A stretch of DNA of 64,000 nucleotides from Minisyncoccia bacterium. Its GTDB lineage: Bacteria; Patescibacteriota; Minisyncoccia; Phycocordibacterales; UBA9973. The DNA lies in NCBI GenBank assembly GCA_965656375.1, contig CBFHKH010000001.1, positions 13,432 to 77,431 on the forward strand, in the 5' to 3' direction. The translations under genes and the position numbers were made by a program. The first letter of the stretch is position 1. The number at the start of each line of letters is the position of its first letter. Shown here one piece after another: positions 1 through 64,000 of the stretch. The notes beneath the pieces are model-generated. The model worked only from the letters and a program-made list of their open reading frames with translations, was not told where the DNA came from and made no database searches.

Positions 1-1
1 A

Positions 2-505
2 TATCCAGATCGTGATGAAGGGGATTTGACGGCATATCGTTCAGCTCTCGTGAATGCCGTTATCATCGGTGAAGTTGCACATGAACTCGGAATGAACGAA
101 TACTTACTCCTCTCAAAAGGTGAAGCAAAAGACGCAGGTCGTGCACGCAGTTATATCCTCGCTAATACTTACGAAGCATATGTTGGTGCAGTGTATCTTG
201 ATCAAGGATATGATGTAGCTCAAAAATTTATTGCGCATACGTTGTTTGGCAAAATCGATATGATTGTTGCGAAGAAGCTCTGGCGTGATGCAAAGAGTCT
301 CATTCAGGAGAAAGCACAGGAACATCTGAATGTTACTCCATCATACAAGGTATTAAACGAGACAGGCCCTGATCATGATAAGCATTTTACTATTGGTGTA
401 TTTTTCGGTGATGAGTGTATTGCAGAAGGAAAAGGTAAGAGTAAGCAAGAGGCTGAGCAGATGGCTGCACGTAGCGCATTAGAAATTAAAGATTGGCTTG
501 ATTAA
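2..505 (+). CDS. rnc: Ribonuclease III, C-terminal part (5' end lies upstream of the window): catalytic-domain tail plus dsRBD
   Basis: The reading frame is open from position 2, and the tracked ORF begins at an internal TTG. Motifs YRSALVN...LGMNEYLLLSKGE and the dsRBD-like C-terminus (KQEAEQMAARSALE) match RNase III. The rnc-smc order is conserved. Confidence 0.85.
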   Translation, partial: YPDRDEGDLTAYRSALVNAVIIGEVAHELGMNEYLLLSKGEAKDAGRARSYILANTYEAYVGAVYLDQGYDVAQKFIAHTLFGKIDMIVAKKLWRDAKSLIQEKAQEHLNVTPSYKVLNETGPDHDKHFTIGVFFGDECIAEGKGKSKQEAEQMAARSALEIKDWLD

Positions 506-507
506 GT

Positions 508-2769
508 ATGACTCTTAAATCTCTCGAGCTTAATGGATTCAAATCATTCGGTAAAAAAGGTACTGTTTCTTTTACAACGCCGATCACTGCTGTAGTTGGT
601 CCGAATGGATCGGGTAAGTCTAACATCGTTGAATCTATTCGGTTCGTTTTAGGTGAACAATCAATGAAATCTCTTCGCGGAAAGGGTGGAGTTGATCTCA
701 TATTCAAGGGTTCGAAAGCGCTTTCACACAGCAATCACGCCCAAGTAACAATCACATTTGATAACAGCAAAAAGGTATTCTCTTTTACCAACAGTGGACT
801 TGGAGTATCTCTTGAGTACGATGAAGTGAGTATCTCCCGTGAAGTTTTTGCCGATGGAGCAAACAAGTATAGTATAAATGGTTCTGAAGTGCGTCTGAAA
901 GATGTGATTGATCTCCTTGCATCGGTTAACATCGGTAGTTCAGGACATCATATTATCTCTCAAGGTGAGGCAGATCGTGTGCTCAACGCTTCGAATAAAG
1001 ATCGACGTGCGATGATCGAAGACGCGCTTGGATTAAAAGTATATCAATATCGCATTAAAGAATCAGAACGGAAACTCGAGAAGACATTTTTAAATATGAA
1101 AGAGGTACAAGCGCTCCGTCGCGAGATCGCACCACACTTGGCATTTCTCAAAAAGCAGGTCCAAGTTGTAGAAAAAGCCCGTGCGATGCGCGAAGAGCTA
1201 GGGGGTCTTTACAAGTCGTATTTTTCCCAAGAAGCAGCGTATATTCAAAAAGAAACAAAGCGCCTTACCCACAACCGACGAGAACTTGATGAAAAAGGTC
1301 TTTCACTTGATGAGCGCATAGAGAAACTTCAAACAGAAAAGAGAGAAGACAAAGTCGAGAGCTCACACATCACAAAGATCAAAGAGTATGAAGGAGAAAT
1401 GTCTCTTTTACGTGCAAAAAAAGATGAACACGCACGTTCTCTTGGTCGTATCGAAGGAATCCTTGAAAGTCTTGAGCGGCAGCTTGCGAAAGTAGAAAAT
1501 ACTGAAGAACACATGCTCTCTCTATCAGAATGGAATACAATCGTGAATGATTTAGAAGAGCGTATAGACGCAGCATTGGAATCTGAGAATTTGGGTACCA
1601 TGATGCAGATTTTGCATTCGATGAAAGAAAAGTTGCACGCTCTTCACACAGATTCTACTCCGGTAAAACATACTGGAAATACAGAACTACAAACAGAATT
1701 TGATGAGCTCAAAGTCCAAAAAGCAAATCTCGTGGAGAGTATTGAACATATCAAAGAACAAGAGAAACATATTCAGGCCGAGATAGCTAATCTCCGCGCT
1801 CTTGAAAAAGAAGCAGAAGAGAATCTTCGCGATAGTGAGCGTGTACTCTACGAACTTCTTCGCGAAAAAAACGAAGTTACTTCTGATATGCATTCACTTG
1901 TATTTGAAGAAGAGAAGTTGGCAGGAATCAAGAATGCATTTGAAATAGAGATCGCGGAAGGAGGAGCGCTTATCGGGCGCGAGGCTCTTTCATATCTGCA
2001 GGTAAGCGTTGAAGGTGAAGTAACGAGAACTGTCCAAGAGGAGCTTCGTCGCAAAATTGAACGTATAAAGATCAAACTCGAAGATGCAGGAACGGGGAGT
2101 GGCGCTGAAATATACAAAGAATACGAGGACACCGAAGCACGCGACACATTTTTGGTAAAAGAAATCGATGATCTTACACAGAGTATTGAGTCTTTAAAAG
2201 TTCTTATTGGTGAATTAAAAGATACGCTTGATACGGAATTCAAAGGTGGTGTAGACAAGATCAACAAGCAATTCAACGAATTCTTCTCACTTATGTTCGG
2301 TGGTGGTAGTGCACATCTCTCTGTTGTCGTAGAGCATAAGCGCCAGAAGAAATCTGAAGATGAAGAGGACGAATCAATAGAGATAGATACTGACGATAGT
2401 GGGATCGAGCTTGAGCGGGGAATTGAAATCAATGTCACACTCCCGCAAAAGAAAGTCAAAGACTTGCATATGCTCTCTGGTGGCGAGCGCTCGCTTACTT
2501 CTATTGCACTTCTCTTTGCGATGTCCCAAGTGAATCCTCCACCATTCCTCGTGCTTGATGAGACGGATGCAGCTCTCGATGAGGCAAATTCTCGCAAATA
2601 CGGCAATATGTTAGAGAATCTATCCAAGTACTCCCAGTTGGTCGTCGTTACTCATAATCGCGAGACGATGTCACGTGCTCAAGTCCTGTACGGAGTCACT
2701 ATGGATTCCTCTGGAGTTTCAAAACTTCTTTCTATTCGTCTCGAAGACGCTAGCACGTACGCAAAATAA
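508..2769 (+). CDS. smc: SMC-family chromosome segregation ATPase, short form of 753 aa versus about 1,150 aa for the canonical protein
   Basis: The N-terminal Walker A segment LNGFKSFGK...VVGPNGSGKSNI is present. The C-terminal signature LSGGERSLTSIALLFA and Walker B FLVLDETDAALD are present. The internal region is predicted coiled-coil. The gene lies immediately downstream of rnc, as in many bacteria. Confidence 0.75.
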   Translation: MTLKSLELNGFKSFGKKGTVSFTTPITAVVGPNGSGKSNIVESIRFVLGEQSMKSLRGKGGVDLIFKGSKALSHSNHAQVTITFDNSKKVFSFTNSGLGVSLEYDEVSISREVFADGANKYSINGSEVRLKDVIDLLASVNIGSSGHHIISQGEADRVLNASNKDRRAMIEDALGLKVYQYRIKESERKLEKTFLNMKEVQALRREIAPHLAFLKKQVQVVEKARAMREELGGLYKSYFSQEAAYIQKETKRLTHNRRELDEKGLSLDERIEKLQTEKREDKVESSHITKIKEYEGEMSLLRAKKDEHARSLGRIEGILESLERQLAKVENTEEHMLSLSEWNTIVNDLEERIDAALESENLGTMMQILHSMKEKLHALHTDSTPVKHTGNTELQTEFDELKVQKANLVESIEHIKEQEKHIQAEIANLRALEKEAEENLRDSERVLYELLREKNEVTSDMHSLVFEEEKLAGIKNAFEIEIAEGGALIGREALSYLQVSVEGEVTRTVQEELRRKIERIKIKLEDAGTGSGAEIYKEYEDTEARDTFLVKEIDDLTQSIESLKVLIGELKDTLDTEFKGGVDKINKQFNEFFSLMFGGGSAHLSVVVEHKRQKKSEDEEDESIEIDTDDSGIELERGIEINVTLPQKKVKDLHMLSGGERSLTSIALLFAMSQVNPPPFLVLDETDAALDEANSRKYGNMLENLSKYSQLVVVTHNRETMSRAQVLYGVTMDSSGVSKLLSIRLEDASTYAK

Positions 2770-2798
2770 AACCACTCTTAAAGAGTGGTTTTATTTTG
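2767..2798. terminator. Bidirectional rho-independent terminator between convergent smc and the capA-vanY fusion
   Basis: A 10-bp stem, aaaccactct / agagtggttt, with a 3-nt loop is followed by ttttatttt. It overlaps both stop codons. Confidence 0.6.
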
Positions 2799-4430
2799 CG
2801 CTTCGTTCTCTTTTTTCTGTTTCAAGTATTCGTTTATTGTCTGACCACTTTTCCGTATCTCAAGAGCATTCTTAATACCGACATAGCGATAATGCCAGGC
2901 TTCGTACATGTAACCAGTGATATCTAACTTATTTTCTGGATAGCTTTGTACAAATCCATATTCATGTGCATGTTGTTCGAGCCACGTATCTTCTTTCGTA
3001 TCTTTGAATTTGATAGTTGCAGATGCATTTGCGATAGATGAACCTGTTAGATCAACAGCAACTCCGAGCTGGTGTTCTGAGTATCCTGGCTTTGCGACTG
3101 CAATTGTCGCATTTTTATTTCCGCTTTGTATGTTGCTTGCAAGTATTGCTTTCTGTGTAGCATAGCTTCTAAAGCCTGATGATGCTTTTATCGTACGCCC
3201 GTCTTTCTTTGCTGCCGCGACCATCGCACCCAACGCTTCCCGCGCTTCCTTTCGGAGACAGATAGAGGTTGTCGATGTACTCTTGTCGAGAAGTTCAAGA
3301 TCAGAAGGGATATACAGTGGTTCAGGTATTGCTACCGTTTGTCCCACATCAAGATATGTATAATCTAGATATTCTTTGTCAGGTTGCGGACACGCTCTTT
3401 TCCGTTCTGCTTCTGCTCGATCCTTGAATATGCCCTCAGGTTGGTATTTTTTGTTGAGTGTTATAACCTTGTGTTCTGTTTTTGTAAGCTCTTTGCCGAG
3501 ATATGTCGCTTGAAAGAGCATGCCTTCCATCGTGTCTTTTGAAAAATGCTGATCAAAGATGAAATTACCGAGTGAATAGACAATCGGCTTTCCTTTGTAT
3601 ATCTCAATATCTTCTATAACATGCGGATGATGTCCGATTACCATATCTGCACCGTTATCGATGGCAAGATGCGCAAGTACTTCCTGACGTATAGTATGGA
3701 TTTTCTTGTATTCCTCGCCCCAGTGGAAAGAAACGATAAGAACATCAGATTTTGCTTTTGCGTTTTTTAATATCTCTGGAAGCTGAGGATCACTTGCAAG
3801 CAATATTCCCGGTGTATCAGCTTTTGCAGCGATCCAGTCGGGACCGACATCAGAAAGTGCGATGAATCCGAATTTTATACCATTTCGCTCAATGAGCGTA
3901 GGCATCTCTGCCTCACTTTTTGTAAAACCTGCTCCAGCTTTCGCGATACCGATAGCATTCAATCGCGTAAGGGTATCTGTAAAGGCGGTCATGTTCCAGT
4001 CGCCGACATGGTTATTTGCAAACGATACAATATCAAAACCCGCATCCTTTAGTGCAGGGAGTACAATTGGATCCATGCGGAATGAATATTTACTACCAAC
4101 ATTGTTGCCTACATCAGATACATCACCTTCGAGGTTTGCAAAGAGGATATCGGCTTTTTTCAATTCACCGAGATGTGCGAAGAGTTTGCTATAGTCACCG
4201 CCGAAATTTTTTGTTACAGATGTACGCACAGAACGATCAAGCATGATGTCTCCCAAGAAGTAGAGAGTTGTTTCTTTTGGTAGGGGTGCTGGGATGATTG
4301 TTGTTTGTGAATTAATTACAGAAGCCTTCTGAGTATCTCCGTTAGGGAAGTACATATGCACCGCAAAGAATCCAATGATGAATCCTAGAGCAAGTACGCC
4401 GAGTATAAGTACTGTATGTTTCCTTTCCAT
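2778..4430 (-). CDS. Membrane-anchored fusion protein: N-terminal CapA/PGA_cap-type metallophosphoesterase domain plus C-terminal VanY-like (peptidase M15B) D-Ala-D-Ala carboxypeptidase domain
   Basis: There is an N-terminal TM segment. The region LYFLGDIMLDR...FANLEG...GHHPHV...YSLGNF resembles CapA. The C-terminal region SSGFRSYATQ...GYSEHQLGVAVDL...YEAWHYRYVG resembles the VanY/M15 zinc D,D-carboxypeptidase. Confidence 0.65.
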   Translation of the reverse strand: MERKHTVLILGVLALGFIIGFFAVHMYFPNGDTQKASVINSQTTIIPAPLPKETTLYFLGDIMLDRSVRTSVTKNFGGDYSKLFAHLGELKKADILFANLEGDVSDVGNNVGSKYSFRMDPIVLPALKDAGFDIVSFANNHVGDWNMTAFTDTLTRLNAIGIAKAGAGFTKSEAEMPTLIERNGIKFGFIALSDVGPDWIAAKADTPGILLASDPQLPEILKNAKAKSDVLIVSFHWGEEYKKIHTIRQEVLAHLAIDNGADMVIGHHPHVIEDIEIYKGKPIVYSLGNFIFDQHFSKDTMEGMLFQATYLGKELTKTEHKVITLNKKYQPEGIFKDRAEAERKRACPQPDKEYLDYTYLDVGQTVAIPEPLYIPSDLELLDKSTSTTSICLRKEAREALGAMVAAAKKDGRTIKASSGFRSYATQKAILASNIQSGNKNATIAVAKPGYSEHQLGVAVDLTGSSIANASATIKFKDTKEDTWLEQHAHEYGFVQSYPENKLDITGYMYEAWHYRYVGIKNALEIRKSGQTINEYLKQKKENEAQNKTTL

Positions 4431-4431
4431 A

Positions 4432-5121
4432 TTAGTTTGTAATAAGAGCAGGATCTAGGAATGTGTACCCTTGAGCCTCGATTATTTTTAATAAATCATC
4501 CAGGTATTTCGTCGTCCATTCATGCTCATGGAGGAGGATGATCTCACCCGGGTGGAGTGTGGATGTGACATTATTTATGAATTTTGTTTTATCTTTGGCA
4601 TCCTTCTCCCAATCTAGCGCCGAGCCTGACCAGTTCATCGATATCATACCTTCATTTTTGATGAGATCTTTGGCATATGGAGTGGTCATTCCGTAGGGCG
4701 CACGGAAGAATCGCGGCATCTGTCCTGTTTCTTTTTGTATGAGCGTATTCGTATCGTCGATTTCTTTTTTGATCTTGTTCTCTTTTTTCTCCTTTTTCAA
4801 ATTTATATGGCTCCAAGTGTGGTTGCCGATAGCAAAGCCATCTTTGAATTGAAACGCAATGTTGCCTTTGTTGCCCTTGTCGTGGATACCATTTATGAAA
4901 AATATTGCTTTTGCGTTGTGCATATTGAGGATCCGTACCATTTCTTTTCCGTACTTGCTCGGACCATCATCAATCGTGATAAGTACAACTCGTTTGTTGC
5001 CGTTAGGATCGTGCGGTATAAGGTTTACATTTTTATCGATAAAATACCCTGACGTACCCGCATGGAGAACGAAAGGGGAGAAAAGGAGGGCTATGGCAAG
5101 TGTCGTTGAGTATTTCTTCAT
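4432..5121 (-). CDS. Polysaccharide deacetylase of the NodB-homology / peptidoglycan GlcNAc deacetylase-like family, secreted
   Basis: The protein has a signal peptide. Motifs VLITIDDGP and the GNHTWSH histidine motif are present. Confidence 0.75.
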   Translation of the reverse strand: MKKYSTTLAIALLFSPFVLHAGTSGYFIDKNVNLIPHDPNGNKRVVLITIDDGPSKYGKEMVRILNMHNAKAIFFINGIHDKGNKGNIAFQFKDGFAIGNHTWSHINLKKEKKENKIKKEIDDTNTLIQKETGQMPRFFRAPYGMTTPYAKDLIKNEGMISMNWSGSALDWEKDAKDKTKFINNVTSTLHPGEIILLHEHEWTTKYLDDLLKIIEAQGYTFLDPALITN

Positions 5122-5124
5122 AGG

Positions 5125-7068
5125 TTAGAGAAGTGTGTAATCAATAGTTTTTTTGTTTCTATCAGCACCTTTTACTTTAAATTCTACAGTGTCGCCGAGT
5201 GTGTATTTTTTGTGTTTTTTCTGGCCTCTGATACTCATGTATTTCTTGTCGAATACATAATAGTCGTCATCGAGGTCACGCATGCGGATCATACCTTCAC
5301 ACTTTGTCTTTTTGTCTTCGATATAGAGCCCCCACTCGGTTACACCCGTAATGATACCTTCGAATTTCTGCCCAATACGAGTCGACATGTATTCTACTTG
5401 CTTGTATTTGATAGATGCACGTTCTGCTTCTGCAGCTTCTTTTTCTCGGCTCGATGCTTCGCTGCTCATCTCCTCGTACTCTCTCCAGCGTTCCTTTGGA
5501 ATGAGTTTGTCGTTTAGGAATGATGCCAGTAATCGGTGGACAATCACGTCAGGATAGCGGCGAATAGGGGAGGTAAAATGAGTATAGAATTTAAATCCGA
5601 GCCCGTAGTGTCCGATGTTTTTCGTAGAGTAGATAGCTTTTGCCATCGTCCGTATGATGATGCTATGCACGGTGTCGCGTAGAGGATTATGCTCAAGCTT
5701 ACCGATGAGCGCGTTAATCTCCTCGGATGGGATGACTCCGTCTTTAAGTTTTACGTTATAGCCAAGTTTCTTGAGAAATGTGACGAGGTCCTGCATCTTT
5801 TCCTTGTTCGGAGTATCGTGGATACGGTAGAGTACTACGCCTTGGACACCTTTTTTCTTTGTAGACATATATTCAGCGACGCGTCTGTTTGAAAGCAACA
5901 TAAACTCTTCGATCATTTTGTGTGTGTCGCCACGGGCTTTGGTGTATACCGAAATAGGAACTCCATTTTGATCGAGTTTGAATTTTACTTCTTCAGTTTC
6001 AAGAGATATTGCTCCTTCGGCAAATCGCTTCTTCAAAAGCTTTTTGGCAATTGCATTGAGCGTTGATAGTTCAGTAAAGAATTGACCTGTACCGTCATCA
6101 AGCACTTTCTGGGCGTTCTCATACGTAAAACGTTTATCTGAGTGTGTTACTGTTCGGCCGAACCACTGTCCATACACTTTTCCATCTTTATCCATCTCAA
6201 ATATGGATGAGAATGTAAGGCGATCGACATCGGGATTCAAGCTGCATAGCCCGTTGGAAAGTTCTTCTGGAAGCATCGGGATAGTGCGATCTACCAAGTA
6301 CACGGATGTCCCTCTACGACGAGCCTCGATATCAAGTGCGGTATTGTGTGTCACGTAGTGCGATACATCGGCGATGTGAATTCCAATTTCGAAATGCCCA
6401 TTCGGAAGCTTCTTGAAAGAAAGTGCATCATCGAAGTCTTTTGCATCTTCTGGGTCTATAGTGAATGTAGTTGTCGCTCGCATATCGCGACGACCCTTCA
6501 AATCTTTTTCTGTGATACCAGCTTCCGCAATCTTCTTTGCTTCTCTATCAACCGCTTGAGGGAAAAGCGCATCGAATCCTTTCTCAAGAGCAATAGCTTC
6601 CATCTCTGCATTGTGTTCCATCGGCATTCCGAGGATTTTTGTTACTTCACCGATCGGCGCTTTTTTCGCGTCTTTCCATTCCGTAATCGTTACGAATACT
6701 TTCTGTCCGATCTTTGCACCACCAAGTTTTTTCTCAGGTATGACGATATCAGCATACATCTTGAGATCTGATGGTATAAGGAAATACGTGTCGTGTTCAC
6801 GTTCGATGATTCCAGAAAAACCAACTTTTGACCTGCGGAGTACTTCTGATACTTCTCCACGGAGAGAGCCATCTTTTGCTTTCGGGTGGAGGAGGACTTT
6901 GACTGTATCGCCTTGGCATGCTGTGTGAAGGAAGGTATGCTCGACTTCAATGACATCATTGGTATGGGGTATGCGGACTGTGCCGACGCCCTTGTGGCTT
7001 ATATGCATTACACCCTCCATGTATCGTTCATGAGTGGGCTTTTTCTTGGTATTTTCTTTCTTTTTCAC
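5125..7068 (-). CDS. rnr: Ribonuclease R / exoribonuclease II family protein with an RNB domain and a C-terminal S1 domain
   Basis: The RNB-domain motif TIDPEDAKDFDDALS is present. There are N-terminal cold-shock/OB segments and a C-terminal S1-like region (GIITGVTEWGLYIE). Confidence 0.85.
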   Translation of the reverse strand: MKKKENTKKKPTHERYMEGVMHISHKGVGTVRIPHTNDVIEVEHTFLHTACQGDTVKVLLHPKAKDGSLRGEVSEVLRRSKVGFSGIIEREHDTYFLIPSDLKMYADIVIPEKKLGGAKIGQKVFVTITEWKDAKKAPIGEVTKILGMPMEHNAEMEAIALEKGFDALFPQAVDREAKKIAEAGITEKDLKGRRDMRATTTFTIDPEDAKDFDDALSFKKLPNGHFEIGIHIADVSHYVTHNTALDIEARRRGTSVYLVDRTIPMLPEELSNGLCSLNPDVDRLTFSSIFEMDKDGKVYGQWFGRTVTHSDKRFTYENAQKVLDDGTGQFFTELSTLNAIAKKLLKKRFAEGAISLETEEVKFKLDQNGVPISVYTKARGDTHKMIEEFMLLSNRRVAEYMSTKKKGVQGVVLYRIHDTPNKEKMQDLVTFLKKLGYNVKLKDGVIPSEEINALIGKLEHNPLRDTVHSIIIRTMAKAIYSTKNIGHYGLGFKFYTHFTSPIRRYPDVIVHRLLASFLNDKLIPKERWREYEEMSSEASSREKEAAEAERASIKYKQVEYMSTRIGQKFEGIITGVTEWGLYIEDKKTKCEGMIRMRDLDDDYYVFDKKYMSIRGQKKHKKYTLGDTVEFKVKGADRNKKTIDYTLL

Positions 7069-7131
7069 ATTCGAAGTATAGCATATAAATAGAGGCTTGA
7101 TTGATATATATGTTTATGGTAGGATAGCTCC

Positions 7132-7437
7132 ATGCTCAAAATTCGACTTCAGAGAATAGGACGCAAGAACGACCCAGCTTTCCGGGTTGTTTTAACTGAT
7201 TCCAAAAACGCTGCCAAGAGCGGAAAGTTCAAGGAAATCCTTGGTTCATACAATTTAAAGAGTGGAGAAGTGGTATTCAAGGCTGATCGTATAAAACAGT
7301 GGATCGGCAATGGCGCACAGACTTCTGACACAGTTCATAATTTCCTCGTAAAGCAAAAGCTCATCGAAGGAAAGAAGAAAAATGTATTGTCTAAAAAGAC
7401 CCCAACAAAATCACGTAAAGAACTAAAGAAAGCGTAA
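7132..7437 (+). CDS. rpsP: 30S ribosomal protein S16 with a Lys-rich C-terminal tail
   Basis: The N-terminus MLKIRLQRIGRKNDPAFRVVL is typical of S16. Confidence 0.9.
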   Translation: MLKIRLQRIGRKNDPAFRVVLTDSKNAAKSGKFKEILGSYNLKSGEVVFKADRIKQWIGNGAQTSDTVHNFLVKQKLIEGKKKNVLSKKTPTKSRKELKKA

Positions 7438-7440
7438 TAT

Positions 7441-7466
7441 AAAAGACCCCGAATGGGGTCTTTTAT
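7441..7466 (+). terminator. Rho-independent terminator after rpsP
   Basis: The hairpin aaaagacccc gaat ggggtctttt is followed by a T tract. Confidence 0.6.
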
Positions 7467-7560
7467 ATTGTATGTAGTCTTTTCATGATTGTGATATACT
7501 AGTACATGTGCAGGTTGTAGTCGATACACTGCGCAAATTACTATAAGACTATAAGATATT

Positions 7561-7905
7561 ATGGCAGACGATAAAGCATTCCTTGAATATATTGTAAAAG
7601 CATTAGTAGATAATCCGAACGATGTCGTGATCGACCGTACTGTAGATGAAATGGGTGTCCTCATCACTATGACAGTAAACGCCGCAGACATGGGTAAAAT
7701 CATCGGCCGACAGGGTAACACTGCAAAAGCGATCCGCACTCTACTACGAGTTATCGGTATGAAGAACAATGCCCGCGTAAACTTGAAGATCAACGAACCA
7801 GAAGGCGGCTCACAGGTAGACCGCACGCAATCTGCTCCTGCACTGTCACAGGGTGAAGCATCACGATCGGTCGATGCAGCACTCGAAGACTTGAAAGGAA
7901 TTTAA
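7561..7905 (+). CDS. KH-domain RNA-binding protein (KhpA/YlqC-like) with a roughly 35-aa C-terminal extension
   Basis: A GxxG-type KH motif, IIGRQGNTAKAIRTLL, is present. The position after rpsP is conserved. Confidence 0.7.
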   Translation: MADDKAFLEYIVKALVDNPNDVVIDRTVDEMGVLITMTVNAADMGKIIGRQGNTAKAIRTLLRVIGMKNNARVNLKINEPEGGSQVDRTQSAPALSQGEASRSVDAALEDLKGI

Positions 7906-7916
7906 TACACATATGA

Positions 7917-7950
7917 AAACGCCCCGCAATACTGCGGGGGTTTTTATTTT
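7917..7950. terminator. Bidirectional terminator between the KH gene and the convergent hypothetical gene
   Basis: The stem ccccgca / tgcgggg has a 3-nt loop. It is followed by a T run on the + strand and an A run on the - strand. Confidence 0.6.
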
Positions 7951-8360
7951 TACTCAAGATAATTTGCTGTGTCATCTGGGTCAAAATTTTCTCCCCAGTG
8001 TAGCCACTTTTCAAAAGTATTAAGAGGCGTGTGTCTGTCATAGTTGATCTTGTACTTCTTTGTAACTTCACAAAATAACATAATGCAACATTGTTCTAAA
8101 ATATCTATGCGAGGTTTCTTTTTCCCTGGTACAAGTTCCGTGTATTTGGGTCTATTAATATCCTGATACTTGTCCTCTTTTAGAGATTTTAAGTATAGAG
8201 AAAAGTGTGGAATTATAGTTGGACCGCCATAGTTTATCATTCTGTTCTTGTGGATTGCCGCTTCTTTGTAGGCAGATTGATATCCTGTAGTATCAAACGA
8301 TACCACTGTACAGAATCTTTTAAATAGATTGAGCATTGGCTCGCTTGTTTGTCTTTTCAT
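7950..8360 (-). CDS. Hypothetical 136-aa protein
   Basis: A complete ORF lies on the opposite strand, in the position where rimM normally sits. No motif was recognised. Confidence 0.4.
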   Translation of the reverse strand: MKRQTSEPMLNLFKRFCTVVSFDTTGYQSAYKEAAIHKNRMINYGGPTIIPHFSLYLKSLKEDKYQDINRPKYTELVPGKKKPRIDILEQCCIMLFCEVTKKYKINYDRHTPLNTFEKWLHWGENFDPDDTANYLE

Positions 8361-8436
8361 GTTGGTATAATTTTTCTTTTAATATACCTTAATTAATAGA
8401 AGTGTCAAATGTGGCCATTTATGATATAGTGGTCTC

Positions 8437-9114
8437 ATGAATTTTTATATCGTGACGTTATTCCCGGAAATGTTTGATTCATATCTGGGAGAGTCTATTT
8501 TGGGACGGGCGATTAAAGAGAAAAAGATTTCTGTGTCGTTTGCTAATCCGCGTATGTTCGTCTCTGGTAAATACAAAAAAGTCTGGCCTGATGGTAATGT
8601 CTCGCGCCAAATTGATGAGCGACCATATGCTGGCGGTCCAGGCATGGTTATGATGGCCGAACCGATTATTAAAGCCGTTGAGTCTATTACACACAAAATA
8701 GCAAAGAGAAAAAACAAAAAAGTTCTTGTTGTAAATTTCATCCCATCTGCGGAAAAATTTACGACGAAAGTCGCAAAGACTATTTCAAAAAAATATACTG
8801 ATGTAATACTTATCTGTGGCAGATATGAAGGGATAGATGCACGAGTTGATAAAATACTGAAGACCAAACAATTCTCAATCGGCGACTATGTGCTGACGGG
8901 GGGTGAAATTCCGGCCATGATTCTGATCGATTGTGTTTCTCGCCAAGTAGAGGGGGTTCTCGGAAATTTTGACTCTCGAGAAGAGGAGCGAGTATCTTCG
9001 AGTGAAGTATATACTCGACCAGAATTGATTATCCACCATAAAAAGAAGTATACCGTTCCTAAAGTACTTCTCTCTGGAGACCACAAAAAAATCAAGGCTT
9101 GGAAATCAAGATAA
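8437..9114 (+). CDS. trmD: tRNA (guanine37-N1)-methyltransferase
   Basis: The SPOUT/TrmD N-terminus FYIVTLFPEMF is present, together with the C-terminal motifs IDARVD and GGE. Confidence 0.9.
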   Translation: MNFYIVTLFPEMFDSYLGESILGRAIKEKKISVSFANPRMFVSGKYKKVWPDGNVSRQIDERPYAGGPGMVMMAEPIIKAVESITHKIAKRKNKKVLVVNFIPSAEKFTTKVAKTISKKYTDVILICGRYEGIDARVDKILKTKQFSIGDYVLTGGEIPAMILIDCVSRQVEGVLGNFDSREEERVSSSEVYTRPELIIHHKKKYTVPKVLLSGDHKKIKAWKSR

Positions 9115-9200
9115 CGCCACGAACTATATGTTTATAAAGTGTGGATAACCGTAATCTCTTTGTGTTGCTAAATATGCACATATCTGGGATACTAAAGTAT

Positions 9201-9860
9201 ATGAAAAAGTCACATATTAAATTCGCCTTAAAAAGTATTGGGATTTCGACACTAATAGTCACACTTTTTGTTCAAGTCCTATACGTTGCATTTGAACCAA
9301 CAACAGTTAAAGCTGCATCCGTTACAGATGCTATTCTTGTTACTTTGACAGTAGACTCCGGAATAGCAATCACATCACCAGCAGACTGTGCACTTACTCC
9401 AAATATCAGCATTACTGCAAATAGTGCAATATGCAGCTCAACATGGAATGTTAAGACAAACCATGCTACAGGGTACACACTTGCTATCAAAGCTCAAGCG
9501 TCACCAGCACTTGTAAGTGGAGGAAATAGTTTTGCCGACTATACGCCAGCTGTAGCAGGAACTCCAGAACTCTGGTCAGTAGGTTCAGGAGCTAAGGAGT
9601 TTGGTTACTCTGTATTTGGTACTGATTCATCTACTGCAACATGGGGTACGTCTCTTTCATGTGGAACATCAGGAACTCCTGCTGCTGCTCAGAAATATCG
9701 AGATACAACAACAAGTGATGTTACTGTAGCTACACGTGCTGTCCCTACTCCATTTGCAGGTATTGATACTACATTCTGTGGTGCAGCTGCTCAAAATGGT
9801 ATCTACGCTGCAGCAGGATCATACCAAGCGACTATAACTGCGACCGCAACTGAAATATAA
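9201..9860 (+). CDS. Secreted beta-rich surface protein, WxL-domain-like (paralog 1)
   Basis: Start chosen at the internal ATG, which precedes a signal peptide (KFALKSIGISTLIVTLF). W-x-V motifs STWNV / ELWSV are followed by GYTLAIKAQASPAL. The C-terminal strand AGSYQATITATATEI resembles the terminal WxL strand. It is paralogous to the 10871-11647 protein. Confidence 0.5.
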   Translation: MKKSHIKFALKSIGISTLIVTLFVQVLYVAFEPTTVKAASVTDAILVTLTVDSGIAITSPADCALTPNISITANSAICSSTWNVKTNHATGYTLAIKAQASPALVSGGNSFADYTPAVAGTPELWSVGSGAKEFGYSVFGTDSSTATWGTSLSCGTSGTPAAAQKYRDTTTSDVTVATRAVPTPFAGIDTTFCGAAAQNGIYAAAGSYQATITATATEI

Positions 9861-9882
9861 TTTTAGTTACGACTATTAACCT

Positions 9883-10860
9883 GTGAACTTACATACATAT
9901 AAAAAAATAGTTTTCTCAATTGGGGTATTTGCGCTTTTTTCAATAGCCGGAGGATTGATATACGCCGCTGAGAGGACAACCATAACAACTGAAGATTTCA
10001 ATGACTTCGTTGTAGAACCAGGTAGAACTGAAGTGCTTCTTGATCCTGGTCAGCATATTACAAAATACGTAAGTATTACGAACCGTATTAACAAAACTGT
10101 TAACTATGTTCTTACGAAAGAGGACTTAGTTGGAAGTAACGATCCTGATTCTCCGGTTAAACTTCTTGGTAATGAAACAGGACCATATTCTCTAAAAGAT
10201 TTTATAACTCCTGAGATAAATACTTTTAGCCTTAAATTCGGAGAGAAGATTACTATTGCTGTTGATATTTCAGTACCAGAGAAAGCTGAACCACGCGGAC
10301 ATTACGGCGCGCTTATCATTTCTACAACACCAAGTCTTAATGCAGATGGAACAGTCGCTGAAGAAGCAAAAGGAGGTGCACGTATTGTTTCGCGTATTGG
10401 CTCACTGTTTCTCGTTAAGGTAAATGGAGAGGGAAGACAAGAAGCATCGCTTCATGATTTTAAAACAATTGGTCCAAAGCGGTTAATTTTTAGCCATCCA
10501 CCAGAGGGTTTTGAAGTTGCACTTAAAAATACTGGTACGGTTCACCTTGTTCCGTACGGTACAGTAACAATTAAGAACATGGTAGGAAAGACTGTTGATA
10601 TACTACCGATAAATGCATATTTCTCACTTCCAGATTCAATACGATATATACAAACGCCGTGGGATAAAAAATTTGGTTTCGGCCGGTATACCGCTGATCT
10701 ATCGCTCTACCGTGGGTATGAGGGTGAAAACTTAGAATCGAAAATCGCCTTTTGGATTCTTCCATGGAAGATAATAATTCTTGCTATTGTCGTAATATTG
10801 ATCTTAGTTTCTATCTTCTATTATATTTCTACTCGATTTGAACTTAAAAAGAAAGGCTAA
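9883..10860 (+). CDS. DUF916/DUF3324-like cell-surface protein with an N-terminal signal peptide and a C-terminal TM anchor plus basic tail
   Basis: GTG start. The architecture is signal peptide, Ig-like region, second domain, then C-terminal anchor. The Ig-like region is FVVEPGRTEVLLDPGQ...YVSITNR...GHYGALI. The anchor FWILPWKIIILAIVVILILVSIFYYISTRFELKKKG is typical of WxL-locus CscA-type anchors. Confidence 0.5.
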   Translation: MNLHTYKKIVFSIGVFALFSIAGGLIYAAERTTITTEDFNDFVVEPGRTEVLLDPGQHITKYVSITNRINKTVNYVLTKEDLVGSNDPDSPVKLLGNETGPYSLKDFITPEINTFSLKFGEKITIAVDISVPEKAEPRGHYGALIISTTPSLNADGTVAEEAKGGARIVSRIGSLFLVKVNGEGRQEASLHDFKTIGPKRLIFSHPPEGFEVALKNTGTVHLVPYGTVTIKNMVGKTVDILPINAYFSLPDSIRYIQTPWDKKFGFGRYTADLSLYRGYEGENLESKIAFWILPWKIIILAIVVILILVSIFYYISTRFELKKKG

Positions 10861-10870
10861 TTCTACTGTG

Positions 10871-11647
10871 ATGAGAGTGTATACCACTACTAAAAAAAGT
10901 ATTCGTTTTTACGTAATACTTTTTTTAGTAGCAAGCACTACTCTTATCCCATGTTTATCTGTAACTGCGTATGTCATGGGGAGTGGTGCGTATCAAATTC
11001 AATCTGATAGCATTAACGTCGGAGGACTCTCGTCAACATCTACAAACTATGGTCTCAATGATACGCAAGGAGAGGTAGGAACAGGCTACTCAAACAGTTC
11101 AAATTATTATATGCATGCCGGGTACTGGCAGATACAAGATAGTTATATATCAATTTCTTCACCTGCAGATATCGCACTCTCTTCTATCTCTGGACTTACT
11201 GGTGGCGGTTCAGAAGGAACTGCAGCATGGACTGTTATTACTGATAATGTGGCAGGATATTCAATGACGATACAGACGAGCACTACTCCAGCACTCAAAT
11301 CGACCTCCGATTCATTTGCAAACTACACACCGAGTGGTGGGAATCCTGATTATCTATTTACGAATGCATCAGCGAATTCTTCATTTGGGTTTTCACCAGA
11401 AGGTTCTGATGTAATTACTCGCTTCAAAGATAACGGTTCAGCATGTAATACTGGAACGTCCGAAACTAGCTCTCGCTGTTGGGATGGATTATCAACGAGC
11501 GCGGCAAATATTGCAGGAAGTAGTACCAGTAACCACCCAGGTGGCACGCCTACCACGGTTCGCTTCAGAGCTGAATCAGGAGCAACTCATATACAGACCG
11601 CTGGTGCGTACTCTGCGACTGTAACGGTAACAGCAACTACGCTATAA
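10871..11647 (+). CDS. Secreted beta-rich surface protein, WxL-domain-like (paralog 2)
   Basis: Internal ATG start with a signal peptide. Motifs AAWTV...GYSMTIQTSTTPAL and the C-terminal AGAYSATVTVTATTL parallel the 9201-9860 protein. Confidence 0.5.
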   Translation: MRVYTTTKKSIRFYVILFLVASTTLIPCLSVTAYVMGSGAYQIQSDSINVGGLSSTSTNYGLNDTQGEVGTGYSNSSNYYMHAGYWQIQDSYISISSPADIALSSISGLTGGGSEGTAAWTVITDNVAGYSMTIQTSTTPALKSTSDSFANYTPSGGNPDYLFTNASANSSFGFSPEGSDVITRFKDNGSACNTGTSETSSRCWDGLSTSAANIAGSSTSNHPGGTPTTVRFRAESGATHIQTAGAYSATVTVTATTL

Positions 11648-11654
11648 TACAGTA

Positions 11655-13604
11655 ATGAAATCTCTATACCGGACACTTCCTCTTTCTATAGTCATCCTTT
11701 TTGCCAGTATAAGCATTGCTTCTGCTGCAACGAGCACTTTCCCAGTACGTCTCAATGTCCAAGGATGTAACAATAACGGTATCTGTGAAGCAGTGCTCGG
11801 CGAAGACACTAGCAGTTGTCCAGCTGATTGCCATACAGGACCTCCTGGCGATGATGGTGGGGGTGGTGGAGGTTCTCCAAACTATTTTTATGACATACGA
11901 GTAACTCCGACGCAAACAGGTGCGTATTTTGATTGGAAGAGTCGATTTCCTGCACTCTCAACGCTCAAGTGGGGACTAACGACTGATTATGCGCTTGGCT
12001 CTACCCAAGAAACAATGTATTCTGCAACGCATACATCTTTTATTCAAAATTTACTAACTAATACTCGCTACTATTTTAAAATCGAAGGTCAAAATACTGA
12101 TCGTACTACAGTTCCAGCATATGTTAGTTTTTTTAATACCCTCCGCGTTCCTGATGATACACGACCGTCTCCTCCAACAGATTTTATAGCTACACCAAAC
12201 ATCGCTACGAATACCATCACTCTTACTTGGCACAATCCAACTGATTCTAATTTTAATTATGTACGTATAGTGAGAAACAGGGAGACAGGGAATACAAGTC
12301 CATTCCTTGGCCAGATTATATATGAGGGAAATCTTGAGTACGCAATAGATAGAGATATCTTTGTATTTACTCGATATTTTTATACTATTTTTGCCCGCAC
12401 AACAGAGGGCGAATTTTCTTCTGGTGTTGAAGCAAACGCTATGGTGAGTCCTATTTCTATTGATCAGTGTATCCTCAATCCGTCATCATGTGTGCCACCT
12501 CCGAATCCATGCACACTCAATCCATCATCATGTATTAATCCACCAGACCCATGTCTCTCAAATCCTTCGTTATGCACCACTCCACCTACAGATCCATGCC
12601 TAGCAGCTCCGTCACCATGCACTACAGAGCCTATCGATCTACCAGTTAAAGAAGTACCAAATATCGTAACCCTTACTCCGTCTATTGCTGTTGGTCTCAG
12701 TGTCTTACTCTCAACACTATCCGCATTGCTTTCAGGATCATTTGCATTTGGAGAAATAGGATTCTTACTCTTACGATTGTGGTCACTTCTCCTCATTGCA
12801 TTTGGACTCAAGAAACGTACTCCACCGTGGGGTGTCGTGTATGATAGCGTTACCAAGCAACCACTTGATCCGGCGTATGTCGTTCTTCTTGATAAGAATG
12901 GAAATGAAGTTGCAAGTTGTATTACAGATTTGGATGGACGATACGGATTCGTAGCAGAGCCTGGAGTCTATACAATCGTTGCTACCAAAACTAATTATTC
13001 ATTTCCATCTAGAAAGCTCCATGGCATGAGAGGGGATGAGCTCTATGGTAATTTATATTTTGGTCACGATATCGAAATTACAAAAAGTGGATCAATCATT
13101 GCAAGTAATATTCCGCTCGATCCTATTAACTTCGACTGGAACGAATTTGCGAAAAGAGATCAGCATCTTATGAAATTCTTCAATGCTCGAGATGTGTGGC
13201 TCGGTAGACTTTCAAACGTACTATTTTGGGCAGGGTCACTGTTCTCTGTATATGCAGTTATCGTGAGCCCTACAGGGTACAATATCGCAATTGTAGGACT
13301 TTCTCTTTTTGTATATATACTGCGAACTCTTGGATTGCAGAGTTATCCAAAAGGATCAATTTTTGAAGGTCTAACTAAGAATCCGCTTCCATTCTCAATC
13401 TTGCGCGTCTACGGGGAAGGTAGTACAAACGAACTCTATCACAAAGTTGCTGATCGAACAGGTAGATATTATGCAATTGTGCCAAATGGTAAATATCGAG
13501 CTATAATTGAAAAGAAAAATGCCGATGAATCATATACAAAGATTCCAGTTTCTGAACCTGTTTCAGTAACCAGAGGCTATCTCAAAAAGAATTTTAAGAT
13601 CTAA
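11655..13604 (+). CDS. Polytopic membrane protein with a signal peptide, an FN3-like domain, a Cys-Pro-rich repeat linker, multiple TM helices and two carboxypeptidase-regulatory-like beta-sandwich domains
   Basis: The FN3-like region is PSPPTDF...TITLTWHNPTD...YVRIVR. There are six repeats of the form P-x-P-C-x-x-N-P-S-x-C. The hydrophobic stretches are LSVLLSTLSALLS and LLLRLWSLLLIAF. The CarbopepD_reg-like segments are GVVYDSVTKQPLDPAYVVLLDKNGNEV...DLDGRYGF and GRYYAIVPNGKYR. Confidence 0.55.
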   Translation: MKSLYRTLPLSIVILFASISIASAATSTFPVRLNVQGCNNNGICEAVLGEDTSSCPADCHTGPPGDDGGGGGGSPNYFYDIRVTPTQTGAYFDWKSRFPALSTLKWGLTTDYALGSTQETMYSATHTSFIQNLLTNTRYYFKIEGQNTDRTTVPAYVSFFNTLRVPDDTRPSPPTDFIATPNIATNTITLTWHNPTDSNFNYVRIVRNRETGNTSPFLGQIIYEGNLEYAIDRDIFVFTRYFYTIFARTTEGEFSSGVEANAMVSPISIDQCILNPSSCVPPPNPCTLNPSSCINPPDPCLSNPSLCTTPPTDPCLAAPSPCTTEPIDLPVKEVPNIVTLTPSIAVGLSVLLSTLSALLSGSFAFGEIGFLLLRLWSLLLIAFGLKKRTPPWGVVYDSVTKQPLDPAYVVLLDKNGNEVASCITDLDGRYGFVAEPGVYTIVATKTNYSFPSRKLHGMRGDELYGNLYFGHDIEITKSGSIIASNIPLDPINFDWNEFAKRDQHLMKFFNARDVWLGRLSNVLFWAGSLFSVYAVIVSPTGYNIAIVGLSLFVYILRTLGLQSYPKGSIFEGLTKNPLPFSILRVYGEGSTNELYHKVADRTGRYYAIVPNGKYRAIIEKKNADESYTKIPVSEPVSVTRGYLKKNFKI

Positions 13605-13692
13605 ATCACCCATATATCTACGTGTGGATAACTTAATCTTTTTATTAGCATAAAAAGATTATTTTAGCTATACTGTATATAGTTATTTTTGT

Positions 13693-13739
13693 TATATCGT
13701 CTATCCGATACACTCATTCTTTCTATATCGTCTATCCGA
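13693..13739 (+). promoter_or_regulatory. Two exact 16-nt direct repeats, tatatcgtctatccga, with starts 31 nt apart, upstream of the HTH / giant-protein operon. Candidate operator or promoter element.
   Basis: Repeats at 13693-13708 and 13724-13739 lie in the AT-rich 160-nt intergenic region before the ATG at 13765. Confidence 0.3.
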
Positions 13740-13764
13740 GATAGCCTTATAATATATAGCTTAT

Positions 13765-14121
13765 ATGGAATCTCTTAAAAAAATTATAAATTTAAGCGAA
13801 GCAGCAAAAATGAGCGGCTATACTCAAGACTATTTGGGCTATCTGATTCGCACGGGCGAGATGAAAGGCAAGAAGCTTGGTAGGAACTGGGTCACCACTC
13901 AGGAAGAACTCAATAATTACATTTTTAAGAGAAAAATTCGCCAAAATGAGCTCGCGTTAAACTATTTTGTCTCAAAGCGCCGTATCAAAAGTATCATCAC
14001 TATTTCTATTATCTTACTGATTATAGTCACCTCGATAGTGATGGTTTCTCAAAGCGAGAAAACTCCTGTCACGCTTCAAACTGAACTTTCGAATACGGTG
14101 GAAGCAACAACTACTAATTAA
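13765..14121 (+). CDS. Small excisionase/MerR-type HTH (HTH_17-like) DNA-binding protein with a C-terminal TM segment
   Basis: The HTH region LSEAAKMSGYTQDYLGYLIRTGEMKGKKLGRNWVTTQEEL matches the HTH_17 pattern. The C-terminus is hydrophobic (IITISIILLIIVTSIVMV). The stop codon is 2 nt before the giant gene's start. Confidence 0.5.
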   Translation: MESLKKIINLSEAAKMSGYTQDYLGYLIRTGEMKGKKLGRNWVTTQEELNNYIFKRKIRQNELALNYFVSKRRIKSIITISIILLIIVTSIVMVSQSEKTPVTLQTELSNTVEATTTN

Positions 14122-14123
14122 TA

Positions 14124-17100
14124 ATGGAATCTTTAATTAAAAACGTAAAAAAAACTGTTGTTAAAAAAAAGATCTCTGTAGTATTTCTTGTGCTACTCAT
14201 AGTTTTCTCAATCTCATACTCCGCTACGAACGCAGCATTTAATAAACAAATAAATTACCAAGGAAAACTTACAACATCTGTAGGGGTGGCTGTTGCAAAT
14301 GGAACATATAACATGGAGTTCAAACTCTATACTGTAAGTTCTGGTGGAACTGCTGTATGGACAGAAACAAGAACTGGTGCTGATAAAGTTCAAGTGACAA
14401 GCGGACTTTTCTCAGTACTTCTTGGTGAAGTAACATCACTCTCAGGAGTCGACTTCAATCAGACGCTTTATCTAGGAGTCAACATCGGAGGTACTGGTTC
14501 TCCAGCTTGGGATGGAGAAATGACTCCACGAAAAAAATTGGGTGCTGTACCTGCTGCAGTAGAAAGTGAACGGGTGGGTGGCTTTACACCTGCGCAATCA
14601 GCGAGTGGAAGTCAAATCCCAGTGCTCACATCTGATGCGATTATTTTAAGTGGTAGCGCAGCAGGCCTTACTGGCACATCTGCAAATGTTCTCAAGCTTC
14701 AAGGTGGATCGACGGGCGATATACAGTTTTTTGGAGCAACAAATAAAATTTCAAATGCTGGTATGCTTACACTTGCTGGAGGCATTACTGTCACGCCCTT
14801 CACTGCTGCAAACGGCGTCGTCTATGCCACAAGTTCTGGGGTACTTACACAAACTGCTGCATCATCCGGTGCATCATGTCTCATCTCAGCATCGGCTGGT
14901 GCTGCACCGACGTGGGGAGCGTGTACGGCTGGAGGATACTGGTCCCGTTCTGGAACCACAGTCAGTCCGAGTACAATTACCGATAAAGTAAATATCGGCA
15001 ATGCAACAGATCAGGGAAGTTACATATTGCAAGTCACCGGAGATCAGTACCTCGATGGAAAACTTCATCTAAAAAATACTGATATTCAAGAAATGGGAAC
15101 GCGATCCATTTCAATCGGGGCAGATATACCAAGTGTCACGGACAGCTTCTTTTTTGGACAAAATGCTGCAACTTCTGCAACTGGAGCGAGCAACTCAAAT
15201 TTTTTAGGTAACAACGCAGGATATACTGCTACGTATGCTCAAAACTCAAACTTTTTGGGCAATAGAGCAGGGTACGCTGCAACTTCTGCAAGTGGTTCAA
15301 ATTTCTTTGGTTATAGTGCTGGAGAAAGCGCATCCTCTGCAAGTGGTTCAAATTTTTTTGGTACTAGTGCTGGAAACGGAGCTACTAGCGCTGCCGAATC
15401 GAACTTCCTAGGCTCATATGCAGGCGGCAGTGCGTCGTCAGCTTCATTTTCAAACTTTTTAGGATACGCAGCCGGCTATCAGGCAACGAGCGCACTCCGC
15501 TCAAACTTTTTCGGTAATAGCGCAGGACAAGGTGCTTCAAATGCGTCGTATTCAAATTTTATAGGATACTTGGCTGGAAAAACTTTTTCGGGAAATAATG
15601 TCGGGTCAAACAATATAATCATCGGTACCAACATTTCTCTTCCAAATGCTGCTGCAAATTCCATCAATATCGGAGGAATCCTTTTTGGAACCGGTACCTA
15701 TGCAACTACGACAGGTAATGCATCGATTGTTCCAGTTGCGGCAGGAAATATTGGTATCGGCGTAGTATCCCCGACAGCTCGCCTTCATCTTGCAGCAGGT
15801 ACTGCCACTGCAAACACTGCTCCGCTTAAATTTACAACTGGTACGGCACTTACCACGCCTGAAGACGGATCAGTAGAATATCACAGCTCACACTTATACT
15901 TTACAATTGGTTCGACTCGATATCAGCTTGACCAACAAGCAGCCGGAGGAGGAGTGCATCTTGATCAGATAGCTGCAGCGCTTGCTTCTAATGGATCGGG
16001 TATTGATAACTTAAACTATGCACAAACCTGGAATTGGTCTACCGCTACAACTCAAACCCCACTCACACTCACTGCAAACGGTTTAACAACGGGAAGTATC
16101 CTCTCCCTTACTTCAAGTTCTGCTTCAGCAACAACTGGTCAGAAAGGATTGAATGTTGCACTTACTGGTGCACTCACTGGAGCACAGACAACCTATGGTG
16201 GATATTTCTCAAATGCTCGTACTGGTGCAAGTGCGGTTAATGTCGGTCTCTATGCAACTGCATCGGCAGCAGGTACAAACTATGCTGCAATCTTTGATCA
16301 AGGGAATGTGGGGATTGGGACGACGACACCTGCTTCTAAATTAGATATTGCGGGAACCATTACTACCAACGGAGACACTGTCTCAAATCTGGTAGCCACG
16401 GTGAGTAATATGAATGGCGGTACTCTATATGGTTCAAAGATTGCGCTCACTGCTGGAAGCGGTGCAGGTGCAGGTGGGGCGATTGTAGCAAATAACATCA
16501 GTACGACCTTGTCTGGAACTACCAACTTACCAAGTAGTATTGTTGGTTTGGCAACTCAGACTAATCACGGAGCGGCGTCAGGTACCCTCACAAACCAGGT
16601 TGAATATCAGACAGGACCTTCAGTGACAGGTGGTGCGACAACGACAACATTGCAGCATATCAGCTTGAGAGATGTCTTTACTTCAACAGGAGGTACGGTT
16701 ACCAACCAATACGGCCTGTACATCAATGGATTAACTGCCGCAGCTACTAACTACGGCATATATTTTGCAAACACACCCAATGGTGGCTCGATTACTTCTG
16801 GTGCTTCAACAGACATCGCAATTATACCTGGTGCTGGTGGCAACGTCGGTATAGGTGACACAACTCCAGCGTCACTCTTCACCGTCGGTTCAGGTGACCT
16901 ATTCCAGATCAACTCTTCTGGTAATGTCGCTGCTATAGGCGGCGCGGCACATACGATTGCAAATTCTTCTGGTGCACTCAGCATTGATGCTGCATCCTCA
17001 GGTGCCTTGAATTTGAACAACACAGGAACCGGCGACGTTCTCCTTGCAGGAGGTTCAGCAGCAACAGGTTGTACGGTTGCAAACTCAACTGGAAACCTCA

Positions 17101-20100
17101 CGTGTTCTGGTAACATCATCGGTGGAACTACTGGTACTATCGGCTACTGGGCACGTAACAATTCTACTTTTACCCTCACTCCTGCAACTGCAAACGACAT
17201 AATTTCAATTTCAACAAATTTAACCACTGCATCCAACAAAGCAATCGAAGGCCTCCAGACTGGCGCGACATCTGGCACGGACTACGCCGGCTATTTCTCA
17301 AACACTGGCGCAGCCACAACAAATGTTGGTTTGTATGCGACTGCAAGTGGAGGAACGAACAACTACGCAGCGATATTTGACCAAGGGAATGTTGGGATTG
17401 GGACAACGACACCAAATGCTTCATATGAATTACAAATAGGAAATGGTTCAGGGTCAGCTACAGGGCGAATCCTTCTTAGTGGAAATGGTGATGATGAACA
17501 TATAATGTTTGCTAATAGTGGAGGTAACCGCTTTCGGATTGGTCAAAACGGAACGGTTCTTGGCTTCGTAAGCCAAGGAACTGGTGTTGGAGGTGTCGGG
17601 CAGTCATTCTTATTTACTGGTGGTACTCCTGATACGAGTCACCAAGGTTCCTTGTTTAAGATAAGTGGTACATTTAATCAGGCAGCACAGGTAACTGATG
17701 GCTTGCTTGTAAATATTACTAACACTGCTTCAGCTGCTGGTTCGAGTCTTGCTAATTTCCAAATCGGAGGCTCTTCAAAATTCTTTATTGATGCCAATAA
17801 CGGCAACGTCGGTATCGGGACGGCAACACCAGGACAAAAATTACAAGTTGAAGGTGATGTTAGTATCACTCGTTCATCGTTTTCTAGTACTCATCAAATT
17901 CAAATAAACAATGGAGGTAATACTATCGGTATCGGTTTTAATTCACCTGTCTCAACTCTCGACATTATTGGTTCAAGTGGAAGCCAGGCATACATTGTTT
18001 CTAATAATGCTGCGCTTAATGTCGGTAACCGCTCAACGGGACCAATTAATTTTGTCACACAGAGCGCTTCAGGAACAAAATGGCAAATAACTTCAGCTGG
18101 TAACTTTATTACTGGTGCTGACAACAGTTACGATATAGGAGCAAGTGGTGCAACAAGACCTAGAACTGGATATTTCGGTAGCACTGTCGTTGTAGGTGCA
18201 TCTCAAATTAAAACACTCTCATCAACAGGCTATTATGTGGCTACGAGGGGTTCATTGCAAAATCCATCTGATGGTGTTTGGCTAATTACTGATGCAGCTG
18301 AAACAAGTTTCGGTCGCCTTCAACTTGGCGGGACTACATCTAGTTTCCCAGCAATCAAGCGAAACGGTACAGCAATAAACTTCAGGCTCGCTGATGACTC
18401 GGCCGACACTACAATCACCGCATCTGGCGCGACGCTCTCGACAGCTCCGACTACTTCTGCGGGAAGTTACGACATCATCACTCGAAACTCTTCAACTGGA
18501 GTATTAGAAAAAATATCTAGCACTGCTATGCCAGGTGGATCAGGTACCACAAACTATGTTGCTCGTTGGACGGGAACAAATACACTTGGCACTGGAGTAC
18601 TCTATGATAACAATACAAGTGTTGCTATTAGTGATACATCGACTGATAGTGTCGGGGCAAAATTATTCGTTAATGGTGCAATCTCGGCAGTAGGAACTAT
18701 CAGATCATTTGCTGCGAAAGATACTTATAATGTTGCTATCAGTTCAAACAGTATCAATGCCTATAACTATACTAACCCTAGCGGCCAAGGACTCAGTATT
18801 TTGAATGTGAGTACGGGGAATCTCGCTTTAGTAGGCGGAGGCGGAAACGTTGGCATCGGCAATGCTTCCCCATCGGGACTTCTCTCGCTCGCTGGCAACC
18901 GTACTGCTTTAGCGTGGGGCACAACAGGTATTAATTTTCAGACTGCTGCAGCGACTTACACTGACAGTTCGTCTTCAGGAACAGTTGCAAGCGTAGTTGC
19001 AAATTCTTTTGGAGTTCCAACATTCGCAGCATCATCAGCGACGACATACACTGCTGCATCAAATGTCTACATCGCTGGAGCACCAAGTGCTGGGACTAAT
19101 GTCACGATCACAAAAGGATACGCGCTTGATGTTAATGGTCCAACAAGAATAAAAACAAACTCTGGAAGCGCAACAGGACTAACGCTCACAAGTACTGGAA
19201 CTATAAACTGGAGATTTGGAAATGTGGCGACAAATGATTTTGGTCTATTTGCTCCAACAAGTGCAGGTGGAGAAGTTGCACTCCTTAACTTTACAGATTA
19301 TACCGACGCTTCTGTGCCAGTTTTGAGATTTGGAGGAGGTATTGCTGCATATGGATTCAATCCATATTGGGGCATTAATACAACGGGTGCAGGTACAAAC
19401 TATAGTAGTGATTTTGTTGTGAAGTCTTTTGGATCAACTCATGTGACTTCGGTTTCTAATTCCTCGAATGTACTTACACAGTGGGTTAATAGTAATGGTG
19501 ATGGATACTTTGCAGGCAACGTAGGTATTGCGAATACAAGTCCGACAGCGAAGCTTGATATAACATCGACCCAGACAGCGACAGCGAACAGCCAAGTGCT
19601 CGGAGTCAATCTAACAGGAACACTTACTGCACGTGCTACTGCGTCAGATACGCTCTATTCGATGCGCAACACTCAAGTATTAACTGCTGCGGCGAACAAT
19701 CAAAATCTTGTCGGATTGTCTATTGCTCCTACTTATTCTTTAGGAGCTTTTACTGGAACAACTATGTTCCCCCTTGATGTTGTAGGCTCTGCAGGCGCAA
19801 GAGTTAGAGTCAAAGCATTATCAAACGGCAATGTTGAATTACAAGTAGGTGATCCTACAGGAGGTGGCAATGGTGGCAATATAAGATGGTTACGTCCTTC
19901 TGGTGGCGCAGATGGACCAACAATATCTTTCGGTAATGCTGACTTAGCTTTCGATAATCCAGGTTATGGAGGATTTGTATTTACCGCTACTTTAGGAGCT
20001 TCTATGTCTGTATTAAAATTAACAAATACTCCTTATGCAGCAGGTACAGCTACAACTAATCATCCATTATTTTATAGAAATGGCGGTACAGCACCGACGA

Positions 20101-23100
20101 CATGGAGTACAGCCGGTACGTACGACGGATGGAACGCGGTATCTGGATTTACTGGGAACTTCTTGGATGCTCACGTAAACGGAGGAGCGAGTGTCTTCAG
20201 TGTCGACTACACTGGCAAGGTCAATGGCTCAGGGGCGAATTTCTCTGGTCTCACCGCATCATCTGCTGTCTATACAGACGGTTCAAAAAATCTCACCTCA
20301 AGCGCGCCAAGTTCTGGCACCATCGGTTACTGGGCGCGAACTGGAACTCAACTTTCACCTGCATCAATTGGTGACGAAGTAAATATTGGAAATACAACTG
20401 ATCAAGGTGCGTATACACTTCAGAATACAGGGAACTTTTATAATAGTGGCTCAATCGTACAAGTCAGTCCAAGCTTCACAGGTACTCACACCATTGCGTT
20501 TAGTGCTAACAATCAAATAACTTTTACAAATAGTGGAATCGGTGCGTACATGGTAGTAGGAGCAGGTAACTTTGTTGACTTCCAGGGGCAGTCAGTTAGA
20601 TCTACTGGTCGTGGATATATTGCGGGCTCAACAGTAGCAGGAACTTCTCCATTTTCTATAAGCACTGTTCCGGCACAATCATCTGGTACGACTGATAACA
20701 ACTCAATATCAATTACTCAGACGATAAACAACACTGGAACATATTCTGGAGTGTATCGAGGATTTTACTACAATCCGACACTTACATCCCTCACTGGTAC
20801 GACACATCGAGCAATTGAAACGGTAACAGGCGATGTAATCTTAGGTAGTACTAGTGGTAATGTTGGAATCGGGAACCCTACTCCTTTTAGCGGTGCAACT
20901 GTCGCACCATCACTAGAAATCGGAACAACAGGCACAGCAAGTGGTAACCTTATTGTTCGAGGATTTTCAGCACTTGGCAGTACACAAGCTAACGGTTTTG
21001 GTGCGGTTGGTTCAAACTACTATTTGGATTCTTCTAATGCTATACGCAGAAAAAATGGAGATTTCGTATCTGTCCTTGAGTTTCCATCAGGAGGATTTGC
21101 ATTCAAAACATCAGGGAATGGGGCAGCTAACTCTAGTGTGTCACTAACAACTCTCTGGAATATTGCAGCAAGTGGAAATATTACCGCTGGTACTGATAAT
21201 GCATATGATATCGGCGCAAGTGGAGCGAACCGAGCAAGGGACTTCTTTTTAGGAAGAGATGCGGTAATAGGTAGGAACTTTACTATTACAAACGGAAATA
21301 TAAATGCAACGAGTTCTCTCACATCTATAGCAGGTTCAGGTAACGGAAATCTATTTACAACAAATCATACAGTCAATACTTCAGCCTCATATCTTGGTAC
21401 GAACTTCCTTTCAAATGTATCCACTGCTTCAGGTGCCGGTGGAACTGTTGTTGCCCAGCAAGCAACAGTAAACTACTCTGCAACAGCAAATCATATTTCA
21501 GGTATAACTGGGTATCAAATTGATGTTAATCATACGGGTAGTGGAACATTATCGTCTGTATCAGGATTGGTTTCTCAAGGATTTGTTGGAAACAGTGCAA
21601 CAGTATCAAATTATTATGCATTTAAAACACTCGGATTGTTTACCCCGGCGACAGGTGCGGTCACTACTCAGTACGGATACTATTATGACCAAGCATATAT
21701 CACACCTGGTATAGGCTACGCATTTTATTCAAAAGTAAATCCGTCAGGAGGAACACTTGCATCTGCTGCTTCAACTGCTATTAGTATTATCCCTGGTAAT
21801 AGTATTATTCAGATTGGAGGTCAAACCTCCTCATTTCCAGCGTTAAAGCGAAACGGTACGGCAATAAACTTCAGATTGGCGGACGATTCTGCAGATGCGG
21901 CGATCACTGCTTCTGGTGCTACATTCTCTGGCCTTGGAGGTGGGGGTACTCAATGTGTGCAGACAAACAATACGGGAGTACTCTCGGCAGCAGCGTGTGG
22001 TGGAGGTGCGACTCGTCTCGATCAAATCACTGCTGCAACAGGAACTAACAGTATCGACTCGCTCAACTTCGATCAAACATGGAATTGGTCCACTGCTTCT
22101 ACCAGCAGTCCAATGACGCTCACTGCAAACGCTCTTTCGAGTGGCTCACTTCTCACACTTTCTTCAAATAGTACACAGGCAAGTGGAGGTAGCCAGTCAT
22201 TATTGAAAATTGATCTTTCAGGTGCGAATGCAAATACTGGAGAATCTACTTTTGGTGCTAATATATCGAACGGTCACACTGGGACTTCGGGAACTAATTA
22301 TGGAGTAAATTCTATTGCGTACGGTGGGGATACTAATTACGGTTTGTATGCTAGTGGATCTGGAAACGGAACTCAGAATATCGGTGTTGGCGCTGATGCG
22401 TATACTACTAACAATGCTACGGAAAATATTGGACTCATGGCTACTGCTTCAGGAGGTCTGCTAAATTACGCTATCATTGTCCCTCCTACCTACGGTAATG
22501 TTGGTATCGGAAATAGTGCTCCAGGAAGTTTACTTACTGTAGGTTCATCATCACAGTTTAGTGTCACCTCTGCTGGTGTAACCACTATTACTGCATCAAG
22601 TTCCAGTGCATTTACTGTTGCAAAGACTGGAACTAATTATGCGCTCCAAGTTGATACATCAACCGGTTCTGCGGTAACAGGGCTCAAGATTAAAAATAAC
22701 GCAGCCACCGGTGGTGTAGCACTCTCAGCTATTTCTTCAGGTACCAATGAATTCCTCACACTCGACGCAAAAGGAACAGGTGAAGTTCGTATTGGTGGTA
22801 TCTCTACGGGCGACGTTCTCCTTGCAGGAGGTTCAGCAGCAACAGGTTGTACGGTTGCAAACTCAACTGGAAATCTGACCTGTTCCGGCAACATCATCGG
22901 TGGAACTACTGGTACTATCGGCTACTGGTCTCGCTCAGGTACTACACTTACTCCTGCAACAGGAAATGATATCCTCTCAATCCCAACTACAAATACATCT
23001 GGTGCAGACCTTGCAATCACAAACACTGGTGCATATACAGGTACAGGAATATTCAATCTCACTGCAAACTCAGCAACGACGGGTACACTTGCGAGTATTT

Positions 23101-25289
23101 CATCATCATCACTGACCTCAGGTATGCTTGCAAAATATCTTCTCTCAGGATCATCAGCAGTTGCTACTGCCGCAAATTCTGGTTCTATTGCGACATTTGC
23201 TTCAACTGCGACTGGATTTACCGCTGCAACGCAGGCACTTGTCGCCGTGAATTCAAGTGGAACAAACGGAACTACTGGTGTAACAATTCAAGGTATTAAT
23301 TCTACGGTGACGAATGCAGGTACTACGAGTACCAATGTTGCGGGCTTCTTCAGTGCATCAGGTGGAACGAACAACTATGCGCTTATCGTGCCTTCAGGAG
23401 GAGGAAGAGTGGGTATAGGAACAAGTACTCCAACTGCTACGCTCTATGTCACTCAAGCTGCTATGACCTCAGTCGGTTCAGGAAGCGGTACGAACAATAT
23501 TGCGCCGCTTACGATTCTTGGAGGAGCAGGCGGTGCTACTTCTGCAACGTCAGGAACGGTGTTTGGAGGTAATGCTGGTGCTATAAATCTTACTGGTGGA
23601 AATGGTGGAGCTATTACTGGTACCCCAGGTACAGGCTTCGGTGGTAACGGAGGAACGATTAATCTTACTGGAGGAGATGGAGGACTCGGTACGACATTTG
23701 GTGGAGCTGGTGGAAACGTCGAAATTGCAGCTGGCGTTGGAGGATTTTCAACCGGTGTATCAGGAGTGGGAGGATATGCTGCACTTAAAGGAGGGAATGG
23801 TGGCTCGACGAATGGGACTGGTGGCAATGTCTACTTGATCGGTGGAGCAAAAAGTGGTTCTGGATCCGACGGTAATATCTACTTGAATGTTTCACCATCA
23901 CTCACTGTCCGCGGACTCACTGGTATCGGTACAACAAACGCAGTCTATCGTCTTGATGTTCTCAATGACGCCGCAGGACAAACTACATCAAATCGCATCG
24001 CGAACTTCTCAAATGCTGGAGCAACATTCAATACAACGAGTGGAGCGCTCTTGTCCTATGGAGGATATTTCTCCTCGACATCAACTCGATCAACCGGAGC
24101 AAATGATTTGAACAACGTAGCTCTCTATGCGACTGCTTCTGGTGCGCAGAATAACTACGCGGCGATCTTTGATCAGGGAAATGTTGGTATCGGAACCGCA
24201 ACTCCGAACACCTCTTTGCATATCCTTGGCACTCCAAACGTTAATGCTGGTCTCCTTAAGTTACAGGCAAAGACGGGAAGCGGCGAAGATGATGCTGGCA
24301 TCACCTTTTTTGCCATGCCGTCAGGCGCAGATACCAACTCCCGCAACTGGCAGATCGCAAATAACTACCAAGCATACGGCAACTTGGATATAATGCGTAG
24401 CACTTCTAATACAGGGAATCCTACTACTGCTGTCGCATCGTTTGATATGAACGGTAACTTCGGTATCGGTGATACAACACCGGACTACTTGCTTGATGTT
24501 GCTAACACAGGAGTAGACAATAATATCTTTTCTTTAACAGACTCGGACGGAGAGTGTCTCTATAATCCAGAGGCTGGTTCAGTCACGGTTACGTGCTCAT
24601 CAGATGAGCGTCTAAAGAATAATATTGTTGATGCTCCTTCGGCGCTTGCATACTTTAAATCATTCAAAATAAGACAATACAACGTTAGAGCATCTGGTGA
24701 CAGAATGATTGGAGTCATTGCACAAGAAGTATTACAAACAAACCCAGAGCTTGTAACAGTGAGCCCAAGTGGAATGTACTCAGTGCAGTTGCCGAGTCAG
24801 TGGCAAGTAGTGGGAGCGTTACAAGAACTCGATCTTAAAATCGCAGGACTTTCATCGCTTGATACGATGAATAATAATTCGATAGGATATTTAATTAAAA
24901 GCTTTTTGGCCGATGTAGGGAACACTATAGAGAGTATATATGCAAAAGTAATTCATTCTGACCGTATTGAGACGAAAACGCTTTGTGTTGGAAGTACGTG
25001 TGTTACTGAAGAGCAATTCTTGCAAATGGTACAGGGAGCTGGCGGTCAAAATTCTGGTGGTGGAAATGGTGGCAGTGGAGGAGGAAATCTGCCACCAACT
25101 CCACAGACCGACGTCTGTCCAAATATAGATGGTGATCAAGCTATCGTTCCAGATGAAATGCATATTGATCAAGACAACAATTGTGTAGCAAATCCGTCTA
25201 CAGAGGGGGGTGAATCAACTCCTCCAGCTACAGATGGCGAAAGCACAGGTGACGGGGAAAGTACACCACCAGTTACTGACGGGCAATAG
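14124..25289 (+). CDS. Giant (3,721 aa) Gly/Ser/Thr/Asn/Ala-rich surface fiber-like protein. It has an N-terminal signal/anchor, beta-helix-type repeats and a C-terminal phage tail-spike-type intramolecular chaperone (peptidase S74) autocleavage domain.
   Basis: A single uninterrupted 11.2 kb ORF. The N-terminal hydrophobic segment is ISVVFLVLLIVFSI. There are tandem 17-aa SNF(L/F)G..AG repeats. The motif GN(V/I)GIGTTTP...KL recurs at least 10 times. There are Gly-rich GGNGG stretches. The C-terminus carries CSSDERLKNNIV...IGVIAQEVLQTNPELV. Confidence 0.8.
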   Translation: MESLIKNVKKTVVKKKISVVFLVLLIVFSISYSATNAAFNKQINYQGKLTTSVGVAVANGTYNMEFKLYTVSSGGTAVWTETRTGADKVQVTSGLFSVLLGEVTSLSGVDFNQTLYLGVNIGGTGSPAWDGEMTPRKKLGAVPAAVESERVGGFTPAQSASGSQIPVLTSDAIILSGSAAGLTGTSANVLKLQGGSTGDIQFFGATNKISNAGMLTLAGGITVTPFTAANGVVYATSSGVLTQTAASSGASCLISASAGAAPTWGACTAGGYWSRSGTTVSPSTITDKVNIGNATDQGSYILQVTGDQYLDGKLHLKNTDIQEMGTRSISIGADIPSVTDSFFFGQNAATSATGASNSNFLGNNAGYTATYAQNSNFLGNRAGYAATSASGSNFFGYSAGESASSASGSNFFGTSAGNGATSAAESNFLGSYAGGSASSASFSNFLGYAAGYQATSALRSNFFGNSAGQGASNASYSNFIGYLAGKTFSGNNVGSNNIIIGTNISLPNAAANSINIGGILFGTGTYATTTGNASIVPVAAGNIGIGVVSPTARLHLAAGTATANTAPLKFTTGTALTTPEDGSVEYHSSHLYFTIGSTRYQLDQQAAGGGVHLDQIAAALASNGSGIDNLNYAQTWNWSTATTQTPLTLTANGLTTGSILSLTSSSASATTGQKGLNVALTGALTGAQTTYGGYFSNARTGASAVNVGLYATASAAGTNYAAIFDQGNVGIGTTTPASKLDIAGTITTNGDTVSNLVATVSNMNGGTLYGSKIALTAGSGAGAGGAIVANNISTTLSGTTNLPSSIVGLATQTNHGAASGTLTNQVEYQTGPSVTGGATTTTLQHISLRDVFTSTGGTVTNQYGLYINGLTAAATNYGIYFANTPNGGSITSGASTDIAIIPGAGGNVGIGDTTPASLFTVGSGDLFQINSSGNVAAIGGAAHTIANSSGALSIDAASSGALNLNNTGTGDVLLAGGSAATGCTVANSTGNLTCSGNIIGGTTGTIGYWARNNSTFTLTPATANDIISISTNLTTASNKAIEGLQTGATSGTDYAGYFSNTGAATTNVGLYATASGGTNNYAAIFDQGNVGIGTTTPNASYELQIGNGSGSATGRILLSGNGDDEHIMFANSGGNRFRIGQNGTVLGFVSQGTGVGGVGQSFLFTGGTPDTSHQGSLFKISGTFNQAAQVTDGLLVNITNTASAAGSSLANFQIGGSSKFFIDANNGNVGIGTATPGQKLQVEGDVSITRSSFSSTHQIQINNGGNTIGIGFNSPVSTLDIIGSSGSQAYIVSNNAALNVGNRSTGPINFVTQSASGTKWQITSAGNFITGADNSYDIGASGATRPRTGYFGSTVVVGASQIKTLSSTGYYVATRGSLQNPSDGVWLITDAAETSFGRLQLGGTTSSFPAIKRNGTAINFRLADDSADTTITASGATLSTAPTTSAGSYDIITRNSSTGVLEKISSTAMPGGSGTTNYVARWTGTNTLGTGVLYDNNTSVAISDTSTDSVGAKLFVNGAISAVGTIRSFAAKDTYNVAISSNSINAYNYTNPSGQGLSILNVSTGNLALVGGGGNVGIGNASPSGLLSLAGNRTALAWGTTGINFQTAAATYTDSSSSGTVASVVANSFGVPTFAASSATTYTAASNVYIAGAPSAGTNVTITKGYALDVNGPTRIKTNSGSATGLTLTSTGTINWRFGNVATNDFGLFAPTSAGGEVALLNFTDYTDASVPVLRFGGGIAAYGFNPYWGINTTGAGTNYSSDFVVKSFGSTHVTSVSNSSNVLTQWVNSNGDGYFAGNVGIANTSPTAKLDITSTQTATANSQVLGVNLTGTLTARATASDTLYSMRNTQVLTAAANNQNLVGLSIAPTYSLGAFTGTTMFPLDVVGSAGARVRVKALSNGNVELQVGDPTGGGNGGNIRWLRPSGGADGPTISFGNADLAFDNPGYGGFVFTATLGASMSVLKLTNTPYAAGTATTNHPLFYRNGGTAPTTWSTAGTYDGWNAVSGFTGNFLDAHVNGGASVFSVDYTGKVNGSGANFSGLTASSAVYTDGSKNLTSSAPSSGTIGYWARTGTQLSPASIGDEVNIGNTTDQGAYTLQNTGNFYNSGSIVQVSPSFTGTHTIAFSANNQITFTNSGIGAYMVVGAGNFVDFQGQSVRSTGRGYIAGSTVAGTSPFSISTVPAQSSGTTDNNSISITQTINNTGTYSGVYRGFYYNPTLTSLTGTTHRAIETVTGDVILGSTSGNVGIGNPTPFSGATVAPSLEIGTTGTASGNLIVRGFSALGSTQANGFGAVGSNYYLDSSNAIRRKNGDFVSVLEFPSGGFAFKTSGNGAANSSVSLTTLWNIAASGNITAGTDNAYDIGASGANRARDFFLGRDAVIGRNFTITNGNINATSSLTSIAGSGNGNLFTTNHTVNTSASYLGTNFLSNVSTASGAGGTVVAQQATVNYSATANHISGITGYQIDVNHTGSGTLSSVSGLVSQGFVGNSATVSNYYAFKTLGLFTPATGAVTTQYGYYYDQAYITPGIGYAFYSKVNPSGGTLASAASTAISIIPGNSIIQIGGQTSSFPALKRNGTAINFRLADDSADAAITASGATFSGLGGGGTQCVQTNNTGVLSAAACGGGATRLDQITAATGTNSIDSLNFDQTWNWSTASTSSPMTLTANALSSGSLLTLSSNSTQASGGSQSLLKIDLSGANANTGESTFGANISNGHTGTSGTNYGVNSIAYGGDTNYGLYASGSGNGTQNIGVGADAYTTNNATENIGLMATASGGLLNYAIIVPPTYGNVGIGNSAPGSLLTVGSSSQFSVTSAGVTTITASSSSAFTVAKTGTNYALQVDTSTGSAVTGLKIKNNAATGGVALSAISSGTNEFLTLDAKGTGEVRIGGISTGDVLLAGGSAATGCTVANSTGNLTCSGNIIGGTTGTIGYWSRSGTTLTPATGNDILSIPTTNTSGADLAITNTGAYTGTGIFNLTANSATTGTLASISSSSLTSGMLAKYLLSGSSAVATAANSGSIATFASTATGFTAATQALVAVNSSGTNGTTGVTIQGINSTVTNAGTTSTNVAGFFSASGGTNNYALIVPSGGGRVGIGTSTPTATLYVTQAAMTSVGSGSGTNNIAPLTILGGAGGATSATSGTVFGGNAGAINLTGGNGGAITGTPGTGFGGNGGTINLTGGDGGLGTTFGGAGGNVEIAAGVGGFSTGVSGVGGYAALKGGNGGSTNGTGGNVYLIGGAKSGSGSDGNIYLNVSPSLTVRGLTGIGTTNAVYRLDVLNDAAGQTTSNRIANFSNAGATFNTTSGALLSYGGYFSSTSTRSTGANDLNNVALYATASGAQNNYAAIFDQGNVGIGTATPNTSLHILGTPNVNAGLLKLQAKTGSGEDDAGITFFAMPSGADTNSRNWQIANNYQAYGNLDIMRSTSNTGNPTTAVASFDMNGNFGIGDTTPDYLLDVANTGVDNNIFSLTDSDGECLYNPEAGSVTVTCSSDERLKNNIVDAPSALAYFKSFKIRQYNVRASGDRMIGVIAQEVLQTNPELVTVSPSGMYSVQLPSQWQVVGALQELDLKIAGLSSLDTMNNNSIGYLIKSFLADVGNTIESIYAKVIHSDRIETKTLCVGSTCVTEEQFLQMVQGAGGQNSGGGNGGSGGGNLPPTPQTDVCPNIDGDQAIVPDEMHIDQDNNCVANPSTEGGESTPPATDGESTGDGESTPPVTDGQ
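15194..15601 (+). repeat. Eight tandem in-frame 51-nt (17-aa) coding repeats, S-N-F-(L/F)-G-x-x-A-G-x-x-A-T/S-x-A-x-x, inside the giant gene
   Basis: The units SNFLGNNAGYTATYAQN, SNFLGNRAGYAATSASG, SNFFGYSAGESASSASG, SNFFGTSAGNGATSAAE, SNFLGSYAGGSASSASF, SNFLGYAAGYQATSALR, SNFFGNSAGQGASNASY and SNFIGYLAGKTFSGNNV follow one another directly. Confidence 0.7.
17031..17150 (+). repeat. 120-nt intragenic segment duplicated at 22809-22928 at about 96% nt identity (copy A)
   Basis: Both copies encode GDVLLAGGSAATGCTVANSTGNLTCSGNIIGGTTGTIGYW. There are 5 mismatches in 120 nt. Confidence 0.75.
22809..22928 (+). repeat. Copy B of the 120-nt intragenic duplication
   Basis: See copy A. A second, more diverged duplicated module at about 80% nt identity pairs 18343-18435 with 21831-21925 (SSFPA(I/L)KRNGTAINFRLADDSAD..ITASGAT). 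Confidence 0.75.
24590..25000 (+). other. C-terminal intramolecular chaperone / autoproteolysis domain (peptidase S74, phage endosialidase / tail-fiber type) of the giant protein
   Basis: It matches the conserved core S-D-x-R-L-K-x-N-I...(A)QEV...P..V and the following helical segment (LQELDLKIAGL...IESIYAKV). By analogy the scissile Ser is expected directly before DERLK. Confidence 0.6.
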
Positions 25290-25297
25290 AAGAGTGG

Positions 25298-25326
25298 TTG
25301 ACAATACTATATATATAGTATAGGAT
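25298..25326 (+). promoter_or_regulatory. Sigma-70-like promoter TTGACA-N17-TAGGAT upstream of rpoB
   Basis: A perfect -35 hexamer lies at 25298-25303, and a TAnnnT -10 at 25321-25326 after a 17-nt AT-rich spacer. It is 160 nt upstream of the rpoB ATG. Confidence 0.4.
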
Positions 25327-25488
25327 AGTACCTAGTGAAATTCGATTGAGTTATGGCAGATCAATCACTACTTGTTTCTTACGTTAAGACAATGCACGTG
25401 TCAAAACTACCTGCCAACAATTATAAATAGTTTCCATAAACCCGGTTTGGTCCCCGAGTGTTTTTTTGTTTATTAACTAATTGCAATT

Positions 25489-28400
25489 ATGAAGAAAACA
25501 GCAACACGTGAGAAGAAGTATTTTACACGGTACAAGAAACCGTTGGTCGAGTTCCCAAATCTTATCCAAGATCAGCTTGCATCATTCAACTGGCTCGTGG
25601 AAAAGGGACTTAAAGAAGTGTTCAAAGAATTTTCTCCGATCAACGATTACTCAGAGAAAAAATTTCAGCTCGATTTCACATCGTTCTCACTTGGTGAGCC
25701 GAAGTTCGACGAAGAGTATACAAAGATCAACAAGCTTACCTACGAAGGTCAGCTCAAAGCTCGCGTTAAACTTTTGAATAAATCAATCGGAACTTCCAAA
25801 GAACAGGAAATCTTCATGGCAGATGTGCCGCTCATGACCAAGCATGGCACATTCATCATAAACGGCGTCGAGCGTGTTATCGTCGGACAGCTTACACGAT
25901 CTTTCGGAGTATTCTTTACTGAACAGGAATTAAAAGGCAAGCGATACTTCGGTGCAAAGATAATACCTGCTCGTGGCGTGTGGATCGAGATCGAATCTGA
26001 TCCCGATGGTGGCATCTATGTTCGTATCGACAAGAAGCGCAAATTCTCTGTTGCGTCTTTACTGCGCGTACTTGGACTCTCTACTGATGAGGCTTTGACC
26101 AAAGCCTTTGGTAAGGACGAAGAGGTTTTGAAAGCTATTAAAATCTGCCTTGAAAAAGATCCAAGCAAGAACCTTTCTGATTCATTTATCGAAATCTATA
26201 AGCGTCTTCGCGATGGCGACCTCGCTACTGCCGATAACGCACGTGAATTCATCACAATGCTTCTCTCAGCTGAGCGATATGATCTTTCTCCTGTCGGCCG
26301 ATTCCGCTTCAACAAGCGCTTCGAGAAAAACATGGATGATAAAGAGATGGAACGACGCACAATCTCATCTGATGATGTGGTCTCTATCGTCAAACACATA
26401 GTAGAGCTCAACAATACACCTCATGCAAAGGCAGACGACATCGATCACCTCGGCCAGCGTCGTGTTCGTTACGTAGGTGAGATGCTCCAGCAGAAGGTTC
26501 GCATGGGTATGGCTCAGATCAAGAGAAACATCCAGGATCGAATGTCTACTATTGATGTTGGTACGACAATGCCAATACAGATCATCAACCAGCGCCCACT
26601 CCAGGCTCGTATCAAAGAATTCTTTACTGCAAACCAGCTTTCACAATTCATGAACCAGGAAAATGTCATGGCGGAAGTCGAACACTTGCGTATTTTATCT
26701 GCGCTCGGCCCGGGAGGTCTTACTCGCGAACGTGCAGGTCTTGAAGTTCGTGACGTGCACACATCTCACTATGGTCGCGTCTGTCCGATCCATACTCCAG
26801 AAGGTCCTAACATCGGTCTCATTCTTCACCTTTCTACATATGCAAAGATCAACGAATTCGGCATCATCGAGACTCCATACATCAAAGTAAAGAATGGCAA
26901 GATCACTTCCGAAGTGGTGTATCTAAACGCTCTCGAAGAAGAGAAATACAATATCGCACACGCTGGTATCGATTACGATGAGAAGGGAACTATCTTGGAA
27001 GATCGTGTTGAAGCTCGTCTTTCTACGAAACCAGGTATGATCTCAAAAACTGAAGTCGACTATATAGACGTGGCGACGAATCAGGCGTTCTCTATCGCGA
27101 CATCTATGATCCCGTTCCTCGAACACGATGACGCGCACCGAACACTCATGGGAAGTAACATGCAGAAGCAAGCGCTTCCATGTATCATTCCTGAAGCGCC
27201 ACTTGTTGCAACTGGCATGGAAGAGCTCGCATCACGTGACTCTGGCCGTCTCATCGTCTCTGAAGTTTCAGGTACAGTATCATACGTAGATGGTAAGAAA
27301 ATCACTATCAAAGACGACAAAGGAAAAGATCATACATATCCACTTATTACATTTTCTCGCACAAATAACTTCTCAGTTTTCCATCAGCGCCCAAGTGTTT
27401 CTCTTGGCGATCATGTAAAGAAAAATCAGGTGCTTGCAGATACATCTACAACCGATCGAGGACAGATCGCACTCGGACAGAATGCGCTTGTTGCATTCAT
27501 GTCATGGGGTGGTGCAAACTACGAAGACGCGATCATTCTCTCAGAGCGTCTTGTAAAAGAAAGTAAATTCACTTCTATCTATGTAACTGAATTCGTCTGT
27601 AATGTCCGCGATACAAAGCTCGGACCAGAAATCACTACGCGTGATATTCCAAACGTTGGTGAAAATAAATTGAAGGATCTCGATGAAGACGGTATCGTTG
27701 TTGTTGGTGCAGAAGTTCGCGAGAATGATATTCTTGTCGGTAAGATCACACCAAAAGGCGAGACTGAACTTACTCCAGAAGAGCGCCTTCTCCGATCAAT
27801 CTTTACTGAAAAGGCTCGCGATGTAAAAGACACATCACTTCGCCTTGAACATGGTAAAAAAGGCCGCGTTGTCGGTGTGAAGATTTTCTCACGTGACCAG
27901 GGTCACAATCTTGAATCAGGCATCATCAAGAAGATCGTTGTTGAAATTGCACAGATCCGCAACATCTCAGTGGGTGACAAGCTCGCTGGTCGTCACGGTA
28001 ACAAAGGTGTTATTTCAGTTATCCTTCCAGAAGAAGAAATGCCATACATGGCAGACGGTACTCCTGTCGACATTATCCTCACTCCGCTCGGCGTGCCATC
28101 ACGTATGAACTTGGGTCAGGTCCTCGAAATGCACTTGGGATATGCTGCGCATACACTTAACTATCAGGCAATCGTGCCTCCATTCTCATCTGCAACAGTG
28201 CCAGAGATCAAAGCAGAACTTGCAAAGGCAGGTATGCCAGAGAACGGTAAGGTTGTACTCTATGACGGCCGTACGGGAGATGCATTTGATCAGGATATCG
28301 CTATCGGATATATGTACATGCTCAAGCTTCACCACATGGTGGAAGATAAACTCCACATGCGTTCTATTGGTCCATACTCTCTCATTACACAGCAGCCACT

Positions 28401-28668
28401 CGGAGGTAAAGCACAAGGTGGAGGACAGAGATTCGGAGAAATGGAGGTCTGGGCACTTGAAGGTCATGGTGCCGCATATGCGCTTCGTGAAATGCTTACA
28501 ATAAAGTCTGATGACATCATGGGTCGTTCACAGACATTCGACGCTATTATCAAAGGTCAGACGATCGGCGAGCCGAACGTTCCTGCATCGTTTAATGTGC
28601 TTCTTAATTACTTACGAGGACTTTCACTTGATGTTGACCTTAAGAAGTCCGAGAGAACACAGCAGTAA
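25489..28668 (+). CDS. rpoB: DNA-directed RNA polymerase subunit beta
   Basis: Conserved blocks are present throughout, for example GQLTRSFGVFF, the rifampicin-cluster region, NMQKQA, and GGQRFGEMEVWALEGHGAA. Confidence 0.97.
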   Translation: MKKTATREKKYFTRYKKPLVEFPNLIQDQLASFNWLVEKGLKEVFKEFSPINDYSEKKFQLDFTSFSLGEPKFDEEYTKINKLTYEGQLKARVKLLNKSIGTSKEQEIFMADVPLMTKHGTFIINGVERVIVGQLTRSFGVFFTEQELKGKRYFGAKIIPARGVWIEIESDPDGGIYVRIDKKRKFSVASLLRVLGLSTDEALTKAFGKDEEVLKAIKICLEKDPSKNLSDSFIEIYKRLRDGDLATADNAREFITMLLSAERYDLSPVGRFRFNKRFEKNMDDKEMERRTISSDDVVSIVKHIVELNNTPHAKADDIDHLGQRRVRYVGEMLQQKVRMGMAQIKRNIQDRMSTIDVGTTMPIQIINQRPLQARIKEFFTANQLSQFMNQENVMAEVEHLRILSALGPGGLTRERAGLEVRDVHTSHYGRVCPIHTPEGPNIGLILHLSTYAKINEFGIIETPYIKVKNGKITSEVVYLNALEEEKYNIAHAGIDYDEKGTILEDRVEARLSTKPGMISKTEVDYIDVATNQAFSIATSMIPFLEHDDAHRTLMGSNMQKQALPCIIPEAPLVATGMEELASRDSGRLIVSEVSGTVSYVDGKKITIKDDKGKDHTYPLITFSRTNNFSVFHQRPSVSLGDHVKKNQVLADTSTTDRGQIALGQNALVAFMSWGGANYEDAIILSERLVKESKFTSIYVTEFVCNVRDTKLGPEITTRDIPNVGENKLKDLDEDGIVVVGAEVRENDILVGKITPKGETELTPEERLLRSIFTEKARDVKDTSLRLEHGKKGRVVGVKIFSRDQGHNLESGIIKKIVVEIAQIRNISVGDKLAGRHGNKGVISVILPEEEMPYMADGTPVDIILTPLGVPSRMNLGQVLEMHLGYAAHTLNYQAIVPPFSSATVPEIKAELAKAGMPENGKVVLYDGRTGDAFDQDIAIGYMYMLKLHHMVEDKLHMRSIGPYSLITQQPLGGKAQGGGQRFGEMEVWALEGHGAAYALREMLTIKSDDIMGRSQTFDAIIKGQTIGEPNVPASFNVLLNYLRGLSLDVDLKKSERTQQ

Positions 28669-28693
28669 TTAGTAACTAACTATAAAACATAAA

Positions 28694-31600
28694 ATGAAAA
28701 CAATTGATACAACAGATTTCGATTCAATCACGCTCAAACTCGCATCACCTGAGCGTATTCGTGAGTGGTCATATGGTGAAGTTACAAAGCCAGAGACGAT
28801 CAACTACCGTACTGGTCGCAGTGAACGCAGCGGACTCTTCGATGAGCGTATTTTCGGTCCAGAAAAAGACTACGAATGTTACTGTGGAAAATACCGACGT
28901 ATTCGCTACAAAGATATCGTCTGTGAAAAATGTGGCGTGGAAGTTACTCGCTCAATAGTTCGTCGTGATCGTATGGGTCACATTGAGCTCGCATCACCGG
29001 TTGCACATATCTGGTTCCTTCGTGGTGTTCCATCACGCATGTCAGTACTCCTCAATATATCAGTGGGTGATCTTGAAAAAGTGATTTACTTTGCAGGATA
29101 CATCATTACGAAAGTTCACAATGAAGAGAAGGAGATGATCGTCAAAAATCTTGAAAGTGAATTTAAAGCTAAAGTTAAAAGTGCTCCAGACGAAGAATCA
29201 AAAGAGAAGCTCAAAGAGCTCCTTACAAACACAAAGCGTGAGATTGGTGACATTGTAGAAGGAAAAGTGCTCAATGAAATCGCATATCATCACTTTGGGC
29301 TCAAATACGGTTCATGTTTCGAAGCGTCAATCGGTGCAGAAGCTATATTTACATTGTTCAAAAATCTCGACCTCGAAAAATTGAAAGCAGAGACTTCGGC
29401 AATGATTCCGAAAGCAAGTGCGATCGAGAAAGAAAAGCTCGAGAAGCGAATGTCACTTATCCGTTCTATGCTTCACTCTGGCATCCGACCTGAATGGATG
29501 TTCCTTACGGTGATTCCAGTTATTCCTCCAGCACTTCGCCCTATGGTTGCGCTTGATGGGGGACGTCATGCAACATCTGACCTCAACGACTTGTATCGCC
29601 GCGTGATAAATAGAAACAACCGTCTCAAGAAATTGAAAGAGATCGGTGCTCCAGACGTGATCCTCCGCAATGAAAAGCGTATTCTTCAAGAAGCATGCGA
29701 TGCACTTATCGATAACTCTATCGCAAAGCAAAATGATTCACAGGCAATTTCTGCTTCACAGAAGCGTGCACTCAAATCTCTCTCTGATAATTTGAAATCA
29801 AAGCAAGGTCTCTTCCGCCAGAACCTGCTTGGTAAGCGTGTGGACTACTCAGGACGTTCTGTTATCGTGGTTGGTCCGGGACTCAAGCTTAATCAGTGTG
29901 GTCTTCCAAAGCACATGGCGCTTGAACTTTTCCGTCCGTTCGTTATTTCTAAAGTTCTCGAGACAGAGCTTGCCTTTAACATCCGCGGTGCGAACCGCTT
30001 AATCGAAGAAGGAGTTCCAGAAGTCTGGGCGATCCTCGAAGAGGTGATCCGCGGTAAGCATGTACTTTTGAACCGTGCGCCGACTCTTCACCGCCTTGGT
30101 ATTCAGGCATTCAATCCAATACTCATCGAAGGTAATGCGATCCAGGTTCACCCACTCGTCTGTACAGGATTCAACGCCGACTTCGACGGAGACCAGATGG
30201 CAGTATATGTACCGCTTTCAGATATGGCTCAAGCAGAGGCACGTGATTACATGGCTTCAAACAAGAACTTGCTCAAGCCACAAGATGGTGCTCCGATTGT
30301 AATGCCGAAAATGGATATGATTCTCGGCTGTTACTGGATGACAAAATCAGTTGATGGTGAACGCGGCGAAGGAATGGCATTCTCAAGTCCAAATCAGGCT
30401 ATTACTGCATTCGACCTTGGAGTGATTACATTCCGCGCGAAAATTAAAGTGCTTGGTAACAGTGAAAAAGCTCGATACGACAGATTTGAAGGTAAACCAT
30501 TTGAAACGACAGTTGGAAGACTTTTCTTCAACAGTATTTTCCCTGAAGATTTCCCATACATGAACGAAGAAATCACAATCAAGCGCATGTCACTCCTCGT
30601 GGATGAACTCATCATGCATTACGGTATTGATGCGACTCCAAAAGTCCTCGACAAGATCAAGGATTTCGGTTTCCAATATGCGACATATTCAGGAGTTACC
30701 TGGGGTATCGACAATGTTCGAGTGCCAGAAGGAAAAGCAGCGATCGTAGCAAAAGGCCGCAAAGAAGAAGAACTTGTTCGCGAACAGTTTGCTGACGGTC
30801 TGCTCTCATCCGATGAACAGTATCAGAAGGTGATTGAGATCTGGGAACATGCAAAGAAAGAAATTGAGAAGATCATTCCAGAAACACTCGATATCAAAGG
30901 ATCGACTTACGACCTTATTACTTCAGGGGCTCGAGGAAACATGGGATCATTGGTACAGATGTGTGGTATGAAAGGTCTCATTGTAAACACATCAGGTGCG
31001 ACGCTCGATTTCCCAATCATCCCATCATACATCGAAGGTCTTTCTCCACTTGAATACTTCATTACAACACACGGTTCTCGTAAGGGTGCAGCCGATACTG
31101 CTCTTAATACTGCGAAGGCTGGATATCTTACACGTCGTCTTGTAGATGTTGCTCAGGATGTCGTTGTTACCGAAGAAGATTGCGGTACAAAAAATGGCAA
31201 GAAGATCGTTGCTGTCGAAGGTGTATTTGCAAAATACATCCACGGACGAGTACTCCTTGCTGATATCAAAGGTGAAGACGGAAAAGTTCTCTTTAAGAAA
31301 GGTTCCCTCATCATGAAAGAAGATTCGAGAATGCTTGAGAAAGTAGGGGTCAAAGAAGCATTTGTTCGTACGCCGCTATCATGTGAGACAACACACGGCA
31401 TCTGTCGTATGTGTTACGGTCTTGATCTTGGACGAAACGCTATGATTGAACGTGGTCAGGCTGTCGGTATTATCGCAGCCCAGGCTATCGGTGAACCAGG
31501 TACACAGCTTACCCTCCGTACATTCCACGCCGGAGGTGTGGCGACTGTCGACATTACGACTGGGCTACCTCGTGTCGAAGAAATCTTTGAGCGACGTATT

Positions 31601-32338
31601 CCAAAGAACCCGGCAATTGTTTCAGTTACGAATGGTGAAGTTATAGACATCACTGACAATGGCAAGGAGAAAATCATTAAGGTTCTCTCTGACCTGTCTG
31701 CGCAGGCAGGTACAAAAGGCGATGCAAAGACAAACGAAATGGAATACACTGTTGCATTCCGTCGCCAGCCACTTGTAAAAGTTGGTTCAAAAGTCAAAAA
31801 AGGTGATCTTCTTACAGATGGATCTGCAGATATCAATGAAATCGTAAAATATGGAGGCAAAGAAGTTGCCGAAGAATACATCGTCGATGAAATCAACAAA
31901 GTCTACGACCTCCAGAGTGCATCAATCTCTCGTAAGCACATCGAAATTATTATTCGTCAGATGTTCTCTCGAAAGCGCATCAAGGATGCAGGTGATACGA
32001 CATTCTCACCTGGTGAGATCGTTGAAGCTATCGAACTAATAGAAGAAAATGCTCGGGTTGTAGAAGAAGATAATGGAAAAGAAGCAGAAGCAACTACAAT
32101 TGTCCTTGGTATTACAGAAGTATCCCTTACGACAAAGAGCTGGCTTTCTGCAGCATCATTCCAGAACACGAATCGTGTCCTCATCAATAATGCTGTTCGC
32201 GGCGGAGTCGATAATCTACGCGGACTCAAGGAAAACGTGATCATCGGAAACCTTATTCCAGCCGGTACTGGATTTGGGCTAAAGCGTGCGGACAGAATAC
32301 AAGAAGAAGCTGCCCAAAACGTTGAGGAGTCTTTATAA
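28694..32338 (+). CDS. rpoC: DNA-directed RNA polymerase subunit beta'
   Basis: The Zn-finger [23 protein letters not shown], the catalytic [11 protein letters not shown] motif, and bridge-helix and trigger-loop regions are present. Confidence 0.97.
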
Positions 32339-32360
32339 CTAATGTAGGTACAGGGGAAAT

Positions 32361-34109
32361 ATGAACTCACCTGTGGATCAAATCAAAGAACGCCTTCCTA
32401 TCGTTGATGTTATTTCCTCGTACCTGAAAGTTGATCAATCGGGTAAGAATTTTAAAGCTCGTTGCCCGTTTCATAACGAGAAGACTCCATCATTCTATAT
32501 ATCTCCAGACCGCAATACGTACTATTGCTTCGGGTGCGGAGCCAAAGGTGATATCTTTTCATTCGTTGAGAAATTCGAAGGCACTGACTTTTTAGGTGCC
32601 CTTCGGATGCTCGCGCTTCGTGCAGGAGTTACACTTACGCGTGGTAATTCAAGCGAATCTCGTGACAAGAAAGAATTGTGGTATGAGATCATGGATGAGG
32701 CCGCTACATTTTTCGAAAATACATTTATCGGTAAATCGGAAGCACGAGCATACCTTTTAAGTCGTGGTCTGAGCGATGCTACGATGGCACATTTTCGTAT
32801 TGGCTATGCAGAAGATAAATGGCGATCAGTTTCTGACCACCTTATCTCCAAAGGTTACAAAAAAGAAGATCTCGAAACAGTGGGTCTGATAAAAACAAAA
32901 GAAGACGGATACTATGATCGGTTCCGCTCTCGGATTATGTTTCCGATTAGCGATTCAAGTGGTCGAGTTATCGCATTCTCTGGAAGGATTTTTAACCTGC
33001 CTGCGCAGGCAGGTAAAGCAGAGATACCAGAGGCAAAATATCTCAACAGCCCGGATACTCCACTTTTTAATAAATCAAACGTATTATTTGGGATTGATAA
33101 AGCAAAAACATCAATACGGACTCGCGGATACAGTATCGTTGTCGAAGGACAGCTTGATCTTATACTTTCTCATCAGGCAGGATTTACGAACACTGTTGCC
33201 GTTTCAGGGACTGCACTTGCAGATAATATTACTGGTACTGAGGAAGATAAGATAAACAACCTCGGTCTCATTCGTCGCCTTTCTCCGAATATCATTTTTG
33301 CATACGATGGAGATGAAGCTGGTGTTCGTGCAGCGGGTAGATCGGCAACGATTGCGCTTGCGCTTGATATGCAGGTCAAAGTCGCTGTCATGCCCGAAGG
33401 AAAGGATCCAGCGGATATTATCTTTGAAAACCCTGATTCATGGAAAGAGTACATCAGGAAATCCGTCAATATTATAAGCTTCCATATTGACCGAATTACG
33501 AGAAGCACCACTGATACCAGAATACGAGGCAAGAAGGTTAGAGACATCGTATTTCCATTTCTTGCGATGATAAAAAGCGCTATAGAGAAATCAGCTTATA
33601 TAACAGAGATCAGTTCAAAAATCGGATTACCTGAGCGAGCGATCCTGGAAGATTTTGAATCCTATCTACAGACCAGAACAAAAGAGGTAGATGTGCCAGC
33701 AATCAAAAAAGATTCTGCACCACCGAAGGAGAAACAATCCCGCAGGCAAGATCTAGAAAATAGGCTCTTCAGTATCATTTTTTGGCAAGGGGACACAGGT
33801 GAGAAGTCAGAACGGATAAAAGAATTGTGTGATCATTTTAAAACAGAAGTCGGTGCGGAAGAGTTTGAAAGTATGTATCAAAGCTATCAACCATTTTCTG
33901 ATTCTCTCGCATTTGAAGCCGAAACGTGGTATGGTAGCAAGACTGATACTCTCAGTCGCGATACGGAAGAATTATTGCTTAATCTTGAGGAAGAAATACT
34001 CCATGGGCGTAAACACTCTCTTGGTCCACTGGACACTGAAGATAAACTGAAGCAATTTAATATATTATCAAAACGCATAGAAGAAATTAAGCATAAACGC
34101 TCCTTATAA
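32361..34109 (+). CDS. dnaG: DNA primase
   Basis: The Zn-ribbon [11 protein letters not shown]...CFGCGAKGD is present. The TOPRIM region EGQLDLI...YDGDEAG is present. Confidence 0.9.
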
Positions 34110-34113
34110 TCGT

Positions 34114-35403
34114 ATGAAGAAAAAAACAAAACAAAAATCAAATAAGAAGATACAGAGCAAGAAAACAAAACCAGCAGTGAAGAAAAAGGTTGTAAAAAAA
34201 GCACCTAAGAAGACTACCAAAAATGCTCCTCACAAAAAGCCTATAAAGAAAGCTCCACAAAAAAAAGCTGTAGTGGCAAAGAAGAAGGTGGTAGCGCCAA
34301 AGAGCGCCAAGCAAACAGCCGGCAGCAAAAAGTCCCAAGAACTTGAGCAAAAATCACTCGAGATGATAGAAAAAGGCAAGAAGCGGGGTTTTGTTACTTA
34401 TGACGAGATAATCAAAGTATTTCCTGATATTGAAAATAATATCCTTTTCTTGGACGAATTGTATGAGAAGCTTGCCGTTGCGGGTATCGATGTGCTCGAA
34501 GGAGGTAACCTCCTCGATACTGACGGAGAGAATGAAAAAACTGCGCTTAAGTATAGCAAGGACGCTGTTGCGTATGACTCTATACAGATATATTTGAAGG
34601 AAATTGGCCAGTATCCGCTCATCAACGCAAATGACGAGAAGGACCTTGCTCGACGTATTGAAAAAGGGGATTTGGAAGCAAAGAATTTGCTTGCCCGTGC
34701 GAATCTCCGCCTCGTAGTTTCTATTGCTAAGAAATATGTAGGACGTAGCTCTGATTTGACGCTTCTTGACCTTATTCAAGAAGGAAACCTTGGCCTGTTC
34801 AAGGCTGTAGAGAAATTCGACTGGACAAAGGGATACAAATTCTCAACCTATGCGACATGGTGGATTCGCCAGTCCATCACACGTGCGCTTGCCGATCAGT
34901 CTCGTACGATCCGTATTCCAGTTCACATGGTTGAAACTATTTCTAAATACAAACAGGTTGTTCGAAGACTTTCGCAAGACCTTGGTCGCGAACCGCTCGT
35001 TGAAGAAATTGCAACAGAAATGAATCTTGAAGTAGAGAAGATCCACATCATAGAGCAGATCAATCAGGAGACAGTATCACTCGAACAGCCAATAGGGGAT
35101 GATGATGAGAAATCTACTCGTGGTGAGTTTATTCCTGATGACAAGATTCTTCGCCCTGATCAGGATTCATCACGTCGTATTCTTTCCGATCAGATCAAAG
35201 AAGTGCTCGATACACTCAGTCCAAAGGAACGTAAGATCCTCGAGCTTCGCTACGGACTCAATGATGGTATCCAGCATACCCTTGAAGAAGTGGGAACTGA
35301 GTTTGGTGTTACTCGTGAGCGTATTCGTCAGATTGAAGCGAAAGTCCACGAAAAACTCCGCAACAATGATAAGATCGCTCGATTGAAAAACTATTTTGAT
35401 TAG
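34114..35403 (+). CDS. rpoD: RNA polymerase sigma factor of the RpoD/sigma-70 family, with a roughly 85-aa Lys/Ala-rich N-terminal extension
   Basis: Region 2 ([18 protein letters not shown]...[13 protein letters not shown]), region 3 and region 4 ([15 protein letters not shown]...[18 protein letters not shown]) are present. The dnaG-rpoD order is conserved. Confidence 0.9.
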
Positions 35404-35484
35404 CGAGGAGCATTTGAAAGTAAACTTTCAAACTGTCCGAGTGACATCAAAATATTGTACCCAGTTATATTTCGATTAGTAAAA

Positions 35485-35525
35485 ATACAGAAATAGCCCT
35501 TACAGAAGGGCTATTTCTGTATTTG
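35485..35525 (+). terminator. Rho-independent terminator after rpoD
   Basis: A 15-bp perfect stem, acagaaatagccctt / aagggctatttctgt, has a 4-nt loop and is followed by atttg. Confidence 0.7.
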
Positions 35526-35627
35526 ACGCAGTTTAATTTTAATGTTAATATCCGTAAAAATATACTCGCACAAACTGTGCTCAATTATATATAACTATTC
35601 TTTGACAAAAAACTTAAAACTCAAAAC

Positions 35628-37391
35628 ATGATCGATTTCCAAAAGTTACTATCAGAACAATCTTCAGTGAAGGTAGTTTTGAACGGAGGGCACTCCGTAT
35701 TAGAAGATGCAACTGTTCCCTTTATGATAGGACTCGACGACAAAACTGCTGAAAGGCAACCTACACATGTGTTGGTAATTACATTGCCACATTCATCTTA
35801 TGAAACCCATTATGGATCGTTAGACGATGCAAAAAGATGGTGTACTCAGGCTGGTGAAAGGCAAATATTCGAACTGAACAAGATTGGATATTTGCAATTC
35901 CACAAGCCTGGAAAACAAAATGTAATTTTTGTGCTTATCAAAGATTTAAACCGTGAAAGAAAAGGAGAACTTTTGAAAAAAAGAAGCTTGTGCACGCATT
36001 ATTCAAATGAAATCCATTTTTCCGATGTTGAAGCAAATACAATTACCGGGGTTAATGTGGTGGGGTATTGTGAAGAGTTGATCGAAATACCAAAAGAATT
36101 TTTTGCTACGAAACCAGAAAAAGGTTTACGACTGGAGTGGCACAAATGGGTAAACCGATGGTGGCTATCTTCGCCAATTGATGAATGCCAATTCAGAAAA
36201 AGAGCGATAATAGCAACAACTATCCAGCCTATTGCCTGGGTTTTGGGATTTACCTTACGTTTCATCTTTGCGATGGTATGTAATGTTTTGTACCCAACGA
36301 TCATATTACTTGCTTTCCTGGTTGGTTCGCAATTCGGGGCAAAACAATTCTTCATTAATTTGGGTAAACTGAACTGGGATTTTCTATTCCTGTTTAGAAA
36401 GCTGCGATGGAGTAATGTCCTTGCAATTTCGGATTTCTTTTTTCAGGAGGATAAATGGTTCGAATTTAAGGAGTACAGGATGGGTAAGAAATCATTCGGT
36501 ATACCTATATCGCCGCTTGGCCTGACTATACAGATTATTTCAGGAATCTATCTTTATTTAGCTTTCTATTCTATAATTTTTCTGCAAAGAGATTTTATAG
36601 GATCGTTTGTGCAGGGATCGATCGCAATTCTGGTTACTCTATGGCACGCCTTCTTTGTTGTAAGTACTATGCCGTATGATGGAGTAGATAAATGGCTTGA
36701 TAAAACGTTAGGTGAAAAAGAAAAGTTTAAAATCAACCGTATCTGGACTATCATAGGTACAATGATCTTTATTTTGGGTGTGACAGCATTTTCAATATGG
36801 ATGCCGTGGGTTAAAACTGGCAATGCCATTAGTTCATTTGTTATAACATATTGGAAATTCATTGCCGTAATAGCAGGGGTAGTATTATTCTTTACCTTTG
36901 GTAAAAAGGTTTTAAAGCACTATTACAAAAGAACTCTGGTGTTCTTGATGTTTGCCACGGTGACCTATGCGATTTTGGTGATAATGACCCCCAGCATGTT
37001 GTTTAAAAGTAATTATTCATTTAGTACTAAACATTGGATTGTAATTATCACTGGCCTGGTATTTATCCTCATCTCAGTTTTTGGTAGTAAACTATCTTAC
37101 GTAATGAATAGTATTGCTAAGAAACTCAGCAAGATGGAGATATTTAAAAAGCAAGAATCTAAAAAACTTGCTCCAGTTCAAATCAAGACAACGCAGTACG
37201 TGTCACCAAGCCTTGGGCTTGATGAGTGGTATAAGAAGAACATGGCAATCACTGATCTGCCGGTGAATGTGAATAACTTAACCCCAAAAGACATCGTTGC
37301 TCCAACAAAAAAAGCAGCCTTTGTTCTGCAATTCAAAGTTGGGTATTGGCGACTGAAATCAAAGCTATGTAAGCCGTATGCTAAGAGTTAA
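35628..37391 (+). CDS. Hypothetical polytopic membrane protein: roughly 150-aa N-terminal soluble domain plus about 10 predicted TM helices
   Basis: Complete ORF in an AT-rich segment. The hydrophobic segments include AWVLGFTLRFIFAMV and ILLAFLVGSQFG. No motif was recognised. Confidence 0.45.
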   Translation: MIDFQKLLSEQSSVKVVLNGGHSVLEDATVPFMIGLDDKTAERQPTHVLVITLPHSSYETHYGSLDDAKRWCTQAGERQIFELNKIGYLQFHKPGKQNVIFVLIKDLNRERKGELLKKRSLCTHYSNEIHFSDVEANTITGVNVVGYCEELIEIPKEFFATKPEKGLRLEWHKWVNRWWLSSPIDECQFRKRAIIATTIQPIAWVLGFTLRFIFAMVCNVLYPTIILLAFLVGSQFGAKQFFINLGKLNWDFLFLFRKLRWSNVLAISDFFFQEDKWFEFKEYRMGKKSFGIPISPLGLTIQIISGIYLYLAFYSIIFLQRDFIGSFVQGSIAILVTLWHAFFVVSTMPYDGVDKWLDKTLGEKEKFKINRIWTIIGTMIFILGVTAFSIWMPWVKTGNAISSFVITYWKFIAVIAGVVLFFTFGKKVLKHYYKRTLVFLMFATVTYAILVIMTPSMLFKSNYSFSTKHWIVIITGLVFILISVFGSKLSYVMNSIAKKLSKMEIFKKQESKKLAPVQIKTTQYVSPSLGLDEWYKKNMAITDLPVNVNNLTPKDIVAPTKKAAFVLQFKVGYWRLKSKLCKPYAKS

Positions 37392-37413
37392 GTTCTATAC
37401 GTTTTTGAAGGAT

Positions 37414-37451
37414 AAAAAATCCCGCTCATTATGGAGCGGGATTTCTTTTTG
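37414..37451. terminator. Bidirectional terminator between convergent genes
   Basis: The stem aatcccgctc / gagcgggatt has a 4-nt loop. It is flanked by an A tract and by ttcttttt. Confidence 0.7.
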
Positions 37452-37456
37452 ATAAT

Positions 37457-38245
37457 TTAGAGTTGCTCAGAGACTGATTCGTCGCCGGTTTTGAGGAGGC
37501 CGAAGAGAAGATCGCTGTATTTCCAGAATGCGTCATTGCCTTTCAATTGTGCGATGCAATCTGCGGCTACGAGCTTCTCGAATGAATGTTGATGGATGGG
37601 GTAGTGACGGTAGATCCAGCGGACGCTCTCTCCATTTTCTTTGATGATACGCTCCATTGTTGGATGGAATTGCTTGCAGAACGGACATTCAAAGTCTGAG
37701 TATTCTATTACCGTAACAACTGGATTCGAGGCGCCCATGGTATGATCATTTGGTTCACTGATGGCAACGCTTCCTTTATAAACTTCACTGATGTTTTGTG
37801 TCTCTATTTTTGTAGTTCCATCAGCTTGCTTGACTGAAACGTCTGCTGTCGCAATACGTCCTTCTTTCGCTGCCGCAATGATCATATTCGTTCGTTCATA
37901 GCTATCAGCGCCTCGGATCTCAGTCTTGAATCCGTTTGGACCGATAACAACACTATATGGTGTACCTCGCTCATCTTTCGGAATGTGGCTCATAGCTTTA
38001 TCTACACTCTCGCTTATTCGCGTCGAAACGGCATCTACATCTGTCGCTACAATGCATGCATTGAGCTTGTCTTTTGATACACCGACTTGTTCTGATAATG
38101 TTTTTGATTGACCACTGTTTACTGAAAATCCACCTGTACCAGCTCCTTTTGTTATTATGATTCCTATCATAATGAGAAATCCTGCTAGTACGATAGCTAC
38201 TGGAGTTGATAATTGTTGTTTTGGTTGTGTATTGTTTTCTTCCAT
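37457..38245 (-). CDS. Membrane-anchored DsbA/thioredoxin-family thiol:disulfide oxidoreductase with an extra N-terminal domain
   Basis: There is an N-terminal TM (VAIVLAGFLIMIGIII). The CxxC active site lies in VIEYSDFECPFCKQFHP. The overall fold pattern is DsbA-like. Confidence 0.6.
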   Translation of the reverse strand: MEENNTQPKQQLSTPVAIVLAGFLIMIGIIITKGAGTGGFSVNSGQSKTLSEQVGVSKDKLNACIVATDVDAVSTRISESVDKAMSHIPKDERGTPYSVVIGPNGFKTEIRGADSYERTNMIIAAAKEGRIATADVSVKQADGTTKIETQNISEVYKGSVAISEPNDHTMGASNPVVTVIEYSDFECPFCKQFHPTMERIIKENGESVRWIYRHYPIHQHSFEKLVAADCIAQLKGNDAFWKYSDLLFGLLKTGDESVSEQL

Positions 38246-38380
38246 ATGGCATAGTATATCACACAGGTTTACTTGTCTCCTATTTAGAAGTAGTGGTATA
38301 CTAGGGGAGTACGAATAACGGTTCTCTTATTAATTAATTTCGCCTATCGCACTTTTGCGAGGCGAATAACATACACGTAT

Positions 38381-38668
38381 ATGACATGTAATTGTAATCA
38401 CGGTAAATGTGGACTTGCAAAGTTCGCATGGGTTCTCGTTGTTATTGGTGGTCTTAACTGGGGTCTTGTCGGTCTCGGCATGCTCATGAATTCTGACTGG
38501 AATGTAGTTGGAATGCTTCTCGGTTCATGGCCTATGGTGCTTGCAATCGTTTACCTCTTGGTAGGTATTGCGACACTTGTTAAGCTCTTTGGCTGCCCAT
38601 GCAAGAAGTGCAAGGAATGCACAGTAGCTACTCCAAGTGCAACTTCTACACCAGGTTCAACAATGTAA
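38381..38668 (+). CDS. DUF378-family small membrane protein with Cys-rich N- and C-terminal tags
   Basis: The core VLVVIGGLNWGLVGL...LVGIATLVKLF matches the DUF378 signature. It is flanked by CNCNHGKC and CPCKKCKEC. Confidence 0.55.
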   Translation: MTCNCNHGKCGLAKFAWVLVVIGGLNWGLVGLGMLMNSDWNVVGMLLGSWPMVLAIVYLLVGIATLVKLFGCPCKKCKECTVATPSATSTPGSTM

Positions 38669-38676
38669 TTTGGTTC

Positions 38677-38708
38677 TAAAAATACCCCGGAGATCGGGGT
38701 ATTTTTAC
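38677..38708 (+). terminator. Rho-independent terminator
   Basis: The hairpin taccccgg agat cggggta is followed by ttttt. Confidence 0.6.
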
Positions 38709-38747
38709 GTTGGAAACCAATGAAAATATGGTATACTACGCGTATAA

Positions 38748-39989
38748 ATGGAATCCACCTCAAGCATCGTATTTTATATAATTTCCTTCCTGCTCATGTA
38801 TACCCAGATCTTCTTTATGGTCACGTTCTTAGAGAAGAGACGAGAGATTAAAAAGCGAGTGGATTCGATTGATCTTGATGACTATCCTGCCATCACTGTT
38901 ATTGTCCCATGTTGGAACGAAGAGAAAACAATTCAAAAGACAGTAGAATCTCTTTTGAATGTACGGTATCCTCGAGACAAATTTTTTATTTTTTTGATAA
39001 ATGACGGAAGTACCGATCGGACAGAAGAAGTGTGCCGACAGTATGAAGGCAATTCTCAGATTCGCATATTTACGCAAGAGAATAGTGGTAAACATGCAGC
39101 TCTTAATCTCGGACTTTCACATGTCACTACTCCGTTTGTCGCATGTCTTGATGCTGATTCGTATGTCGATAAAGAAGCTGTCGTTCGAATGATGACTTAT
39201 TTCCAGAATCCGAAAGTGATGGCTGTCGCTCCTGTAGCGATTGTGGATGCCCCGAATACCTTCATGCAGAAGATTCAGCGTGTAGAGTACAATATGTCTG
39301 CTTTTACCAAGCAAATGCTTGCGCTTGTTGGAGGAATGCATGTGACACCGGGAACCCTTCCCATATACAGAAAGGAAGTTTTTGATAAGATCGGAGGATT
39401 TCGTCATGCATATAATACCGAAGATGGGGAGATAGCCCTTCGAATGCACAAGAATCATTTGAAGATCGCATACTGTGCTGATGCGTATGTATACACTACG
39501 GCGCCATCCTCAATTCCAAAGCTCTACAAGCAGCGTCTTCGCTGGATGTATGGTTTCATAAACAATGTCATAGATTATCGATCTATGTTGTTCAATCCAA
39601 AATACGGCGCCCTCGGGCTCCTCAGCCTTCCTTCAGGATTGATCGCGATCGTAGGTATTGTCTTCCTTTTTTTTAAATTCATTGGGAATCTGTTTAATTA
39701 TGTATATCTCAAAGCGGTCCAGTATAGTGTCGTAGGAACTGAAGGCGTTGTAAGTCATTTTCGCTTCGATTGGTTTTCTGTCAATACGAAAGCAATTGTA
39801 TTTATTATTTTAATAATGTATATTTTCTCCATACTATCGATCATCATCGGGACGAGAATTGTTTCCATGAAAACTAAATTCCCGTTACATACGGTCTCAT
39901 TTATGGTAGTATATACATTCATCGCCCCGTTTTGGATGTTAAAAGCGATTTATAATGTCCTTACATCAAAGCAAACCTCTTGGCGATAA
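38748..39989 (+). CDS. Processive family-2 glycosyltransferase (NodC/IcaA/PgaC/hyaluronan-synthase-like) with N- and C-terminal TM segments
   Basis: Motifs ITVIVPCWNEE, DGSTD, CLDADSYVD, TEDGE and QRLRW (the QxxRW motif) are present. TM helices flank the catalytic domain. Confidence 0.8.
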   Translation: MESTSSIVFYIISFLLMYTQIFFMVTFLEKRREIKKRVDSIDLDDYPAITVIVPCWNEEKTIQKTVESLLNVRYPRDKFFIFLINDGSTDRTEEVCRQYEGNSQIRIFTQENSGKHAALNLGLSHVTTPFVACLDADSYVDKEAVVRMMTYFQNPKVMAVAPVAIVDAPNTFMQKIQRVEYNMSAFTKQMLALVGGMHVTPGTLPIYRKEVFDKIGGFRHAYNTEDGEIALRMHKNHLKIAYCADAYVYTTAPSSIPKLYKQRLRWMYGFINNVIDYRSMLFNPKYGALGLLSLPSGLIAIVGIVFLFFKFIGNLFNYVYLKAVQYSVVGTEGVVSHFRFDWFSVNTKAIVFIILIMYIFSILSIIIGTRIVSMKTKFPLHTVSFMVVYTFIAPFWMLKAIYNVLTSKQTSWR

Positions 39990-39998
39990 TATATTTTT

Positions 39999-40730
39999 AT
40001 GGAAAAAAAAGATTCATCATCATTCATTAAGTACGTTGCTGTTTTTATCATAACGCTTTTTGTATTTGTTATCGCATCCTACCTTTCAGATTTCTTCACG
40101 AATAAGAAAATCCAGAGTATCAAGACGATCCAGGACAATATATTCCTTGACCTTCTTTCGTCTGAAACGCAATTCTCTCTTTTGCAAGAGATTCCATGCA
40201 ATACAGATAGTGGCTCAATCGTTTCTCCCGAGATGAATAACCTCGCTCAGAAAGTTGCCTCAAGCGAGCGAAGCTCAAGTATAAGCGAAGATGAAATTAC
40301 CAGTCTCAAAAAGTATTATTCAATACTCGAGATCAAAGATTATCTTTTGATGAAACGGATCAGCCAGCGCTGTTCTACTAAAAATGAGTTCATGCTTTAT
40401 TTCTACGAAAGCGATACGTGTGATGAATGTATGAAGCAGGAATATGTTCTCGATGCACTTCGAGTCAAATATCCTCAGTTACGAGTGTATCTCTTCGATA
40501 CAAAACTTGATCTTTCTGCACTTCGTTCGATGATAAGCATCTACAAGCCGGAAAAAGACTCAACATCATGGCTTGTCGTTAATGACAAAGTGTATACTGG
40601 ATTCAAATCAGTAGAAGATATTGAAAAGATAATTCCTACACTCAAAGCATCGGTAAAAGATGAATCAAAATCTTCATCGAGTGGAGAGAGTGCTACATCA
40701 TCAAGCAAACCTACCTCAAAGACTCGCTAA
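39999..40730 (+). CDS. Membrane-anchored thioredoxin-like protein with an atypical CDEC motif and a Ser-rich C-terminal tail (tentative)
   Basis: There is an N-terminal TM. MLYFYESDTCDECMKQEY...WLVVNDKVYTGFKSVEDIEKII fits the thioredoxin beta1-CxxC-alpha1 ... beta4 layout. Confidence 0.35.
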   Translation: MEKKDSSSFIKYVAVFIITLFVFVIASYLSDFFTNKKIQSIKTIQDNIFLDLLSSETQFSLLQEIPCNTDSGSIVSPEMNNLAQKVASSERSSSISEDEITSLKKYYSILEIKDYLLMKRISQRCSTKNEFMLYFYESDTCDECMKQEYVLDALRVKYPQLRVYLFDTKLDLSALRSMISIYKPEKDSTSWLVVNDKVYTGFKSVEDIEKIIPTLKASVKDESKSSSSGESATSSSKPTSKTR

Positions 40731-40733
40731 TAT

Positions 40734-41177
40734 ATGAAAAGTTTGTCTCGGAAGTTCATAACCTTTTCTCTTATAGGTATACTCAATACGCTGATCGACT
40801 TTGCGTTCTTCAATGGATGTATCTTTGTATTTGGACTGCCATATCTATGGTCATACCCACTCTATAAAGGGGTGAGCTTTACGATCGCATGTATTAACAG
40901 CTACTTTCTCAATACTCGATTTACATTTCAGGTAGAGAAAAAGACTGTCCATTCTTTTTCTTACTTTTTCCTTGCTACGATATCGGGCATGGCAATAAAT
41001 ATCTTGATTGCAACTGTTTTGTTCGCAGTGACCGAAGGGACAGGCATATCGTTATTCATACGTGCAAATGGGTCTGCTATTATTGCCACAATTGTGAGCA
41101 TGGTATGGAACTTTATTTTTTATAATTATGTTGTATTCCGTTCAAACAATAAAACAGTGGATAAAGAATCCATCTAA
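40734..41177 (+). CDS. GtrA-family small membrane protein (polyprenyl-phosphate sugar translocation, flippase-like)
   Basis: A 4-TM protein. FSLIGILNTLIDFAFFN...NSYFLNTRFTF...VWNFIFYNYVVFR matches the GtrA pattern. Confidence 0.7.
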   Translation: MKSLSRKFITFSLIGILNTLIDFAFFNGCIFVFGLPYLWSYPLYKGVSFTIACINSYFLNTRFTFQVEKKTVHSFSYFFLATISGMAINILIATVLFAVTEGTGISLFIRANGSAIIATIVSMVWNFIFYNYVVFRSNNKTVDKESI

Positions 41178-42561
41178 TCTTTTTGTCGTACTTTTTCTTG
41201 TACTGATAGGGGCACGGATTGTAGATATCTTGCGACCTGCGACACTCTGGTGGGATGCATCTGTGTATATTGGTATGGCACGATACCTGTCATCTTTTGG
41301 AGCGAACGGCCTCTGGGAATTTTTCCGCCCACCCCTTTTACCGATTATATTTTCTGTTGGAGGATTTCTTCATATTGGGCTCATTTTCTGGGCAAAGCTC
41401 GTTACATTTTTCTTTGCTGCAGGTTCACTTGTTCTACTCTATCGCATCGGTGAGCGCATTCGCCCATTCGTAGGTGTGTGTGCAAGCTTCATACTTGGGA
41501 TTGCAAGTCTATTTGTGAGCTTTACTACAGTGCCAATGACAGAGATTTCTGGTATCTTCTTCAGTCTGGTTGCACTGTATCTCTTTATCTCAAAAAGGAA
41601 TACATTTATTGTAGGAATAGGTGTTGCACTTTGTTTCCTGCTCAGATTTCCGTACGGAATTCTTTTTCCGCTATTTGGACTTTTGATACTTGTGTCTGGG
41701 ATAGTAAATCGTACTCGATTTAAAGATGTATTTGTATCTGCACTCATGTATGGCCTCGGATTTGCGCTCATCATACTACCGTATCTTATTCTCAATAGAG
41801 TGTTGTATGGAAGCTACCTTGAACCCTTTATTGTAGGCAGTCAGATGATTACAGGATCGCTCTGGCTCTATGATCAATCGGTATGGTTTTACACACAAAA
41901 GCTTTTTATAGATAATCCGATCTCACTTTTTTCTCTGGTAGCCATCGTCTCTATAGGTAAAAGAGAACTCTCAAAAGAACAGAAAATATTTCTTGTTTTC
42001 TTGTGTGCATGGGTTCTTATATTCTTGGGCTACTTTACTTCTAACCCTCACAAGGAATGGAGATATATCGCGCCAGTTCTGCCTGCGCTCGCACTCCTTG
42101 CCGGGGTTGGTCTCTTCTATTCATATCGTTTTTTGAACAAAATCTTTTTCATTCTCGTAGTTCTTGCGATGTCAGTCTACGCGTTCTCACATACGACTAT
42201 CTACACCGCTACAAAAGTAGAATCAGGTGCCTATAGAGAATTCTATAACTTTCTAAAGACAGAACGAAATGCTACGGTTATATCGGATTCTCCGATCATT
42301 ACTGCATACTCGCCAGTCCGTATTATACCTGCATATGATACGTGGGAGAATTTCCACCGTGTTTATAGCGAGAGCAGAGACAAAGCTGACTATATCCTGA
42401 TCAATACATGCGAGCTTCATGTTTGTGTTCCGGGGAAAGAAAAGGAGTGTGAAGCAAAGAGATTAAATACCCTAAACGAGATAGAAAAAAGAGAATCCAT
42501 CATCTACGACAAGACCGAGATGAGTTGTCGCCTTATTATTAGTAAGATTAACAAGCAGTAG
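41128..42561 (+). CDS. Polytopic GT-C-type glycosyltransferase-like membrane protein (ArnT/PMT/GtrC-like), about 11 TM plus a C-terminal soluble domain
   Basis: Overlaps the GtrA-like gene by 50 nt. Multiple TM helices carry conserved Asp/Arg in the first loops (WWDASVYIGMARYL). It sits between GtrA-like and GtrB-like genes. Confidence 0.5.
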   Translation: MLYSVQTIKQWIKNPSNLFVVLFLVLIGARIVDILRPATLWWDASVYIGMARYLSSFGANGLWEFFRPPLLPIIFSVGGFLHIGLIFWAKLVTFFFAAGSLVLLYRIGERIRPFVGVCASFILGIASLFVSFTTVPMTEISGIFFSLVALYLFISKRNTFIVGIGVALCFLLRFPYGILFPLFGLLILVSGIVNRTRFKDVFVSALMYGLGFALIILPYLILNRVLYGSYLEPFIVGSQMITGSLWLYDQSVWFYTQKLFIDNPISLFSLVAIVSIGKRELSKEQKIFLVFLCAWVLIFLGYFTSNPHKEWRYIAPVLPALALLAGVGLFYSYRFLNKIFFILVVLAMSVYAFSHTTIYTATKVESGAYREFYNFLKTERNATVISDSPIITAYSPVRIIPAYDTWENFHRVYSESRDKADYILINTCELHVCVPGKEKECEAKRLNTLNEIEKRESIIYDKTEMSCRLIISKINKQ

Positions 42562-42562
42562 C

Positions 42563-43297
42563 ATGGATATAAGCATCATCATTCCTGCATATAATGAAGA
42601 GAAGCGAATCAAAAAGACGCTTGATGCTGTTTCAAGCTTTCTCCGTACAAGGAACATGGCATTTGAAATAATTGTTGTTGCCAATAACTGTACTGATAAC
42701 ACCGTTTCGCTTCTTGAGAATCTTAAAGAAAGCTCAATTCCAGAACTTGTAATTATAAACATTCCTCATGAAGGTATAGTCGGAAATACAAAAGGCTACG
42801 CTGTCGAAGTGGGCATGAGAGCTGCCAGGGGAGCATGGCATCTTTTTATTGACGCTGATAATGCGACTCGGTTTACAGAAGTACTTGAGTTTCTGAAATA
42901 TGGTTGTGGTGGATACGATGTGATTATCGGCTCGCGGTATATTTCCGGGGCTCATGTAGTAAAGAAACAGCCACTGTATCGTATTATATTGTCGCGTGTG
43001 AGCAACCTTTTGATTCGCCTCGTTCTTCTTCCTGGTATCTACGATACACAGTGTGGATTTAAAATGTTCCGAAAAGATGTGTCAGAAAAGATTTTTTCCC
43101 GTACGACCATCGAGGGTTGGGGAGCAGATCTCGAAATGCTTGCAATCGCTCGAGTATGGAAATTCAAGATAAAAGAAGCTCCGGTCTATTGGGAGGCGCA
43201 AGATGAATCTACCGTACGGTCACATGCCTTCTTCTATACACTCAAGGAGTTATTTGTTATACGTCATCGTGTACTGAAAGGGGATTATAAAAGATAA
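42563..43297 (+). CDS. Family-2 glycosyltransferase, polyprenyl-phosphate sugar synthase type (GtrB/DPM1-like)
   Basis: Motifs ISIIIPAYNEE, FIDADNAT and GSRY are present. Confidence 0.8.
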   Translation: MDISIIIPAYNEEKRIKKTLDAVSSFLRTRNMAFEIIVVANNCTDNTVSLLENLKESSIPELVIINIPHEGIVGNTKGYAVEVGMRAARGAWHLFIDADNATRFTEVLEFLKYGCGGYDVIIGSRYISGAHVVKKQPLYRIILSRVSNLLIRLVLLPGIYDTQCGFKMFRKDVSEKIFSRTTIEGWGADLEMLAIARVWKFKIKEAPVYWEAQDESTVRSHAFFYTLKELFVIRHRVLKGDYKR

Positions 43298-43338
43298 AAC
43301 AAAACACTCACATCTAAATGTGAGTGTTTTGTTTTATC

Positions 43339-43413
43339 TGGAGCCGCTTCTCAGACTCGAACTGAGGACCTTCGCTTTACAAAAGCGTTGCTCTACCAAC
43401 TGAGCTAAAGCGG
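43339..43413 (-). tRNA. tRNA-Thr (anticodon UGU)
   Basis: The reverse complement folds as a cloverleaf. The acceptor stem is GCCGCTT / AAGCGGC. The D arm is GCTC-AGTTGGTA-GAGC. The anticodon loop is TTTGTAA. The T arm is CTCAG-TTCGAGT-CTGAG. The discriminator is T and CCA is encoded. Confidence 0.85.
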
Positions 43414-43462
43414 CAATATAATATCTATCCTAACACCTTGTCTAAATTTACCAAAGCCGACG

Positions 43463-43512
43463 ATTCTGTCGGCTCCCCGACTGTACCTGCGTCGGGGCTG
43501 AGCTAAAGCGGC
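43463..43512. repeat. Composite intergenic repeat: one arm of the rpsB-leader palindrome (ccgacgattctgtcgg), a 7-bp hairpin (ccccgac-N9-gtcgggg), and an exact 15-nt copy of the tRNA-Thr 5' end (gccgctttagctcag on the - strand)
   Basis: The 29-nt stretch at 43461-43489 is the exact reverse complement of 45694-45722. The string gagctaaagcggc recurs at 43498-43510 and at 43401-43413. Confidence 0.55.
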
Positions 43513-43522
43513 GTATATGATT

Positions 43523-43948
43523 TTATACCTGTTCTTCTGTCTTTTGGGTTTCCTGCCCATGCTCTCGTTTTACTCGTTCCTTTATCCTTTTGATCTTCGC
43601 TTTTGACTCTATTACAGTACGCTTTACGAATGAAGGGGATCGAGGTTCTGTACTAGGCGTATTCGTTTTAAACAAAGAATGTGCCTTTGGCCATTTTCCA
43701 ACAATCCATTTCTTAGCCTTTGTTGTCAGTATGAACCAGTACTTTGCACAGGTAAGGACTATTCCTTGTACGATGTGCTTCGTCAAATATAGCATACTTT
43801 TTTCTACCTGTCTAAAGGACACTTCAGGTGTTCGCCTTTCTGTTCTTTCGGGTACGATACGGTTGGTCCGTATCTCCCATGCACGAAAGGCGAGCATCCC
43901 AAATGCAAAAATTATAGCTATAAAGAAAATAATGAAAGTGATGATCAT
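43523..43948 (-). CDS. Hypothetical membrane-anchored basic protein, co-transcribed downstream of tsf
   Basis: There is an N-terminal TM (IITFIIFFIAIIFAFGMLAF) and a Lys/Arg/Glu-rich C-terminus. The start is 2 nt after the tsf stop. Confidence 0.45.
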   Translation of the reverse strand: MIITFIIFFIAIIFAFGMLAFRAWEIRTNRIVPERTERRTPEVSFRQVEKSMLYLTKHIVQGIVLTCAKYWFILTTKAKKWIVGKWPKAHSLFKTNTPSTEPRSPSFVKRTVIESKAKIKRIKERVKREHGQETQKTEEQV

Positions 43949-43950
43949 GA

Positions 43951-44733
43951 TTACCCGATAGACTCACGAACAAATTGTACCAATGTTGCACCCTTTCCTG
44001 CAAGGAGAGCACTGATTGTGAGGTCAGGGTTTTTGATGAATGGCTGATCCATAAGAGTCTGCTCTTTGAAGTATGTAGTAATTTTACCTTCAAGCATTTT
44101 CTTTTTGATGTCTTCTGGTTTGTCAGATTCTGCTACTTCTTTCTCGAATACTTCAGTAACCTTTGCCTTGTCTTCTTCCTTGATATCCTCACGAGTCGTG
44201 AATACTGGCTTCATTGCAGCGATATGCATTGCTACATCTTTTGCAAGCTCCTGTGTTCCACCTTTGAGGGATACAACGACCGCAGCCTTTCCAGAGTGAA
44301 CGTATGCACCTACTGTTTCGCCAGTTATTTCTTCGACGCGACCGAGTTCGATTTTCTCACCGACTTTCTGTACAACTCCATTTATCATATCAGTTGATTT
44401 TTCCTTCATAGCGTCTATACCATCTACAAGAGCAATCTGTGCGAGCTCATTTGCAAGTGTAGTGAAGTCTTCATTCTTTGCGACGAAGTCAGTCTCAGAG
44501 TGAAGGACGAGGATAACTGTCTTGCCTGATCCTTCTGCTACGACGATAGTGCCATCATGAGCATCGCGGTCTGCCTTTTTCATTGCGATTGAGCTTGATT
44601 TCTTCTTGAGGATGATAAGTGCCTTTTCCATATCGCCACCTGCTTCTTCGAGGGCATTACGACATTGCATGACGGAAACGCCAGTGCTATCTCTTAATTC
44701 TTTTACCAATTGTGCGGTTATTTGTATAGACAT
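43951..44733 (-). CDS. tsf: Elongation factor Ts
   Basis: The UBA-like N-terminus ITAQLVKELRDSTGVSVMQCRNALEEAGGDMEKA is present. It lies downstream of rpsB. Confidence 0.9.
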   Translation of the reverse strand: MSIQITAQLVKELRDSTGVSVMQCRNALEEAGGDMEKALIILKKKSSSIAMKKADRDAHDGTIVVAEGSGKTVILVLHSETDFVAKNEDFTTLANELAQIALVDGIDAMKEKSTDMINGVVQKVGEKIELGRVEEITGETVGAYVHSGKAAVVVSLKGGTQELAKDVAMHIAAMKPVFTTREDIKEEDKAKVTEVFEKEVAESDKPEDIKKKMLEGKITTYFKEQTLMDQPFIKNPDLTISALLAGKGATLVQFVRESIG

Positions 44734-44742
44734 ATTTTTTAG

Positions 44743-44840
44743 TTACGCTTCTTGAATTATATTCTTTCCTCGGGTCCTCGGGTAAAGTCACCAGACCGGC
44801 TCGGAAATAAAATAATTCAAGAAGCTTTTTGTGAGCGTAA
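44743..44840 (-). promoter_or_regulatory. Long imperfect stem-loop in the rpsB-tsf intergenic region
   Basis: A 14-bp perfect stem, gcttcttgaattat (44747-44760) / ataattcaagaagc (44812-44825), can be extended by ttacgc / gcgtaa. The roughly 50-nt loop contains cctcggg twice and ccggctcgg. Confidence 0.3.
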
Positions 44841-44969
44841 CGAATTCTTTTATGAAAAATAGTCTGGCCTCGTTTCTTTTTGAATTTAGCACGAGGAGAT
44901 CCGAGGACTTTTTTCAGAATAGAATTCGTGGAGCGTACTTGATTAAATATAATGGAAAACGTTTAGAAT

Positions 44970-45668
44970 TTATTTCTTATCTCCAGCTGTTCCGCTTCGG
45001 TACGCGTCTTTAACAGCGTTGAGGAAGAATGAAATGCTTGATACTGATGCGTCGTTTGCAATGATAGGGAACTCAACCTGCTTGATATTGCAGTCTGTAT
45101 TGAGGACGCCGATAACAGGCAAATTCATCTTGTGAGCTTCGGTAACAGCAATGTGCTCTTTCTTTGGATCGATTACGAACATAACGTCCGGAGTGCGAGT
45201 GATTCCTGTAAGTCCCTGGAAGTTCTTTGTCATGTCATCCATCTCACGATCAATGAGAAGGCGTTCTTTCTTCGTATATTTATCGAGACCACCTTTTTCT
45301 TTCTGATCGCGGAGGTCGAGAAGCTTTGTAATGCGCTTCTTTATTTCTGGGAAATTTGTAAGTGATCCTCCAACCCAGCGCTCTCCGACATATGGCATGC
45401 CGAGTGCAAGTGCAGTTTCGATGATCTGCTGGCGAGCCTCTGCTTTTGTTCCGACAAAGAGGATCACTTTTCCTGTACTTGCAAGACGGGTGACTTCTTC
45501 GATGGCTTTTTCAAAAAGTTCGTAGCTCTTTTCAATATTTATAATATCAACGCCGTTTTTCGTTGCGAAAATGTACGGTGTTGTTGATGGATGGCGTCGG
45601 CTCTTTGAGTAGCCGTAGTGCGCACCATTCTTGAACATCTCTTCCACGTGTGTTTGTTGTGTACTCAT
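44970..45668 (-). CDS. rpsB: 30S ribosomal protein S2
   Basis: MLEAGVHFGHQ-like N-terminus (FKNGAHYGYS) and conserved core (ILFVGTKAEA...PYVGERWVGG) are present. Confidence 0.92.
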   Translation of the reverse strand: MSTQQTHVEEMFKNGAHYGYSKSRRHPSTTPYIFATKNGVDIINIEKSYELFEKAIEEVTRLASTGKVILFVGTKAEARQQIIETALALGMPYVGERWVGGSLTNFPEIKKRITKLLDLRDQKEKGGLDKYTKKERLLIDREMDDMTKNFQGLTGITRTPDVMFVIDPKKEHIAVTEAHKMNLPVIGVLNTDCNIKQVEFPIIANDASVSSISFFLNAVKDAYRSGTAGDKK

Positions 45669-45683
45669 ATTCTCTGTGCCCCG

Positions 45684-45719
45684 ACGATTCTGTCGGGGAG
45701 CCGACAGAATCGTCGGCTT
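45684..45719. repeat. Perfect 16-bp palindrome, ccgacgattctgtcgg-ggag-ccgacagaatcgtcgg, in the rpsB 5' leader. It is 15 nt upstream of the rpsB start codon on the - strand.
   Basis: Read directly from the sequence. One arm plus flank recurs in inverted orientation at 43461-43489. Confidence 0.6.
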
Positions 45720-45924
45720 TAATTATAATATCCTGCTTTCGATGCAGGTGTTCCGTTTTTAAGCATTCCAGCTTATCTACAAGGTCCTTTTTAATAAAAA
45801 ACTTCTGCCTTATCGGCAGACAGGCCTCACGGAACGTAGGACCATAATACCAGAAAAACCATTATTCTGCAAGTCTTTATTTTATTCAGTTTTTTGACCT
45901 AAAGGCTTTTTTAGAGTAGTATAA

Positions 45925-47379
45925 ATGGTACCTATGGAACAATCTAAATTCGAAGATAAAAAGATCACAACTCGTGCCGAAGACTACAATCAATGGTATT
46001 TAGATGTTATAGAACAAGCTTCGCTTGCTGAAAATGCACCTGTAAAAGGCTGTATGATCATCAAGCCCTATGGATACGCTCTGTGGGAGAAAACTCAAAA
46101 AATCCTCGATGAAAAATTCAAAGAAACTGGAGTAGAAAATGCATATTTCCCGATGCTCATTCCTGAGCGGCTGCTTAAGAGAGAGGAAAATCACGTAGAA
46201 GGGTTTGCGCCAGAAGTTGCAGTCGTTACGCATGCAGGAGGCAAGAAGCTTGAAGAGCCGCTCGTCGTTCGTCCAACATCCGAGACGATTATGTACGAAG
46301 TATTTTCAAAATGGATTCATTCTCATCGTGATTTACCGCTTTTGGTAAATCAATGGGCGAACGTTGTCAGATGGGAGATGCGAACACGACTATTCCTCCG
46401 CACTACAGAATTTCTCTGGCAGGAAGGTCATACAGTGCATGCAACAGAAAAAGAAGCTGACCATAGAGCTCGAATGATGCTTGAGGTATACAAAGATTTT
46501 GCTGAAAATTACATGGCAATCCCAGTTGTTCCTGGTCAAAAATCAGAATCAGAAAAGTTTGCAGGAGCACTCACTACATATACGATTGAAGCAATGATGC
46601 AAGATGGAAAGGCTCTTCAGTTTTCAACGTCTCACAATCTTGGACAGAATTTTGCGAAAGCATTTGATGTGAGTTTTCTAGATGAAGAGAGTAAGAGTCA
46701 GTTCGGTTGGCAGACAAGCTGGGGCCTCTCTACTCGCACAATCGGAGGACTCATCATGACTCACAGTGATGACAAGGGCCTCGTGCTTCCTCCTCGCATT
46801 GCGTCTATCCAAGTCGTCATTATACCGATCATACCGAAAGAATGGGACACAGAGCTTGTCATGGAAGAATCAAAATCTCTATTCAATAATCTTAAATCTG
46901 CGCATATTTCAACAAAACTTGATGATCGAGATTTTCGCCCAGGTGAAAAATTCTATGAATGGGAGAAAAAAGGCGTTCCGCTTCGAATCGAGATCGGTCC
47001 GAAAGATATTGCCAATAGTAGTGTTGTGATTGCACGTCGCGATACAGGAGAAAAGAAAACAGTGCCTCTCTCAGAATTAGTAGAGACGGCACAAAGTATG
47101 CTTGATGCGATACAGGAGAATCTGTATTCTCAAGCGTTATCTCGCCGATTAGAAAATACTGTATCGGTTGATACATGGGAGCAGTTTACCGAAGCAATAG
47201 AAGCAGGGAAGTTTGTCCTCGCGCACTGGTCAGGGGAAAAAGAAGTAGAAAGTGAGATAAAAGAAGAAACAAAAGCCACTATTCGCTGTATTCCGTTTGA
47301 TCAAAAGAAAGAAGAGGGTGTCTGTATTAAATCAGGCAAGCCGTCAGAGGGTCGCGTTCTGTTTGCAAAAGCGTATTAA
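45925..47379 (+). CDS. proS: Prolyl-tRNA synthetase, archaeal/eukaryotic-type class II with a C-terminal Zn-binding domain
   Basis: The class II motifs [10 protein letters not shown]...VVRPTSE and [17 protein letters not shown] are present. There is an anticodon-binding domain and a C-terminal CIPFD...C segment. Confidence 0.9.
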
Positions 47380-47383
47380 ACAT

Positions 47384-48430
47384 ATGTTCAAGAAATTCTA
47401 CAACTCATTTTCCAATGATATCGGCATTGATCTCGGCACGGCAAATACGCTCGTGTATTTGAAAGGGCACGGTATCGTGATCAACGAACCGTCTGTTGTT
47501 GTCGTTAATCAGAAGACTGGGCAAATTGTCGCAGTCGGCGCTGAAGCAAAAGAAATGCTTGGCCGTACGCCGGGCCATGTGCGCGCAGTGCGACCGGTTG
47601 TTGATGGAGTTATTTCGGATTTTGAAGTAACCGAAGAAATGCTTTCATATCTCATCAGCAAAGCAGAAAAGATCTCAAAGAAATTCATTCGTCCTCGTGT
47701 TCTCGTCGGTGTACCGACAGGTATTACAAATGTCGAGATTCGCGCTGTCGAAGATGCTGCTCGTTCTGCAGGTGCACGTGAAGTGTATATCGTCGAAGAA
47801 CCAATGTCTGCTGCTGTCGGTATTCGTATGCCAGTCAAAGATGCTGTCGGATCTGTGATCGTGGATATTGGCGGAGGTACGACTGATATCGCAGTCATCT
47901 CACTCTCTGGTGTCGTTAGATCAAAGAATCTCAAGATTGCTGGTGATCTTCTCAATACAAATATCGTTAACTACATGAAAGATGAATTTAAACTCCTAAT
48001 CGGGGAGAGAACCGCCGAGAATGTAAAGATTGCCATCGGGTCTGTTGTTGAGACTGAACCTATGGAAGCCGAAGTGCGTGGACGCGATCTTGTAACTGGC
48101 CTGCCTCGCCAAGTTGTTATCACGGACTCGGACATTCGCGAAGCAATCATGCCTTCTGTTATTGGACTTGTAGATGGCATCAAAGAAGTCCTCGAAACAA
48201 CGCCACCAGAGCTTCTCTCTGACATAATGCATCGTGGGCTCGTTCTCTCGGGGGGCGGAGCATTATTGAAAGGCCTCAATACTCTTTTGGGGAGTGCACT
48301 TAAGATTCCTATTTACATAGCCGAAGATCCTCTGACTGCAGTTGCTCGGGGAACAGGAGTCATACTCGATGACTTTGAATCATTCAGAGAAGTTTTAGTA
48401 AACACCGATGATACATCAGTTCCGCGATAA
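47384..48430 (+). CDS. mreB: Rod-shape determining actin homolog MreB
   Basis: Start assigned at the internal ATG, which gives MFKKF...IGIDLGTANTLVY. Phosphate-1/2 and adenosine motifs are present (VIVDIGGGTTDIAVIS, LSGGGALLKGL). Confidence 0.88.
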   Translation: MFKKFYNSFSNDIGIDLGTANTLVYLKGHGIVINEPSVVVVNQKTGQIVAVGAEAKEMLGRTPGHVRAVRPVVDGVISDFEVTEEMLSYLISKAEKISKKFIRPRVLVGVPTGITNVEIRAVEDAARSAGAREVYIVEEPMSAAVGIRMPVKDAVGSVIVDIGGGTTDIAVISLSGVVRSKNLKIAGDLLNTNIVNYMKDEFKLLIGERTAENVKIAIGSVVETEPMEAEVRGRDLVTGLPRQVVITDSDIREAIMPSVIGLVDGIKEVLETTPPELLSDIMHRGLVLSGGGALLKGLNTLLGSALKIPIYIAEDPLTAVARGTGVILDDFESFREVLVNTDDTSVPR

Positions 48431-49202
48431 AAAACAAAGAGCGCAGCGTAGAAGTACAATAAAGACCATAGTTGTTTGTGGAGTAATTTTACTGTTATCA
48501 GGTCTTGGTGTCCTCGCATGGTCTGGAAAGATTTTCATTTTCCTCGGTAGGCCTCTTTGGAAAGTAGAGAATACTATTACGAGTAGCGTCGAAAGTGGCG
48601 GGTATCTTGTGCGAACAAAGTCATCAGTTTGGAATGAAAACGAAACTCTCAAAAAGGAAAATGAAGAGCTTAGGCTTTCATTGATAGATCACGATGTCTT
48701 GAAAACAGAGAATACAGAACTTAAAGAGTTACTCGGTCGTATCCCAGTCAAAGGTGAATTCATACTTGCAAGCATTCTTACAAGACCGAATCGTTCTCCA
48801 TATGACACTATTATCATCGACGGTGGGGCACGTGCAGGTATGACTCTAGGTGCTCATGTGTATGCGAATGCCGATGTGCCTATCGGAGAAGTGAGTCGAG
48901 TGTACGCTGATTCCGCGCTTGTGATGCTGTATTCAAATCCGGGTCAGACTACTGAAGGGCTTCTTGATGGATCAAATGCGACGGTGGAGCTCGTTGGTCG
49001 TGGCGGAGGTAATTTTGAAATGATGATTCCTGTAGAACTTGCATCCGAGACTGGTACAGGAGTTGTGCTTCCCGGCGTCAAACCAGAGATCATCGCGCTT
49101 ATCGATGCAGTAATTTCACTTCCCACTGATCCTATGAAAAAAGTTATCCTTCACTCTCCAGTAAACATCCAAGGCCTCAAATGGGTACAAGTGAAGAAGT
49201 AG
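48408..49202 (+). CDS. mreC: Rod-shape determining protein MreC
   Basis: There is an N-terminal TM and a coiled-coil (ENEELRLSL...ENTELKELL). The beta-rich C-terminus and position after mreB fit MreC. Confidence 0.75.
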   Translation: MIHQFRDKKQRAQRRSTIKTIVVCGVILLLSGLGVLAWSGKIFIFLGRPLWKVENTITSSVESGGYLVRTKSSVWNENETLKKENEELRLSLIDHDVLKTENTELKELLGRIPVKGEFILASILTRPNRSPYDTIIIDGGARAGMTLGAHVYANADVPIGEVSRVYADSALVMLYSNPGQTTEGLLDGSNATVELVGRGGGNFEMMIPVELASETGTGVVLPGVKPEIIALIDAVISLPTDPMKKVILHSPVNIQGLKWVQVKK

Positions 49203-49204
49203 CG

Positions 49205-50518
49205 ATGTCATCACTTCGATTTAAAATTGAAAAGAAACTCGAGGGTGGTCTTGGTCGTGCAGGTACCATCGAGACTCCTCATGGAATGATACAGACACCT
49301 GCGTTCGTTGTTGTCGGTACAAAGGCTGCCGTTAAAGCAATGACCCCAGAACAGGTCCGTGATAGTGGCGCTCAAGTTGTCCTTGCTAACACGTACCATT
49401 TGTATCTACAGCCAGGTGATGAATTGGTGCGAGATGTAGGAGGTCTCCAAACATTTATGAATTGGTCCGGTCCTACCATGACCGACTCAGGGGGATTCCA
49501 GGTCTTTTCGCTCGGCGCAGCTTATGGGAAAGAGATTTCAAAAGTAACTACGGTTACCGATCCTAATTTTTTAATACCAGAGCGATCAATTGATAGCGTG
49601 ATTCCACTCGCAAAGATCAGTAATGATGGCGTGTCATTCAAGTCGCACCTCGATGGCACAATGCACTATATTACTCCGGAGAAATCGATCGAGATTCAGC
49701 ATAACCTCGGCGCTGATATTATCTTTGCATTTGATGAGTGCACATCTCCAACTGAAAATGAGAAATATCAAGACGAAGCACTTTCTCGTACCCATGCATG
49801 GGCAAAGAGAAGTCTTGAAAAACACAAACAATTAGAAAATATGAAACTGGATGGGAAACAGATGCTTTCTCGCGATTCGCACTCTGCCCTGAATATGACA
49901 AATAAGAGTAGGGAAGCGGAGATCGCAGAAAGCACTGTTTCCCATCCGTTATATCCTCAAGCATTATTTGGGATTGTCCAAGGTGGGCGATCGGAAGTAT
50001 TGCGGAAGAAATCTGCCGAGGTAATCGGTGCAATGGATTTTGATGGGTTCGGTATCGGTGGAAGTTTTGCCAAGGAAGATATGTCGACTGCAGTAAAGTG
50101 GGTCAACGAAATACTGCCGGAGGAAAAACCACGGCATTTGCTTGGTATTGGGGAGCCGGAAGATTTATTTATGGGAGTAGAGAATGGTGTCGACCTCTTT
50201 GACTGCGTCGGACCGACACGGATCGCTCGTAATGGGACTCTGTTTACAAAAAACGGAAAGATAAATCTTTTTAATGCACAGTTCGTAAACGATTTTAATC
50301 CAGTTGAGAAAGACTGCGGTTGCTACACATGCAAGAATTACACGCTCGCATATGTATCACACCTCTTTCGTGCAAAAGAGATGGAGGCTGCAACCCTTGC
50401 GTCCATTCACAATGTCTATTTTATAACAAAGCTTGTTTCTGATATGCGTCAGGCGATCCTAAATAATACATTTTCTACATTCAAAGAAAGTTTCTTACAT
50501 CTCTATTTGCATAAATAG
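49205..50518 (+). CDS. tgt: Queuine tRNA-ribosyltransferase with a roughly 50-aa insertion
   Basis: Motifs FQTPAFVVVGTKAAVK, VLANTYHLYLQPG, GGFQVFS and the Zn site C..C.C...H (CGCYTCKNYTLAYVSHL) are present. The internal ATG was chosen as the start. Confidence 0.85.
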   Translation: MSSLRFKIEKKLEGGLGRAGTIETPHGMIQTPAFVVVGTKAAVKAMTPEQVRDSGAQVVLANTYHLYLQPGDELVRDVGGLQTFMNWSGPTMTDSGGFQVFSLGAAYGKEISKVTTVTDPNFLIPERSIDSVIPLAKISNDGVSFKSHLDGTMHYITPEKSIEIQHNLGADIIFAFDECTSPTENEKYQDEALSRTHAWAKRSLEKHKQLENMKLDGKQMLSRDSHSALNMTNKSREAEIAESTVSHPLYPQALFGIVQGGRSEVLRKKSAEVIGAMDFDGFGIGGSFAKEDMSTAVKWVNEILPEEKPRHLLGIGEPEDLFMGVENGVDLFDCVGPTRIARNGTLFTKNGKINLFNAQFVNDFNPVEKDCGCYTCKNYTLAYVSHLFRAKEMEAATLASIHNVYFITKLVSDMRQAILNNTFSTFKESFLHLYLHK

Positions 50519-50572
50519 TTTCTTTGTGGTTAAATTGCTTTAAAATTTAACTAAAACCTAAAACGAAATATC

Positions 50573-51175
50573 ATGAAACTTTCAGAATTTTTGATTGCAA
50601 ACAATCTTCAAAAACCTCTTATTGCTTTACAGGGTGATATTTTTAAAACCCCTGCTGATCACATTGCGTTTGGCGTACATTGGCGAAATAAAAAAGGCGA
50701 ACTCAATAATTCGAATGGTGGTTTTGCCGGACAGGTAGCAAAGTATGGCTGGCCAGAACTTGCAACACTGGAATTTGAAAAAGGTAAGCCAGTTTCAAAA
50801 TGGATAAAAGGAAAATGCTTTCATGCATTACCTATACATACAAATGAAGTTGGTGGATGGGATGAAGCTCCACAGTTGATTGAAGAATGTCTCAATATAC
50901 TACCTGTTTCAAGTACGGAAGTTATCGCTTGTATTTTAATGGGAGGTGGATACGCTGGATTAAAATACAAAGCTACTGTGAACAACATAGAAGGTATTTT
51001 AAAAACATACAAGACAACAGTTTTGTATGTGTATGATGAGGTTTTGTACAATGCGCTTGTTGGTACCGGAGTTGTTGCCGCAGGTATCCCATTACATGGC
51101 TCTCTTATAAATCTGCCAAAAGTATTTAAGTACGGGGAAAAAAATCTTGCAGAAGTTTTAGAATTGCAAAGCTAA
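50573..51175 (+). CDS. Hypothetical protein, possibly macro-domain-like (tentative)
   Basis: LQGDIFKTPADHIAFGVH...NGGFAGQVA loosely resembles the macro-domain GDIT..DAIVNAAN..GGGV pattern. Confidence 0.3.
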   Translation: MKLSEFLIANNLQKPLIALQGDIFKTPADHIAFGVHWRNKKGELNNSNGGFAGQVAKYGWPELATLEFEKGKPVSKWIKGKCFHALPIHTNEVGGWDEAPQLIEECLNILPVSSTEVIACILMGGGYAGLKYKATVNNIEGILKTYKTTVLYVYDEVLYNALVGTGVVAAGIPLHGSLINLPKVFKYGEKNLAEVLELQS

Positions 51176-51202
51176 GTTTTAGATCATATCTTTATATCAT
51201 AC

Positions 51203-51229
51203 AAGCCGGCAATATGCCCGGCTTTTTTA
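51203..51229 (+). terminator. Rho-independent terminator
   Basis: The hairpin agccgg caatatgc ccggct is followed by ttttt. Confidence 0.6.
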
Positions 51230-51262
51230 TTGCTCGCTTGACGGCTGTGCTATTATGGATAG

Positions 51263-53437
51263 ATGGCAAAGGTTTTCAAATTAAAAAGCGAATACAAGCC
51301 TGATGGTGACCAGCCAAAGGCTATTTCAGAGTTGCTGAATGGGCTCAAGAAGGGGATGGGAAAACAGACGCTTCTCGGTGCCACAGGTACTGGCAAGACC
51401 TTCACTATGGCTAATGTCATAGAGGAGTGGAACAAGCCGACGCTTGTAATCGCACATAACAAAACGCTCGCAGCTCAGCTTGCCCAAGAATTCCGAGAGT
51501 TCTTCCCGGATGCTGCTGTACACTATTTTGTATCATACTATGACTACTATCAGCCGGAAGCATATATGCCGGTCACTGATACCTATATCGAAAAAGACGC
51601 CCAGATCAACAAGGAGATAGATCGTCTTCGTCATGCGACTACGCAAGCCTTGCTCACTCGTAAAGACGTGATTATCGTCGCTTCTGTTTCCTGCATCTAC
51701 GGCCTGGGTTCACCTGAAGAATATGAAAAGGTGAATCTCAAACTTGCAACTGGTATGAAGATGGATCGGACGACACTTATGAAAAAGCTTATCGAAGTGC
51801 ATTTCGAACGTACGAATGCTGATATAAATTCCGGACAGTTCCGATCAATCGGTGCAAAGGTTGAAGTTATGCCGGTATCTGAGACGTTTGTGTATCAGAT
51901 AGAGTTTGCAGGCGGAGCGATCTCTCGCATCGCCAAAGTTGATCCAGTTTCATCGCATATCTTGAAAGAAGAGGAGAATATTTTTCTCTTTCCCACCAAA
52001 CACTTCATCACGGAGAAGGATCAGATAGATCGTGCGATCAAAAGCATCAAAGCGGAACTTGCATCACAGCTAAAATATTTCGAAAAGGAAGGCAAGCTTC
52101 TCGAAGCTGAGCGTATCAAGCGCCGTACGAGCTACGACTTGGCGATGATAAAGGAGATCGGCTATTGTAACGGTATTGAAAACTATTCTCGCCACCTATC
52201 AGGAAAGAGAGAAGGTGAACCACCAGAGACACTCCTCTCATATTTCCCCGAAGGATTCCTCACTATCATCGACGAATCGCATGTAACCCTTCCGCAACTA
52301 AATGGTATGTATGCGGGTGATGCATCTCGTAAGAACACACTTGTCGAGTTTGGTTTTCGTCTGCCATCTGCAAAAGATAATCGACCGCTCAAATACCCAG
52401 AGTTCGAAGAGCGCATCGGCCAGGTTGTGTATGTGTCGGCAACACCATCAAACATTGAGAAAGAATCAAGCGAGCAGATCGTCGAGCAGATCATTCGTCC
52501 AACTGGGCTCATTGATCCAGAGGTTATTGTTCGACCAGTGAGTGCAGATGTGGTTTCGACTCCGATTGCGGAAGAGGATTTTTCGAGGTCCTCGGGTAGG
52601 TTCATCAGACCATCAAAAAATCCTCTTCCGCAATCTCCATACCCAGGGCAAATTCAGGATTTTATTGCTGAAGCAGAAACTACTATCAAAAAAGGTTTCC
52701 GAGTGCTTGCGACTACGCTCACCAAGCGCATGGCTGAGGACCTTTCTACGTATTTAAAAGATAAAGGTATCAAAGCTGAGTATCTCCATAGTGAGATTAA
52801 AACAATAGAGAGAATTCAGATACTGACTGCATTTCGAAAAGGAGATATGGATATTCTCGTCGGTGTGAACTTGCTTCGTGAAGGATTAGATTTGCCAGAA
52901 GTTGCACTTATCGGAATACTCGATGCCGACAAAGAAGGATTCCTTCGTTCGGAGACGTCACTCATCCAGACTATCGGTCGCGCAGCCCGTAATGTTGAGG
53001 GCCGTGTAATACTGTATGCAGATGTTATGACAGGCTCACTAGAGCGTGCGATAGGGGAGACGAATCGAAGACGTGCGATTCAGATAGCGTATAACAAAAA
53101 GCACGGTATCACCCCAAAGACTATTCTCAAAAAAATTAAAGATATTACCGAAGATCTTGAGGATAAACACGAGAAAGCAGTCAACGCAGAACTCGATCTT
53201 GATATAGAACTCTTCAAGAAAGCATTTGCAAAAGACAAGAATAAGAAAGGGAAAACCGAGAAGGACTCGGTCAAAAATCTTCTAATCTCTGACGAAGAGA
53301 GAAATAAGACAGTATATGAAAAGATAATCAAGATCAAAGAAAAAGAAATGAACAGTGCGGTTAAAACGCTCGATTTTGAAACAGCAGCAATTTTACGCGA
53401 CGAGATTATGGTATTGAAACAAAGAATGGAGAAATAG
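51263..53437 (+). CDS. uvrB: Excinuclease ABC subunit B
   Basis: Helicase motifs (GATGTGKTF, DESH) and the beta-hairpin region are present. The C-terminal UVR domain is FETAAILRDEIMVLK. Confidence 0.95.
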   Translation: MAKVFKLKSEYKPDGDQPKAISELLNGLKKGMGKQTLLGATGTGKTFTMANVIEEWNKPTLVIAHNKTLAAQLAQEFREFFPDAAVHYFVSYYDYYQPEAYMPVTDTYIEKDAQINKEIDRLRHATTQALLTRKDVIIVASVSCIYGLGSPEEYEKVNLKLATGMKMDRTTLMKKLIEVHFERTNADINSGQFRSIGAKVEVMPVSETFVYQIEFAGGAISRIAKVDPVSSHILKEEENIFLFPTKHFITEKDQIDRAIKSIKAELASQLKYFEKEGKLLEAERIKRRTSYDLAMIKEIGYCNGIENYSRHLSGKREGEPPETLLSYFPEGFLTIIDESHVTLPQLNGMYAGDASRKNTLVEFGFRLPSAKDNRPLKYPEFEERIGQVVYVSATPSNIEKESSEQIVEQIIRPTGLIDPEVIVRPVSADVVSTPIAEEDFSRSSGRFIRPSKNPLPQSPYPGQIQDFIAEAETTIKKGFRVLATTLTKRMAEDLSTYLKDKGIKAEYLHSEIKTIERIQILTAFRKGDMDILVGVNLLREGLDLPEVALIGILDADKEGFLRSETSLIQTIGRAARNVEGRVILYADVMTGSLERAIGETNRRRAIQIAYNKKHGITPKTILKKIKDITEDLEDKHEKAVNAELDLDIELFKKAFAKDKNKKGKTEKDSVKNLLISDEERNKTVYEKIIKIKEKEMNSAVKTLDFETAAILRDEIMVLKQRMEK

Positions 53438-53474
53438 AAATGGACATGCAAATTGATTGCATGTCCATTTTTGT
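53438..53474. terminator. Bidirectional terminator with a 14-bp perfect stem
   Basis: The stem aaatggacatgcaa / ttgcatgtccattt has a 5-nt loop and is followed by tt. Confidence 0.7.
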
Positions 53475-53485
53475 CTTATTCTTTC

Positions 53486-53947
53486 TTAATACACTTTTAT
53501 TTTCCCTGATACAATATCTTCCGCTCGGCTGATACATTTACCCATTTGAAAGATATTCTTATTTGCTTTATGGATATCGTAGGTATCTTTGAGGCTATCC
53601 AGATATTCCTTTATCTTTTTGTTCTTCGTGTAGAATATTTTCTCTTTAAGAAGCAATTCATTTTTATCTGCAATGTTGAGGAGAAAAATATCTTCATTGT
53701 TAGAGAACCATATTATTTTTGCAAAAAAGCTGTTTTTATCCTTTCCAAAAGTAGTAAAGTGAATTGAAGCACTGTTTTTTGTAAAGTCTGACAGCCCTCT
53801 GCCATCTGCACAATCTATTCCACTCGAAAATAATAAGAATTTTCTAAATTTATCAAGTAAAATTATCGGGCTACCTAGAATAAAGAAATCCAACACATCT
53901 CTATTCTGACCGACGATTTTCTGGGATTGAATATATATGGCTTTCAT
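53486..53947 (-). CDS. Hypothetical 153-aa protein in an AT-rich island
   Basis: Complete ORF. No motif was recognised. Confidence 0.4.
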   Translation of the reverse strand: MKAIYIQSQKIVGQNRDVLDFFILGSPIILLDKFRKFLLFSSGIDCADGRGLSDFTKNSASIHFTTFGKDKNSFFAKIIWFSNNEDIFLLNIADKNELLLKEKIFYTKNKKIKEYLDSLKDTYDIHKANKNIFQMGKCISRAEDIVSGKIKVY

Positions 53948-54003
53948 ATGCTTTGTTTTTAAAGGTTATCAAATAGAGTACTTACTTAAAAAATACTACT
54001 GAG

Positions 54004-54058
54004 ATTGACTTTTGTCAATCAATAGAAAAACCGCAAGCAGTTTTTCTATTTGCGGTTT
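54004..54058 (-). terminator. Two hairpins downstream of the small membrane-protein gene: gattgac-tttt-gtcaatc, and aaaccgcaa-N13-ttgcggttt
   Basis: Both are perfect inverted repeats with adjacent A/T runs. Confidence 0.45.
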
Positions 54059-54066
54059 CAGATATT

Positions 54067-54363
54067 TCACCAACTCTTTACTTTAAAATACATTATCACT
54101 AAAGTTAATAGCCAGATTAAAAAGGCAATTCCCCATAATTTAAAGGGAAGTGGATCCACCATGCCTATTTTCTTGTACGCTTTGTACAAGCTAAAGATGA
54201 TAATTAATGCAGGTAAAGCAATGCTTAATTGGATAAACAATATCCAACCAAACAGATTTGTAGCTGCACTTTCTTTTGTAAAAAATACACACGCAACGAT
54301 CAATTCAATGATTGAAGTAACAATTGCTACCCAGGCAAAGGGCTTTAAGAAGTTATTTTTCAT
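54067..54363 (-). CDS. Hypothetical small 3-TM membrane protein
   Basis: The hydrophobic segments are AWVAIVTSIIELIVACVFF, ILFIQLSIALPALIIIFSLY and LWGIAFLIWLLTLVIMYF. Confidence 0.4.
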   Translation of the reverse strand: MKNNFLKPFAWVAIVTSIIELIVACVFFTKESAATNLFGWILFIQLSIALPALIIIFSLYKAYKKIGMVDPLPFKLWGIAFLIWLLTLVIMYFKVKSW

Positions 54364-54519
54364 AATGAGTAGTTTTTCCTCATAAAGAGGGCTATAAAAT
54401 TTTTTCTTAGTATACTATTAAAATATAACTTTGTCAATGATTGACGTGTATGCTACAATTATTACATAGATAAATAGAGATACACCCCCACTATGTATAT
54501 TGTGGAGGGATGCGTTTGT

Positions 54520-57114
54520 ATGAAAAAAGACACACATGACAAAATAATAGTAAAAGGGGCACGCACTCATAACTTGAAGAACATCAATGTAGAAATGCCA
54601 CGCAACAAAATGGTGGTTATTACTGGCATGTCAGGGTCTGGAAAGTCTTCACTTGCATTCGATACGATCTTTGCAGAAGGTCAGCGTCGCTATGTCGAAT
54701 CACTTTCAGCGTACGCTCGCCAATTCCTAAACCAAATGCCAAAGCCTGATGTTGATGAGATCAGCGGCCTTTCCCCAGCAATTTCAATTGATCAGAAATC
54801 GCGTTCAAACAATCCTCGCTCAACAGTAGCGACGATCACCGAGATATACGACTATCTTCGTGTTCTCTATGCACGTATTGGCCGACCACACTGTCCAGAA
54901 TGCGGCGATGAGATCCAGAAACTCTCAAATGAAGAGATCATGAATTTCGCTCTCAAAAAGATCAAAGCTCATAAGAAACCAGATTCAAAAAAGAAAGTCA
55001 TGGGCGTCGAATGGGATGAAACTCCGATTTCAATATATTCTCCTGTCATTCGAGGAAGAAAAGGCGAATACTATCAGTTGCTCTATGATCTCTTAAATAA
55101 AGGTTTCTCAAAAGTCCGCATGGATGGAGAGATTCGCAACCTTCGCGAACGTATTGATATCTCAAAGACCAAAAAGCACGACATTGATGTACTTGTAGAT
55201 TCTTTCCAGATTCATGAATTCCACGACACTCCAGATGATGCTCGTATGCGACTTGCCGAGGCTATTGAGCGCGCGCTTGTCGAGTCCGAAGGGTTGGTGA
55301 CTATCGCTATCGCTGATGAAGAATTCCTTATGTCTTCAAAGTTTGCCTGTCCTCGTGATGGATTCTCATTCCCTGAAGTTGAACCGAGATTGTTCTCTTT
55401 CAATTCACCATACGGTGCATGTCCTACGTGTAACGGTCTTGGTACCAAATACTTTGGTGGAACTGAACCATGCGATGATTGTGGTGGTGCGAGACTTCGT
55501 ACTGAAGCGCTTCATGTATACCTTGGTAAGACAAAAGGTATCAATATCGTAAAGCTAACACATCTCTCAATCGCTGAAGTTGCCGACTACTTTATTGAGC
55601 TCGAACTCAACGAACAAGAAAAAGAAATTTCTAAAGTCGTGATTAAAGAAATCGAGGCTCGCATTCAATTCCTCCTCAATGTGGGACTTGAGTATCTTTC
55701 ACTTGATCGTAAGGCAAATACGCTCTCTGGTGGGGAAGCGCAGCGTATTCGCTTAGCTTCCCAGTTGGGTTCTCGTCTTGTTGGGGCGCTCTATGTGCTC
55801 GATGAACCGACTATCGGCCTTCACCAGCGTGACAATGATCGCTTAATCAAGACACTTCTTGATCTTCGAGACCTTGGCAATACGATCATCGTTGTCGAGC
55901 ATGATGAAGATACAATCTATGCATCTGACTATATCGTTGATATTGGTCCAAAGGCAGGTGTTCATGGCGGTAAAGTTATCGTTTCTGATTATCTTGAACC
56001 GCTCCTTGAGGCAAAGACCAATCTTTCCAAATCCCGCACCCTTGCATATCTTCGCGATGAAGTACGTATTGAAGTACCGGAAAAGCGCCGCACCAGCGAT
56101 AAAGGGTCGCTCAAGATCGTTGGAGGGAAAGTTTTCAATATTGATAATTTAAATGCAGAAGTCCCACTTGGCAAAATGGTAGTTATTACGGGCGTCTCTG
56201 GATCTGGCAAGAGTTCCTTTATGTATGAGATCCTGCACAAGAATTTGCAAACACGGTATGAGCGGAAGACTCGCAGTGCAAATATTTACAACTGCGCATC
56301 ATTTACCGGAACCGAATACCTGTCGCGTGCGATTCTCATTGATCAGTCGGCTATTGGTCGTACGCCGCGTTCAAACATCGCTACCTATACCGGAGCGTTC
56401 ACGCATATTCGTGATTTGTTTGCTGCGACCGATGATGCTCGTCTTCGTGGATGGAAGTCGAACCGATTCTCATTCAATGTCAAAGGTGGACGCTGCGAAG
56501 CATGTGAGGGGAATGGAGAAATAGCAGTAGAAATGCATTTCTTGCCGACAGTGTACGTGACCTGTGATGTCTGTAACGGCAAGCGCTTTGATAAAGAAAC
56601 ACTCACAGTCAAATACAAAAAGAAAAATGTATACGAAGTTCTCCAGCTTACCATCGAAGAAGCAGTAGTGTTTTTTGAAGATATTCCAAATGTATATGAT
56701 AGATTAAAGACACTTATGGATGTAGGCTTGGGGTACATCAAGCTTGGTCAGTCTGCTACGACGCTCTCTGGTGGGGAAGCGCAGCGTGTAAAGATTTCTT
56801 CGGAGCTCTATCGTCCGCATCTTGAAAAGACGATTTACCTTCTCGATGAGCCAACTGTCGGACTTCACTATGATGATGTGGCAAAACTTTTAGAAGTATT
56901 AAATAAGCTTGTAGACAAGGGTAACACCGTTGTCCTCATCGAACACAGCATGGATATCATCAAATGCGCTGATTATCTGATCGATATTGGTCCAGAAGGC
57001 GGAACAGGTGGTGGTAAAATCGTTGCTCGCGGTACACCAGAGGAAGTTGCCAATACTCCCGGATCCTATACAGGAAAATACCTTAAGAAAGTATTGAAAA
57101 AAAATAAAAGCTGA
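54520..57114 (+). CDS. uvrA: Excinuclease ABC subunit A, compact 864-aa form
   Basis: There are two ABC modules ([33 protein letters not shown] twice). Zn-finger Cys clusters are present (CPECG, CPTC...[14 protein letters not shown]...CDVCNG). GGAGG lies 11 nt upstream of the chosen ATG. Confidence 0.93.
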
Positions 57115-57176
57115 ACTCTATGTTCAGCTTTTATCATTATTTTGTATATCACACCTTTCTAGATATCAAGCAGAAA

Positions 57177-58025
57177 TCATCGGTACTGCACATACCAGAT
57201 GACTCTTACTGGTTGCATCGTAAAGGAATTCTTCAGTTCTATAAAGAAGTTGGAAATTCTTTTCTTATAGCTCAAACCTATTTTTTCCTTCACAACCTTC
57301 TTTTCAGGAAATAATCTTGTGCAAATTTGTAAACCCAATTCAGCATAAAAGAGGCCCGCTGTAATTGGGAGCTCATCATCTGTGTCTAAAGAGAATATCC
57401 TTACCCTCAATGTATCCTTGATCATCCACTCGATCTTTCCATATGCAGCACAGAAATTCTTCACTTCATGTGGACCCTTTGGCAGTATCACTTTTTTGAA
57501 AAGTTTATCAATGACAATGTGGGCATACGGTGAACCTATATTGTCGGTGTATAGTGTATCTCTGTATTTAAAAAGGTTGCATTCAGAGCGAAAAGTTATA
57601 AGAACTACATATCTCATCATCAAGAATCCTCTCAACCATCTTTTCATACCCTTTTTTACCAGAAATATTTTTTTTGTTGTTTCATTCAATCCGATAACCA
57701 TTTCCTTGGTAATATTCGTTTTATGGTTTGCGTCTCTAGCTAGACCATAAAAAAACTTTATAGAGATATTTCCAGTTTCTTTTTCAAGTGAGATTTTCAT
57801 TGATTTCTGAGTAAATCTTTTTTGCCTTTTGGTTATTACTAAGGTATAGACATGGTATCTATTTTCTTGAATACCTTCAGGTGCTAAGCATAATCCAGAA
57901 TAGTTTATCAACAAGTTTTTTATGAAGTTGGAAAATTTTGTTTTATGAAAAGGGGTGTAGTTAACGATTCCTTTTCGAGAAGATAATATCTTTTTTTGGG
58001 GTGGAATTGCCGCAATATTTTGCAT
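57177..58025 (-). CDS. Hypothetical 282-aa protein in an AT-rich island
   Basis: Complete ORF. No motif was recognised. Local GC is visibly lower than in the flanking uvr genes. Confidence 0.4.
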   Translation of the reverse strand: MQNIAAIPPQKKILSSRKGIVNYTPFHKTKFSNFIKNLLINYSGLCLAPEGIQENRYHVYTLVITKRQKRFTQKSMKISLEKETGNISIKFFYGLARDANHKTNITKEMVIGLNETTKKIFLVKKGMKRWLRGFLMMRYVVLITFRSECNLFKYRDTLYTDNIGSPYAHIVIDKLFKKVILPKGPHEVKNFCAAYGKIEWMIKDTLRVRIFSLDTDDELPITAGLFYAELGLQICTRLFPEKKVVKEKIGLSYKKRISNFFIELKNSFTMQPVRVIWYVQYR

Positions 58026-58125
58026 AAGAGTTAAATTTTAAAAGTTTTGAGTTTGGTTTAGATACTATAATATAGTAGATCTCCAAAAAGTCAAGAACCA
58101 AAATAAAAAGGCATCACCGTGTGGG

Positions 58126-58443
58126 CTAGCCTTTGTCTTTTCTTTTCGCTTTTCTTATTTTCACTATTACTAGTATTGTAAATACTGTTCCCATCAGGCC
58201 ACTGATAGTGGCAATTCCAGGAGAATCACATGCAAGTACCAGGATAAATAATACTATCGACAAAAAAAGATTGATAGAAATTTGTAAAATTTCCTTCCAT
58301 GAAATTTCCAGTAAATTTATAAGAAAGTAGAATACTACTAATCCAATAAAAATACTTCCACTGATCAAAATTACATCATAACTGAATCCAAAATAATTGA
58401 GGTATTCAGTTGAAGGTCCTTTTCGTTGTCCGAATAGAGGCAT
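58126..58443 (-). CDS. Hypothetical small membrane protein
   Basis: There are two hydrophobic helices. The C-terminus is basic (RKAKRKDKG). Confidence 0.4.
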   Translation of the reverse strand: MPLFGQRKGPSTEYLNYFGFSYDVILISGSIFIGLVVFYFLINLLEISWKEILQISINLFLSIVLFILVLACDSPGIATISGLMGTVFTILVIVKIRKAKRKDKG

Positions 58444-58495
58444 ACAATTATTTTTAGAGGTTTGAAATAGCTTAGATTTATCATATAGTAAGAGG

Positions 58496-59734
58496 GTGAA
58501 AAGTCAATTTTTGAAAAAGCTCAAAATCCCCGATACACCGGGAGTATATTTCTTCCGAAAAGGGAAGACTATTCTCTATATCGGCAAGGCTACCTCTCTC
58601 CGTTCCCGTACCCGAAGTTATTTCGCTAAAGACTTGATCGCTACTCGTGGCCCTACTATTGTAGATATGGTATTCAAAGCAGGTGACATTACATGGACTG
58701 AGACTGACTCAGTGCTCGAAGCTCTTCTTCTTGAAGCTGAACTGATTAAAAAGCACAGACCCTACTACAATGTTCAAGAAAAAGATGATAAAAGTTTCAA
58801 TTGCGTCGTCATAACTCGAGAGGATTTCCCAAAGGTATTAGTGATCCGCAAGCGCGAGCTTATCGCAGATTTAGATGCAAAAAAGAAGTATCAAGCTATC
58901 TACGGACCGTTTACAAATGGGCTTCAGCTTCGAGAAGCACTCAAGATTATCAGGAGAATATTCCCATTCATTGATGCTCAGTCTGCAAAGAAGGATAATG
59001 AGTTATTCTATCATCAGCTCGGCCTTTCTCCGGATACGCATTCTGACAGAGCGGAAAAAGCATATCAAGATACTATCCGAAATCTCAAGCTATTCTTCTC
59101 AGGCAAGAAGAAAGAAGTGATAACGAATATGAAAAAAGAGATGAAGGAAGCCGCACGCATGCGTAACTTTGAACACGCAGCCCAAATCCGTAATCGAATA
59201 TTTGCACTTGAACATATCAACGACGTCTCGCTTCTCAAAGACGATCCAACTGCATCACTCGAGAAAAAATATTTCACTTCTTCAAATACATTTCGTATCG
59301 AAGCGTATGATATCGCGCATATGTCTGGCAAAAATATGGTCGGGGTGATGACAGTAATCGAAGATGGAGAAGTTGCTAAAAAAGAATACAAAAAGTTTAT
59401 TATTCGTACACAAAGCGGATCCAATGACACAGGCGCACTTGAAGAAGTTCTTTCTCGTCGCCTTCGTCATACGGAGTGGGGATTGCCGAGTCTTATTGTT
59501 GTTGACGGAAGTACAGCTCAGATAAACGTTGCTAAGCAAGTGCTTGATCGCTATCAATTTAATATTCCAATTATTTCAGTAGTAAAAGATGATCGACACA
59601 AAGCCAAAGCACTGATGGGGGATGCGGAAATAATAAAAACGCACAAAAAATCGATACTCCTAGGGAATAGCGAAGCACATCGCTTTGGTATCGCATTTCA
59701 TAAGTTGAAGCGCTCAAAGAATTTCCTCAAATAA
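58496..59734 (+). CDS. uvrC: Excinuclease ABC subunit C, short form: GIY-YIG, UVR and RNase H-like endonuclease domains, lacking the C-terminal (HhH)2 domain
   Basis: The GIY-YIG motifs are GVYFFRK...ILYIGKA. The UVR domain is FEHAAQIRNRIFALE. The endonuclease domain is IEAYDIAHMSGKNMVGVMTV...LIVVDGSTAQ. The protein stops at 412 aa. Confidence 0.8.
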   Translation: MKSQFLKKLKIPDTPGVYFFRKGKTILYIGKATSLRSRTRSYFAKDLIATRGPTIVDMVFKAGDITWTETDSVLEALLLEAELIKKHRPYYNVQEKDDKSFNCVVITREDFPKVLVIRKRELIADLDAKKKYQAIYGPFTNGLQLREALKIIRRIFPFIDAQSAKKDNELFYHQLGLSPDTHSDRAEKAYQDTIRNLKLFFSGKKKEVITNMKKEMKEAARMRNFEHAAQIRNRIFALEHINDVSLLKDDPTASLEKKYFTSSNTFRIEAYDIAHMSGKNMVGVMTVIEDGEVAKKEYKKFIIRTQSGSNDTGALEEVLSRRLRHTEWGLPSLIVVDGSTAQINVAKQVLDRYQFNIPIISVVKDDRHKAKALMGDAEIIKTHKKSILLGNSEAHRFGIAFHKLKRSKNFLK

Positions 59735-59765
59735 AAAAGCTTCCCGGGAAGGGAAGCTTTTTATC
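59735..59765. terminator. Bidirectional terminator
   Basis: The stem aagcttccc / gggaagctt is flanked by A and T runs. Confidence 0.65.
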
Positions 59766-59769
59766 TTTA

Positions 59770-60363
59770 TTATCTTGATATGTCAGCAATTTCTAAGAAT
59801 AGCTTTTCCATTACAGTTTCATAAGATTTATAAAATTCTTTTGCAAATCGTCCCATGCCTGGAGGTAGGGAAATTTGTTGGAAATTGGCTGCAACAGTAG
59901 GGGCAATTTCTTTAAACTTATCTGTTAATTCATCTTTGCCTGGTATTTTATACGGATCAAGTGGTAGGTCAATTGATTGATTTTTATCCACATGCATTGT
60001 CAGCGTATGTTCACCTTCCTTGTAATTTACCTGAAACAGATTTTTACCAGTATATTTTTTGCCGTCAAATCCGTAATTCGTAGTGAAATCTGCATTATCT
60101 CCATTTTGGGTGTACATTCTCAGGGAATAAACACCTTCACCTGATTTATGAAATTGCAGTACTGTGGTTTGATCGTCCTTGGATATAAATTCAGATCTTT
60201 CATCAAAAGCTTTATGTGAGGCTATTGATAATTTTTCAGATCCTTCAAAAAAATTCCAATATAACTTATAAAAGCCGTATAGGAAATTTACAGGAAAGAT
60301 CCGGTACTGCTTAGGTAATTCATCAGATGATAAATAACCGAGTATTAATGAATTTGTTAACAT
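59770..60363 (-). CDS. Hypothetical 197-aa protein
   Basis: Complete ORF. No motif was recognised. Confidence 0.4.
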   Translation of the reverse strand: MLTNSLILGYLSSDELPKQYRIFPVNFLYGFYKLYWNFFEGSEKLSIASHKAFDERSEFISKDDQTTVLQFHKSGEGVYSLRMYTQNGDNADFTTNYGFDGKKYTGKNLFQVNYKEGEHTLTMHVDKNQSIDLPLDPYKIPGKDELTDKFKEIAPTVAANFQQISLPPGMGRFAKEFYKSYETVMEKLFLEIADISR

Positions 60364-60482
60364 AGTATTAAAATTTTAAGGTTTACGATTAATATAACTA
60401 TACAATATAATTTAGATTTATGCAAATATTGTAGATGATCAACTCTAGACGCTCTACTCTATAGGCGATATACTGTACATAT

Positions 60483-61484
60483 ATGATACGAGTTGGAGTT
60501 ATTCGAGGAGGTATAAGTTCTGAATACGATGTGTCGCTCAATACAGGCGCAAATGTTCTTGCTCATTTGCGGAGTGAGCATATGTCTGATACATACAAAC
60601 CGATCGATATCTATATCGATAAAGCTGGCGCATGGCATGTTGCTGGCAAACCTGCAACACTCGAAGATATTTCCAAAAAAGTAGATGTCGTATTCAATGC
60701 ACTTCACGGTGACTTTGGGGAAGATGGCAAAGTGCAAACACTCCTTGATCAATGGGGTATACCATATACTGGATCGAAAGCATTTCCATCTGCTCTCGGA
60801 TATAACAAAGCCCTCGCTAAAGAAAGATTCAAAGCACTCGGCATACAGACCCCGCAATCGGTTATCATCACCATGGATAGTATTGATAGAGAGAAAGATC
60901 TGCGCGCGACAGCAAAAGAACAAGCACGATTCGTCTGGAGCAAGATCGCACCGCCATGGGTAGTCAAACCGATCTCAAGCGGATCATCAGTTGGTGTAAA
61001 AGTTTCGAAGACATTCCCTGAGCTTGAGAGTGCGATTGAATCTTGTATTACTGGTAACACTGATATCCTTGTTGAAGAGATGATCGAAGGTAAAGAAGCA
61101 ACCGTCGGAGTAGTAGAGGGTTTTCGTGGTAAAGATATCTACACGCTCCCGCCGATTGAGATACGTGTTCCAAAGCATAAAACATTCTTCGACTATGACG
61201 CCAAGTATTCGGGAATTTCCGAAGAGATTTGCCCTGGTAATTTCACGCATGCAGAAAAAGAGGAATTACAAAAGATGGCATCTCTCATCCATAGCGGGCT
61301 TGATCTCAGTCATTACTCACGAAGTGATTTTATCGTTCACCCAAAGAAGGGAATATACGCGCTTGAGGTCAATACGCTTCCAGGTCTCACTGATGAGTCT
61401 CTGACCCCAAAGGCTTTGAACGCCGTCGGTGCAACAATGCCGGAATTTCTTAGGCATATTCTCAACCTTGCCCACAAGAGGTAA
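60483..61484 (+). CDS. ddl: D-alanine--D-alanine ligase
   Basis: The ATP-grasp protein shows VGVIRGGISSEYDVSL, ALHGDFGEDG and EVNTLPGLT. Confidence 0.9.
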   Translation: MIRVGVIRGGISSEYDVSLNTGANVLAHLRSEHMSDTYKPIDIYIDKAGAWHVAGKPATLEDISKKVDVVFNALHGDFGEDGKVQTLLDQWGIPYTGSKAFPSALGYNKALAKERFKALGIQTPQSVIITMDSIDREKDLRATAKEQARFVWSKIAPPWVVKPISSGSSVGVKVSKTFPELESAIESCITGNTDILVEEMIEGKEATVGVVEGFRGKDIYTLPPIEIRVPKHKTFFDYDAKYSGISEEICPGNFTHAEKEELQKMASLIHSGLDLSHYSRSDFIVHPKKGIYALEVNTLPGLTDESLTPKALNAVGATMPEFLRHILNLAHKR

Positions 61485-61504
61485 GTGTGGTATAATTTCC
61501 TCAC

Positions 61505-62563
61505 ATGAATAGATTTCTAAAGGCTTTAAAACATTTTTTCATACCGCATAAGCACAACGACTACAAGCCGCATCTCCTTCGTGAGGTTTCTATTGTCTCA
61601 ATCACTATTGGTGCTATTGTACTCCTATCTATTTCTGCAGGTACAAGCCTTTATATAAAGAATACAAATATGACCGCTACAGTCCTTCCGGCTGTGCTTG
61701 TCGACCTTACAAACAATGTCCGTGCATCGAATAATGAACGGATACTTACTCGTAGTGACGTACTCGATACCGCAGCACGGCTTAAAGCAGAAGACATGGC
61801 TCGCAATGGTTACTTTGCTCATACGAGTCCCGCTGGTCTTTCTCCATGGCATTGGTTCAATGAAGCAGGATATTCTTTTAAATACGCAGGAGAGAACCTC
61901 GCAATAGACTTTAGTGAGTCTGTAGATGTACAAAATGCATGGCTCAACTCTCCAACACACAAGGCAAATATCTTGGGAAGTCGTTTTACTGAGATCGGTA
62001 TCGCTACTGTAGATGGTATGTATCAAGGTCACGCAACTACATATGTAGTAGAGATGTTCGGAATGCCCGCAGCTTCACCAATTGCAAAGGCTAAGAGTCC
62101 TACACCTGCGAAAGTAGAAACAGGTATGCAAGCCGGACCTGTTCCTTTGACTGAAGCTCCTATCACAGTTAGAACTGCGCCAGCAGTTGAAGGTGAGTCC
62201 ATTGCACTTCCACCAGAGCAAAATCTTGAAACAGTAACAGAAACGAAAGAATTCGTAGAAGTAAAGAATAATGCTACACAAGAAAAAGTAGAGACACCTA
62301 TTATACAGGAAGTACACTACTCAAAGTGGTACGAGAAGTTTATGTTCCTCACTCCAGCGTATGCGAATCTCATCTACAAGATATGTATGTGGGTAGTTCT
62401 TGTAGCGCTTCTTCTTATGATAATCATAGAGTTTCGAAGACAGCATCTCCGAAATATATTCTATGGAGTTTTACTCTTGGTCATAATGTTCTCCTTTGTG
62501 TATATCAACAAGGCTCTGTTCATAAATAGCTTTTCATCAGAACCTATTATAAATTTTATCTAA
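61505..62563 (+). CDS. CAP / SCP / PR-1-like domain protein with an N-terminal TM and a C-terminal TM anchor
   Basis: The CAP core is ARLKAEDMARNGYFAHTSP...KYAGENLA...AWLNSPTHKANIL. A Pro/Glu-rich linker and C-terminal hydrophobic helices follow. Confidence 0.7.
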   Translation: MNRFLKALKHFFIPHKHNDYKPHLLREVSIVSITIGAIVLLSISAGTSLYIKNTNMTATVLPAVLVDLTNNVRASNNERILTRSDVLDTAARLKAEDMARNGYFAHTSPAGLSPWHWFNEAGYSFKYAGENLAIDFSESVDVQNAWLNSPTHKANILGSRFTEIGIATVDGMYQGHATTYVVEMFGMPAASPIAKAKSPTPAKVETGMQAGPVPLTEAPITVRTAPAVEGESIALPPEQNLETVTETKEFVEVKNNATQEKVETPIIQEVHYSKWYEKFMFLTPAYANLIYKICMWVVLVALLLMIIIEFRRQHLRNIFYGVLLLVIMFSFVYINKALFINSFSSEPIINFI

Positions 62564-62577
62564 ACTCGAAATACTAA

Positions 62578-62609
62578 AAATACCCCTATAGATAATGGGT
62601 ATTTTTTGA
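62578..62609 (+). terminator. Rho-independent terminator after the CAP-domain gene
   Basis: The hairpin aataccc ctatagataat gggtatt is followed by ttttg. Confidence 0.5.
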
Positions 62610-62742
62610 TTTAAATGTTATGCACTCGTTATGCACCATTCGTAAATTGACATAATCGCAATTTACTATAATGTGAGGTATACAGACGTTTTTATACGTT
62701 TTTTAACAATTAATTATTAGCTTTTAATAGATATTTTATTTT

Positions 62743-64000
62743 ATGTTTACTCTAAAAAGGGATTCAAATCTCAAATCTGTTTCTGCAGGAGTTCTCGCAT
62801 TCATGATGGCATTCGGCGGACTTTTTGGCCTCGCTCCGAAAGCCTTCGCAGCGAGTATCAGTACATACAGTGATTCTGGATGTACAACACCTGCAAGTTC
62901 TTTTAACACAGGTGCAGTAGTATATATCGGTGGATCAGACTATACCGTTGCTCAAGATCCACAATGGTCAGTGAGCGGTCTTAATGTCGATGATGCTGGT
63001 GTCACAACTGCATCAGGAGGAAATATTTGTTTTTCTCTTCGCACAATAGGTGCTACTGAAAGTGGTTCTTATAATGTATCTGTTATCCAAACTAATGGAG
63101 ACGAGATCATTAGTGGTTCTACTTCATACACTGTCGTAGTTCCAACTACAACAAGTACACAGCCTGCGACAGACATCACATCAAGTGATGCAACGCTTAA
63201 TGGTACTAATGGATCAGGAGCTGCAAGCGAAGAATCATTCTGGGTATCACTTGCTCCGTTTGACACTTCAACTCCTAACATCCCAGCTGATGTGTACTCA
63301 ACACCAGTTCTTCCAGGGGTTCCAGCAAATGCAACATTCTCAACATCACTTTCAATCGTCAGTACAAACGGTATCATCACAGGTGGTGCATCAGGCAACC
63401 TTGCGATCACACCAAACACAACATACTACTACGTAGCATGGGCAAACTTTGACGGTGGATGGAAGCCAGGTGAGATAGAGAGCTTTACTACACTCGCTGT
63501 AGTTCCGCCTCCAACACCAGCAGAGTGTAACGACAGTACATTTGATATGTTCACACTCGGTTCAGTAAACGGTCAGGATGGCTGGAGTGCGACTGGTCCA
63601 TTTGATCAGGAAGTTGAAGAAAATACATATGGCTTCTCTGGCTTTGGATGTAAAGTCCTCCGCATCTCAGATGCGATCGCGTCAGGTTCATTTGGTGATC
63701 AGATCTTCTCAAAGTCTCTAACAAATGAAGCAGGTGAGGCAGATGCCCAGAATGGTGGTATGTCATCTGGTACACGTCAGAGTCGTTTCGAAGCGCAGTT
63801 TGAGCTTGCGTCAGCACTTCCTACATACCAACCAGGAATGCATTTCACAGTTTCTCCAGATCGAGGAGATGGTGCTCGCATGAGTTACCTCCGCTTTGAA
63901 GATACTCCAGCAGGTATAGATGTATTCTTCTATGATGTACAGGGTGAGACAAATCCTGCAAACTTTGTAGAGACACAGATTGCAAATGATCTCTCTCGAA
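62743..64000 (+). CDS. Secreted Thr/Ser-rich hypothetical protein; 3' end beyond the window
   Basis: The frame from the ATG at 62743 stays open to the window end, so the ORF tracker did not list it. The signal peptide is LKSVSAGVLAFMMAFGGLFGLAPKAFAAS. Confidence 0.55.
   Translation, partial: MFTLKRDSNLKSVSAGVLAFMMAFGGLFGLAPKAFAASISTYSDSGCTTPASSFNTGAVVYIGGSDYTVAQDPQWSVSGLNVDDAGVTTASGGNICFSLRTIGATESGSYNVSVIQTNGDEIISGSTSYTVVVPTTTSTQPATDITSSDATLNGTNGSGAASEESFWVSLAPFDTSTPNIPADVYSTPVLPGVPANATFSTSLSIVSTNGIITGGASGNLAITPNTTYYYVAWANFDGGWKPGEIESFTTLAVVPPPTPAECNDSTFDMFTLGSVNGQDGWSATGPFDQEVEENTYGFSGFGCKVLRISDAIASGSFGDQIFSKSLTNEAGEADAQNGGMSSGTRQSRFEAQFELASALPTYQPGMHFTVSPDRGDGARMSYLRFEDTPAGIDVFFYDVQGETNPANFVETQIANDLSR

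What the first reader, a model, noticed from the sequence alone, without database searches (positions are those of the whole stretch)
11655..13604. Unusual polytopic protein combining FN3, a (P-x-P-C-x-x-N-P-S-x-C)x6 Cys-Pro linker and two carboxypeptidase-regulatory-like domains
After the signal peptide there is an FN3-like domain and then six near-regular Cys/Pro repeats (CVPPPNPCTLNPSSCINPPDPCLSNPSLCTTPPTDPCLAAPSPCTT). At least 5 hydrophobic helices are interleaved with two CarbopepD_reg-like beta-sandwich domains. It is the fourth gene of the surface cluster and ends at a hairpin before the HTH / giant operon. It may anchor or organise the WxL-like complex or the fiber.
Basis: partly seen in the sequence, partly recalled or inferred. 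Interest (0 to 1): 0.5.

Follow-up and report, generated by a model that had tools for sequence, protein, structure and literature searches.

The report
Surface FN3 protein with modular anchor
This is a cell-surface protein of an uncultivated ultra-small (Patescibacteria) bacterium: its outer half belongs to a conserved gene cassette that also encodes a giant fibre, and its inner half is a large membrane-anchor module, absent as a unit from the libraries searched here, that hundreds of different surface proteins of this lineage share.

Summary
It has a cleavable signal peptide, a 4-Cys knot and two FN3 domains (not one). A Cys/Pro stalk follows, with 8 Cys at a 7-residue period, i.e. four C-x6-C loops alternating with PPxxP spacers. 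Four hydrophobic helices form two tight pairs, interleaved with two beta-sandwiches. The first sandwich passes Pfam's CarboxypepD_reg cut-off; the second is only fold-level.

The protein is a chimera.
- The ectodomain is the cassette-specific part. In 73 complete orthologues, g2+g3 lie upstream in 39/41 loci and a giant fibre gene lies downstream in 44/49. However, 66/73 end in a plain single TM plus basic tail.
- The last ~310 aa are a swappable module found only at the extreme C-terminus of at least 846 protein clusters. All 80 listed genome hits are Patescibacteria. The heads it carries are unrelated (VWA, RCC1, NHL, Sortilin/BNR, up to 3040 aa).
- No Pfam, NCBIfam or PDB entry covers the module as a unit.

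Which side of the membrane its beta-sandwiches face is unresolved. Charge bias and cysteine parity point to the cytoplasm; helix count and AlphaFold point outside.

The parts
11655..13604 (+). Gene 4: 649-aa surface protein (the finding)
   Evidence: ORF. An identical protein, P0001, lies on an 840,184-bp NCBI contig.
11655..11726 (+). Signal peptide, aa 1-24 (K2, R6, hydrophobic core, ASA|AT)
   Evidence: Hydropathy; helix 2-19; cleavage motif read directly.
11760..11834 (+). 4-Cys motif GCNNNGICE-x10-CPADC (C38, C44, C55, C59), followed by a Gly run (aa 61-74)
   Evidence: C, N, E, P and D are nearly invariant in gene-4 orthologues (alignment A3). The motif is present in 10 of 251 module proteins. 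AF2 confidence is low.
11877..12149 (+). FN3 domain 1, aa 75-165
   Evidence: AF2 pLDDT 91-95. Foldseek matches tandem FN3 structures, prob 1.0. No Pfam hit.
12168..12440 (+). FN3 domain 2, aa 172-262
   Evidence: Pfam fn3 at 22.2 bits, below the cut-off of 25. AF2 beta-sandwich with Foldseek match to tandem FN3.
12468..12620 (+). Cys/Pro stalk, aa 272-322: 8 Cys at a period of 7, as four C-x6-C loops alternating with PPxxP spacers
   Evidence: Cys positions. Conserved in orthologues, and similar stalks in 50 of 245 family members. Paralogue P0062 in the same genome carries a longer one.
12672..12809 (+). Helix pair 1, aa 340-385. Helix 1 is weakly hydrophobic, with small-xxx-small motif in the family. 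Then a turn with conserved E367, then helix 2 with R374 and W376, followed by KKR (386-388)
12810..13136 (+). KKR plus beta-sandwich 1 (CarboxypepD_reg, aa 393-449) with a conserved extension (DELY, NIPxDP, FDWNEF) to aa 494
13137..13208 (+). Basic amphipathic helix and linker, aa 495-518 (family mean 6.4 K+R)
13209..13334 (+). Helix pair 2, aa 519-560 (uncharged SPTG turn); length is 42 aa in 241 of 249 homologues
13335..13601 (+). Beta-sandwich 2, aa 561-649, at the extreme C-terminus
   Evidence: All-beta, pLDDT 89-96. No Pfam hit here; sub-threshold CarboxypepD_reg (27-29 bits) in homologues. One conserved unpaired Cys at position 607 in 91 of 120 homologues, Ala in this protein.
13634..13661 (+). 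A+T-rich hairpin with a perfect 12-bp stem, after the stop codon
   Evidence: -11 kcal/mol, z = -3.8. Not called by the terminator scan.
9141..9860 (+). g1: secreted 239-aa protein, paralogue of g3
   Evidence: 32% identity to g3. Synteny. No Pfam or PDB hit.
9883..10860 (+). g2: 325-aa protein with N-terminal signal and C-terminal TM plus basic tail; WxLIP (DUF916)-like
   Evidence: WxLIP_PGBD at 13.4 bits here. Orthologues reach 30.1 and 27.5 bits against a cut-off of 27.3.
10838..11647 (+). g3: secreted 269-aa protein, paralogue of g1
13765..14121 (+). Small HTH protein (118 aa) with a C-terminal hydrophobic helix
   Evidence: HTH_17 at 18.3 bits, sub-threshold. Hydrophobic segment at aa 73 onward. 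Present in 36 of 49 related loci.
14124..25289 (+). Giant 3721-aa fibre-like protein with an N-terminal signal/anchor and a Peptidase_S74 intramolecular-chaperone domain at aa 3493-3544
   Evidence: 32 bits, above the cut-off of 22. A relative lies downstream of gene-4 orthologues in 44 of 49 loci.

Best explanation
Gene 4 is the membrane-tethered FN3 subunit of a conserved six-gene surface cassette: g1, g2 (WxLIP-like), g3, gene 4, a small HTH gene, and a giant fibre with a Peptidase_S74 chaperone domain.

**How it is built**
- The signal peptide is cleaved.
- A small 4-Cys knot and two FN3 domains are displayed outside the cell.
- They sit on a short rigid stalk of four disulfide-stapled C-x6-C loops separated by polyproline spacers.
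- In most relatives this ectodomain is held by one ordinary transmembrane helix with a short basic cytoplasmic tail.
- In this lineage, that helix, together with a third beta-rich domain found in the plain-anchor orthologues inspected, has been replaced by a stalk plus a ~310-aa C-terminal module.

**The module**
- Layout: helix pair, CarboxypepD_reg beta-sandwich, basic amphipathic helix, helix pair, second beta-sandwich.
- It is the general C-terminal membrane anchor of surface proteins in Paceibacteria-type Patescibacteria.
- The head is variable and interchangeable; the module is conserved.

**Shown**
- The domain anatomy.
- That the protein is a chimera.
- The synteny of the ectodomain with the cassette.
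- The spread of the module and its strictly C-terminal position.

**Inferred**
- That the protein organises or anchors the cassette's secreted proteins or the fibre.
- That the Cys pairs form disulfides.
- What the module does beyond holding the protein in the membrane.

**Sidedness.** I lean slightly (about 55:45) to the two beta-sandwiches lying on the cytoplasmic face, with an odd number of true spans in helix pair 1. On that reading the module links variable outside heads to a conserved inside surface. This point is not settled.
For: **Anatomy**
-.

**Chimera**
- All 120 closest hits and the best 150 cluster representatives match only the last ~310 aa, always at their own C-terminus.
- Only about 9 proteins (P0001-P0009) share the ectodomain by its 4-Cys motif; one search confirmed the homology for P0002-P0007 and P0009.

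**The ectodomain is the cassette part**
- Of 73 complete orthologues found with the ectodomain alone, 66 end in a single TM plus basic tail (median 14 aa, 6 K/R) and 5 carry the module.
- g2+g3 lie upstream in 39/41 loci, a giant-like gene downstream in 44/49, and the HTH gene in 36/49. The same order is seen in L001 and L003.

**The module is a general anchor**
- 846 clusters at E<=1e-30, from proteins of 328-3040 aa.
- Heads include VWA, RCC1, NHL, Sortilin/BNR, DUF285, GLUG and Ig.
- 460 loci in species-representative genomes; all 80 listed are Patescibacteria.
- A second copy (P0062) lies in the same genome.

**Link to fibres beyond this cassette**
- A fibre-like gene directly abuts the module gene in 21 of 80 genome loci (examples).

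**The module seems to have been acquired more than once**
- The module of this protein is 48-54% identical to modules on unrelated heads.
- It is only 35-39% identical to the module on the other gene-4 lineage, the P0017 group.

**For the cytoplasmic lean**
- Family-mean K+R is 0.02 and 0.22 in the two helix turns. It is 3.8, 6.4 and 3.3 in the flanks next to the beta-sandwiches.
- Neighbouring cassette proteins obey positive-inside, with basic tails after the C-terminal TMs.
- Ectodomains have an even number of Cys in 221 of 249 members. The module has a single Cys in 152 of 249, located in sandwich 2.
- Helix 1 is weakly hydrophobic (mean KD 1.36, against 1.89 for helix 2).
Against: - No direct evidence that gene 4 touches g1-g3 or the fibre. 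Synteny is the only link.
- The module could do more than anchor. 310 conserved residues with about 30 invariant positions is a lot for a passive anchor.

**Against the cytoplasmic lean**
- AlphaFold models four helices as two tight hairpins (pTM 0.75). With the N-terminus outside, that puts both sandwiches outside.
- Helix 1 has a conserved GxxxGxxxS-type motif and a nearly fixed length, as expected of a real span.
- In a few members helix pair 1 is shrunk to about 28 weakly hydrophobic residues. This is easiest to tolerate if both ends lie on the same side.
- No dedicated topology predictor could be run.
Confidence: 0.6

Rival explanations
1. All-outside pedestal. Both helix pairs are true hairpins (4 spans), so both beta-sandwiches sit on the outer face of the membrane at the foot of the stalk. 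There the module acts as a conserved collar that binds an invariant envelope component (peptidoglycan, lipid head groups or S-layer) and holds variable heads on the surface.
For: - AF2 predicts four helices in two tight pairs at pTM 0.75.
- Helix lengths are fixed, and helix 1 carries a small-xxx-small motif.
- The fold's neighbours are surface or cell-wall proteins: SdrD, pilins, SleC, SlaB, NOMO.
- Degenerate helix pair 1 in P0112 and P0141.
- Long translocated loops are known to be less bound by the positive-inside rule (general knowledge; Andersson and von Heijne).
Against: - The charge bias is inverted and extreme. K+R is about 13.6 in the flanks beside the sandwiches against 0.24 in the supposed cytoplasmic turns, one of which carries a conserved Glu.
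- A near-invariant KKR would have to be translocated directly after helix 2.
- Sandwich 2 has a conserved unpaired Cys, in a family whose ectodomains have paired Cys.
- K+R content is 10-13.5% in the sandwiches against 3.9% in the heads.
Confidence: 0.27
2. The module is a C-terminal sorting or processing signal rather than a permanent anchor, by analogy with LPXTG/sortase, PEP-CTERM/exosortase or the type IX CTD. It would be recognised by a dedicated machine and removed or exchanged after export.
For: - Lineage-wide and strictly C-terminal.
- Preceded by a Pro-, Gly- or Cys-rich spacer.
- Attached to very diverse cargo with N-terminal signal peptides.
- It ends in a beta-sandwich of about 85 aa, as type IX CTDs do.
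Against: - It is ten times larger than known tripartite sorting signals.
- No LPXTG-like motif (read directly).
- No match to any sorting-signal or type IX CTD model at E<=1.
- No conserved neighbouring protease or sortase gene appeared in the loci inspected.
- Gene-4 orthologues function with a plain TM instead.
Confidence: 0.08
3. The cassette is a prophage remnant, and gene 4 is a phage tail or receptor-binding accessory protein.
For: - The giant protein carries the Peptidase_S74 tail-fibre chaperone domain.
- The small HTH protein weakly resembles excisionases.
Against: - No PHROG family matches g1, g2, g3, gene 4 or the giant.
- The flanks are housekeeping genes: rpsP and trmD upstream, rpoB and rpoC downstream.
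- All cassette proteins carry signal peptides or membrane anchors.
- Integrase, capsid, portal and terminase genes were not searched for.
Confidence: 0.03

Closest known systems
WxL / Csc cell-surface complex gene clusters of Firmicutes (CscA = DUF916/WxLIP, CscB and CscC = WxL proteins, CscD = small LPXTG protein)
   Same: A co-directional cluster with two paralogous secreted proteins, one protein with a WxLIP_PGBD-like domain and a C-terminal TM (g2), and one further envelope-anchored protein in fourth position.
   Different: - g1 and g3 hit no WxL model.
- The anchored partner is a TM protein with FN3 domains, not an LPXTG peptide.
- The cluster continues into an HTH gene and a giant S74 fibre.
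- The organism is a Patescibacterium.
Carboxypeptidase regulatory-like / transthyretin-like beta-sandwich (Pfam PF13620, clan Transthyretin)
   Different: - Here two such domains are threaded between two pairs of membrane helices at a protein's extreme C-terminus.
- Sandwich 1 has a conserved ~45-aa extension (DELY, NIPxDP, FDWNEF).
- No peptidase is attached.
Lineage-wide C-terminal anchoring or sorting signatures (LPXTG/sortase, PEP-CTERM/exosortase, PGF-CTERM/archaeosortase, type IX secretion CTD)
   Same: One conserved C-terminal element on many unrelated secreted proteins of a lineage, preceded by a low-complexity spacer.
   Different: - About 310 aa with four helices and two folded domains, instead of motif + TM + basic tail or a single ~80-aa sandwich.
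- No evidence of cleavage or of a partner enzyme.
- No model match.
Type I (single-pass) surface proteins with a basic cytoplasmic tail: the ordinary form of gene 4
   Same: Same signal peptide, 4-Cys motif, FN3 pair and cassette position.
   Different: The window protein has the stalk plus module in place of a third beta-rich domain (seen in the three plain-anchor orthologues inspected), one TM and a ~14-aa tail.
Membrane stalks that carry beta-sandwich domains: Sulfolobus S-layer anchor SlaB, NOMO of the BOS complex
   Different: The match covers one domain only. Those proteins have one TM helix, no interleaved helix pairs, and no sequence similarity.
Phage tail fibres and endosialidases with a C-terminal intramolecular chaperone (Peptidase_S74): the neighbouring giant gene
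   Same: The S74 domain is present in the giant and in fibre-like genes beside other module genes.
   Different: It is encoded in a cellular housekeeping context with a signal/anchor sequence, and has no PHROG matches.

Membership tests
Fibronectin type III (Pfam PF00041) | Sequence score at or above Pfam's gathering score (25 bits) | tested here: not met
   22.2 bits for aa 172-251. Nothing for aa 75-165.
Fibronectin type III (Pfam PF00041) | Seven-strand FN3 beta-sandwich fold, here as a tandem pair | tested here: met
   AF2 model. Foldseek prob 1.0 and E 1e-5 to 1e-4 over about 195 columns to NCAM2, neogenin, DCC and fibronectin FN3 pairs.
CarboxypepD_reg (Pfam PF13620) | Score at or above the gathering score (32.3 bits): first sandwich | tested here: met
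CarboxypepD_reg (Pfam PF13620) | Score at or above the gathering score: second sandwich (aa 561-649) | tested here: not met
   No hit in this protein. The homologous domain of 2 of 9 relatives scores 27.3 and 28.9 bits, below the cut-off. All-beta fold at high pLDDT.
WxL / Csc surface-complex cluster | A DUF916/WxLIP_PGBD protein with a C-terminal TM in the cluster | tested here: inconclusive
   Window g2 scores 13.4 bits, below the cut-off of 27.3. Orthologues score 30.1 and 27.5 bits (2 of 10 pass), and 5 more are sub-threshold over the whole model.
WxL / Csc surface-complex cluster | Proteins with a WxL domain | tested here: not met
   g1, g3 and 10 orthologues have no WxL hit at E<=0.1. 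A profile of 50 sequences finds nothing in the PDB.
WxL / Csc surface-complex cluster | Small LPXTG-anchored partner (CscD) | tested here: not met
   Gene 4 has no LPXTG motif and ends in a beta-sandwich (read directly). Orthologues end in a TM plus basic tail.
Sortase / exosortase-type C-terminal sorting signals | Short motif + single hydrophobic helix + basic tail at the extreme C-terminus | tested here: not met
   The C-terminus is ...GYLKKNFKI at the end of a folded domain. No NCBIfam sorting-signal model hit at E<=1.
Type IX secretion C-terminal domain | Match to the CTD models; a diderm host with type IX secretion genes | tested here: not met
   No Pfam or NCBIfam hit at E<=1. The host lineage is Patescibacteria. 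Presence of type IX genes was not examined.
Patescibacterial C-terminal anchor module (family delimited here) | Colinear ~310-aa match (helix pair, sandwich, helix pair, sandwich) ending at the protein's C-terminus | tested here: met
   All 120 hits and the 150 best cluster representatives. The query aligns end to end.
Patescibacterial C-terminal anchor module (family delimited here) | Family-invariant residues (W392 G393 V395 Y396 T400 K401 P403 P406 ... D494 W495 N496 K500; R374, W376, KKR 386-388) | tested here: met
   The query departs from the consensus at N361/P362, P372 and C607 (it has G/S, L and A).
Peptidase_S74 fibre (neighbouring giant gene) | Intramolecular chaperone domain at or above the gathering score (22 bits) | tested here: met
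   32 bits, aa 3493-3544 of the 3721-aa protein.

The most novel reading that the evidence does not exclude
The C-terminal module is an undescribed, lineage-wide transmembrane device of Paceibacteria-type Patescibacteria. It would have three true spans that place two transthyretin-like domains and a basic amphipathic helix on the cytoplasmic face. Hundreds of unrelated surface heads (adhesin-like propellers, VWA domains, FN3 proteins, multi-thousand-residue giants) would then be physically coupled to one conserved intracellular surface. That coupling could serve sorting, positioning at the host-contact site, or outside-in signalling. In scope it would be comparable to LPXTG/sortase or the type IX CTD, but built on a different principle.
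Probability: 0.3. Interest if true: 0.75.

Novelty: new variant of a known kind. Interest (0 to 1): 0.55.

Why it matters
Patescibacteria are thought to live attached to other cells, and their surface proteins are the obvious interface, yet almost none has been characterised.

- **A shared handle.** The conserved ~310-aa C-terminal module sits on at least 846 protein clusters with unrelated heads. It gives a simple sequence handle for cataloguing the surface proteome of a large uncultivated lineage.
- **A pointer to function.** It also points to a common, still unknown way of holding or handling those proteins.
- **A natural experiment.** In this gene the same cassette-specific FN3 ectodomain occurs with a plain TM anchor in most relatives and with the module in a few. 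That shows the module can substitute for a simple anchor.
- **A testable question.** If the beta-sandwiches prove cytoplasmic, this would be an unusual location for a mostly extracytoplasmic fold and would imply a new kind of surface-to-cytoplasm coupling. That question becomes testable with ordinary reporter fusions.
- **A structural motif.** The disulfide-loop/polyproline stalk recurs across the family and has no library match here.

Tried and rejected
**Searches that found nothing**
- Four literature searches (Patescibacteria, Parcubacteria or CPR combined with carboxypeptidase regulatory-like, CarboxypepD_reg, giant or surface proteins) found nothing on this module or cassette.
- The PDB sequence search with the module gave only a marginal SdrD hit. 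The search with a g1/g3 profile gave nothing.
- PHROGs gave only a marginal excisionase-type hit for the HTH protein, so the prophage idea was rejected.
- NCBIfam gave no meaningful hit for any cassette protein.
- The cluster look-up gave no names or accessions for P0001 or P0062.

**Tools unavailable or unproductive**
- The afdb50 fold library was not available.
- The context look-up for paralogue P0062 was not on record.
- The terminator scan found no site. The hairpin was found by reading the sequence and folding it.
- Tandem Repeats Finder found no DNA repeat under the Cys/Pro stalk, so the stalk is a protein-level periodicity and not a recent DNA duplication.

**Attempts to settle the sidedness of the sandwiches**
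- K+R composition of window proteins separates most surface proteins (3-5%) from cytoplasmic proteins (12-18%). However, g2 and two other exported proteins are K/R-rich, so the test is only suggestive.
- A position-independent insertion free-energy sum gives marginal values for all four helices.
- Members with a shortened helix pair 1 can be read either way.

**Idea rejected**
- The protein as a regulator of a carboxypeptidase. No peptidase domain is present in the protein or the cassette; only the fold name suggests it.
Full report

The ORF is there: 11655-13604, plus strand, ATG start, 649 aa.

- **Signal peptide.** The N-terminus is a textbook Sec signal peptide with K2/R6, a hydrophobic core and ASA|AT (read directly).
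- **FN3.** Pfam reports CarboxypepD_reg at aa 393-449 above its gathering score (38.9 against 32.3 bits). It reports fn3 at aa 172-251 just below its own (22.2 against 25). An AlphaFold2 model built on 120 homologues shows two beta-sandwiches in the N-terminal half, at aa 75-165 (pLDDT 91-95) and aa 172-250 (pLDDT about 50-70). Foldseek aligns the pair to solved tandem FN3 structures with probability 1.0. There are therefore two FN3 domains.
- **Cys/Pro stalk.** The cysteines lie at 272, 279, 286, 293, 300, 307, 315 and 322. Read directly, the stretch is four C-x6-C loops (C-x-x-N-P-S-x-C) separated by x-P-P-x-x-P spacers. That is eight Cys at a period of seven, not six copies of an 11-mer. 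There is no DNA tandem repeat underneath. The pattern is conserved in orthologues, and similar Cys runs precede the same module in 50 of 245 relatives.
- **Hydrophobic helices.** Besides the signal peptide there are four, in two tight pairs: 340-360 with 365-385, and 519-538 with 542-560.
- **Second sandwich.** aa 561-649 has no Pfam hit in this protein. The same domain scores only 27-29 bits in relatives, but it is confidently all-beta.
- **Hairpin.** A perfect 12-bp A+T-rich hairpin follows the stop codon (13634-13661; -11 kcal/mol, z = -3.8).

The description is confirmed with small corrections.

**2. The protein is a chimera of two unrelated evolutionary units.**

A search of 5.8 billion proteins gave more than 900 hits. 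Apart from a handful of orthologues, they match only the C-terminal half. Mapping the matches shows that the last ~310 aa (from about aa 335) align colinearly in all 120 listed proteins, and always end at the protein's own C-terminus. I call this part the module.

An exhaustive HMMER scan of 1.84 billion cluster representatives found:
- 846 clusters at E<=1e-30;
- the same strictly C-terminal position in the 150 best;
- host proteins of 328 to 3040 aa.

The N-terminal parts are unrelated to one another. They include GWINF-type repeats, VWA, Ig-like, RCC1 propellers, NHL repeats, Sortilin/BNR, DUF285 and GLUG. A scan of one genome per prokaryotic species found 460 loci. All 80 listed are Patescibacteria, under the labels Paceibacteria, Nomurabacteria, Parcubacteria and Minisyncoccia. 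The genome of this window has at least one more copy, P0062. It has a different head and an even longer Cys/Pro stalk.

**3. The ectodomain, not the module, belongs to the gene cluster.**

Close and medium-distance orthologues keep the order g1, g2, g3, gene 4, HTH, giant (L001 and L003).

In three further loci, gene 4 has the same 4-Cys motif and FN3 pair but ends in one TM helix and a short basic tail. I therefore searched metagenomes with an alignment of the ectodomain alone. The results were:

| Feature | Count |
|---|---|
| Complete gene-4 orthologues | 73 |
| ...ending in a single TM plus basic tail (median 14 aa, 6 K/R) | 66 |
| ...carrying the module | 5 |
| g2+g3 upstream, where the contig reaches far enough | 39 of 41 |
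| Giant-fibre-like gene downstream | 44 of 49 |
| Small HTH gene | 36 of 49 |

So the FN3 protein is a constant member of a six-gene cassette, and the module is an alternative to a plain anchor.

The module on this protein is 48-54% identical to modules on unrelated heads. It is only 35-39% identical to the module carried by the other gene-4 lineage, the P0017 group. This suggests more than one acquisition; that is an inference.

**4. What the cassette is.**

- **g2** has a signal peptide, a C-terminal TM with basic tail, and a WxLIP_PGBD-like domain. The domain is weak here (13.4 bits). It is above the cut-off in 2 of 10 orthologues and sub-threshold over the whole model in 5 more.
- **g1 and g3** are paralogues (32% identity). 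They have no match in Pfam or in the PDB.
- **The giant** (3721 aa) has an N-terminal signal/anchor and a Peptidase_S74 intramolecular chaperone domain at aa 3493-3544, as in trimeric phage fibres.
- **Prophage reading.** No PHROG family matches g1-g3, gene 4 or the giant, and the flanks are housekeeping genes. A prophage reading is therefore unlikely.

The resemblance to the Firmicute WxL/Csc clusters is real for g2 and for the overall layout, but it is not shown for g1 and g3.

Independently of this cassette, a fibre-like gene directly abuts a module gene in 21 of 80 genome loci, 17 upstream and 4 downstream (example L004). Module proteins and fibres are therefore recurrent operon partners.

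**5. How it most likely works.**

*Shown:* export signal, outside-type ectodomain, stalk, membrane helices, conserved module, and synteny.

*Inferred:* the protein stands in the membrane with the 4-Cys knot and FN3 pair held away from the bilayer by a short rigid stalk. It serves as the tethered subunit that organises or anchors the secreted cassette proteins and/or the fibre.

Evidence that the stalk cysteines are probably disulfide-bonded:
- Across the family, the parts N-terminal of the module have an even number of Cys in 221 members, an odd number in 15, and none in 13.
- That is the signature of a compartment where Cys are paired.

**6. The open question: which side do the two beta-sandwiches face?**

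For the cytoplasm:
- The two helix turns are almost free of K/R (family means 0.02 and 0.22), and turn 1 carries a conserved Glu.
- The flanks beside the sandwiches carry 3.8 (the near-invariant KKR), 6.4 and 3.3 K/R.
- The positive-inside rule visibly holds for the other membrane proteins of the cassette.
- The module usually has exactly one Cys (152 of 249 members), at position 607 inside sandwich 2. This contrasts with the paired Cys of the heads.
- The sandwiches have 10-13.5% K+R against 3.9% in the heads.
- Helix 1 is the least hydrophobic (mean KD 1.36 against 1.89) and the least conserved.

For the outside:
- AlphaFold packs four helices as two hairpins at pTM 0.75. With an exported N-terminus, that puts everything outside.
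- Helix 1 has a conserved G345-x3-G349-x3-S/G motif and a nearly fixed length.
- The fold is mostly extracytoplasmic.
- A few members have helix pair 1 shrunk to about 28 weakly hydrophobic residues.
- Composition is not decisive, because g2 and two other exported proteins of the window are also K/R-rich.

I put the cytoplasmic arrangement at about 55% and the all-outside arrangement at about 45%, and I treat this as unresolved.

**7. Comparison with what is known.**

- The parts are known folds: FN3 and transthyretin-like/CarboxypepD_reg.
- The cassette resembles WxL/Csc clusters only partly.
- The module behaves like the lineage-wide C-terminal signatures of other bacteria (LPXTG, PEP-CTERM, type IX CTD), in being a single conserved C-terminal element on diverse exported cargo behind a low-complexity spacer.
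- It fails every defining feature of those systems that could be tested. It has no short motif + TM + tail, no model match and no sign of a partner enzyme.
- It is an order of magnitude larger than those signals.

I file the finding as a new variant of a known kind: a membrane-anchored surface protein with an undescribed anchor module.

**8. Verdict.**

Synteny backs the link to the cluster and the fibre, but the polytopic part is generic rather than cluster-specific, and no contact was shown.

Interest is moderate (0.55). The single gene is an ordinary member of its family. The family-wide module, the swap between a plain TM and the module, and the unresolved and possibly cytoplasmic position of a normally extracellular fold are all worth following up.

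Noticed in passing
window 13677-13738: Two tandem copies of a 31-nt unit (81% identical), each ending in TATATCGTCTATCCG. They lie between the hairpin after gene 4 and the start of the HTH gene, and could be an operator or promoter element for the HTH/giant pair.
   Followed up: partly
window 13765-14121: The small HTH protein (118 aa, HTH_17/excisionase-like, sub-threshold) has a C-terminal hydrophobic helix, so it would be membrane-tethered. It is conserved directly upstream of the giant gene in 36 of 49 related loci.
   Followed up: partly
window 25116-25184 (giant protein aa 3665-3687): A Cys-bounded ~23-aa motif, CPNIxGxQxxxPxxMxxxxxxxC, sits in the tail of the giant protein, beyond the Peptidase_S74 domain. 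The same motif occurs in 15 of 251 module proteins, up to 6 tandem copies (P0065). It has no library match.
   Followed up: partly
window 11760-11834 (gene 4 aa 36-60): The 4-Cys motif CNNNxICE-x(4-9)-CPxDC is nearly invariant at the N-terminus of gene-4 orthologues. It also heads an unrelated module protein (P0184). It looks like a small disulfide knot of unknown role; AF2 confidence is low.
   Followed up: partly
window 9141-9860 and 10838-11647: g1 and g3 are paralogues (32% identity) with a shared consensus: an N-terminal S-x-x-Y-x-I-x-x-D-S motif and a C-terminal SGxYTATITATAxTL. They match nothing in Pfam, NCBIfam, PHROGs or PDB sequences. The listed GTG/TTG starts are probably too far upstream; internal ATG codons lie just before the hydrophobic signal segments.
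   Followed up: partly
family position equivalent to gene 4 aa 607 (window 13473-13475): 91 of 120 homologues have a single, unpaired Cys at this position inside the second beta-sandwich. This protein has Ala there, and a lone Cys at 422 instead.
   Followed up: partly
L004 (7413-11752) and L005 (9248-13515): In other genomes a module gene sits at a fixed housekeeping position, between a short Peptidase_M50 gene and rpsL-rpsG-fusA. In L004 a Peptidase_S74 fibre gene lies immediately upstream.
   Followed up: no
P0112, P0141, P0212, P0213 (module proteins): This sub-group has the first helix pair reduced to about 28 weakly hydrophobic residues (...SLALLGAAGMLISTSSESWRSLLSLSAIRKRKPWG...). The rest of the module is intact, which bears on the topology question.
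   Followed up: partly
L069 8337-9797; L118 and L157: In some loci the g3-like protein and the FN3 protein are fused into one ORF, or g3-like ORFs are much longer. This is a hint that g3 and gene 4 act together.
   Followed up: no
window 10838-10860: As listed, the g3 ORF overlaps the end of g2 by 23 nt. Gene 4 starts 8 nt after g3 ends. The tight spacing suggests that g2 to gene 4 are translated from one transcript.
   Followed up: no

Follow-up and report, generated by a model that had tools for sequence, protein, structure and literature searches.

Results

Organization of the surface cluster

The window, i.e., the whole stretch of 64,000 nt of DNA that was analyzed, contains a six-gene surface cluster with the order up1-up2-up3-up4-small-giant (Table 1). 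The small gene encodes a protein with the layout of a cytoplasmic HTH_17-like winged helix (the location being predicted), a juxtamembrane helix, one transmembrane (TM) helix and a 23-aa tail. Neither this six-gene cluster nor the fusion of the HTH and TM helix to large or giant surface proteins, as described below, was present in the initial annotation of the DNA.

Table 1. Coordinates of the genes and other features of the cluster in the window.
Feature	Position	Strand	Remark
up1, secreted, about 200 aa, paralogue of up3	9201..9860	+	Listed ORF from GTG 9141; homology begins near ATG 9201
up2, 325 aa: signal peptide, two beta-sandwich domains, C-terminal TM helix; WxLIP-like	9883..10860	+	
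up3, secreted, paralogue of up1	10838..11647	+	
up4: signal peptide, fn3-like domain, Pro/Cys-rich linker, several TM helices, CarboxypepD_reg domains	11655..13604	+	
AT-rich hairpin after up4	13622..13673	+	At this place relatives have hairpins that look more like terminators, with a T run
DnaA-box-like TGTGGATAA	13623..13631	+	Upstream of promoter, conserved; second copy at 9140-9148 before up1
Promoter-like site TTAGCA-18-TATACT	13645..13674	+	-10 conserved as TATAAT in relatives
Distal box ATCGTCTATCCGA, candidate operator	13696..13708	+	
Proximal box ATCGTCTATCCGAGATAG	13727..13744	+	
Second -10-like TATAAT, 11 nt before ATG	13748..13753	+	Sequence read directly, and alignments
Small gene, 118 aa	13765..14121	+	ATG start, TAA stop at 14119-14121
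Winged-helix domain, residues 7-53: strand 1, helix 1, helix 2, strands 2 and 3 (wing)	13783..13923	+	
TM helix, residues 76-95	13990..14049	+	Kyte-Doolittle and AF2 model
Tail, residues 96-118, predicted outside the cell and disordered	14050-14118	+	
Giant gene, 3721 aa	14124..25289	+	ATG at 14124

The six window proteins were compared by tblastn with 84 fetched loci (cited by their L numbers where needed). The gene order is kept in about 20 species-level genomes, with the last gene of the cluster in the relatives being homologous over its first 150-270 residues to the N-terminus of the giant protein. The initial annotation had connected the small gene with giant S74-type genes, and the connection holds, with a homologue of the giant N-terminal domain lying downstream in every near-family locus that extends far enough. 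The flanks of the cluster vary, containing trmD in the window, L001 and L084 and EF-G in L003, and since the order is constant despite these differing flanks, the six cluster genes travel together. In four loci (L031, L036, L043 and L050) the cluster is headed by a longer HTH-TM gene of 219-575 aa, behind which come the same up genes and the giant homologue. Note also that two or three HTH-family genes are close together in five loci (L042, L055, L065, L068 and L081), as seen from multiple tblastn matches per locus, which suggests a local paralogue expansion of the module.

The housekeeping neighbours in the window are trmD, rpoB and rpoC. No integrase was found near the small gene and no relatives of the small protein were found in 2.9 million viral contigs, while the close homologues of the protein are all from Patescibacteria (Paceibacterota, Nomurabacteria and others). 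Taken together, the Patescibacteria homologues, the housekeeping neighbours and the lack of viral relatives indicate that the window is part of a cellular chromosome rather than a prophage.

Fold and topology of the small protein

The 118-aa ORF, the HTH_17-like motif and the C-terminal TM helix, as had been read from the letters of the DNA before, are all confirmed. The motif quoted in the initial annotation corresponds to residues 10-49 of the small protein. In the AlphaFold2 (AF2) model, which was made from 33 sequences, this region forms a strand-helix-helix-strand-strand winged helix (strand 7-9, helices 10-17 and 21-30, strands 35-38 and 41-45) with the pLDDT of about 95 over residues 11-50, and the wing is followed by a long helix of residues 46-68 and then by the TM helix of residues 71-96. 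The Kyte-Doolittle mean for residues 76-94 is 2.86.

The profile evidence is firmer for the family than for the window protein itself. The top Pfam match of the small protein is HTH_17 (PF12728), which is sub-threshold (E = 0.0028, 18.3 bits versus the curated cut-off of 27), but the same family is matched by 31 of the 33 homologues at E <= 0.01, with the best of 2.5e-6, and it is the sole consistent family. The match to NCBIfam TIGR01764 'excisionase' (E = 0.024) has 15 bits versus the cut-off of 28.8. The matches to NCBIfam MAG0920 and MrtS are sub-threshold and composition-driven, and were rejected. For Trans_reg_C (the OmpR/PhoB type) there is no Pfam match in the small protein even at E <= 10. 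In the Foldseek comparison with the PDB, the best matches of the model are TraN, RacA, CueR, the RdfS excisionase, BldC and the Pukovnik Xis, i.e., DNA-binding proteins of the MerR/excisionase fold, with the probability of about 0.99 for TraN, RacA, RdfS, BldC and Xis; the target-normalized TM-score is 0.54-0.73 for the small single-domain targets RacA, RdfS, BldC and Xis and 0.36-0.38 for TraN. CbpM, which has a protein-binding MerR-like fold, is also among the matches. The search of the PDB sequences with the HTH profile gave chance matches only (e.g., azurin, E > 0.5), and thus the kinship of the HTH domain to solved structures is visible at the fold level alone. As modelled, the HTH of the small protein is an excisionase/MerR-type winged helix.

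The HTH residues that are conserved family-wide are Y19, Q21, D22, Y23, R29, K37, G39, R40, W42, T44 and T45, and the conserved surface residues, polar and basic, map to helix 2 (the recognition helix) and the wing. In the juxtamembrane part, F68, S70, R73 and I77 are close to invariant. The TM helix is preceded by the K/R-rich stretch FKRKIRQ...SKRRIK, from which the topology with the N-terminus inside and the C-terminus outside, and thus with the HTH in the cytoplasm, is predicted. The tail is weakly conserved, with the pLDDT being below 50 for residues 99-118, and no sensor domain was found in the small protein in Pfam or NCBIfam.

Fused forms and size of the family

More distant species, at least 27 of them, have the HTH+TM module at the N-terminus of a single large protein (400 to >3300 aa). 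The 65 TM-containing family members, which are from species-level genomes, fall into 24 of less than 150 aa, 14 of 150-400 aa, 14 of 400-1000 aa and 13 of at least 1000 aa; many of the long ones are cut off at contig ends. In the fused proteins the HTH is always at the extreme N-terminus, then comes the TM helix and then the long exported part. For example, L026 has a single ORF of 3352 aa with HTH_17 at residues 21-68 and Peptidase_S74 at residues 3059-3118, and in the 796-aa protein of L037, which reads HTH-TM-AHA|AVGVPKILSYQGRL, the HTH-TM is joined straight to a homologue of the giant N-terminal domain. The AHA site of L037 is placed like the AxA site of the stand-alone giants (see below), implying that the HTH-TM substitutes for the signal peptide in L037. 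The fusions of the HTH-TM with the giant protein are classical evidence that the small and giant proteins act together. Besides S74 in L026, almost nothing was found by Pfam in the extracytoplasmic parts of the fused relatives, and the fused partners are therefore not classifiable.

The family comprises at least 1907 protein clusters at 90% identity, as obtained from the profile search of a 5.8-billion-protein database that lists mainly short or partial proteins; the domain architectures were taken instead from 83 genome loci. Full-text literature searches on giant proteins and on HTH or S74 in Patescibacteria, and on membrane-anchored MerR/excisionase proteins, returned nothing on this family.

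A conserved box pair upstream of the HTH+TM genes

Upstream of the small gene there are two exact copies of ATCGTCTATCCGA, at 13696-13708 and 13727-13739, and nowhere else in the 64-kb window does a match with 0 or 1 mismatch occur. They are located in a 31-nt tandem repeat (13677-13707 and 13708-13738, 81% identical). The repeats at 13693-13739, which had been put forward earlier as DNA to which the small protein could bind, are thus real, and they contain a conserved box pair that is specifically associated with the HTH+TM gene family. The box has the consensus tATCGkyTATCCGAkAT and the two boxes are 31 nt apart. In nine aligned loci, split and fused, the core ATCCGAGATA of the proximal box is invariant and lies about 33 nt ahead of the ATG, and the intergenic alignments show that the boxes are kept in relatives with proteins that are only about 50-65% identical. 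Whether a gene is split or fused, its boxes are arranged in the same way; among distant members, both the orientation of the box and its distance vary.

The association can be seen from the occurrence of the core TATCCGA in the 83 loci, where its density reaches 2.77 per kb within 300 nt upstream of the HTH genes, compared with 0.22 per kb for the remaining non-ORF DNA and 0.117 per kb for ORFs, giving an enrichment of about 12-fold upstream of the HTH+TM genes, fused or split. The longer pattern TCGNNTATCCGA has only seven matches anywhere other than in the 400-nt upstream regions of the HTH genes in the about 1.07 Mb of fetched DNA. Moreover, TATCCGA is present in 47 of the 65 TM-type loci versus 2 of the 18 loci of the soluble Chloroflexi-type HTH proteins (Fisher p = 4e-6), with the latter proteins having a different recognition helix from that of the TM type. 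In 18 of the 65 TM-type loci the exact 7-mer is absent within 300 nt upstream. The base after TATCCGA is g in 23 and t in 14 cases for the QDYLG helices and g in 2 and t in 21 cases for the Q[DE]Y[LI]S helices (p = 4e-5), a correlation that is confounded by phylogeny. The only feature common to all of the box-bearing loci is the HTH domain.

We also considered that the conserved leader could be an RNA element, which is ruled out by the Rfam search, the folding energy and the lack of covariation. Rfam gave no credible match on the leader, with the only match, NRON (12.4 bits versus the gathering score of 50, E = 0.4), being at 14073-14200 on the minus strand, outside the leader. The single-sequence folding of the leader is unexceptional (z = -0.83), and RNAalifold on 14 leaders gave -0.59 kcal/mol and no covarying pair. 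With no RNA structure at the boxes, they are a candidate sequence-specific protein-binding site.

Two side observations are recorded here. In L015 (9578-9996; probably L010 as well) a short ORF with the GIY-YIG-like sequence YTYVLKSKKDGKLYTGFTNDLRKRLSEHNSGKS lies between the box pair, which in L015 is in reverse orientation with the 31-nt spacing, and the small gene; this ORF may be a mobile insertion of the homing-endonuclease type. A box-like sequence, GGATATCGCTATCGGATATATG, also occurs at 28292-28322 of the window, within the coding part of rpoB and some 360 nt ahead of the stop; it probably matches by chance.

Promoters and transcription units

The AT-rich hairpin after up4, which is clearer in the relatives, points to the small and giant genes being transcribed as a unit of their own. 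Two -10-like elements are present ahead of the small gene. If the promoter-like site at 13645-13674 is used, both boxes are downstream of it, inside the transcribed leader. If the TATAAT at 13748-13753 is used, for which no -35 is assignable, the mRNA is near-leaderless and the proximal box, located just upstream of the TATAAT, overlaps the -35/spacer region. With either geometry repression would fit better than activation.

At both cluster promoters a perfect DnaA-box sequence TGTGGATAA (reverse complement TTATCCACA) occurs about 16-20 nt upstream of the -35, and the DnaA-box-like element is at orthologous positions in the relatives (L084, L001 and many other loci). Its density in the 83 loci is 1.43 per kb upstream of the HTH genes, whereas the remaining non-ORF DNA has 0.20 per kb and the ORFs 0.012 per kb. 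As the element is also located ahead of other, unrelated genes, we rejected it as the target of the small protein; it is probably a general promoter-upstream element in Patescibacteria. The promoter-like site of up1, TTGCTA-17-GATACT (window 9165-9203), is noted to end 7 nt before ATG 9201, which implies a leaderless mRNA for up1.

The giant gene and its coupling to the small gene

The giant protein begins with a signal peptide that contains an AxA site after residue 37 (TNA|AFNKQINYQG). It also has a conserved N-terminal domain at about residues 38-236 and the C-terminal Peptidase_S74 at residues 3493-3544. In every stand-alone giant homologue (L001-L022 and window 14124-14234) the signal peptide ends with AxA and is followed by (A/V/L)FNKQINYQG. 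With this site, the mature fibre is probably cut away from the anchor that it is made with, and some other component of the cluster must then keep it in place. The alike N-termini of the small and giant proteins in the window, MESLKK and MESLIK, are taken as a coincidence, because they are seen in the window only and other relatives differ (MKSLIK in the giant protein of L084).

The stop codon of the small gene is 2 nt (TA) before the giant ATG, as had been stated before, and no Shine-Dalgarno-like sequence is visible by direct reading before up1, the small gene or the giant gene. Since the small and giant starts are without a Shine-Dalgarno sequence, termination-reinitiation is plausible in the window genome. 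The translational coupling that the initial annotation deduced from this gap is plausible for the window but does not hold across the family. Among 16 near-family loci the gap ranges from -17 to +206 nt, being -17 to +5 nt in nine and 33-206 nt in seven, and in three more loci (L014, L017 and L021) there is an extra ORF between the two genes. The spread of the gaps and the extra ORFs imply that the adjacency of the small and giant genes is conserved but their tight coupling is not. The long gaps hold short purine-rich tandem repeats such as (AGTAAGT)n and (AAGAATT)n, which are seen at L008 10379-10523, L010 1503-1601, L015 10367-10415 and L020 10370-10438.

Discussion

A proposed model of a membrane-anchored autoregulator

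We propose a model in which the small protein, anchored in the membrane, binds the box pair and autoregulates the giant-fibre operon, and is the split form of a fibre-fused module. We give the model a probability of about 0.55, slightly better than even. In the model, the HTH would be in the cytoplasm, the one TM helix would anchor the protein in the membrane and about 23 residues would be outside. The small protein would occupy the two tATCGkyTATCCGAkAT boxes, which are spaced by 31 bp (about three helical turns) and lie between the promoter and the start codon of the small gene, and the occupancy would autoregulate, most likely repress, the two-gene unit composed of the small gene and the gene of the giant S74 fibre. 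The sign of the regulation, which depends on which of the two -10-like elements is used, is a guess, and any contact of the small protein with the fibre is likewise conjectural. The small gene of the window would be the split version of what in sister lineages is the cytoplasmic N-terminus and anchor of the giant protein. With the module being either split from or fused to the giant, it is proposed that the amount of the regulator at the membrane is tied to the amount of the fibre made, and in the window genome the tie would be brought about by co-transcription, probably together with termination-reinitiation over the 2-nt gap.

In favour of the model are the high-confidence winged helix, the fusions to the giant protein, the kept gene order, the boxes that accompany the HTH+TM genes in split and fused form, the agreement of the box variants with the helix type and the lack of an RNA structure at the boxes; Xis and BldC, of the same fold, bind direct repeats head to tail. 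Some of the data weigh against the model. The window protein is under the Pfam threshold of HTH_17, 18 of the 65 TM-type loci have no exact 7-mer within 300 nt, the correlation of the helix type with the box variant is confounded by phylogeny, and the tight coupling to the giant gene is not conserved. Moreover, another factor could bind the boxes, and an HTH that adjoins a TM helix can be protein-binding, as in RodZ, the HTH of which binds MreB. This last point leads to an alternative that we consider unlikely, yet to be taken seriously, namely that the small protein is a structural adaptor or anchor and not a regulator, with the HTH-like domain serving in the cytoplasm as a protein-binding tail, comparable to that of RodZ or CbpM, the TM helix or outside tail holding the secreted fibre or the membrane proteins up2 and up4, and the boxes belonging to some other regulator. 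An anchor is called for by the mature giant protein, which apparently loses its signal peptide at the conserved AxA|FNKQINYQG site; the module is fused to many unrelated extracytoplasmic regions, as a generic anchor would be; and the presence of CbpM among the Foldseek matches and the nearly invariant juxtamembrane F68, S70, R73 and I77 are also consistent with the adaptor. However, the adaptor leaves unexplained that the box pair follows the HTH gene, split and fused, across gene contexts and that the variant of the box goes with the type of recognition helix. Further points against it are the shortness, weak conservation and predicted disorder of the outside tail and the location of the conserved polar and basic residues, which are on the recognition helix and wing. 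Rather more doubtful is a variant of the autoregulator in which the HTH+TM is a very long signal-anchor or leader of the giant fibres that doubles as a transcription factor. Here the L037-type HTH-TM-AHA|AVG...YQGRL would have a signal-peptidase-type site where the stand-alone giants have AxA|FNKQINYQG, so that for each fibre subunit exported and cleaved, one HTH-TM would stay behind in the membrane as a 'receipt'. The receipt would bind the box pair at its own promoter and in this way either count the exported fibres (an export-coupled feedback) or pin the gene at the export site, and the window would represent an evolutionary fission into a separate gene, held near 1:1 by the translational coupling.

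The pinning of the gene can also be considered by itself, as a locus tethering (transertion) in which the nascent HTH binds the boxes in cis and the TM helix pins the gene to the membrane, so that the synthesis and export of a protein of >3000 aa take place at a single site. In its favour, the boxes directly precede the HTH coding start whether the genes are split or fused, the HTH comes first and is followed by the TM helix and the long exported part, and RacA, having the same fold, is a chromosome-anchoring protein. The tethering, which is compatible with the autoregulation, is a conceptual proposal that cannot be distinguished here from it, and its logic is weakened by the split form having the tether and fibre as separate polypeptides; we regard it as slightly less probable than the receipt. 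Lower again we place the envelope-signal-dependent control suggested in the initial annotation, here taken as a one-component regulator of the ToxR/CadC type in which the outside part reads a signal and alters the DNA binding. The topology is indeed ToxR-like, with an N-terminal DNA-binding domain, one TM helix and the C-terminus outside, and the large outside part in the fused relatives could report contact or load. This sensor is disfavoured because there is no sensor domain, neither Pfam nor NCBIfam giving one; the about 23 outside residues of the window protein are poorly conserved and predicted to lack order, and the HTH is not of the OmpR/PhoB type. Finally, we abandon the other suggestion of the initial annotation, that the small protein is a relic excisionase (a recombination directionality factor), here taken to come from a degraded mobile element or prophage that also supplied the S74 fibre gene. 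While the excisionase-type fold, the weak TIGR01764 and HTH_17 matches and the Peptidase_S74 typical of phage fibres would fit such a relic, the setting beside trmD, rpoB and rpoC with no integrase nearby, the synteny over about 20 species with the family sequence conserved across the species sampled, the conserved TM helix and the lack of any relative in the 2.9 million viral contigs make it scarcely credible.

Patescibacteria are ultra-small and mostly uncultured, and are thought to live attached to host cells; to our knowledge, little is known of their gene regulation. The present data define a large family of membrane-anchored excisionase-fold modules that are attached to, or encoded beside, giant surface proteins, together with a directly testable candidate DNA target and the conserved six-gene surface cluster. 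If the link between the module and the boxes holds, a structural surface protein would carry its own transcription-factor domain, the HTH (residues 1-68) with about 80 bp of DNA would provide a simple in vitro handle on the regulation in unculturable organisms, and the annotation of thousands of 'hypothetical' giant genes would be aided.

Comparison with known systems

The cluster can be compared with the WxL/Csc clusters of Firmicutes (PMC10599100, PMC1534035), where the large protein has a C-terminal WxL, whereas the giant protein here has the conserved N-terminal domain and the S74 C-terminus. WxLIP proteins are characterized by DUF916, DUF3324 and a C-terminal TM helix, and up2, with its two beta-sandwich domains and C-terminal TM helix, resembles them; the small secreted partners in such clusters have WxL domains, and no WxL domain was detected in up1 or up3. 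Unlike the window cluster, the Firmicute clusters are without an HTH-TM gene, and the regulator described for the L. plantarum WxL clusters, RwpL, is a soluble MarR-type protein (PMC13522541).

With regard to the DNA-binding domain, the MerR regulators have a winged HTH, a long dimerization helix, a C-terminal effector region and a palindromic operator in a 19-20 bp promoter spacer. In the small protein a long helix, 46-68, also comes after the wing but continues into the TM helix, with no effector region behind it, and the proximal box is just upstream of the -10-like TATAAT. The same fold is shared with Xis (the lambda type and that of Pukovnik), RdfS, BldC, TraN and RacA. Xis and BldC bind direct repeats cooperatively, head to tail, and RacA fastens DNA to a site in the cell; in the present case two direct boxes occur with a 31-bp spacing. 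Those proteins are, however, soluble, with neither a TM helix nor a fusion to a secreted protein, and no recombinase is present here.

RodZ, which serves as the model for the adaptor, is alike in having an N-terminal HTH, a basic juxtamembrane stretch and a single TM helix, but its HTH is of the Xre type and binds MreB, not DNA, and it is not known to have a cognate DNA motif. The RsgI anti-sigma factors of Clostridium thermocellum and ArnR/ArnR1 of Sulfolobus are membrane-embedded regulators linked to the surface structure that they control (the cellulosome and the archaellum, respectively), and they resemble the small protein in that a membrane regulator is genetically linked to a surface structure. 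RsgI acts via a sigma factor and carries carbohydrate-binding sensor modules, and ArnR has HAMP and two TM helices; by contrast with the module here, neither is part of the structural protein.

In topology the small protein is like ToxR, TcpP and CadC, with the N-terminal cytoplasmic winged-helix DNA-binding domain, the single TM helix and the C-terminus outside, which is predicted here. ToxR and TcpP act on DNA while membrane-bound and bind repeats at their target promoters. The same is true of CadC (PMC5430869). The differences are that the three have an OmpR/PhoB-type domain and a folded periplasmic sensor, whereas the small protein has an excisionase/MerR-type (HTH_17) domain and no sensor, its outside part is about 23 residues or, in the fused form, a giant fibre, and its apparent target is its own promoter.

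What the first reader, a model, noticed from the sequence alone, without database searches (positions are those of the whole stretch)
14124..25289. 3,721-aa cellular giant fiber protein ending in a phage tail-spike-type self-cleaving intramolecular chaperone (S74) module, outside any prophage
Seen in sequence: one 11.2 kb ORF with an N-terminal signal/anchor. It has tandem 17-aa SNF(L/F)G..AG repeats, at least 10 copies of a GN(V/I)GIGTTTP...KL(D/H)(I/V) motif, and Gly-rich GGNGG stretches (about nt 23500-23890). The C-terminus carries CSSDERLKNNIV ... IGVIAQEVLQTNPELV ... LQELDLKIAGL. Established knowledge: the S-D-x-R-L-K-x-N-I plus (A)QEV block is the signature of C-terminal intramolecular chaperone domains (peptidase S74) of phage K1F endosialidase, T5 L-shaped tail fibers and Bacillus phage neck appendages. 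Those domains drive beta-helical trimer folding and then excise themselves at the Ser before DxRxK. Inference: here the module caps a chromosomal, non-phage protein wedged between trmD and rpoB; no capsid, terminase, tail or integrase genes lie nearby. The protein therefore looks like a trimeric, self-processing surface fiber. In a reduced (possibly episymbiotic CPR) genome such a fiber is a strong candidate for host or surface attachment. The Cys-containing acidic tail (ESTPP repeats) after the chaperone would be released with it.
Basis: partly seen in the sequence, partly recalled or inferred. Interest (0 to 1): 0.9.

Follow-up and report, generated by a model that had tools for sequence, protein, structure and literature searches.

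The report
Giant self-cleaving surface fibre, CPR bacterium
An ultrasmall, probably symbiotic (Nomurabacteria-like) bacterium encodes a 3,721-residue surface fibre built like the prey-recognition fibres of the predator Bdellovibrio, capped by a phage-type chaperone predicted to cut itself off, and the gene sits in a conserved pilus-like gene cassette, not in a prophage.

Summary
Its C-terminus matches Pfam Peptidase_S74 above threshold, with the SDxxxK Ser/Lys pair (S3493/K3498). All other genes identified in the 64 kb are housekeeping or cell-envelope types, none phage-like, and the genome is Candidatus Nomurabacteria-like (CPR).

The protein is not an orphan. Three regions match the Bdellovibrio "mosaic adhesive trimer" (MAT) fibres described in 2024:
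- the N-terminal Ig-like domain;
- the GNVGIGxxxPxxKL body modules;
- the S74 cap.

A profile search finds about 122,000 cluster representatives. The top hits are giants of 2,000-7,900 aa, many with the same N-domain and S74 layout.

The gene is also the last, hypervariable member of a conserved six-gene cassette: two pilin-like proteins (one PamT-like), a membrane-anchored chaperone-like protein, an fn3/TM protein, an HTH-TM protein, then the fibre. I found this cassette in four other Paceibacterial genomes.

Best reading: a Sec-exported homotrimeric adhesin fibre that folds from its C-terminal chaperone, then releases a 24 kDa fragment. It probably serves host or surface attachment.

This is a new variant of a known kind.

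The parts
14124..25289 (+). Giant fibre gene, 3,721 aa (370.5 kDa precursor)
   Evidence: ORF list and translation; mass
14172..14228 (+). The only hydrophobic segment (aa 17-35). Probably a Sec signal peptide or signal anchor, with a possible cleavage site near TNA|AF.
   Evidence: Hydropathy scan. No lipobox or prepilin motif seen in the sequence. SignalP was not available.
14232..14570 (+). Conserved N-terminal Ig-like beta-sandwich domain (aa 37-149), a remote homolog of the Bdellovibrio MAT N-domain. Presumed to retain or dock the fibre on the cell.
   Evidence: NCBIfam NF053851 at E 7.9e-6 and 1.4e-6, below cutoff. 39 of 48 CPR homologs also hit it. AF2 pLDDT above 90 over model residues 11-110 (aa 39-138). 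54-59% identity among cassette fibres.
15195..15605 (+). Eight tandem 17-aa SNF(L/F/I)G..AG repeats (aa 358-494). This module is shared with shorter CPR S74 fibres. Its fold is unassigned.
   Evidence: (D3). No PDB sequence match.
15744..24449 (+). Fibre body: a mosaic of beta-helix-type modules, each carrying a GNVGIGxxxPxxKL(x)V loop motif (10 strict copies), with large internal duplications (for example aa 602-1103 resembles aa 2620-2975).
   Evidence: Motif scan. Internal duplications. A profile of the protein's own modules hits only the five Bdellovibrio MAT fibre structures in the PDB: 8OND 2.4e-12, 8OML 9.6e-7, 8OJN 7e-4.
23499..23891 (+). Gly-rich GGNGG/GGAGG stretch (aa about 3126-3256) within the fibre body
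24450..24599 (+). Conserved distal tip just before the cleavage site (aa 3443-3492: GNFGIGDTTPDYLLDV...DSDGECLYNPEAGSVTVTCS) with the Cys3478/Cys3491 pair. It would become the new C-terminus after processing.
   Evidence: Alignment with CPR homologs. C3478 is invariant and C3491 is at least 90% conserved.
24600..24755 (+). Peptidase_S74 core (aa 3493-3544). Predicted catalytic Ser3493 (nt 24600-24602) and Lys3498 (nt 24615-24617). Predicted scissile bond Ser3492|Ser3493.
   Evidence: Pfam PF13884, 32-35 bits against cutoff 22. S, D, R, K and AQE are invariant. The T5 pb1 precedent is the Thr1263-Ser1264 bond with the Ser1264/Lys1269 pair.
24600..25286 (+). Whole fragment predicted to be released (aa 3493-3721; 229 aa, 24.1 kDa, pI 4.2). 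It comprises the S74 core, two long helices, a conserved LCVGSTCVTEEQF Cys-hairpin (nt 24972-25034), a Gly linker and an acidic ESTPP tail (nt 25041-25286).
   Evidence: AF2 model, pLDDT 88-97 over model residues 91-170 (aa 3493-3572). Foldseek hit to the MyRF ICA domain 7DC3 at E 1.2e-4. Cys-hairpin motif conserved in CPR homologs. Mass.
9141..9860 (+). Cassette gene A: secreted pilin-like beta-rich protein (true start probably the ATG at 9201). Paralog of gene B.
   Evidence: (41% identity to the L085 ortholog)
9883..10860 (+). Cassette gene C: protein with an N-terminal signal and a C-terminal TM helix plus an RFELKKK tail. This is the architecture described for the membrane-anchored Pam chaperones PamC/D. 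There is a very weak WxLIP_PGBD hint.
   Evidence: PF06030, E 0.079; 47% identity; 428 homologs of about 320 aa
10838..11647 (+). Cassette gene B: secreted pilin-like protein, a distant PamT (CPR pilus tip pilin) homolog (true start probably the ATG at 10871).
   Evidence: Three orthologs hit NCBIfam NF058579 at E 2e-11 to 4e-10, below cutoff. The window copy is 53% identical to one of them but gave no direct hit.
11655..13604 (+). Cassette gene D: signal peptide, an fn3-like region, a Cys/Pro-rich linker, TM helices and a CarboxypepD_reg domain. The N-half is orthologous to the 354-440 aa gene D of other cassettes. The C-half is 45% identical to the gene just upstream of two S74 fibre genes in CP064973.
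13677..13738 (+). Tandem 31-nt direct repeat in the putative promoter region of the HTH-TM and fibre gene pair
   Evidence: (D7)
13765..14121 (+). Cassette gene H: 118-aa protein with an excisionase-type HTH and one TM helix. Its stop codon lies immediately before the fibre ATG. It is conserved at this position in three other cassettes.
   Evidence: (4 of 4 members hit TIGR01764 weakly)

Best explanation
The gene encodes a cellular, non-phage surface fibre of the MAT type (mosaic adhesive trimer).

Inferred sequence of events:
1. The 370 kDa precursor is exported by Sec through its single N-terminal hydrophobic segment.
2. Its conserved Ig-like N-domain keeps it on the cell, either by binding a cell-surface partner or through an uncleaved anchor.
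3. Three chains fold into a long, intertwined beta-helical fibre. Folding is nucleated from the C-terminal S74 intramolecular chaperone.
4. Once the trimer is correctly formed, Ser3493, activated by Lys3498, cuts the Ser3492|Ser3493 bond.
5. A 229-aa, 24 kDa acidic fragment leaves, and a conserved disulfide-stapled tip is exposed.

Scaling from the Bdellovibrio Bd3182 model (about 550 A for a mature chain of about 780 aa), the mature fibre of about 3,450 aa could reach roughly 0.2-0.25 um. That is about the diameter I recall for a CPR cell (own knowledge, not checked here).

The gene is the last, hypervariable member of a conserved cassette that also encodes two pilin-like proteins (one PamT-like), a membrane-anchored chaperone-like protein, an fn3/TM protein and a small HTH-TM protein. 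The fibre is therefore most likely one component of a multi-protein attachment apparatus that this episymbiont-type bacterium uses to contact a host cell or surface.

Shown here: the domain homologies, conservation of the catalytic residues, the non-phage context, conservation of the cassette, and variability of the fibre body.

Inferred: export, trimerisation, cleavage, fibre length, and the adhesion role.
For: - S74 cap: Pfam PF13884 is above threshold at aa 3493-3544. S3493, D, R, K3498 and AQE are invariant in 16 homologs.
- Family profile against solved structures: it hits Bdellovibrio MAT fibres (8OND 1.7e-31, 8OML, 8OJN, 8OL4, 8ON4), MyRF ICA (7DC3, 3e-14), T5 pb1 (8HQZ) and the phi29 appendage chaperone (3GUD).
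- C-terminal model: it matches MyRF ICA by Foldseek at E 1.2e-4 and K1F CIMCD 3GW6 at E 0.07.
- Body modules: a profile of the protein's own modules matches only MAT fibres in the PDB.
- N-domain: it hits NCBIfam Bdello_MAT_N at E 1e-6, as do 39 of 48 CPR homologs.
- MAT architecture and S74 autoproteolysis are experimentally established for Bd3182 (PMC10769870) and for T5 pb1 (PMC4690869).
- Extracellular location: there is a single N-terminal hydrophobic segment. The 14 Cys residues form 7 close pairs. A DsbA-like gene lies in the window.
- Context: the window is housekeeping and cell-envelope genes throughout.
- Cassette: it is conserved and collinear in L085-L088, with fibres of 997 to 3,910 aa. 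These share only the N-domain, at 54-59% identity. One of them lacks S74.
- PamT-like hits for cassette gene B.
- A 'tail fibre-like protein' gene is reported to co-localise with CPR pam pilus operons (bioRxiv 10.64898/2026.03.03.709456).
Against: - No experiment or multimer model supports trimerisation or cleavage of this particular protein.
- The MAT_N hit is below NCBI's family cutoff (26-28 bits against 60) and covers only about half of that profile.
- Single-sequence searches of the protein against the PDB find nothing. All structural links need profiles.
- The tip just before the cleavage site is conserved among CPR homologs rather than variable. That is not what a specificity-determining tip would show.
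- No ligand-binding or enzymatic domain was identified.
- The 229-aa released part is longer than phage chaperones (133 aa in T5), and its extra Cys-hairpin and acidic tail have no explanation.
- The CPR envelope differs from that of Bdellovibrio, so how the N-domain is retained is unknown.
Confidence: 0.72

Rival explanations
1. The fibre is not a free-standing adhesin. It is instead the distal or accessory component of a Pam-like pilus built by donor-strand exchange. Its Ig-like N-domain would be docked onto, or polymerised with, the co-encoded pilin-like proteins. The membrane-anchored chaperone-like protein would assist, and the fn3/TM protein would tether the whole structure.
For: - The six-gene cassette is strictly collinear in five genomes.
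- Gene B orthologs hit the PamT model at E 2e-11 to 4e-10.
- Gene C has a signal peptide plus a C-terminal TM helix, as described for PamC/D. Gene D has an fn3-like region plus TM helices, as described for PamR.
- The only part conserved among the cassette fibres is the N-domain.
- The MAT paper states that the N-domain's surface partner is unknown.
- The Pam preprint reports a co-localised tail-fibre-like gene.
Against: - The PamT hits are far below the model's cutoff (about 40 bits against 240), and the window's own copy gave no hit.
- No PamA, PamB, PamC or PamD model matched any cassette protein.
- Pam pilins are reported mainly in Saccharimonadia and Microgenomatia, not in Paceibacteria.
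- A threefold-symmetric fibre does not obviously fit a linear donor-strand polymer.
Confidence: 0.25
2. It is an ordinary phage tail fibre or tailspike gene, left in a prophage or phage remnant.
For: S74 chaperones and the GNVGIG-type modules also occur in phage tail fibres (8JOV, 8HQZ, 6F45, 3GUD). NCBI names homologs 'tail fiber domain-containing protein'. The trmD-rpoB junction is variable among relatives.
Against: - No phage structural, lysis or integrase gene was found among the ORFs screened anywhere in the 64 kb.
- PHROGs gives only one weak, unannotated hit.
- The same cassette and fibre sit among housekeeping genes in four other genomes.
- Shorter CPR S74 genes are likewise embedded among housekeeping genes.
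- The protein has a Sec-type N-terminus and a cellular MAT-type N-domain. That domain has no significant match in the viral structure library.
- GC content is like that of the neighbouring rpoB and rpoC genes.
Confidence: 0.02
3. It is an enzymatic tailspike-like protein: a surface-bound polysaccharide depolymerase that degrades host capsule or cell wall, as endosialidase does, rather than a passive adhesin.
Against: No glycosidase, lyase or peptidase family other than S74 was detected. This held for the whole protein and for eight overlapping 600-aa pieces at E up to 1 in Pfam and NCBIfam. The composition is Gly/Thr/Ser/Ala/Asn-rich and repetitive, as in fibre shafts.
Confidence: 0.08

Closest known systems
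Bdellovibrio bacteriovorus MAT (mosaic adhesive trimer) fibre proteins, S74 subgroup, e.g. Bd3182 (Caulton et al. 2024, PMC10769870; PDB 8OJN, 8OND, 8OML)
   Same: - Both are cellular, non-phage proteins.
- Both have an N-terminal export signal followed by a conserved beta-rich N-domain (NF053851 hit).
- Both have a long shaft of beta-helix modules carrying the (G)NVGIGxxxPxxKL capping-loop motif.
- Both end in an S74 chaperone with SDxxxK.
- In both families the N-end is conserved while the body and tip are mosaic and variable, and some members lack S74.
- Both hosts live on other cells.
   Different: - This protein is 3,721 aa. The Bdellovibrio HD100 MATs cited in the paper are 626-1,151 aa (typically about 1,000), and the longest MAT listed from any organism is 1,915 aa.
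- The host is a CPR bacterium. No CPR member appears in the MAT paper's list of other taxa.
- The N-domain match is below NCBI's family cutoff.
- It has extra SNFxG 17-aa repeats and a Gly-rich block.
- The released C-terminal part carries an extra Cys-hairpin and an acidic tail.
- It is encoded in a conserved cassette with pilin-like and chaperone-like genes.
Phage C-terminal intramolecular chaperone domains (Peptidase S74): K1F endosialidase (3GW6), T5 L-shaped tail fibre pb1 (4UW8/8HQZ), phi29 neck appendage gp12 (3GUD)
   Same: The Pfam family is the same. The Ser and Lys at +5 are the same. The domain sits at the C-terminus, after a trimeric beta-helical region. It is predicted to be removed after folding.
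   Different: This one is not in a virion protein or a prophage. The fibre is secreted by a cell. The released fragment is longer (229 aa against 133 aa in T5). Sequence similarity is detectable only with profiles.
Eukaryotic MyRF ICA domain (7DC3)
   Same: It is the best structural match of the C-terminal model (Foldseek E 1.2e-4) and a profile hit at 3e-14. It is another example of the S74 module working outside phages.
   Different: MyRF is an ER-membrane transcription factor that the domain releases. It has no fibre shaft and a different biological role.
CPR Pam pilus operon of Ca. Mycosynbacter amalyticus (Troman et al. 2026, bioRxiv 10.64898/2026.03.03.709456)
   Same: The upstream cassette has a PamT-like gene, a second pilin-like gene, a protein with a signal peptide plus C-terminal TM helix like PamC/D, and an fn3/TM protein like PamR. 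The preprint notes a tail-fibre-like gene co-localising with pam operons.
   Different: Only PamT is detectable by sequence, and only weakly. PamA and PamB major pilins were not found. The lineage differs (Paceibacteria rather than Saccharimonadia or Microgenomatia). The ATP synthase neighbourhood described for pam operons is absent here. The fibre itself is not characterised in that preprint.

Membership tests
Peptidase S74 / C-terminal intramolecular chaperone domain (CIMCD) | Profile match to Pfam PF13884 above the gathering score | tested here: met
   32 bits for the whole protein and 34.8 bits for the C-terminal piece, against a cutoff of 22. Covers aa 3493-3544 and profile positions 1-57 of 58.
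Peptidase S74 / C-terminal intramolecular chaperone domain (CIMCD) | Catalytic Ser with Lys five residues downstream (SDxxxK) | tested here: met
   S3493-D-E-R-L-K3498. S, D, R and K are invariant in 16 aligned homologs. The spacing equals Ser1264/Lys1269 of T5 pb1 and the SDxxxK motif of the MATs.
Peptidase S74 / C-terminal intramolecular chaperone domain (CIMCD) | Fold like the solved chaperone domains | tested here: inconclusive
   The monomer AF2 model has pLDDT 88-97 over the core. Foldseek gives MyRF ICA 7DC3 at E 1.2e-4 (TM 0.28-0.44) and K1F 3GW6 at only E 0.07. The family profile hits 7DC3, 8HQZ and 3GUD by sequence. No trimer model could be made.
Peptidase S74 / C-terminal intramolecular chaperone domain (CIMCD) | Trimerisation-dependent autoproteolytic release | not testable with these tools
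   Needs expression with and without S3493A, or proteomics.
MAT (mosaic adhesive trimer) fibre family | Signal peptide followed by the conserved beta-rich N-domain of about 130 aa | tested here: inconclusive
   NF053851 Bdello_MAT_N gives E 7.9e-6 and 1.4e-6, 26-28 bits, which is below the cutoff of 60. It covers profile positions 2-78 of 162. 39 of 48 CPR homologs hit it, best 1.9e-9. The AF2 model is an Ig-like sandwich with no significant PDB match, as reported for the MAT N-domain. The homology is real, but family-level membership is not reached.
MAT (mosaic adhesive trimer) fibre family | Shaft of beta-helix modules with the V-G-G/N-x-x-x-P-x-x-x-L capping-loop motif | tested here: met
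   A profile of the protein's ten modules hits Bd2133 (2.4e-12), Bd1334 (9.6e-7), Bd3182 (7e-4) and two more MAT structures, and nothing else in the PDB.
MAT (mosaic adhesive trimer) fibre family | Variable C-terminal tip: either an S74 domain or an alternative adhesive domain | tested here: met
   S74 is present here. Cassette orthologs vary from 997 to 3,910 aa, and one lacks S74.
MAT (mosaic adhesive trimer) fibre family | Surface-exposed homotrimer that binds the partner cell | not testable with these tools
   No multimer prediction or experiment was available.
CPR Pam pilus operon | PamT tip pilin | tested here: inconclusive
   Gene B orthologs in L085, L086 and L087 hit NF058579 at E 4e-10, 1.7e-9 and 2.2e-11 (37-44 bits against a cutoff of 240). 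The window copy gave no hit but is 53% identical to the L085 copy.
CPR Pam pilus operon | Major pilins PamA/PamB, and PapD-like chaperones PamC/D with a C-terminal TM helix | tested here: inconclusive
   No cassette protein gave a Pam-named NCBIfam hit other than PamT. I did not verify that NCBIfam holds models for PamA-D. Gene C has the described topology of signal peptide plus C-terminal TM helix. Its fold was not predicted.
Prophage-encoded tail fibre | Adjacent phage structural, packaging or integration genes | tested here: not met
   The window ORFs screened against Pfam/NCBIfam are housekeeping, envelope or unassigned; a few of 100-200 aa were not screened. No phage family was hit. Orthologous cassettes also lie among housekeeping genes.

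The most novel reading that the evidence does not exclude
The cassette encodes a hybrid appendage. A Pam-like (chaperone-usher-like, donor-strand-exchange) pilus or membrane anchor would dock the conserved Ig-like N-domain of a phage-type, S74-matured trimeric fibre. The conserved five genes would form a universal socket. The hypervariable fibre gene of 1,000-3,900 aa would be the exchangeable host-recognition cartridge of Paceibacterial episymbionts. This would also identify the long-sought surface partner of the MAT N-domain.
Probability: 0.25. Interest if true: 0.8.

Novelty: new variant of a known kind. Interest (0 to 1): 0.58.

Why it matters
How most CPR/Patescibacteria recognise and hold on to their hosts is largely unknown. 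Only type IV pili and the newly described Pam pili have been examined in cultured Saccharibacteria and relatives (own knowledge; consistent with the abstracts listed).

This locus shows that a Nomurabacteria-like genome of about 0.84 Mb spends 1.3% of its DNA on one fibre of the same design that Bdellovibrio uses to recognise prey. The gene's body is hypervariable between related genomes, while its N-domain and five partner genes are conserved.

That makes three things directly testable:
- a candidate host-range determinant for uncultured Paceibacteria;
- a candidate docking partner for the MAT N-domain;
- a possible functional link between Pam-like pili and tail-fibre-like proteins.

It also shows that the MAT and S74 design is very widespread in metagenomes, with about 122,000 cluster representatives hit and many giants of 2,000-7,900 aa. 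It is not a predator speciality.

The instance itself is not unique, and the general principle (cellular S74 fibres) has been published.

Tried and rejected
- A whole-protein homolog search timed out.
- The exact protein, and the exact 325-aa neighbour, are not on record in the contig index. The source record could therefore not be inspected. Only an 840,184-bp contig length is known.
- Single-sequence phmmer of the whole protein, of the S74 region and of the SNF-repeat region against the PDB found nothing meaningful. Only profiles worked.
- Pfam and NCBIfam scans of eight overlapping 600-aa pieces at E up to 1 added no domain beyond S74 and MAT_N.
- PHROGs gave only one weak unannotated family.
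- The afdb50 fold library was unavailable, so the N-domain could not be compared with AlphaFold models of Bdellovibrio MATs. PDB and viral fold searches of the N-domain gave only generic Ig-like matches.
- Literature searches for S74 or intramolecular chaperones in CPR/Patescibacteria returned nothing relevant.
- The prophage explanation was considered and rejected on context.
- Assembly collapse was considered and rejected because the DNA repeats are only 60-80% identical.
- No cassette protein gave a Pam-named NCBIfam hit other than PamT.


Full report

Yes. The window has a single ATG-initiated ORF at 14124-25289 (+) of 3,721 codons. The product is 15% Gly, 13% Thr, 12% Ser, 11% Ala and 8% Asn. 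Each listed feature checks out:
- One hydrophobic segment, aa 17-35, after a Lys-rich start.
- Eight tandem 17-aa SNF(L/F/I)G..AG repeats at aa 358-494.
- Ten strict G[NRS][VI]GIG motifs between aa 541 and 3352, plus degenerate copies.
- A Gly-rich block at aa about 3126-3256.
- The C-terminal string ...TVTCSSDERLKNNIV...IGVIAQEVLQTNPELV...LQELDLKIAGL..., followed by Cys pairs and an acidic ESTPP tail.

The internal DNA repeats are only 60-80% identical, so I infer an assembly artefact is unlikely. The 14 cysteines fall into seven closely spaced pairs. A DsbA-like gene lies at 37457-38245. Both fit an extracellular, disulfide-bonded protein.

**2. The S74 module**

Pfam finds exactly one family in the whole protein. 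It is Peptidase_S74 (PF13884) at aa 3493-3544, covering profile positions 1-57 of 58. It scores 32 bits (34.8 bits on the C-terminal piece) against a gathering score of 22.

A search with the last 422 aa returned 75 homologs. Nearly all carry PF13884. The closest are named 'tail fiber domain-containing protein' from Candidatus Nomurabacteria, Paceibacterota, Pacebacteria and Moranbacteria. In an alignment of 16 of them, S3493, D3494, R3496, K3498 and the G..AQE block are invariant.

In T5 pb1, Ser1264 and Lys1269 have the same spacing, and the Thr1263-Ser1264 bond is cut (PMC4690869). In Bdellovibrio Bd3182 the SDxxxK motif self-cleaves, and S782A blocks cleavage (PMC10769870). By analogy, the predicted scissile bond here is Ser3492|Ser3493. 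The released fragment would be aa 3493-3721: 229 aa, 24.1 kDa, pI 4.2.

An AF2 monomer model of aa 3403-3659 has pLDDT 88-97 over the S74 core, followed by two long helices. Foldseek's best PDB match is the MyRF ICA domain 7DC3 (E 1.2e-4). The K1F chaperone 3GW6 follows at E 0.07.

The family profile hits, by sequence:
- five Bdellovibrio MAT fibre structures;
- a phage tail fibre (8JOV);
- MyRF ICA;
- a long tail fibre distal subunit (6F45);
- T5 pb1 (8HQZ);
- the phi29 appendage chaperone (3GUD).

**3. What the rest of the protein is**

Three independent regions point to the Bdellovibrio 'mosaic adhesive trimer' (MAT) fibres.

(a) N-terminal domain. NCBIfam NF053851 (Bdello_MAT_N) hits aa 28-106 at E 7.9e-6, and at E 1.4e-6 on the isolated domain. 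This is below the family cutoff (26-28 bits against 60). Of 48 CPR homologs of this N-domain, 39 hit the same model, best 1.9e-9. The AF2 model is a confident Ig-like beta-sandwich (pLDDT above 90 for about 100 residues). It has no significant PDB or viral-library match. The MAT paper reports the same for its N-domain.

(b) Body modules. A profile built only from this protein's ten GNVGIG modules hits Bd2133 (2.4e-12), Bd1334 (9.6e-7), Bd3182 (7e-4) and two more MAT structures, and nothing else in the PDB. The motif corresponds to the MAT 'capping loop' V-G-G/N-x-x-x-P-x-x-x-L.

(c) The S74 cap. Thirteen of the 21 Bdellovibrio MATs end in one.

The body is a mosaic with large internal duplications. 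Examples are aa 602-720 with 2620-2739, aa 901-1052 with 2786-2974, and aa 1399-1488 with 2562-2644. The SNF-repeat block is shared with shorter CPR S74 proteins but has no PDB sequence match.

**4. Organism and context**

RpoB (25489-28668) is 88-90% identical to Candidatus Nomurabacteria MAGs. All 80 related loci are Parcubacteria/Paceibacterota.

The ORFs screened in the window are housekeeping or envelope types:
- SMC, PGA_cap/VanY, polysaccharide deacetylase, RNase R, S16, trmD;
- rpoB, rpoC, dnaG, rpoD;
- a DsbA-like gene, glycosyltransferases, tRNA-Thr;
- EF-Ts, S2, ProRS, MreB/C, TGT, UvrA/B/C, Ddl.

No phage family was hit. PHROGs gives one weak unannotated hit.

The position of trmD relative to rpoB varies among relatives. 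In 46 of the 80 loci it lies within 1.3 kb upstream. In 17 the gap is 1.4-7.2 kb. Here it is 16.4 kb. The closest relative with long flanks (L002, 89% RpoB identity) has no fibre gene there. The region is thus a variable slot in a conserved backbone.

**5. A conserved cassette**

Five genes lie between trmD and the fibre gene:
- A: 239 aa, secreted, beta-rich.
- C: 325 aa, with an N-terminal signal and a C-terminal TM helix ending RFELKKK.
- B: 269 aa, a paralog of A (32% identity).
- D: 649 aa, with a signal peptide, an fn3-like region, TM helices and a CarboxypepD_reg domain.
- H: 118 aa, with an excisionase-type HTH and a TM helix. Its stop codon lies immediately before the fibre ATG.

The same order recurs in four other genomes:

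| Locus | Upstream genes (aa) | Fibre (aa) | Note |
|---|---|---|---|
| L085 | 214, 320, 246, 439 | 3,910 | S74 |
| L086 | 213, 326, 257, 440, 119 | 997 | S74 |
| L087 | 213, 323, 258, 354, 122 | 1,422 | no S74; directly after trmD |
| L088 | 213, 311, 224, 426, 121 | 3,533 | S74; same SMC-RNase R-S16-trmD context as the window |

Identity between the window proteins and their L085 orthologs is 41% for A, 47% for C, 53% for B and 31% for D. Protein C alone has 428 homologs, all about 320 aa, in Paceibacterota.

The fibres of these cassettes share only the N-domain (54-59% identity; HMM E 1e-54 to 1e-63). Their bodies are essentially unalignable.

Gene B orthologs hit NCBIfam NF058579, 'CPR-type pilus protein PamT', at E 2.2e-11, 1.7e-9 and 4e-10. 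This is well below that model's cutoff, and the window copy gave no direct hit.

The topologies of C and D match what a 2026 preprint describes for the membrane-anchored chaperones PamC/D and the fn3 anchor PamR of the CPR Pam pilus. That preprint also notes a 'tail fibre-like protein' gene consistently next to pam operons (bioRxiv 10.64898/2026.03.03.709456).

I therefore regard the cassette as a Pam-like surface-appendage operon with the fibre as its variable terminal gene. The Pam assignment is a lead, not a demonstrated membership.

**6. How common is this?**

A profile of the N-terminal region, which includes the first body modules, matched 122,136 cluster representatives at E<=1e-3. It matched 46,438 at E<=1e-10 and 6,373 at E<=1e-30.

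Of the 136 new sequences among the top 150:
- the median length is 2,884 aa and the maximum 7,920 aa;
- 108 have the N-domain near the N-terminus;
- 53 have S74 near the C-terminus;
- 41 have both.

Few carry names. One is from Candidatus Roizmanbacteria.

Shorter CPR S74 fibres (550-1,070 aa) have a different N-terminus (...NPxxPxxPxDNIQDPGDP...GCGPxDSNCYV). They occur in one to three tandem copies among housekeeping genes. A 3,131-aa one sits directly upstream of rpoB in a Minisyncoccia MAG (L054).

The MAT paper's list of MATs outside Bdellovibrio covers Oligoflexia, the PVC group, Micavibrio, Deltaproteobacteria, the FCB group and Omnitrophica. It goes up to 1,915 aa and includes no CPR. 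Full-text searches found no paper linking S74 chaperones with CPR.

**7. Most likely mechanism**

Shown here: the homologies, the conserved catalytic pair, the extracellular hallmarks, the non-phage context, and the pattern of a conserved cassette with a variable fibre.

Inferred from T5, K1F and Bd3182:
1. The protein is exported by Sec.
2. It is retained through the N-domain or an uncleaved anchor.
3. Trimerisation is nucleated from the C-terminus by the S74 chaperone.
4. Autocleavage at Ser3492|Ser3493 occurs only when the triple beta-helix is correctly formed.
5. The 24 kDa fragment is lost and the distal tip is unmasked.

In T5, removal of the chaperone is needed for receptor binding.

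Scaling from the roughly 550 A Bd3182 model gives a fibre of about 0.2-0.25 um. This is a rough inference.

A role in host or surface attachment is plausible from the MAT precedent and the CPR lifestyle, but it is untested.

Unexplained features:
- The tip just before the cut, with the Cys3478/Cys3491 pair, is conserved rather than variable.
- The released part carries an extra conserved Cys-hairpin (T..LC.G..C.TE.QL) and an acidic, low-complexity tail. Phage chaperones lack both.

**8. Verdict**

The claim of exceptional novelty does not. This is a large CPR member or variant of the MAT-type cellular S74 fibres, and one of many such giants in metagenomes.

What is new, and worth following, is the conserved Pam-like cassette around it, together with the clear 'constant socket, variable fibre' pattern in Paceibacteria.

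Scores: interest 0.58; novelty, new variant of a known kind.

Noticed in passing
window 13677-13738: There is a tandem 31-nt direct repeat (ATATAGTTATTTTTGTTATATCGTCTATCCG / ATACACTCATTCTTTCTATATCGTCTATCCG, 81% identical). It lies in the 160-bp intergenic region upstream of the HTH-TM gene and the fibre gene, just after a promoter-like site at 13645-13674. It could be an operator for the co-encoded HTH protein.
   Followed up: no
window 13765-14121 (+): A 118-aa protein with an excisionase-type HTH and one TM helix is conserved at the same position (119-122 aa) in three other cassettes. It appears translationally coupled to the fibre gene. Both proteins start with MESL. The role of a membrane-tethered HTH next to a surface-fibre gene is unexplained.
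   Followed up: partly
window 11655-13604 (+); L081 8093-9994: The 649-aa gene D looks like a fusion. Its N-half matches the 354-440 aa gene D of other cassettes. Its C-half (TM helices plus CarboxypepD_reg) is 45% identical to a 633-aa gene. That gene sits directly upstream of two tandem S74 fibre genes in Nomurabacteria genome CP064973. This suggests a functional link between that membrane module and S74 fibres.
   Followed up: partly
L054 220-9612 (Minisyncoccia MAG JBAQFI010000017): A second giant S74 fibre (3,131 aa, 14 GNVGIG motifs) lies directly upstream of rpoB in a distant relative (69% RpoB identity). It has a different N-terminus (ANPYNPGVTLDPDCLPGDLNCTV type), the same post-chaperone KVCVGSTCITEEELKALL hairpin, and a Pro/Glu/Thr tail. 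The slot upstream of rpoB seems to collect such genes repeatedly.
   Followed up: partly
window 8437-9114 to 25489 (trmD-rpoB junction): trmD lies within 1.3 kb of rpoB in 46 of 80 related loci. The gap holds 1.4-7.2 kb of variable cargo in 17 others and 16.4 kb here. No integrase, tRNA or flanking repeat marks the insertion in the window.
   Followed up: partly
window 37457-38245 (-) and 38748-43297 (+): A DsbA-like thioredoxin gene is followed by a cluster of family-2 glycosyltransferases and a 477-aa membrane protein. The membrane protein has a weak Alg9/PMT-like (Glyco_transf_22) hint at E 0.009. These could provide disulfide formation and glycosylation for Ser/Thr-rich surface proteins such as the fibre. 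This is pure speculation.
   Followed up: no
window 35628-37391 (+): A 587-aa protein with about eight predicted TM helices has no Pfam match. It lies just downstream of rpoD.
   Followed up: no
L084 (Logan SRR24908194 contig, 16.7 kb): One S74 homolog (P0012, 610 aa) sits on a plasmid-like contig with RepA, ParA, MobA/MobL, a TraG-type coupling protein, ParDE and an integrase. S74 fibres can therefore also travel on mobile elements outside phages.
   Followed up: no
window 9141-9860 and 10838-11647: The listed GTG and TTG starts of cassette genes A and B are probably too far upstream. Orthologs align from Met21 (nt 9201) of A and about Met12 (nt 10871) of B. Using those starts removes the apparent overlap of B with gene C.
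   Followed up: partly
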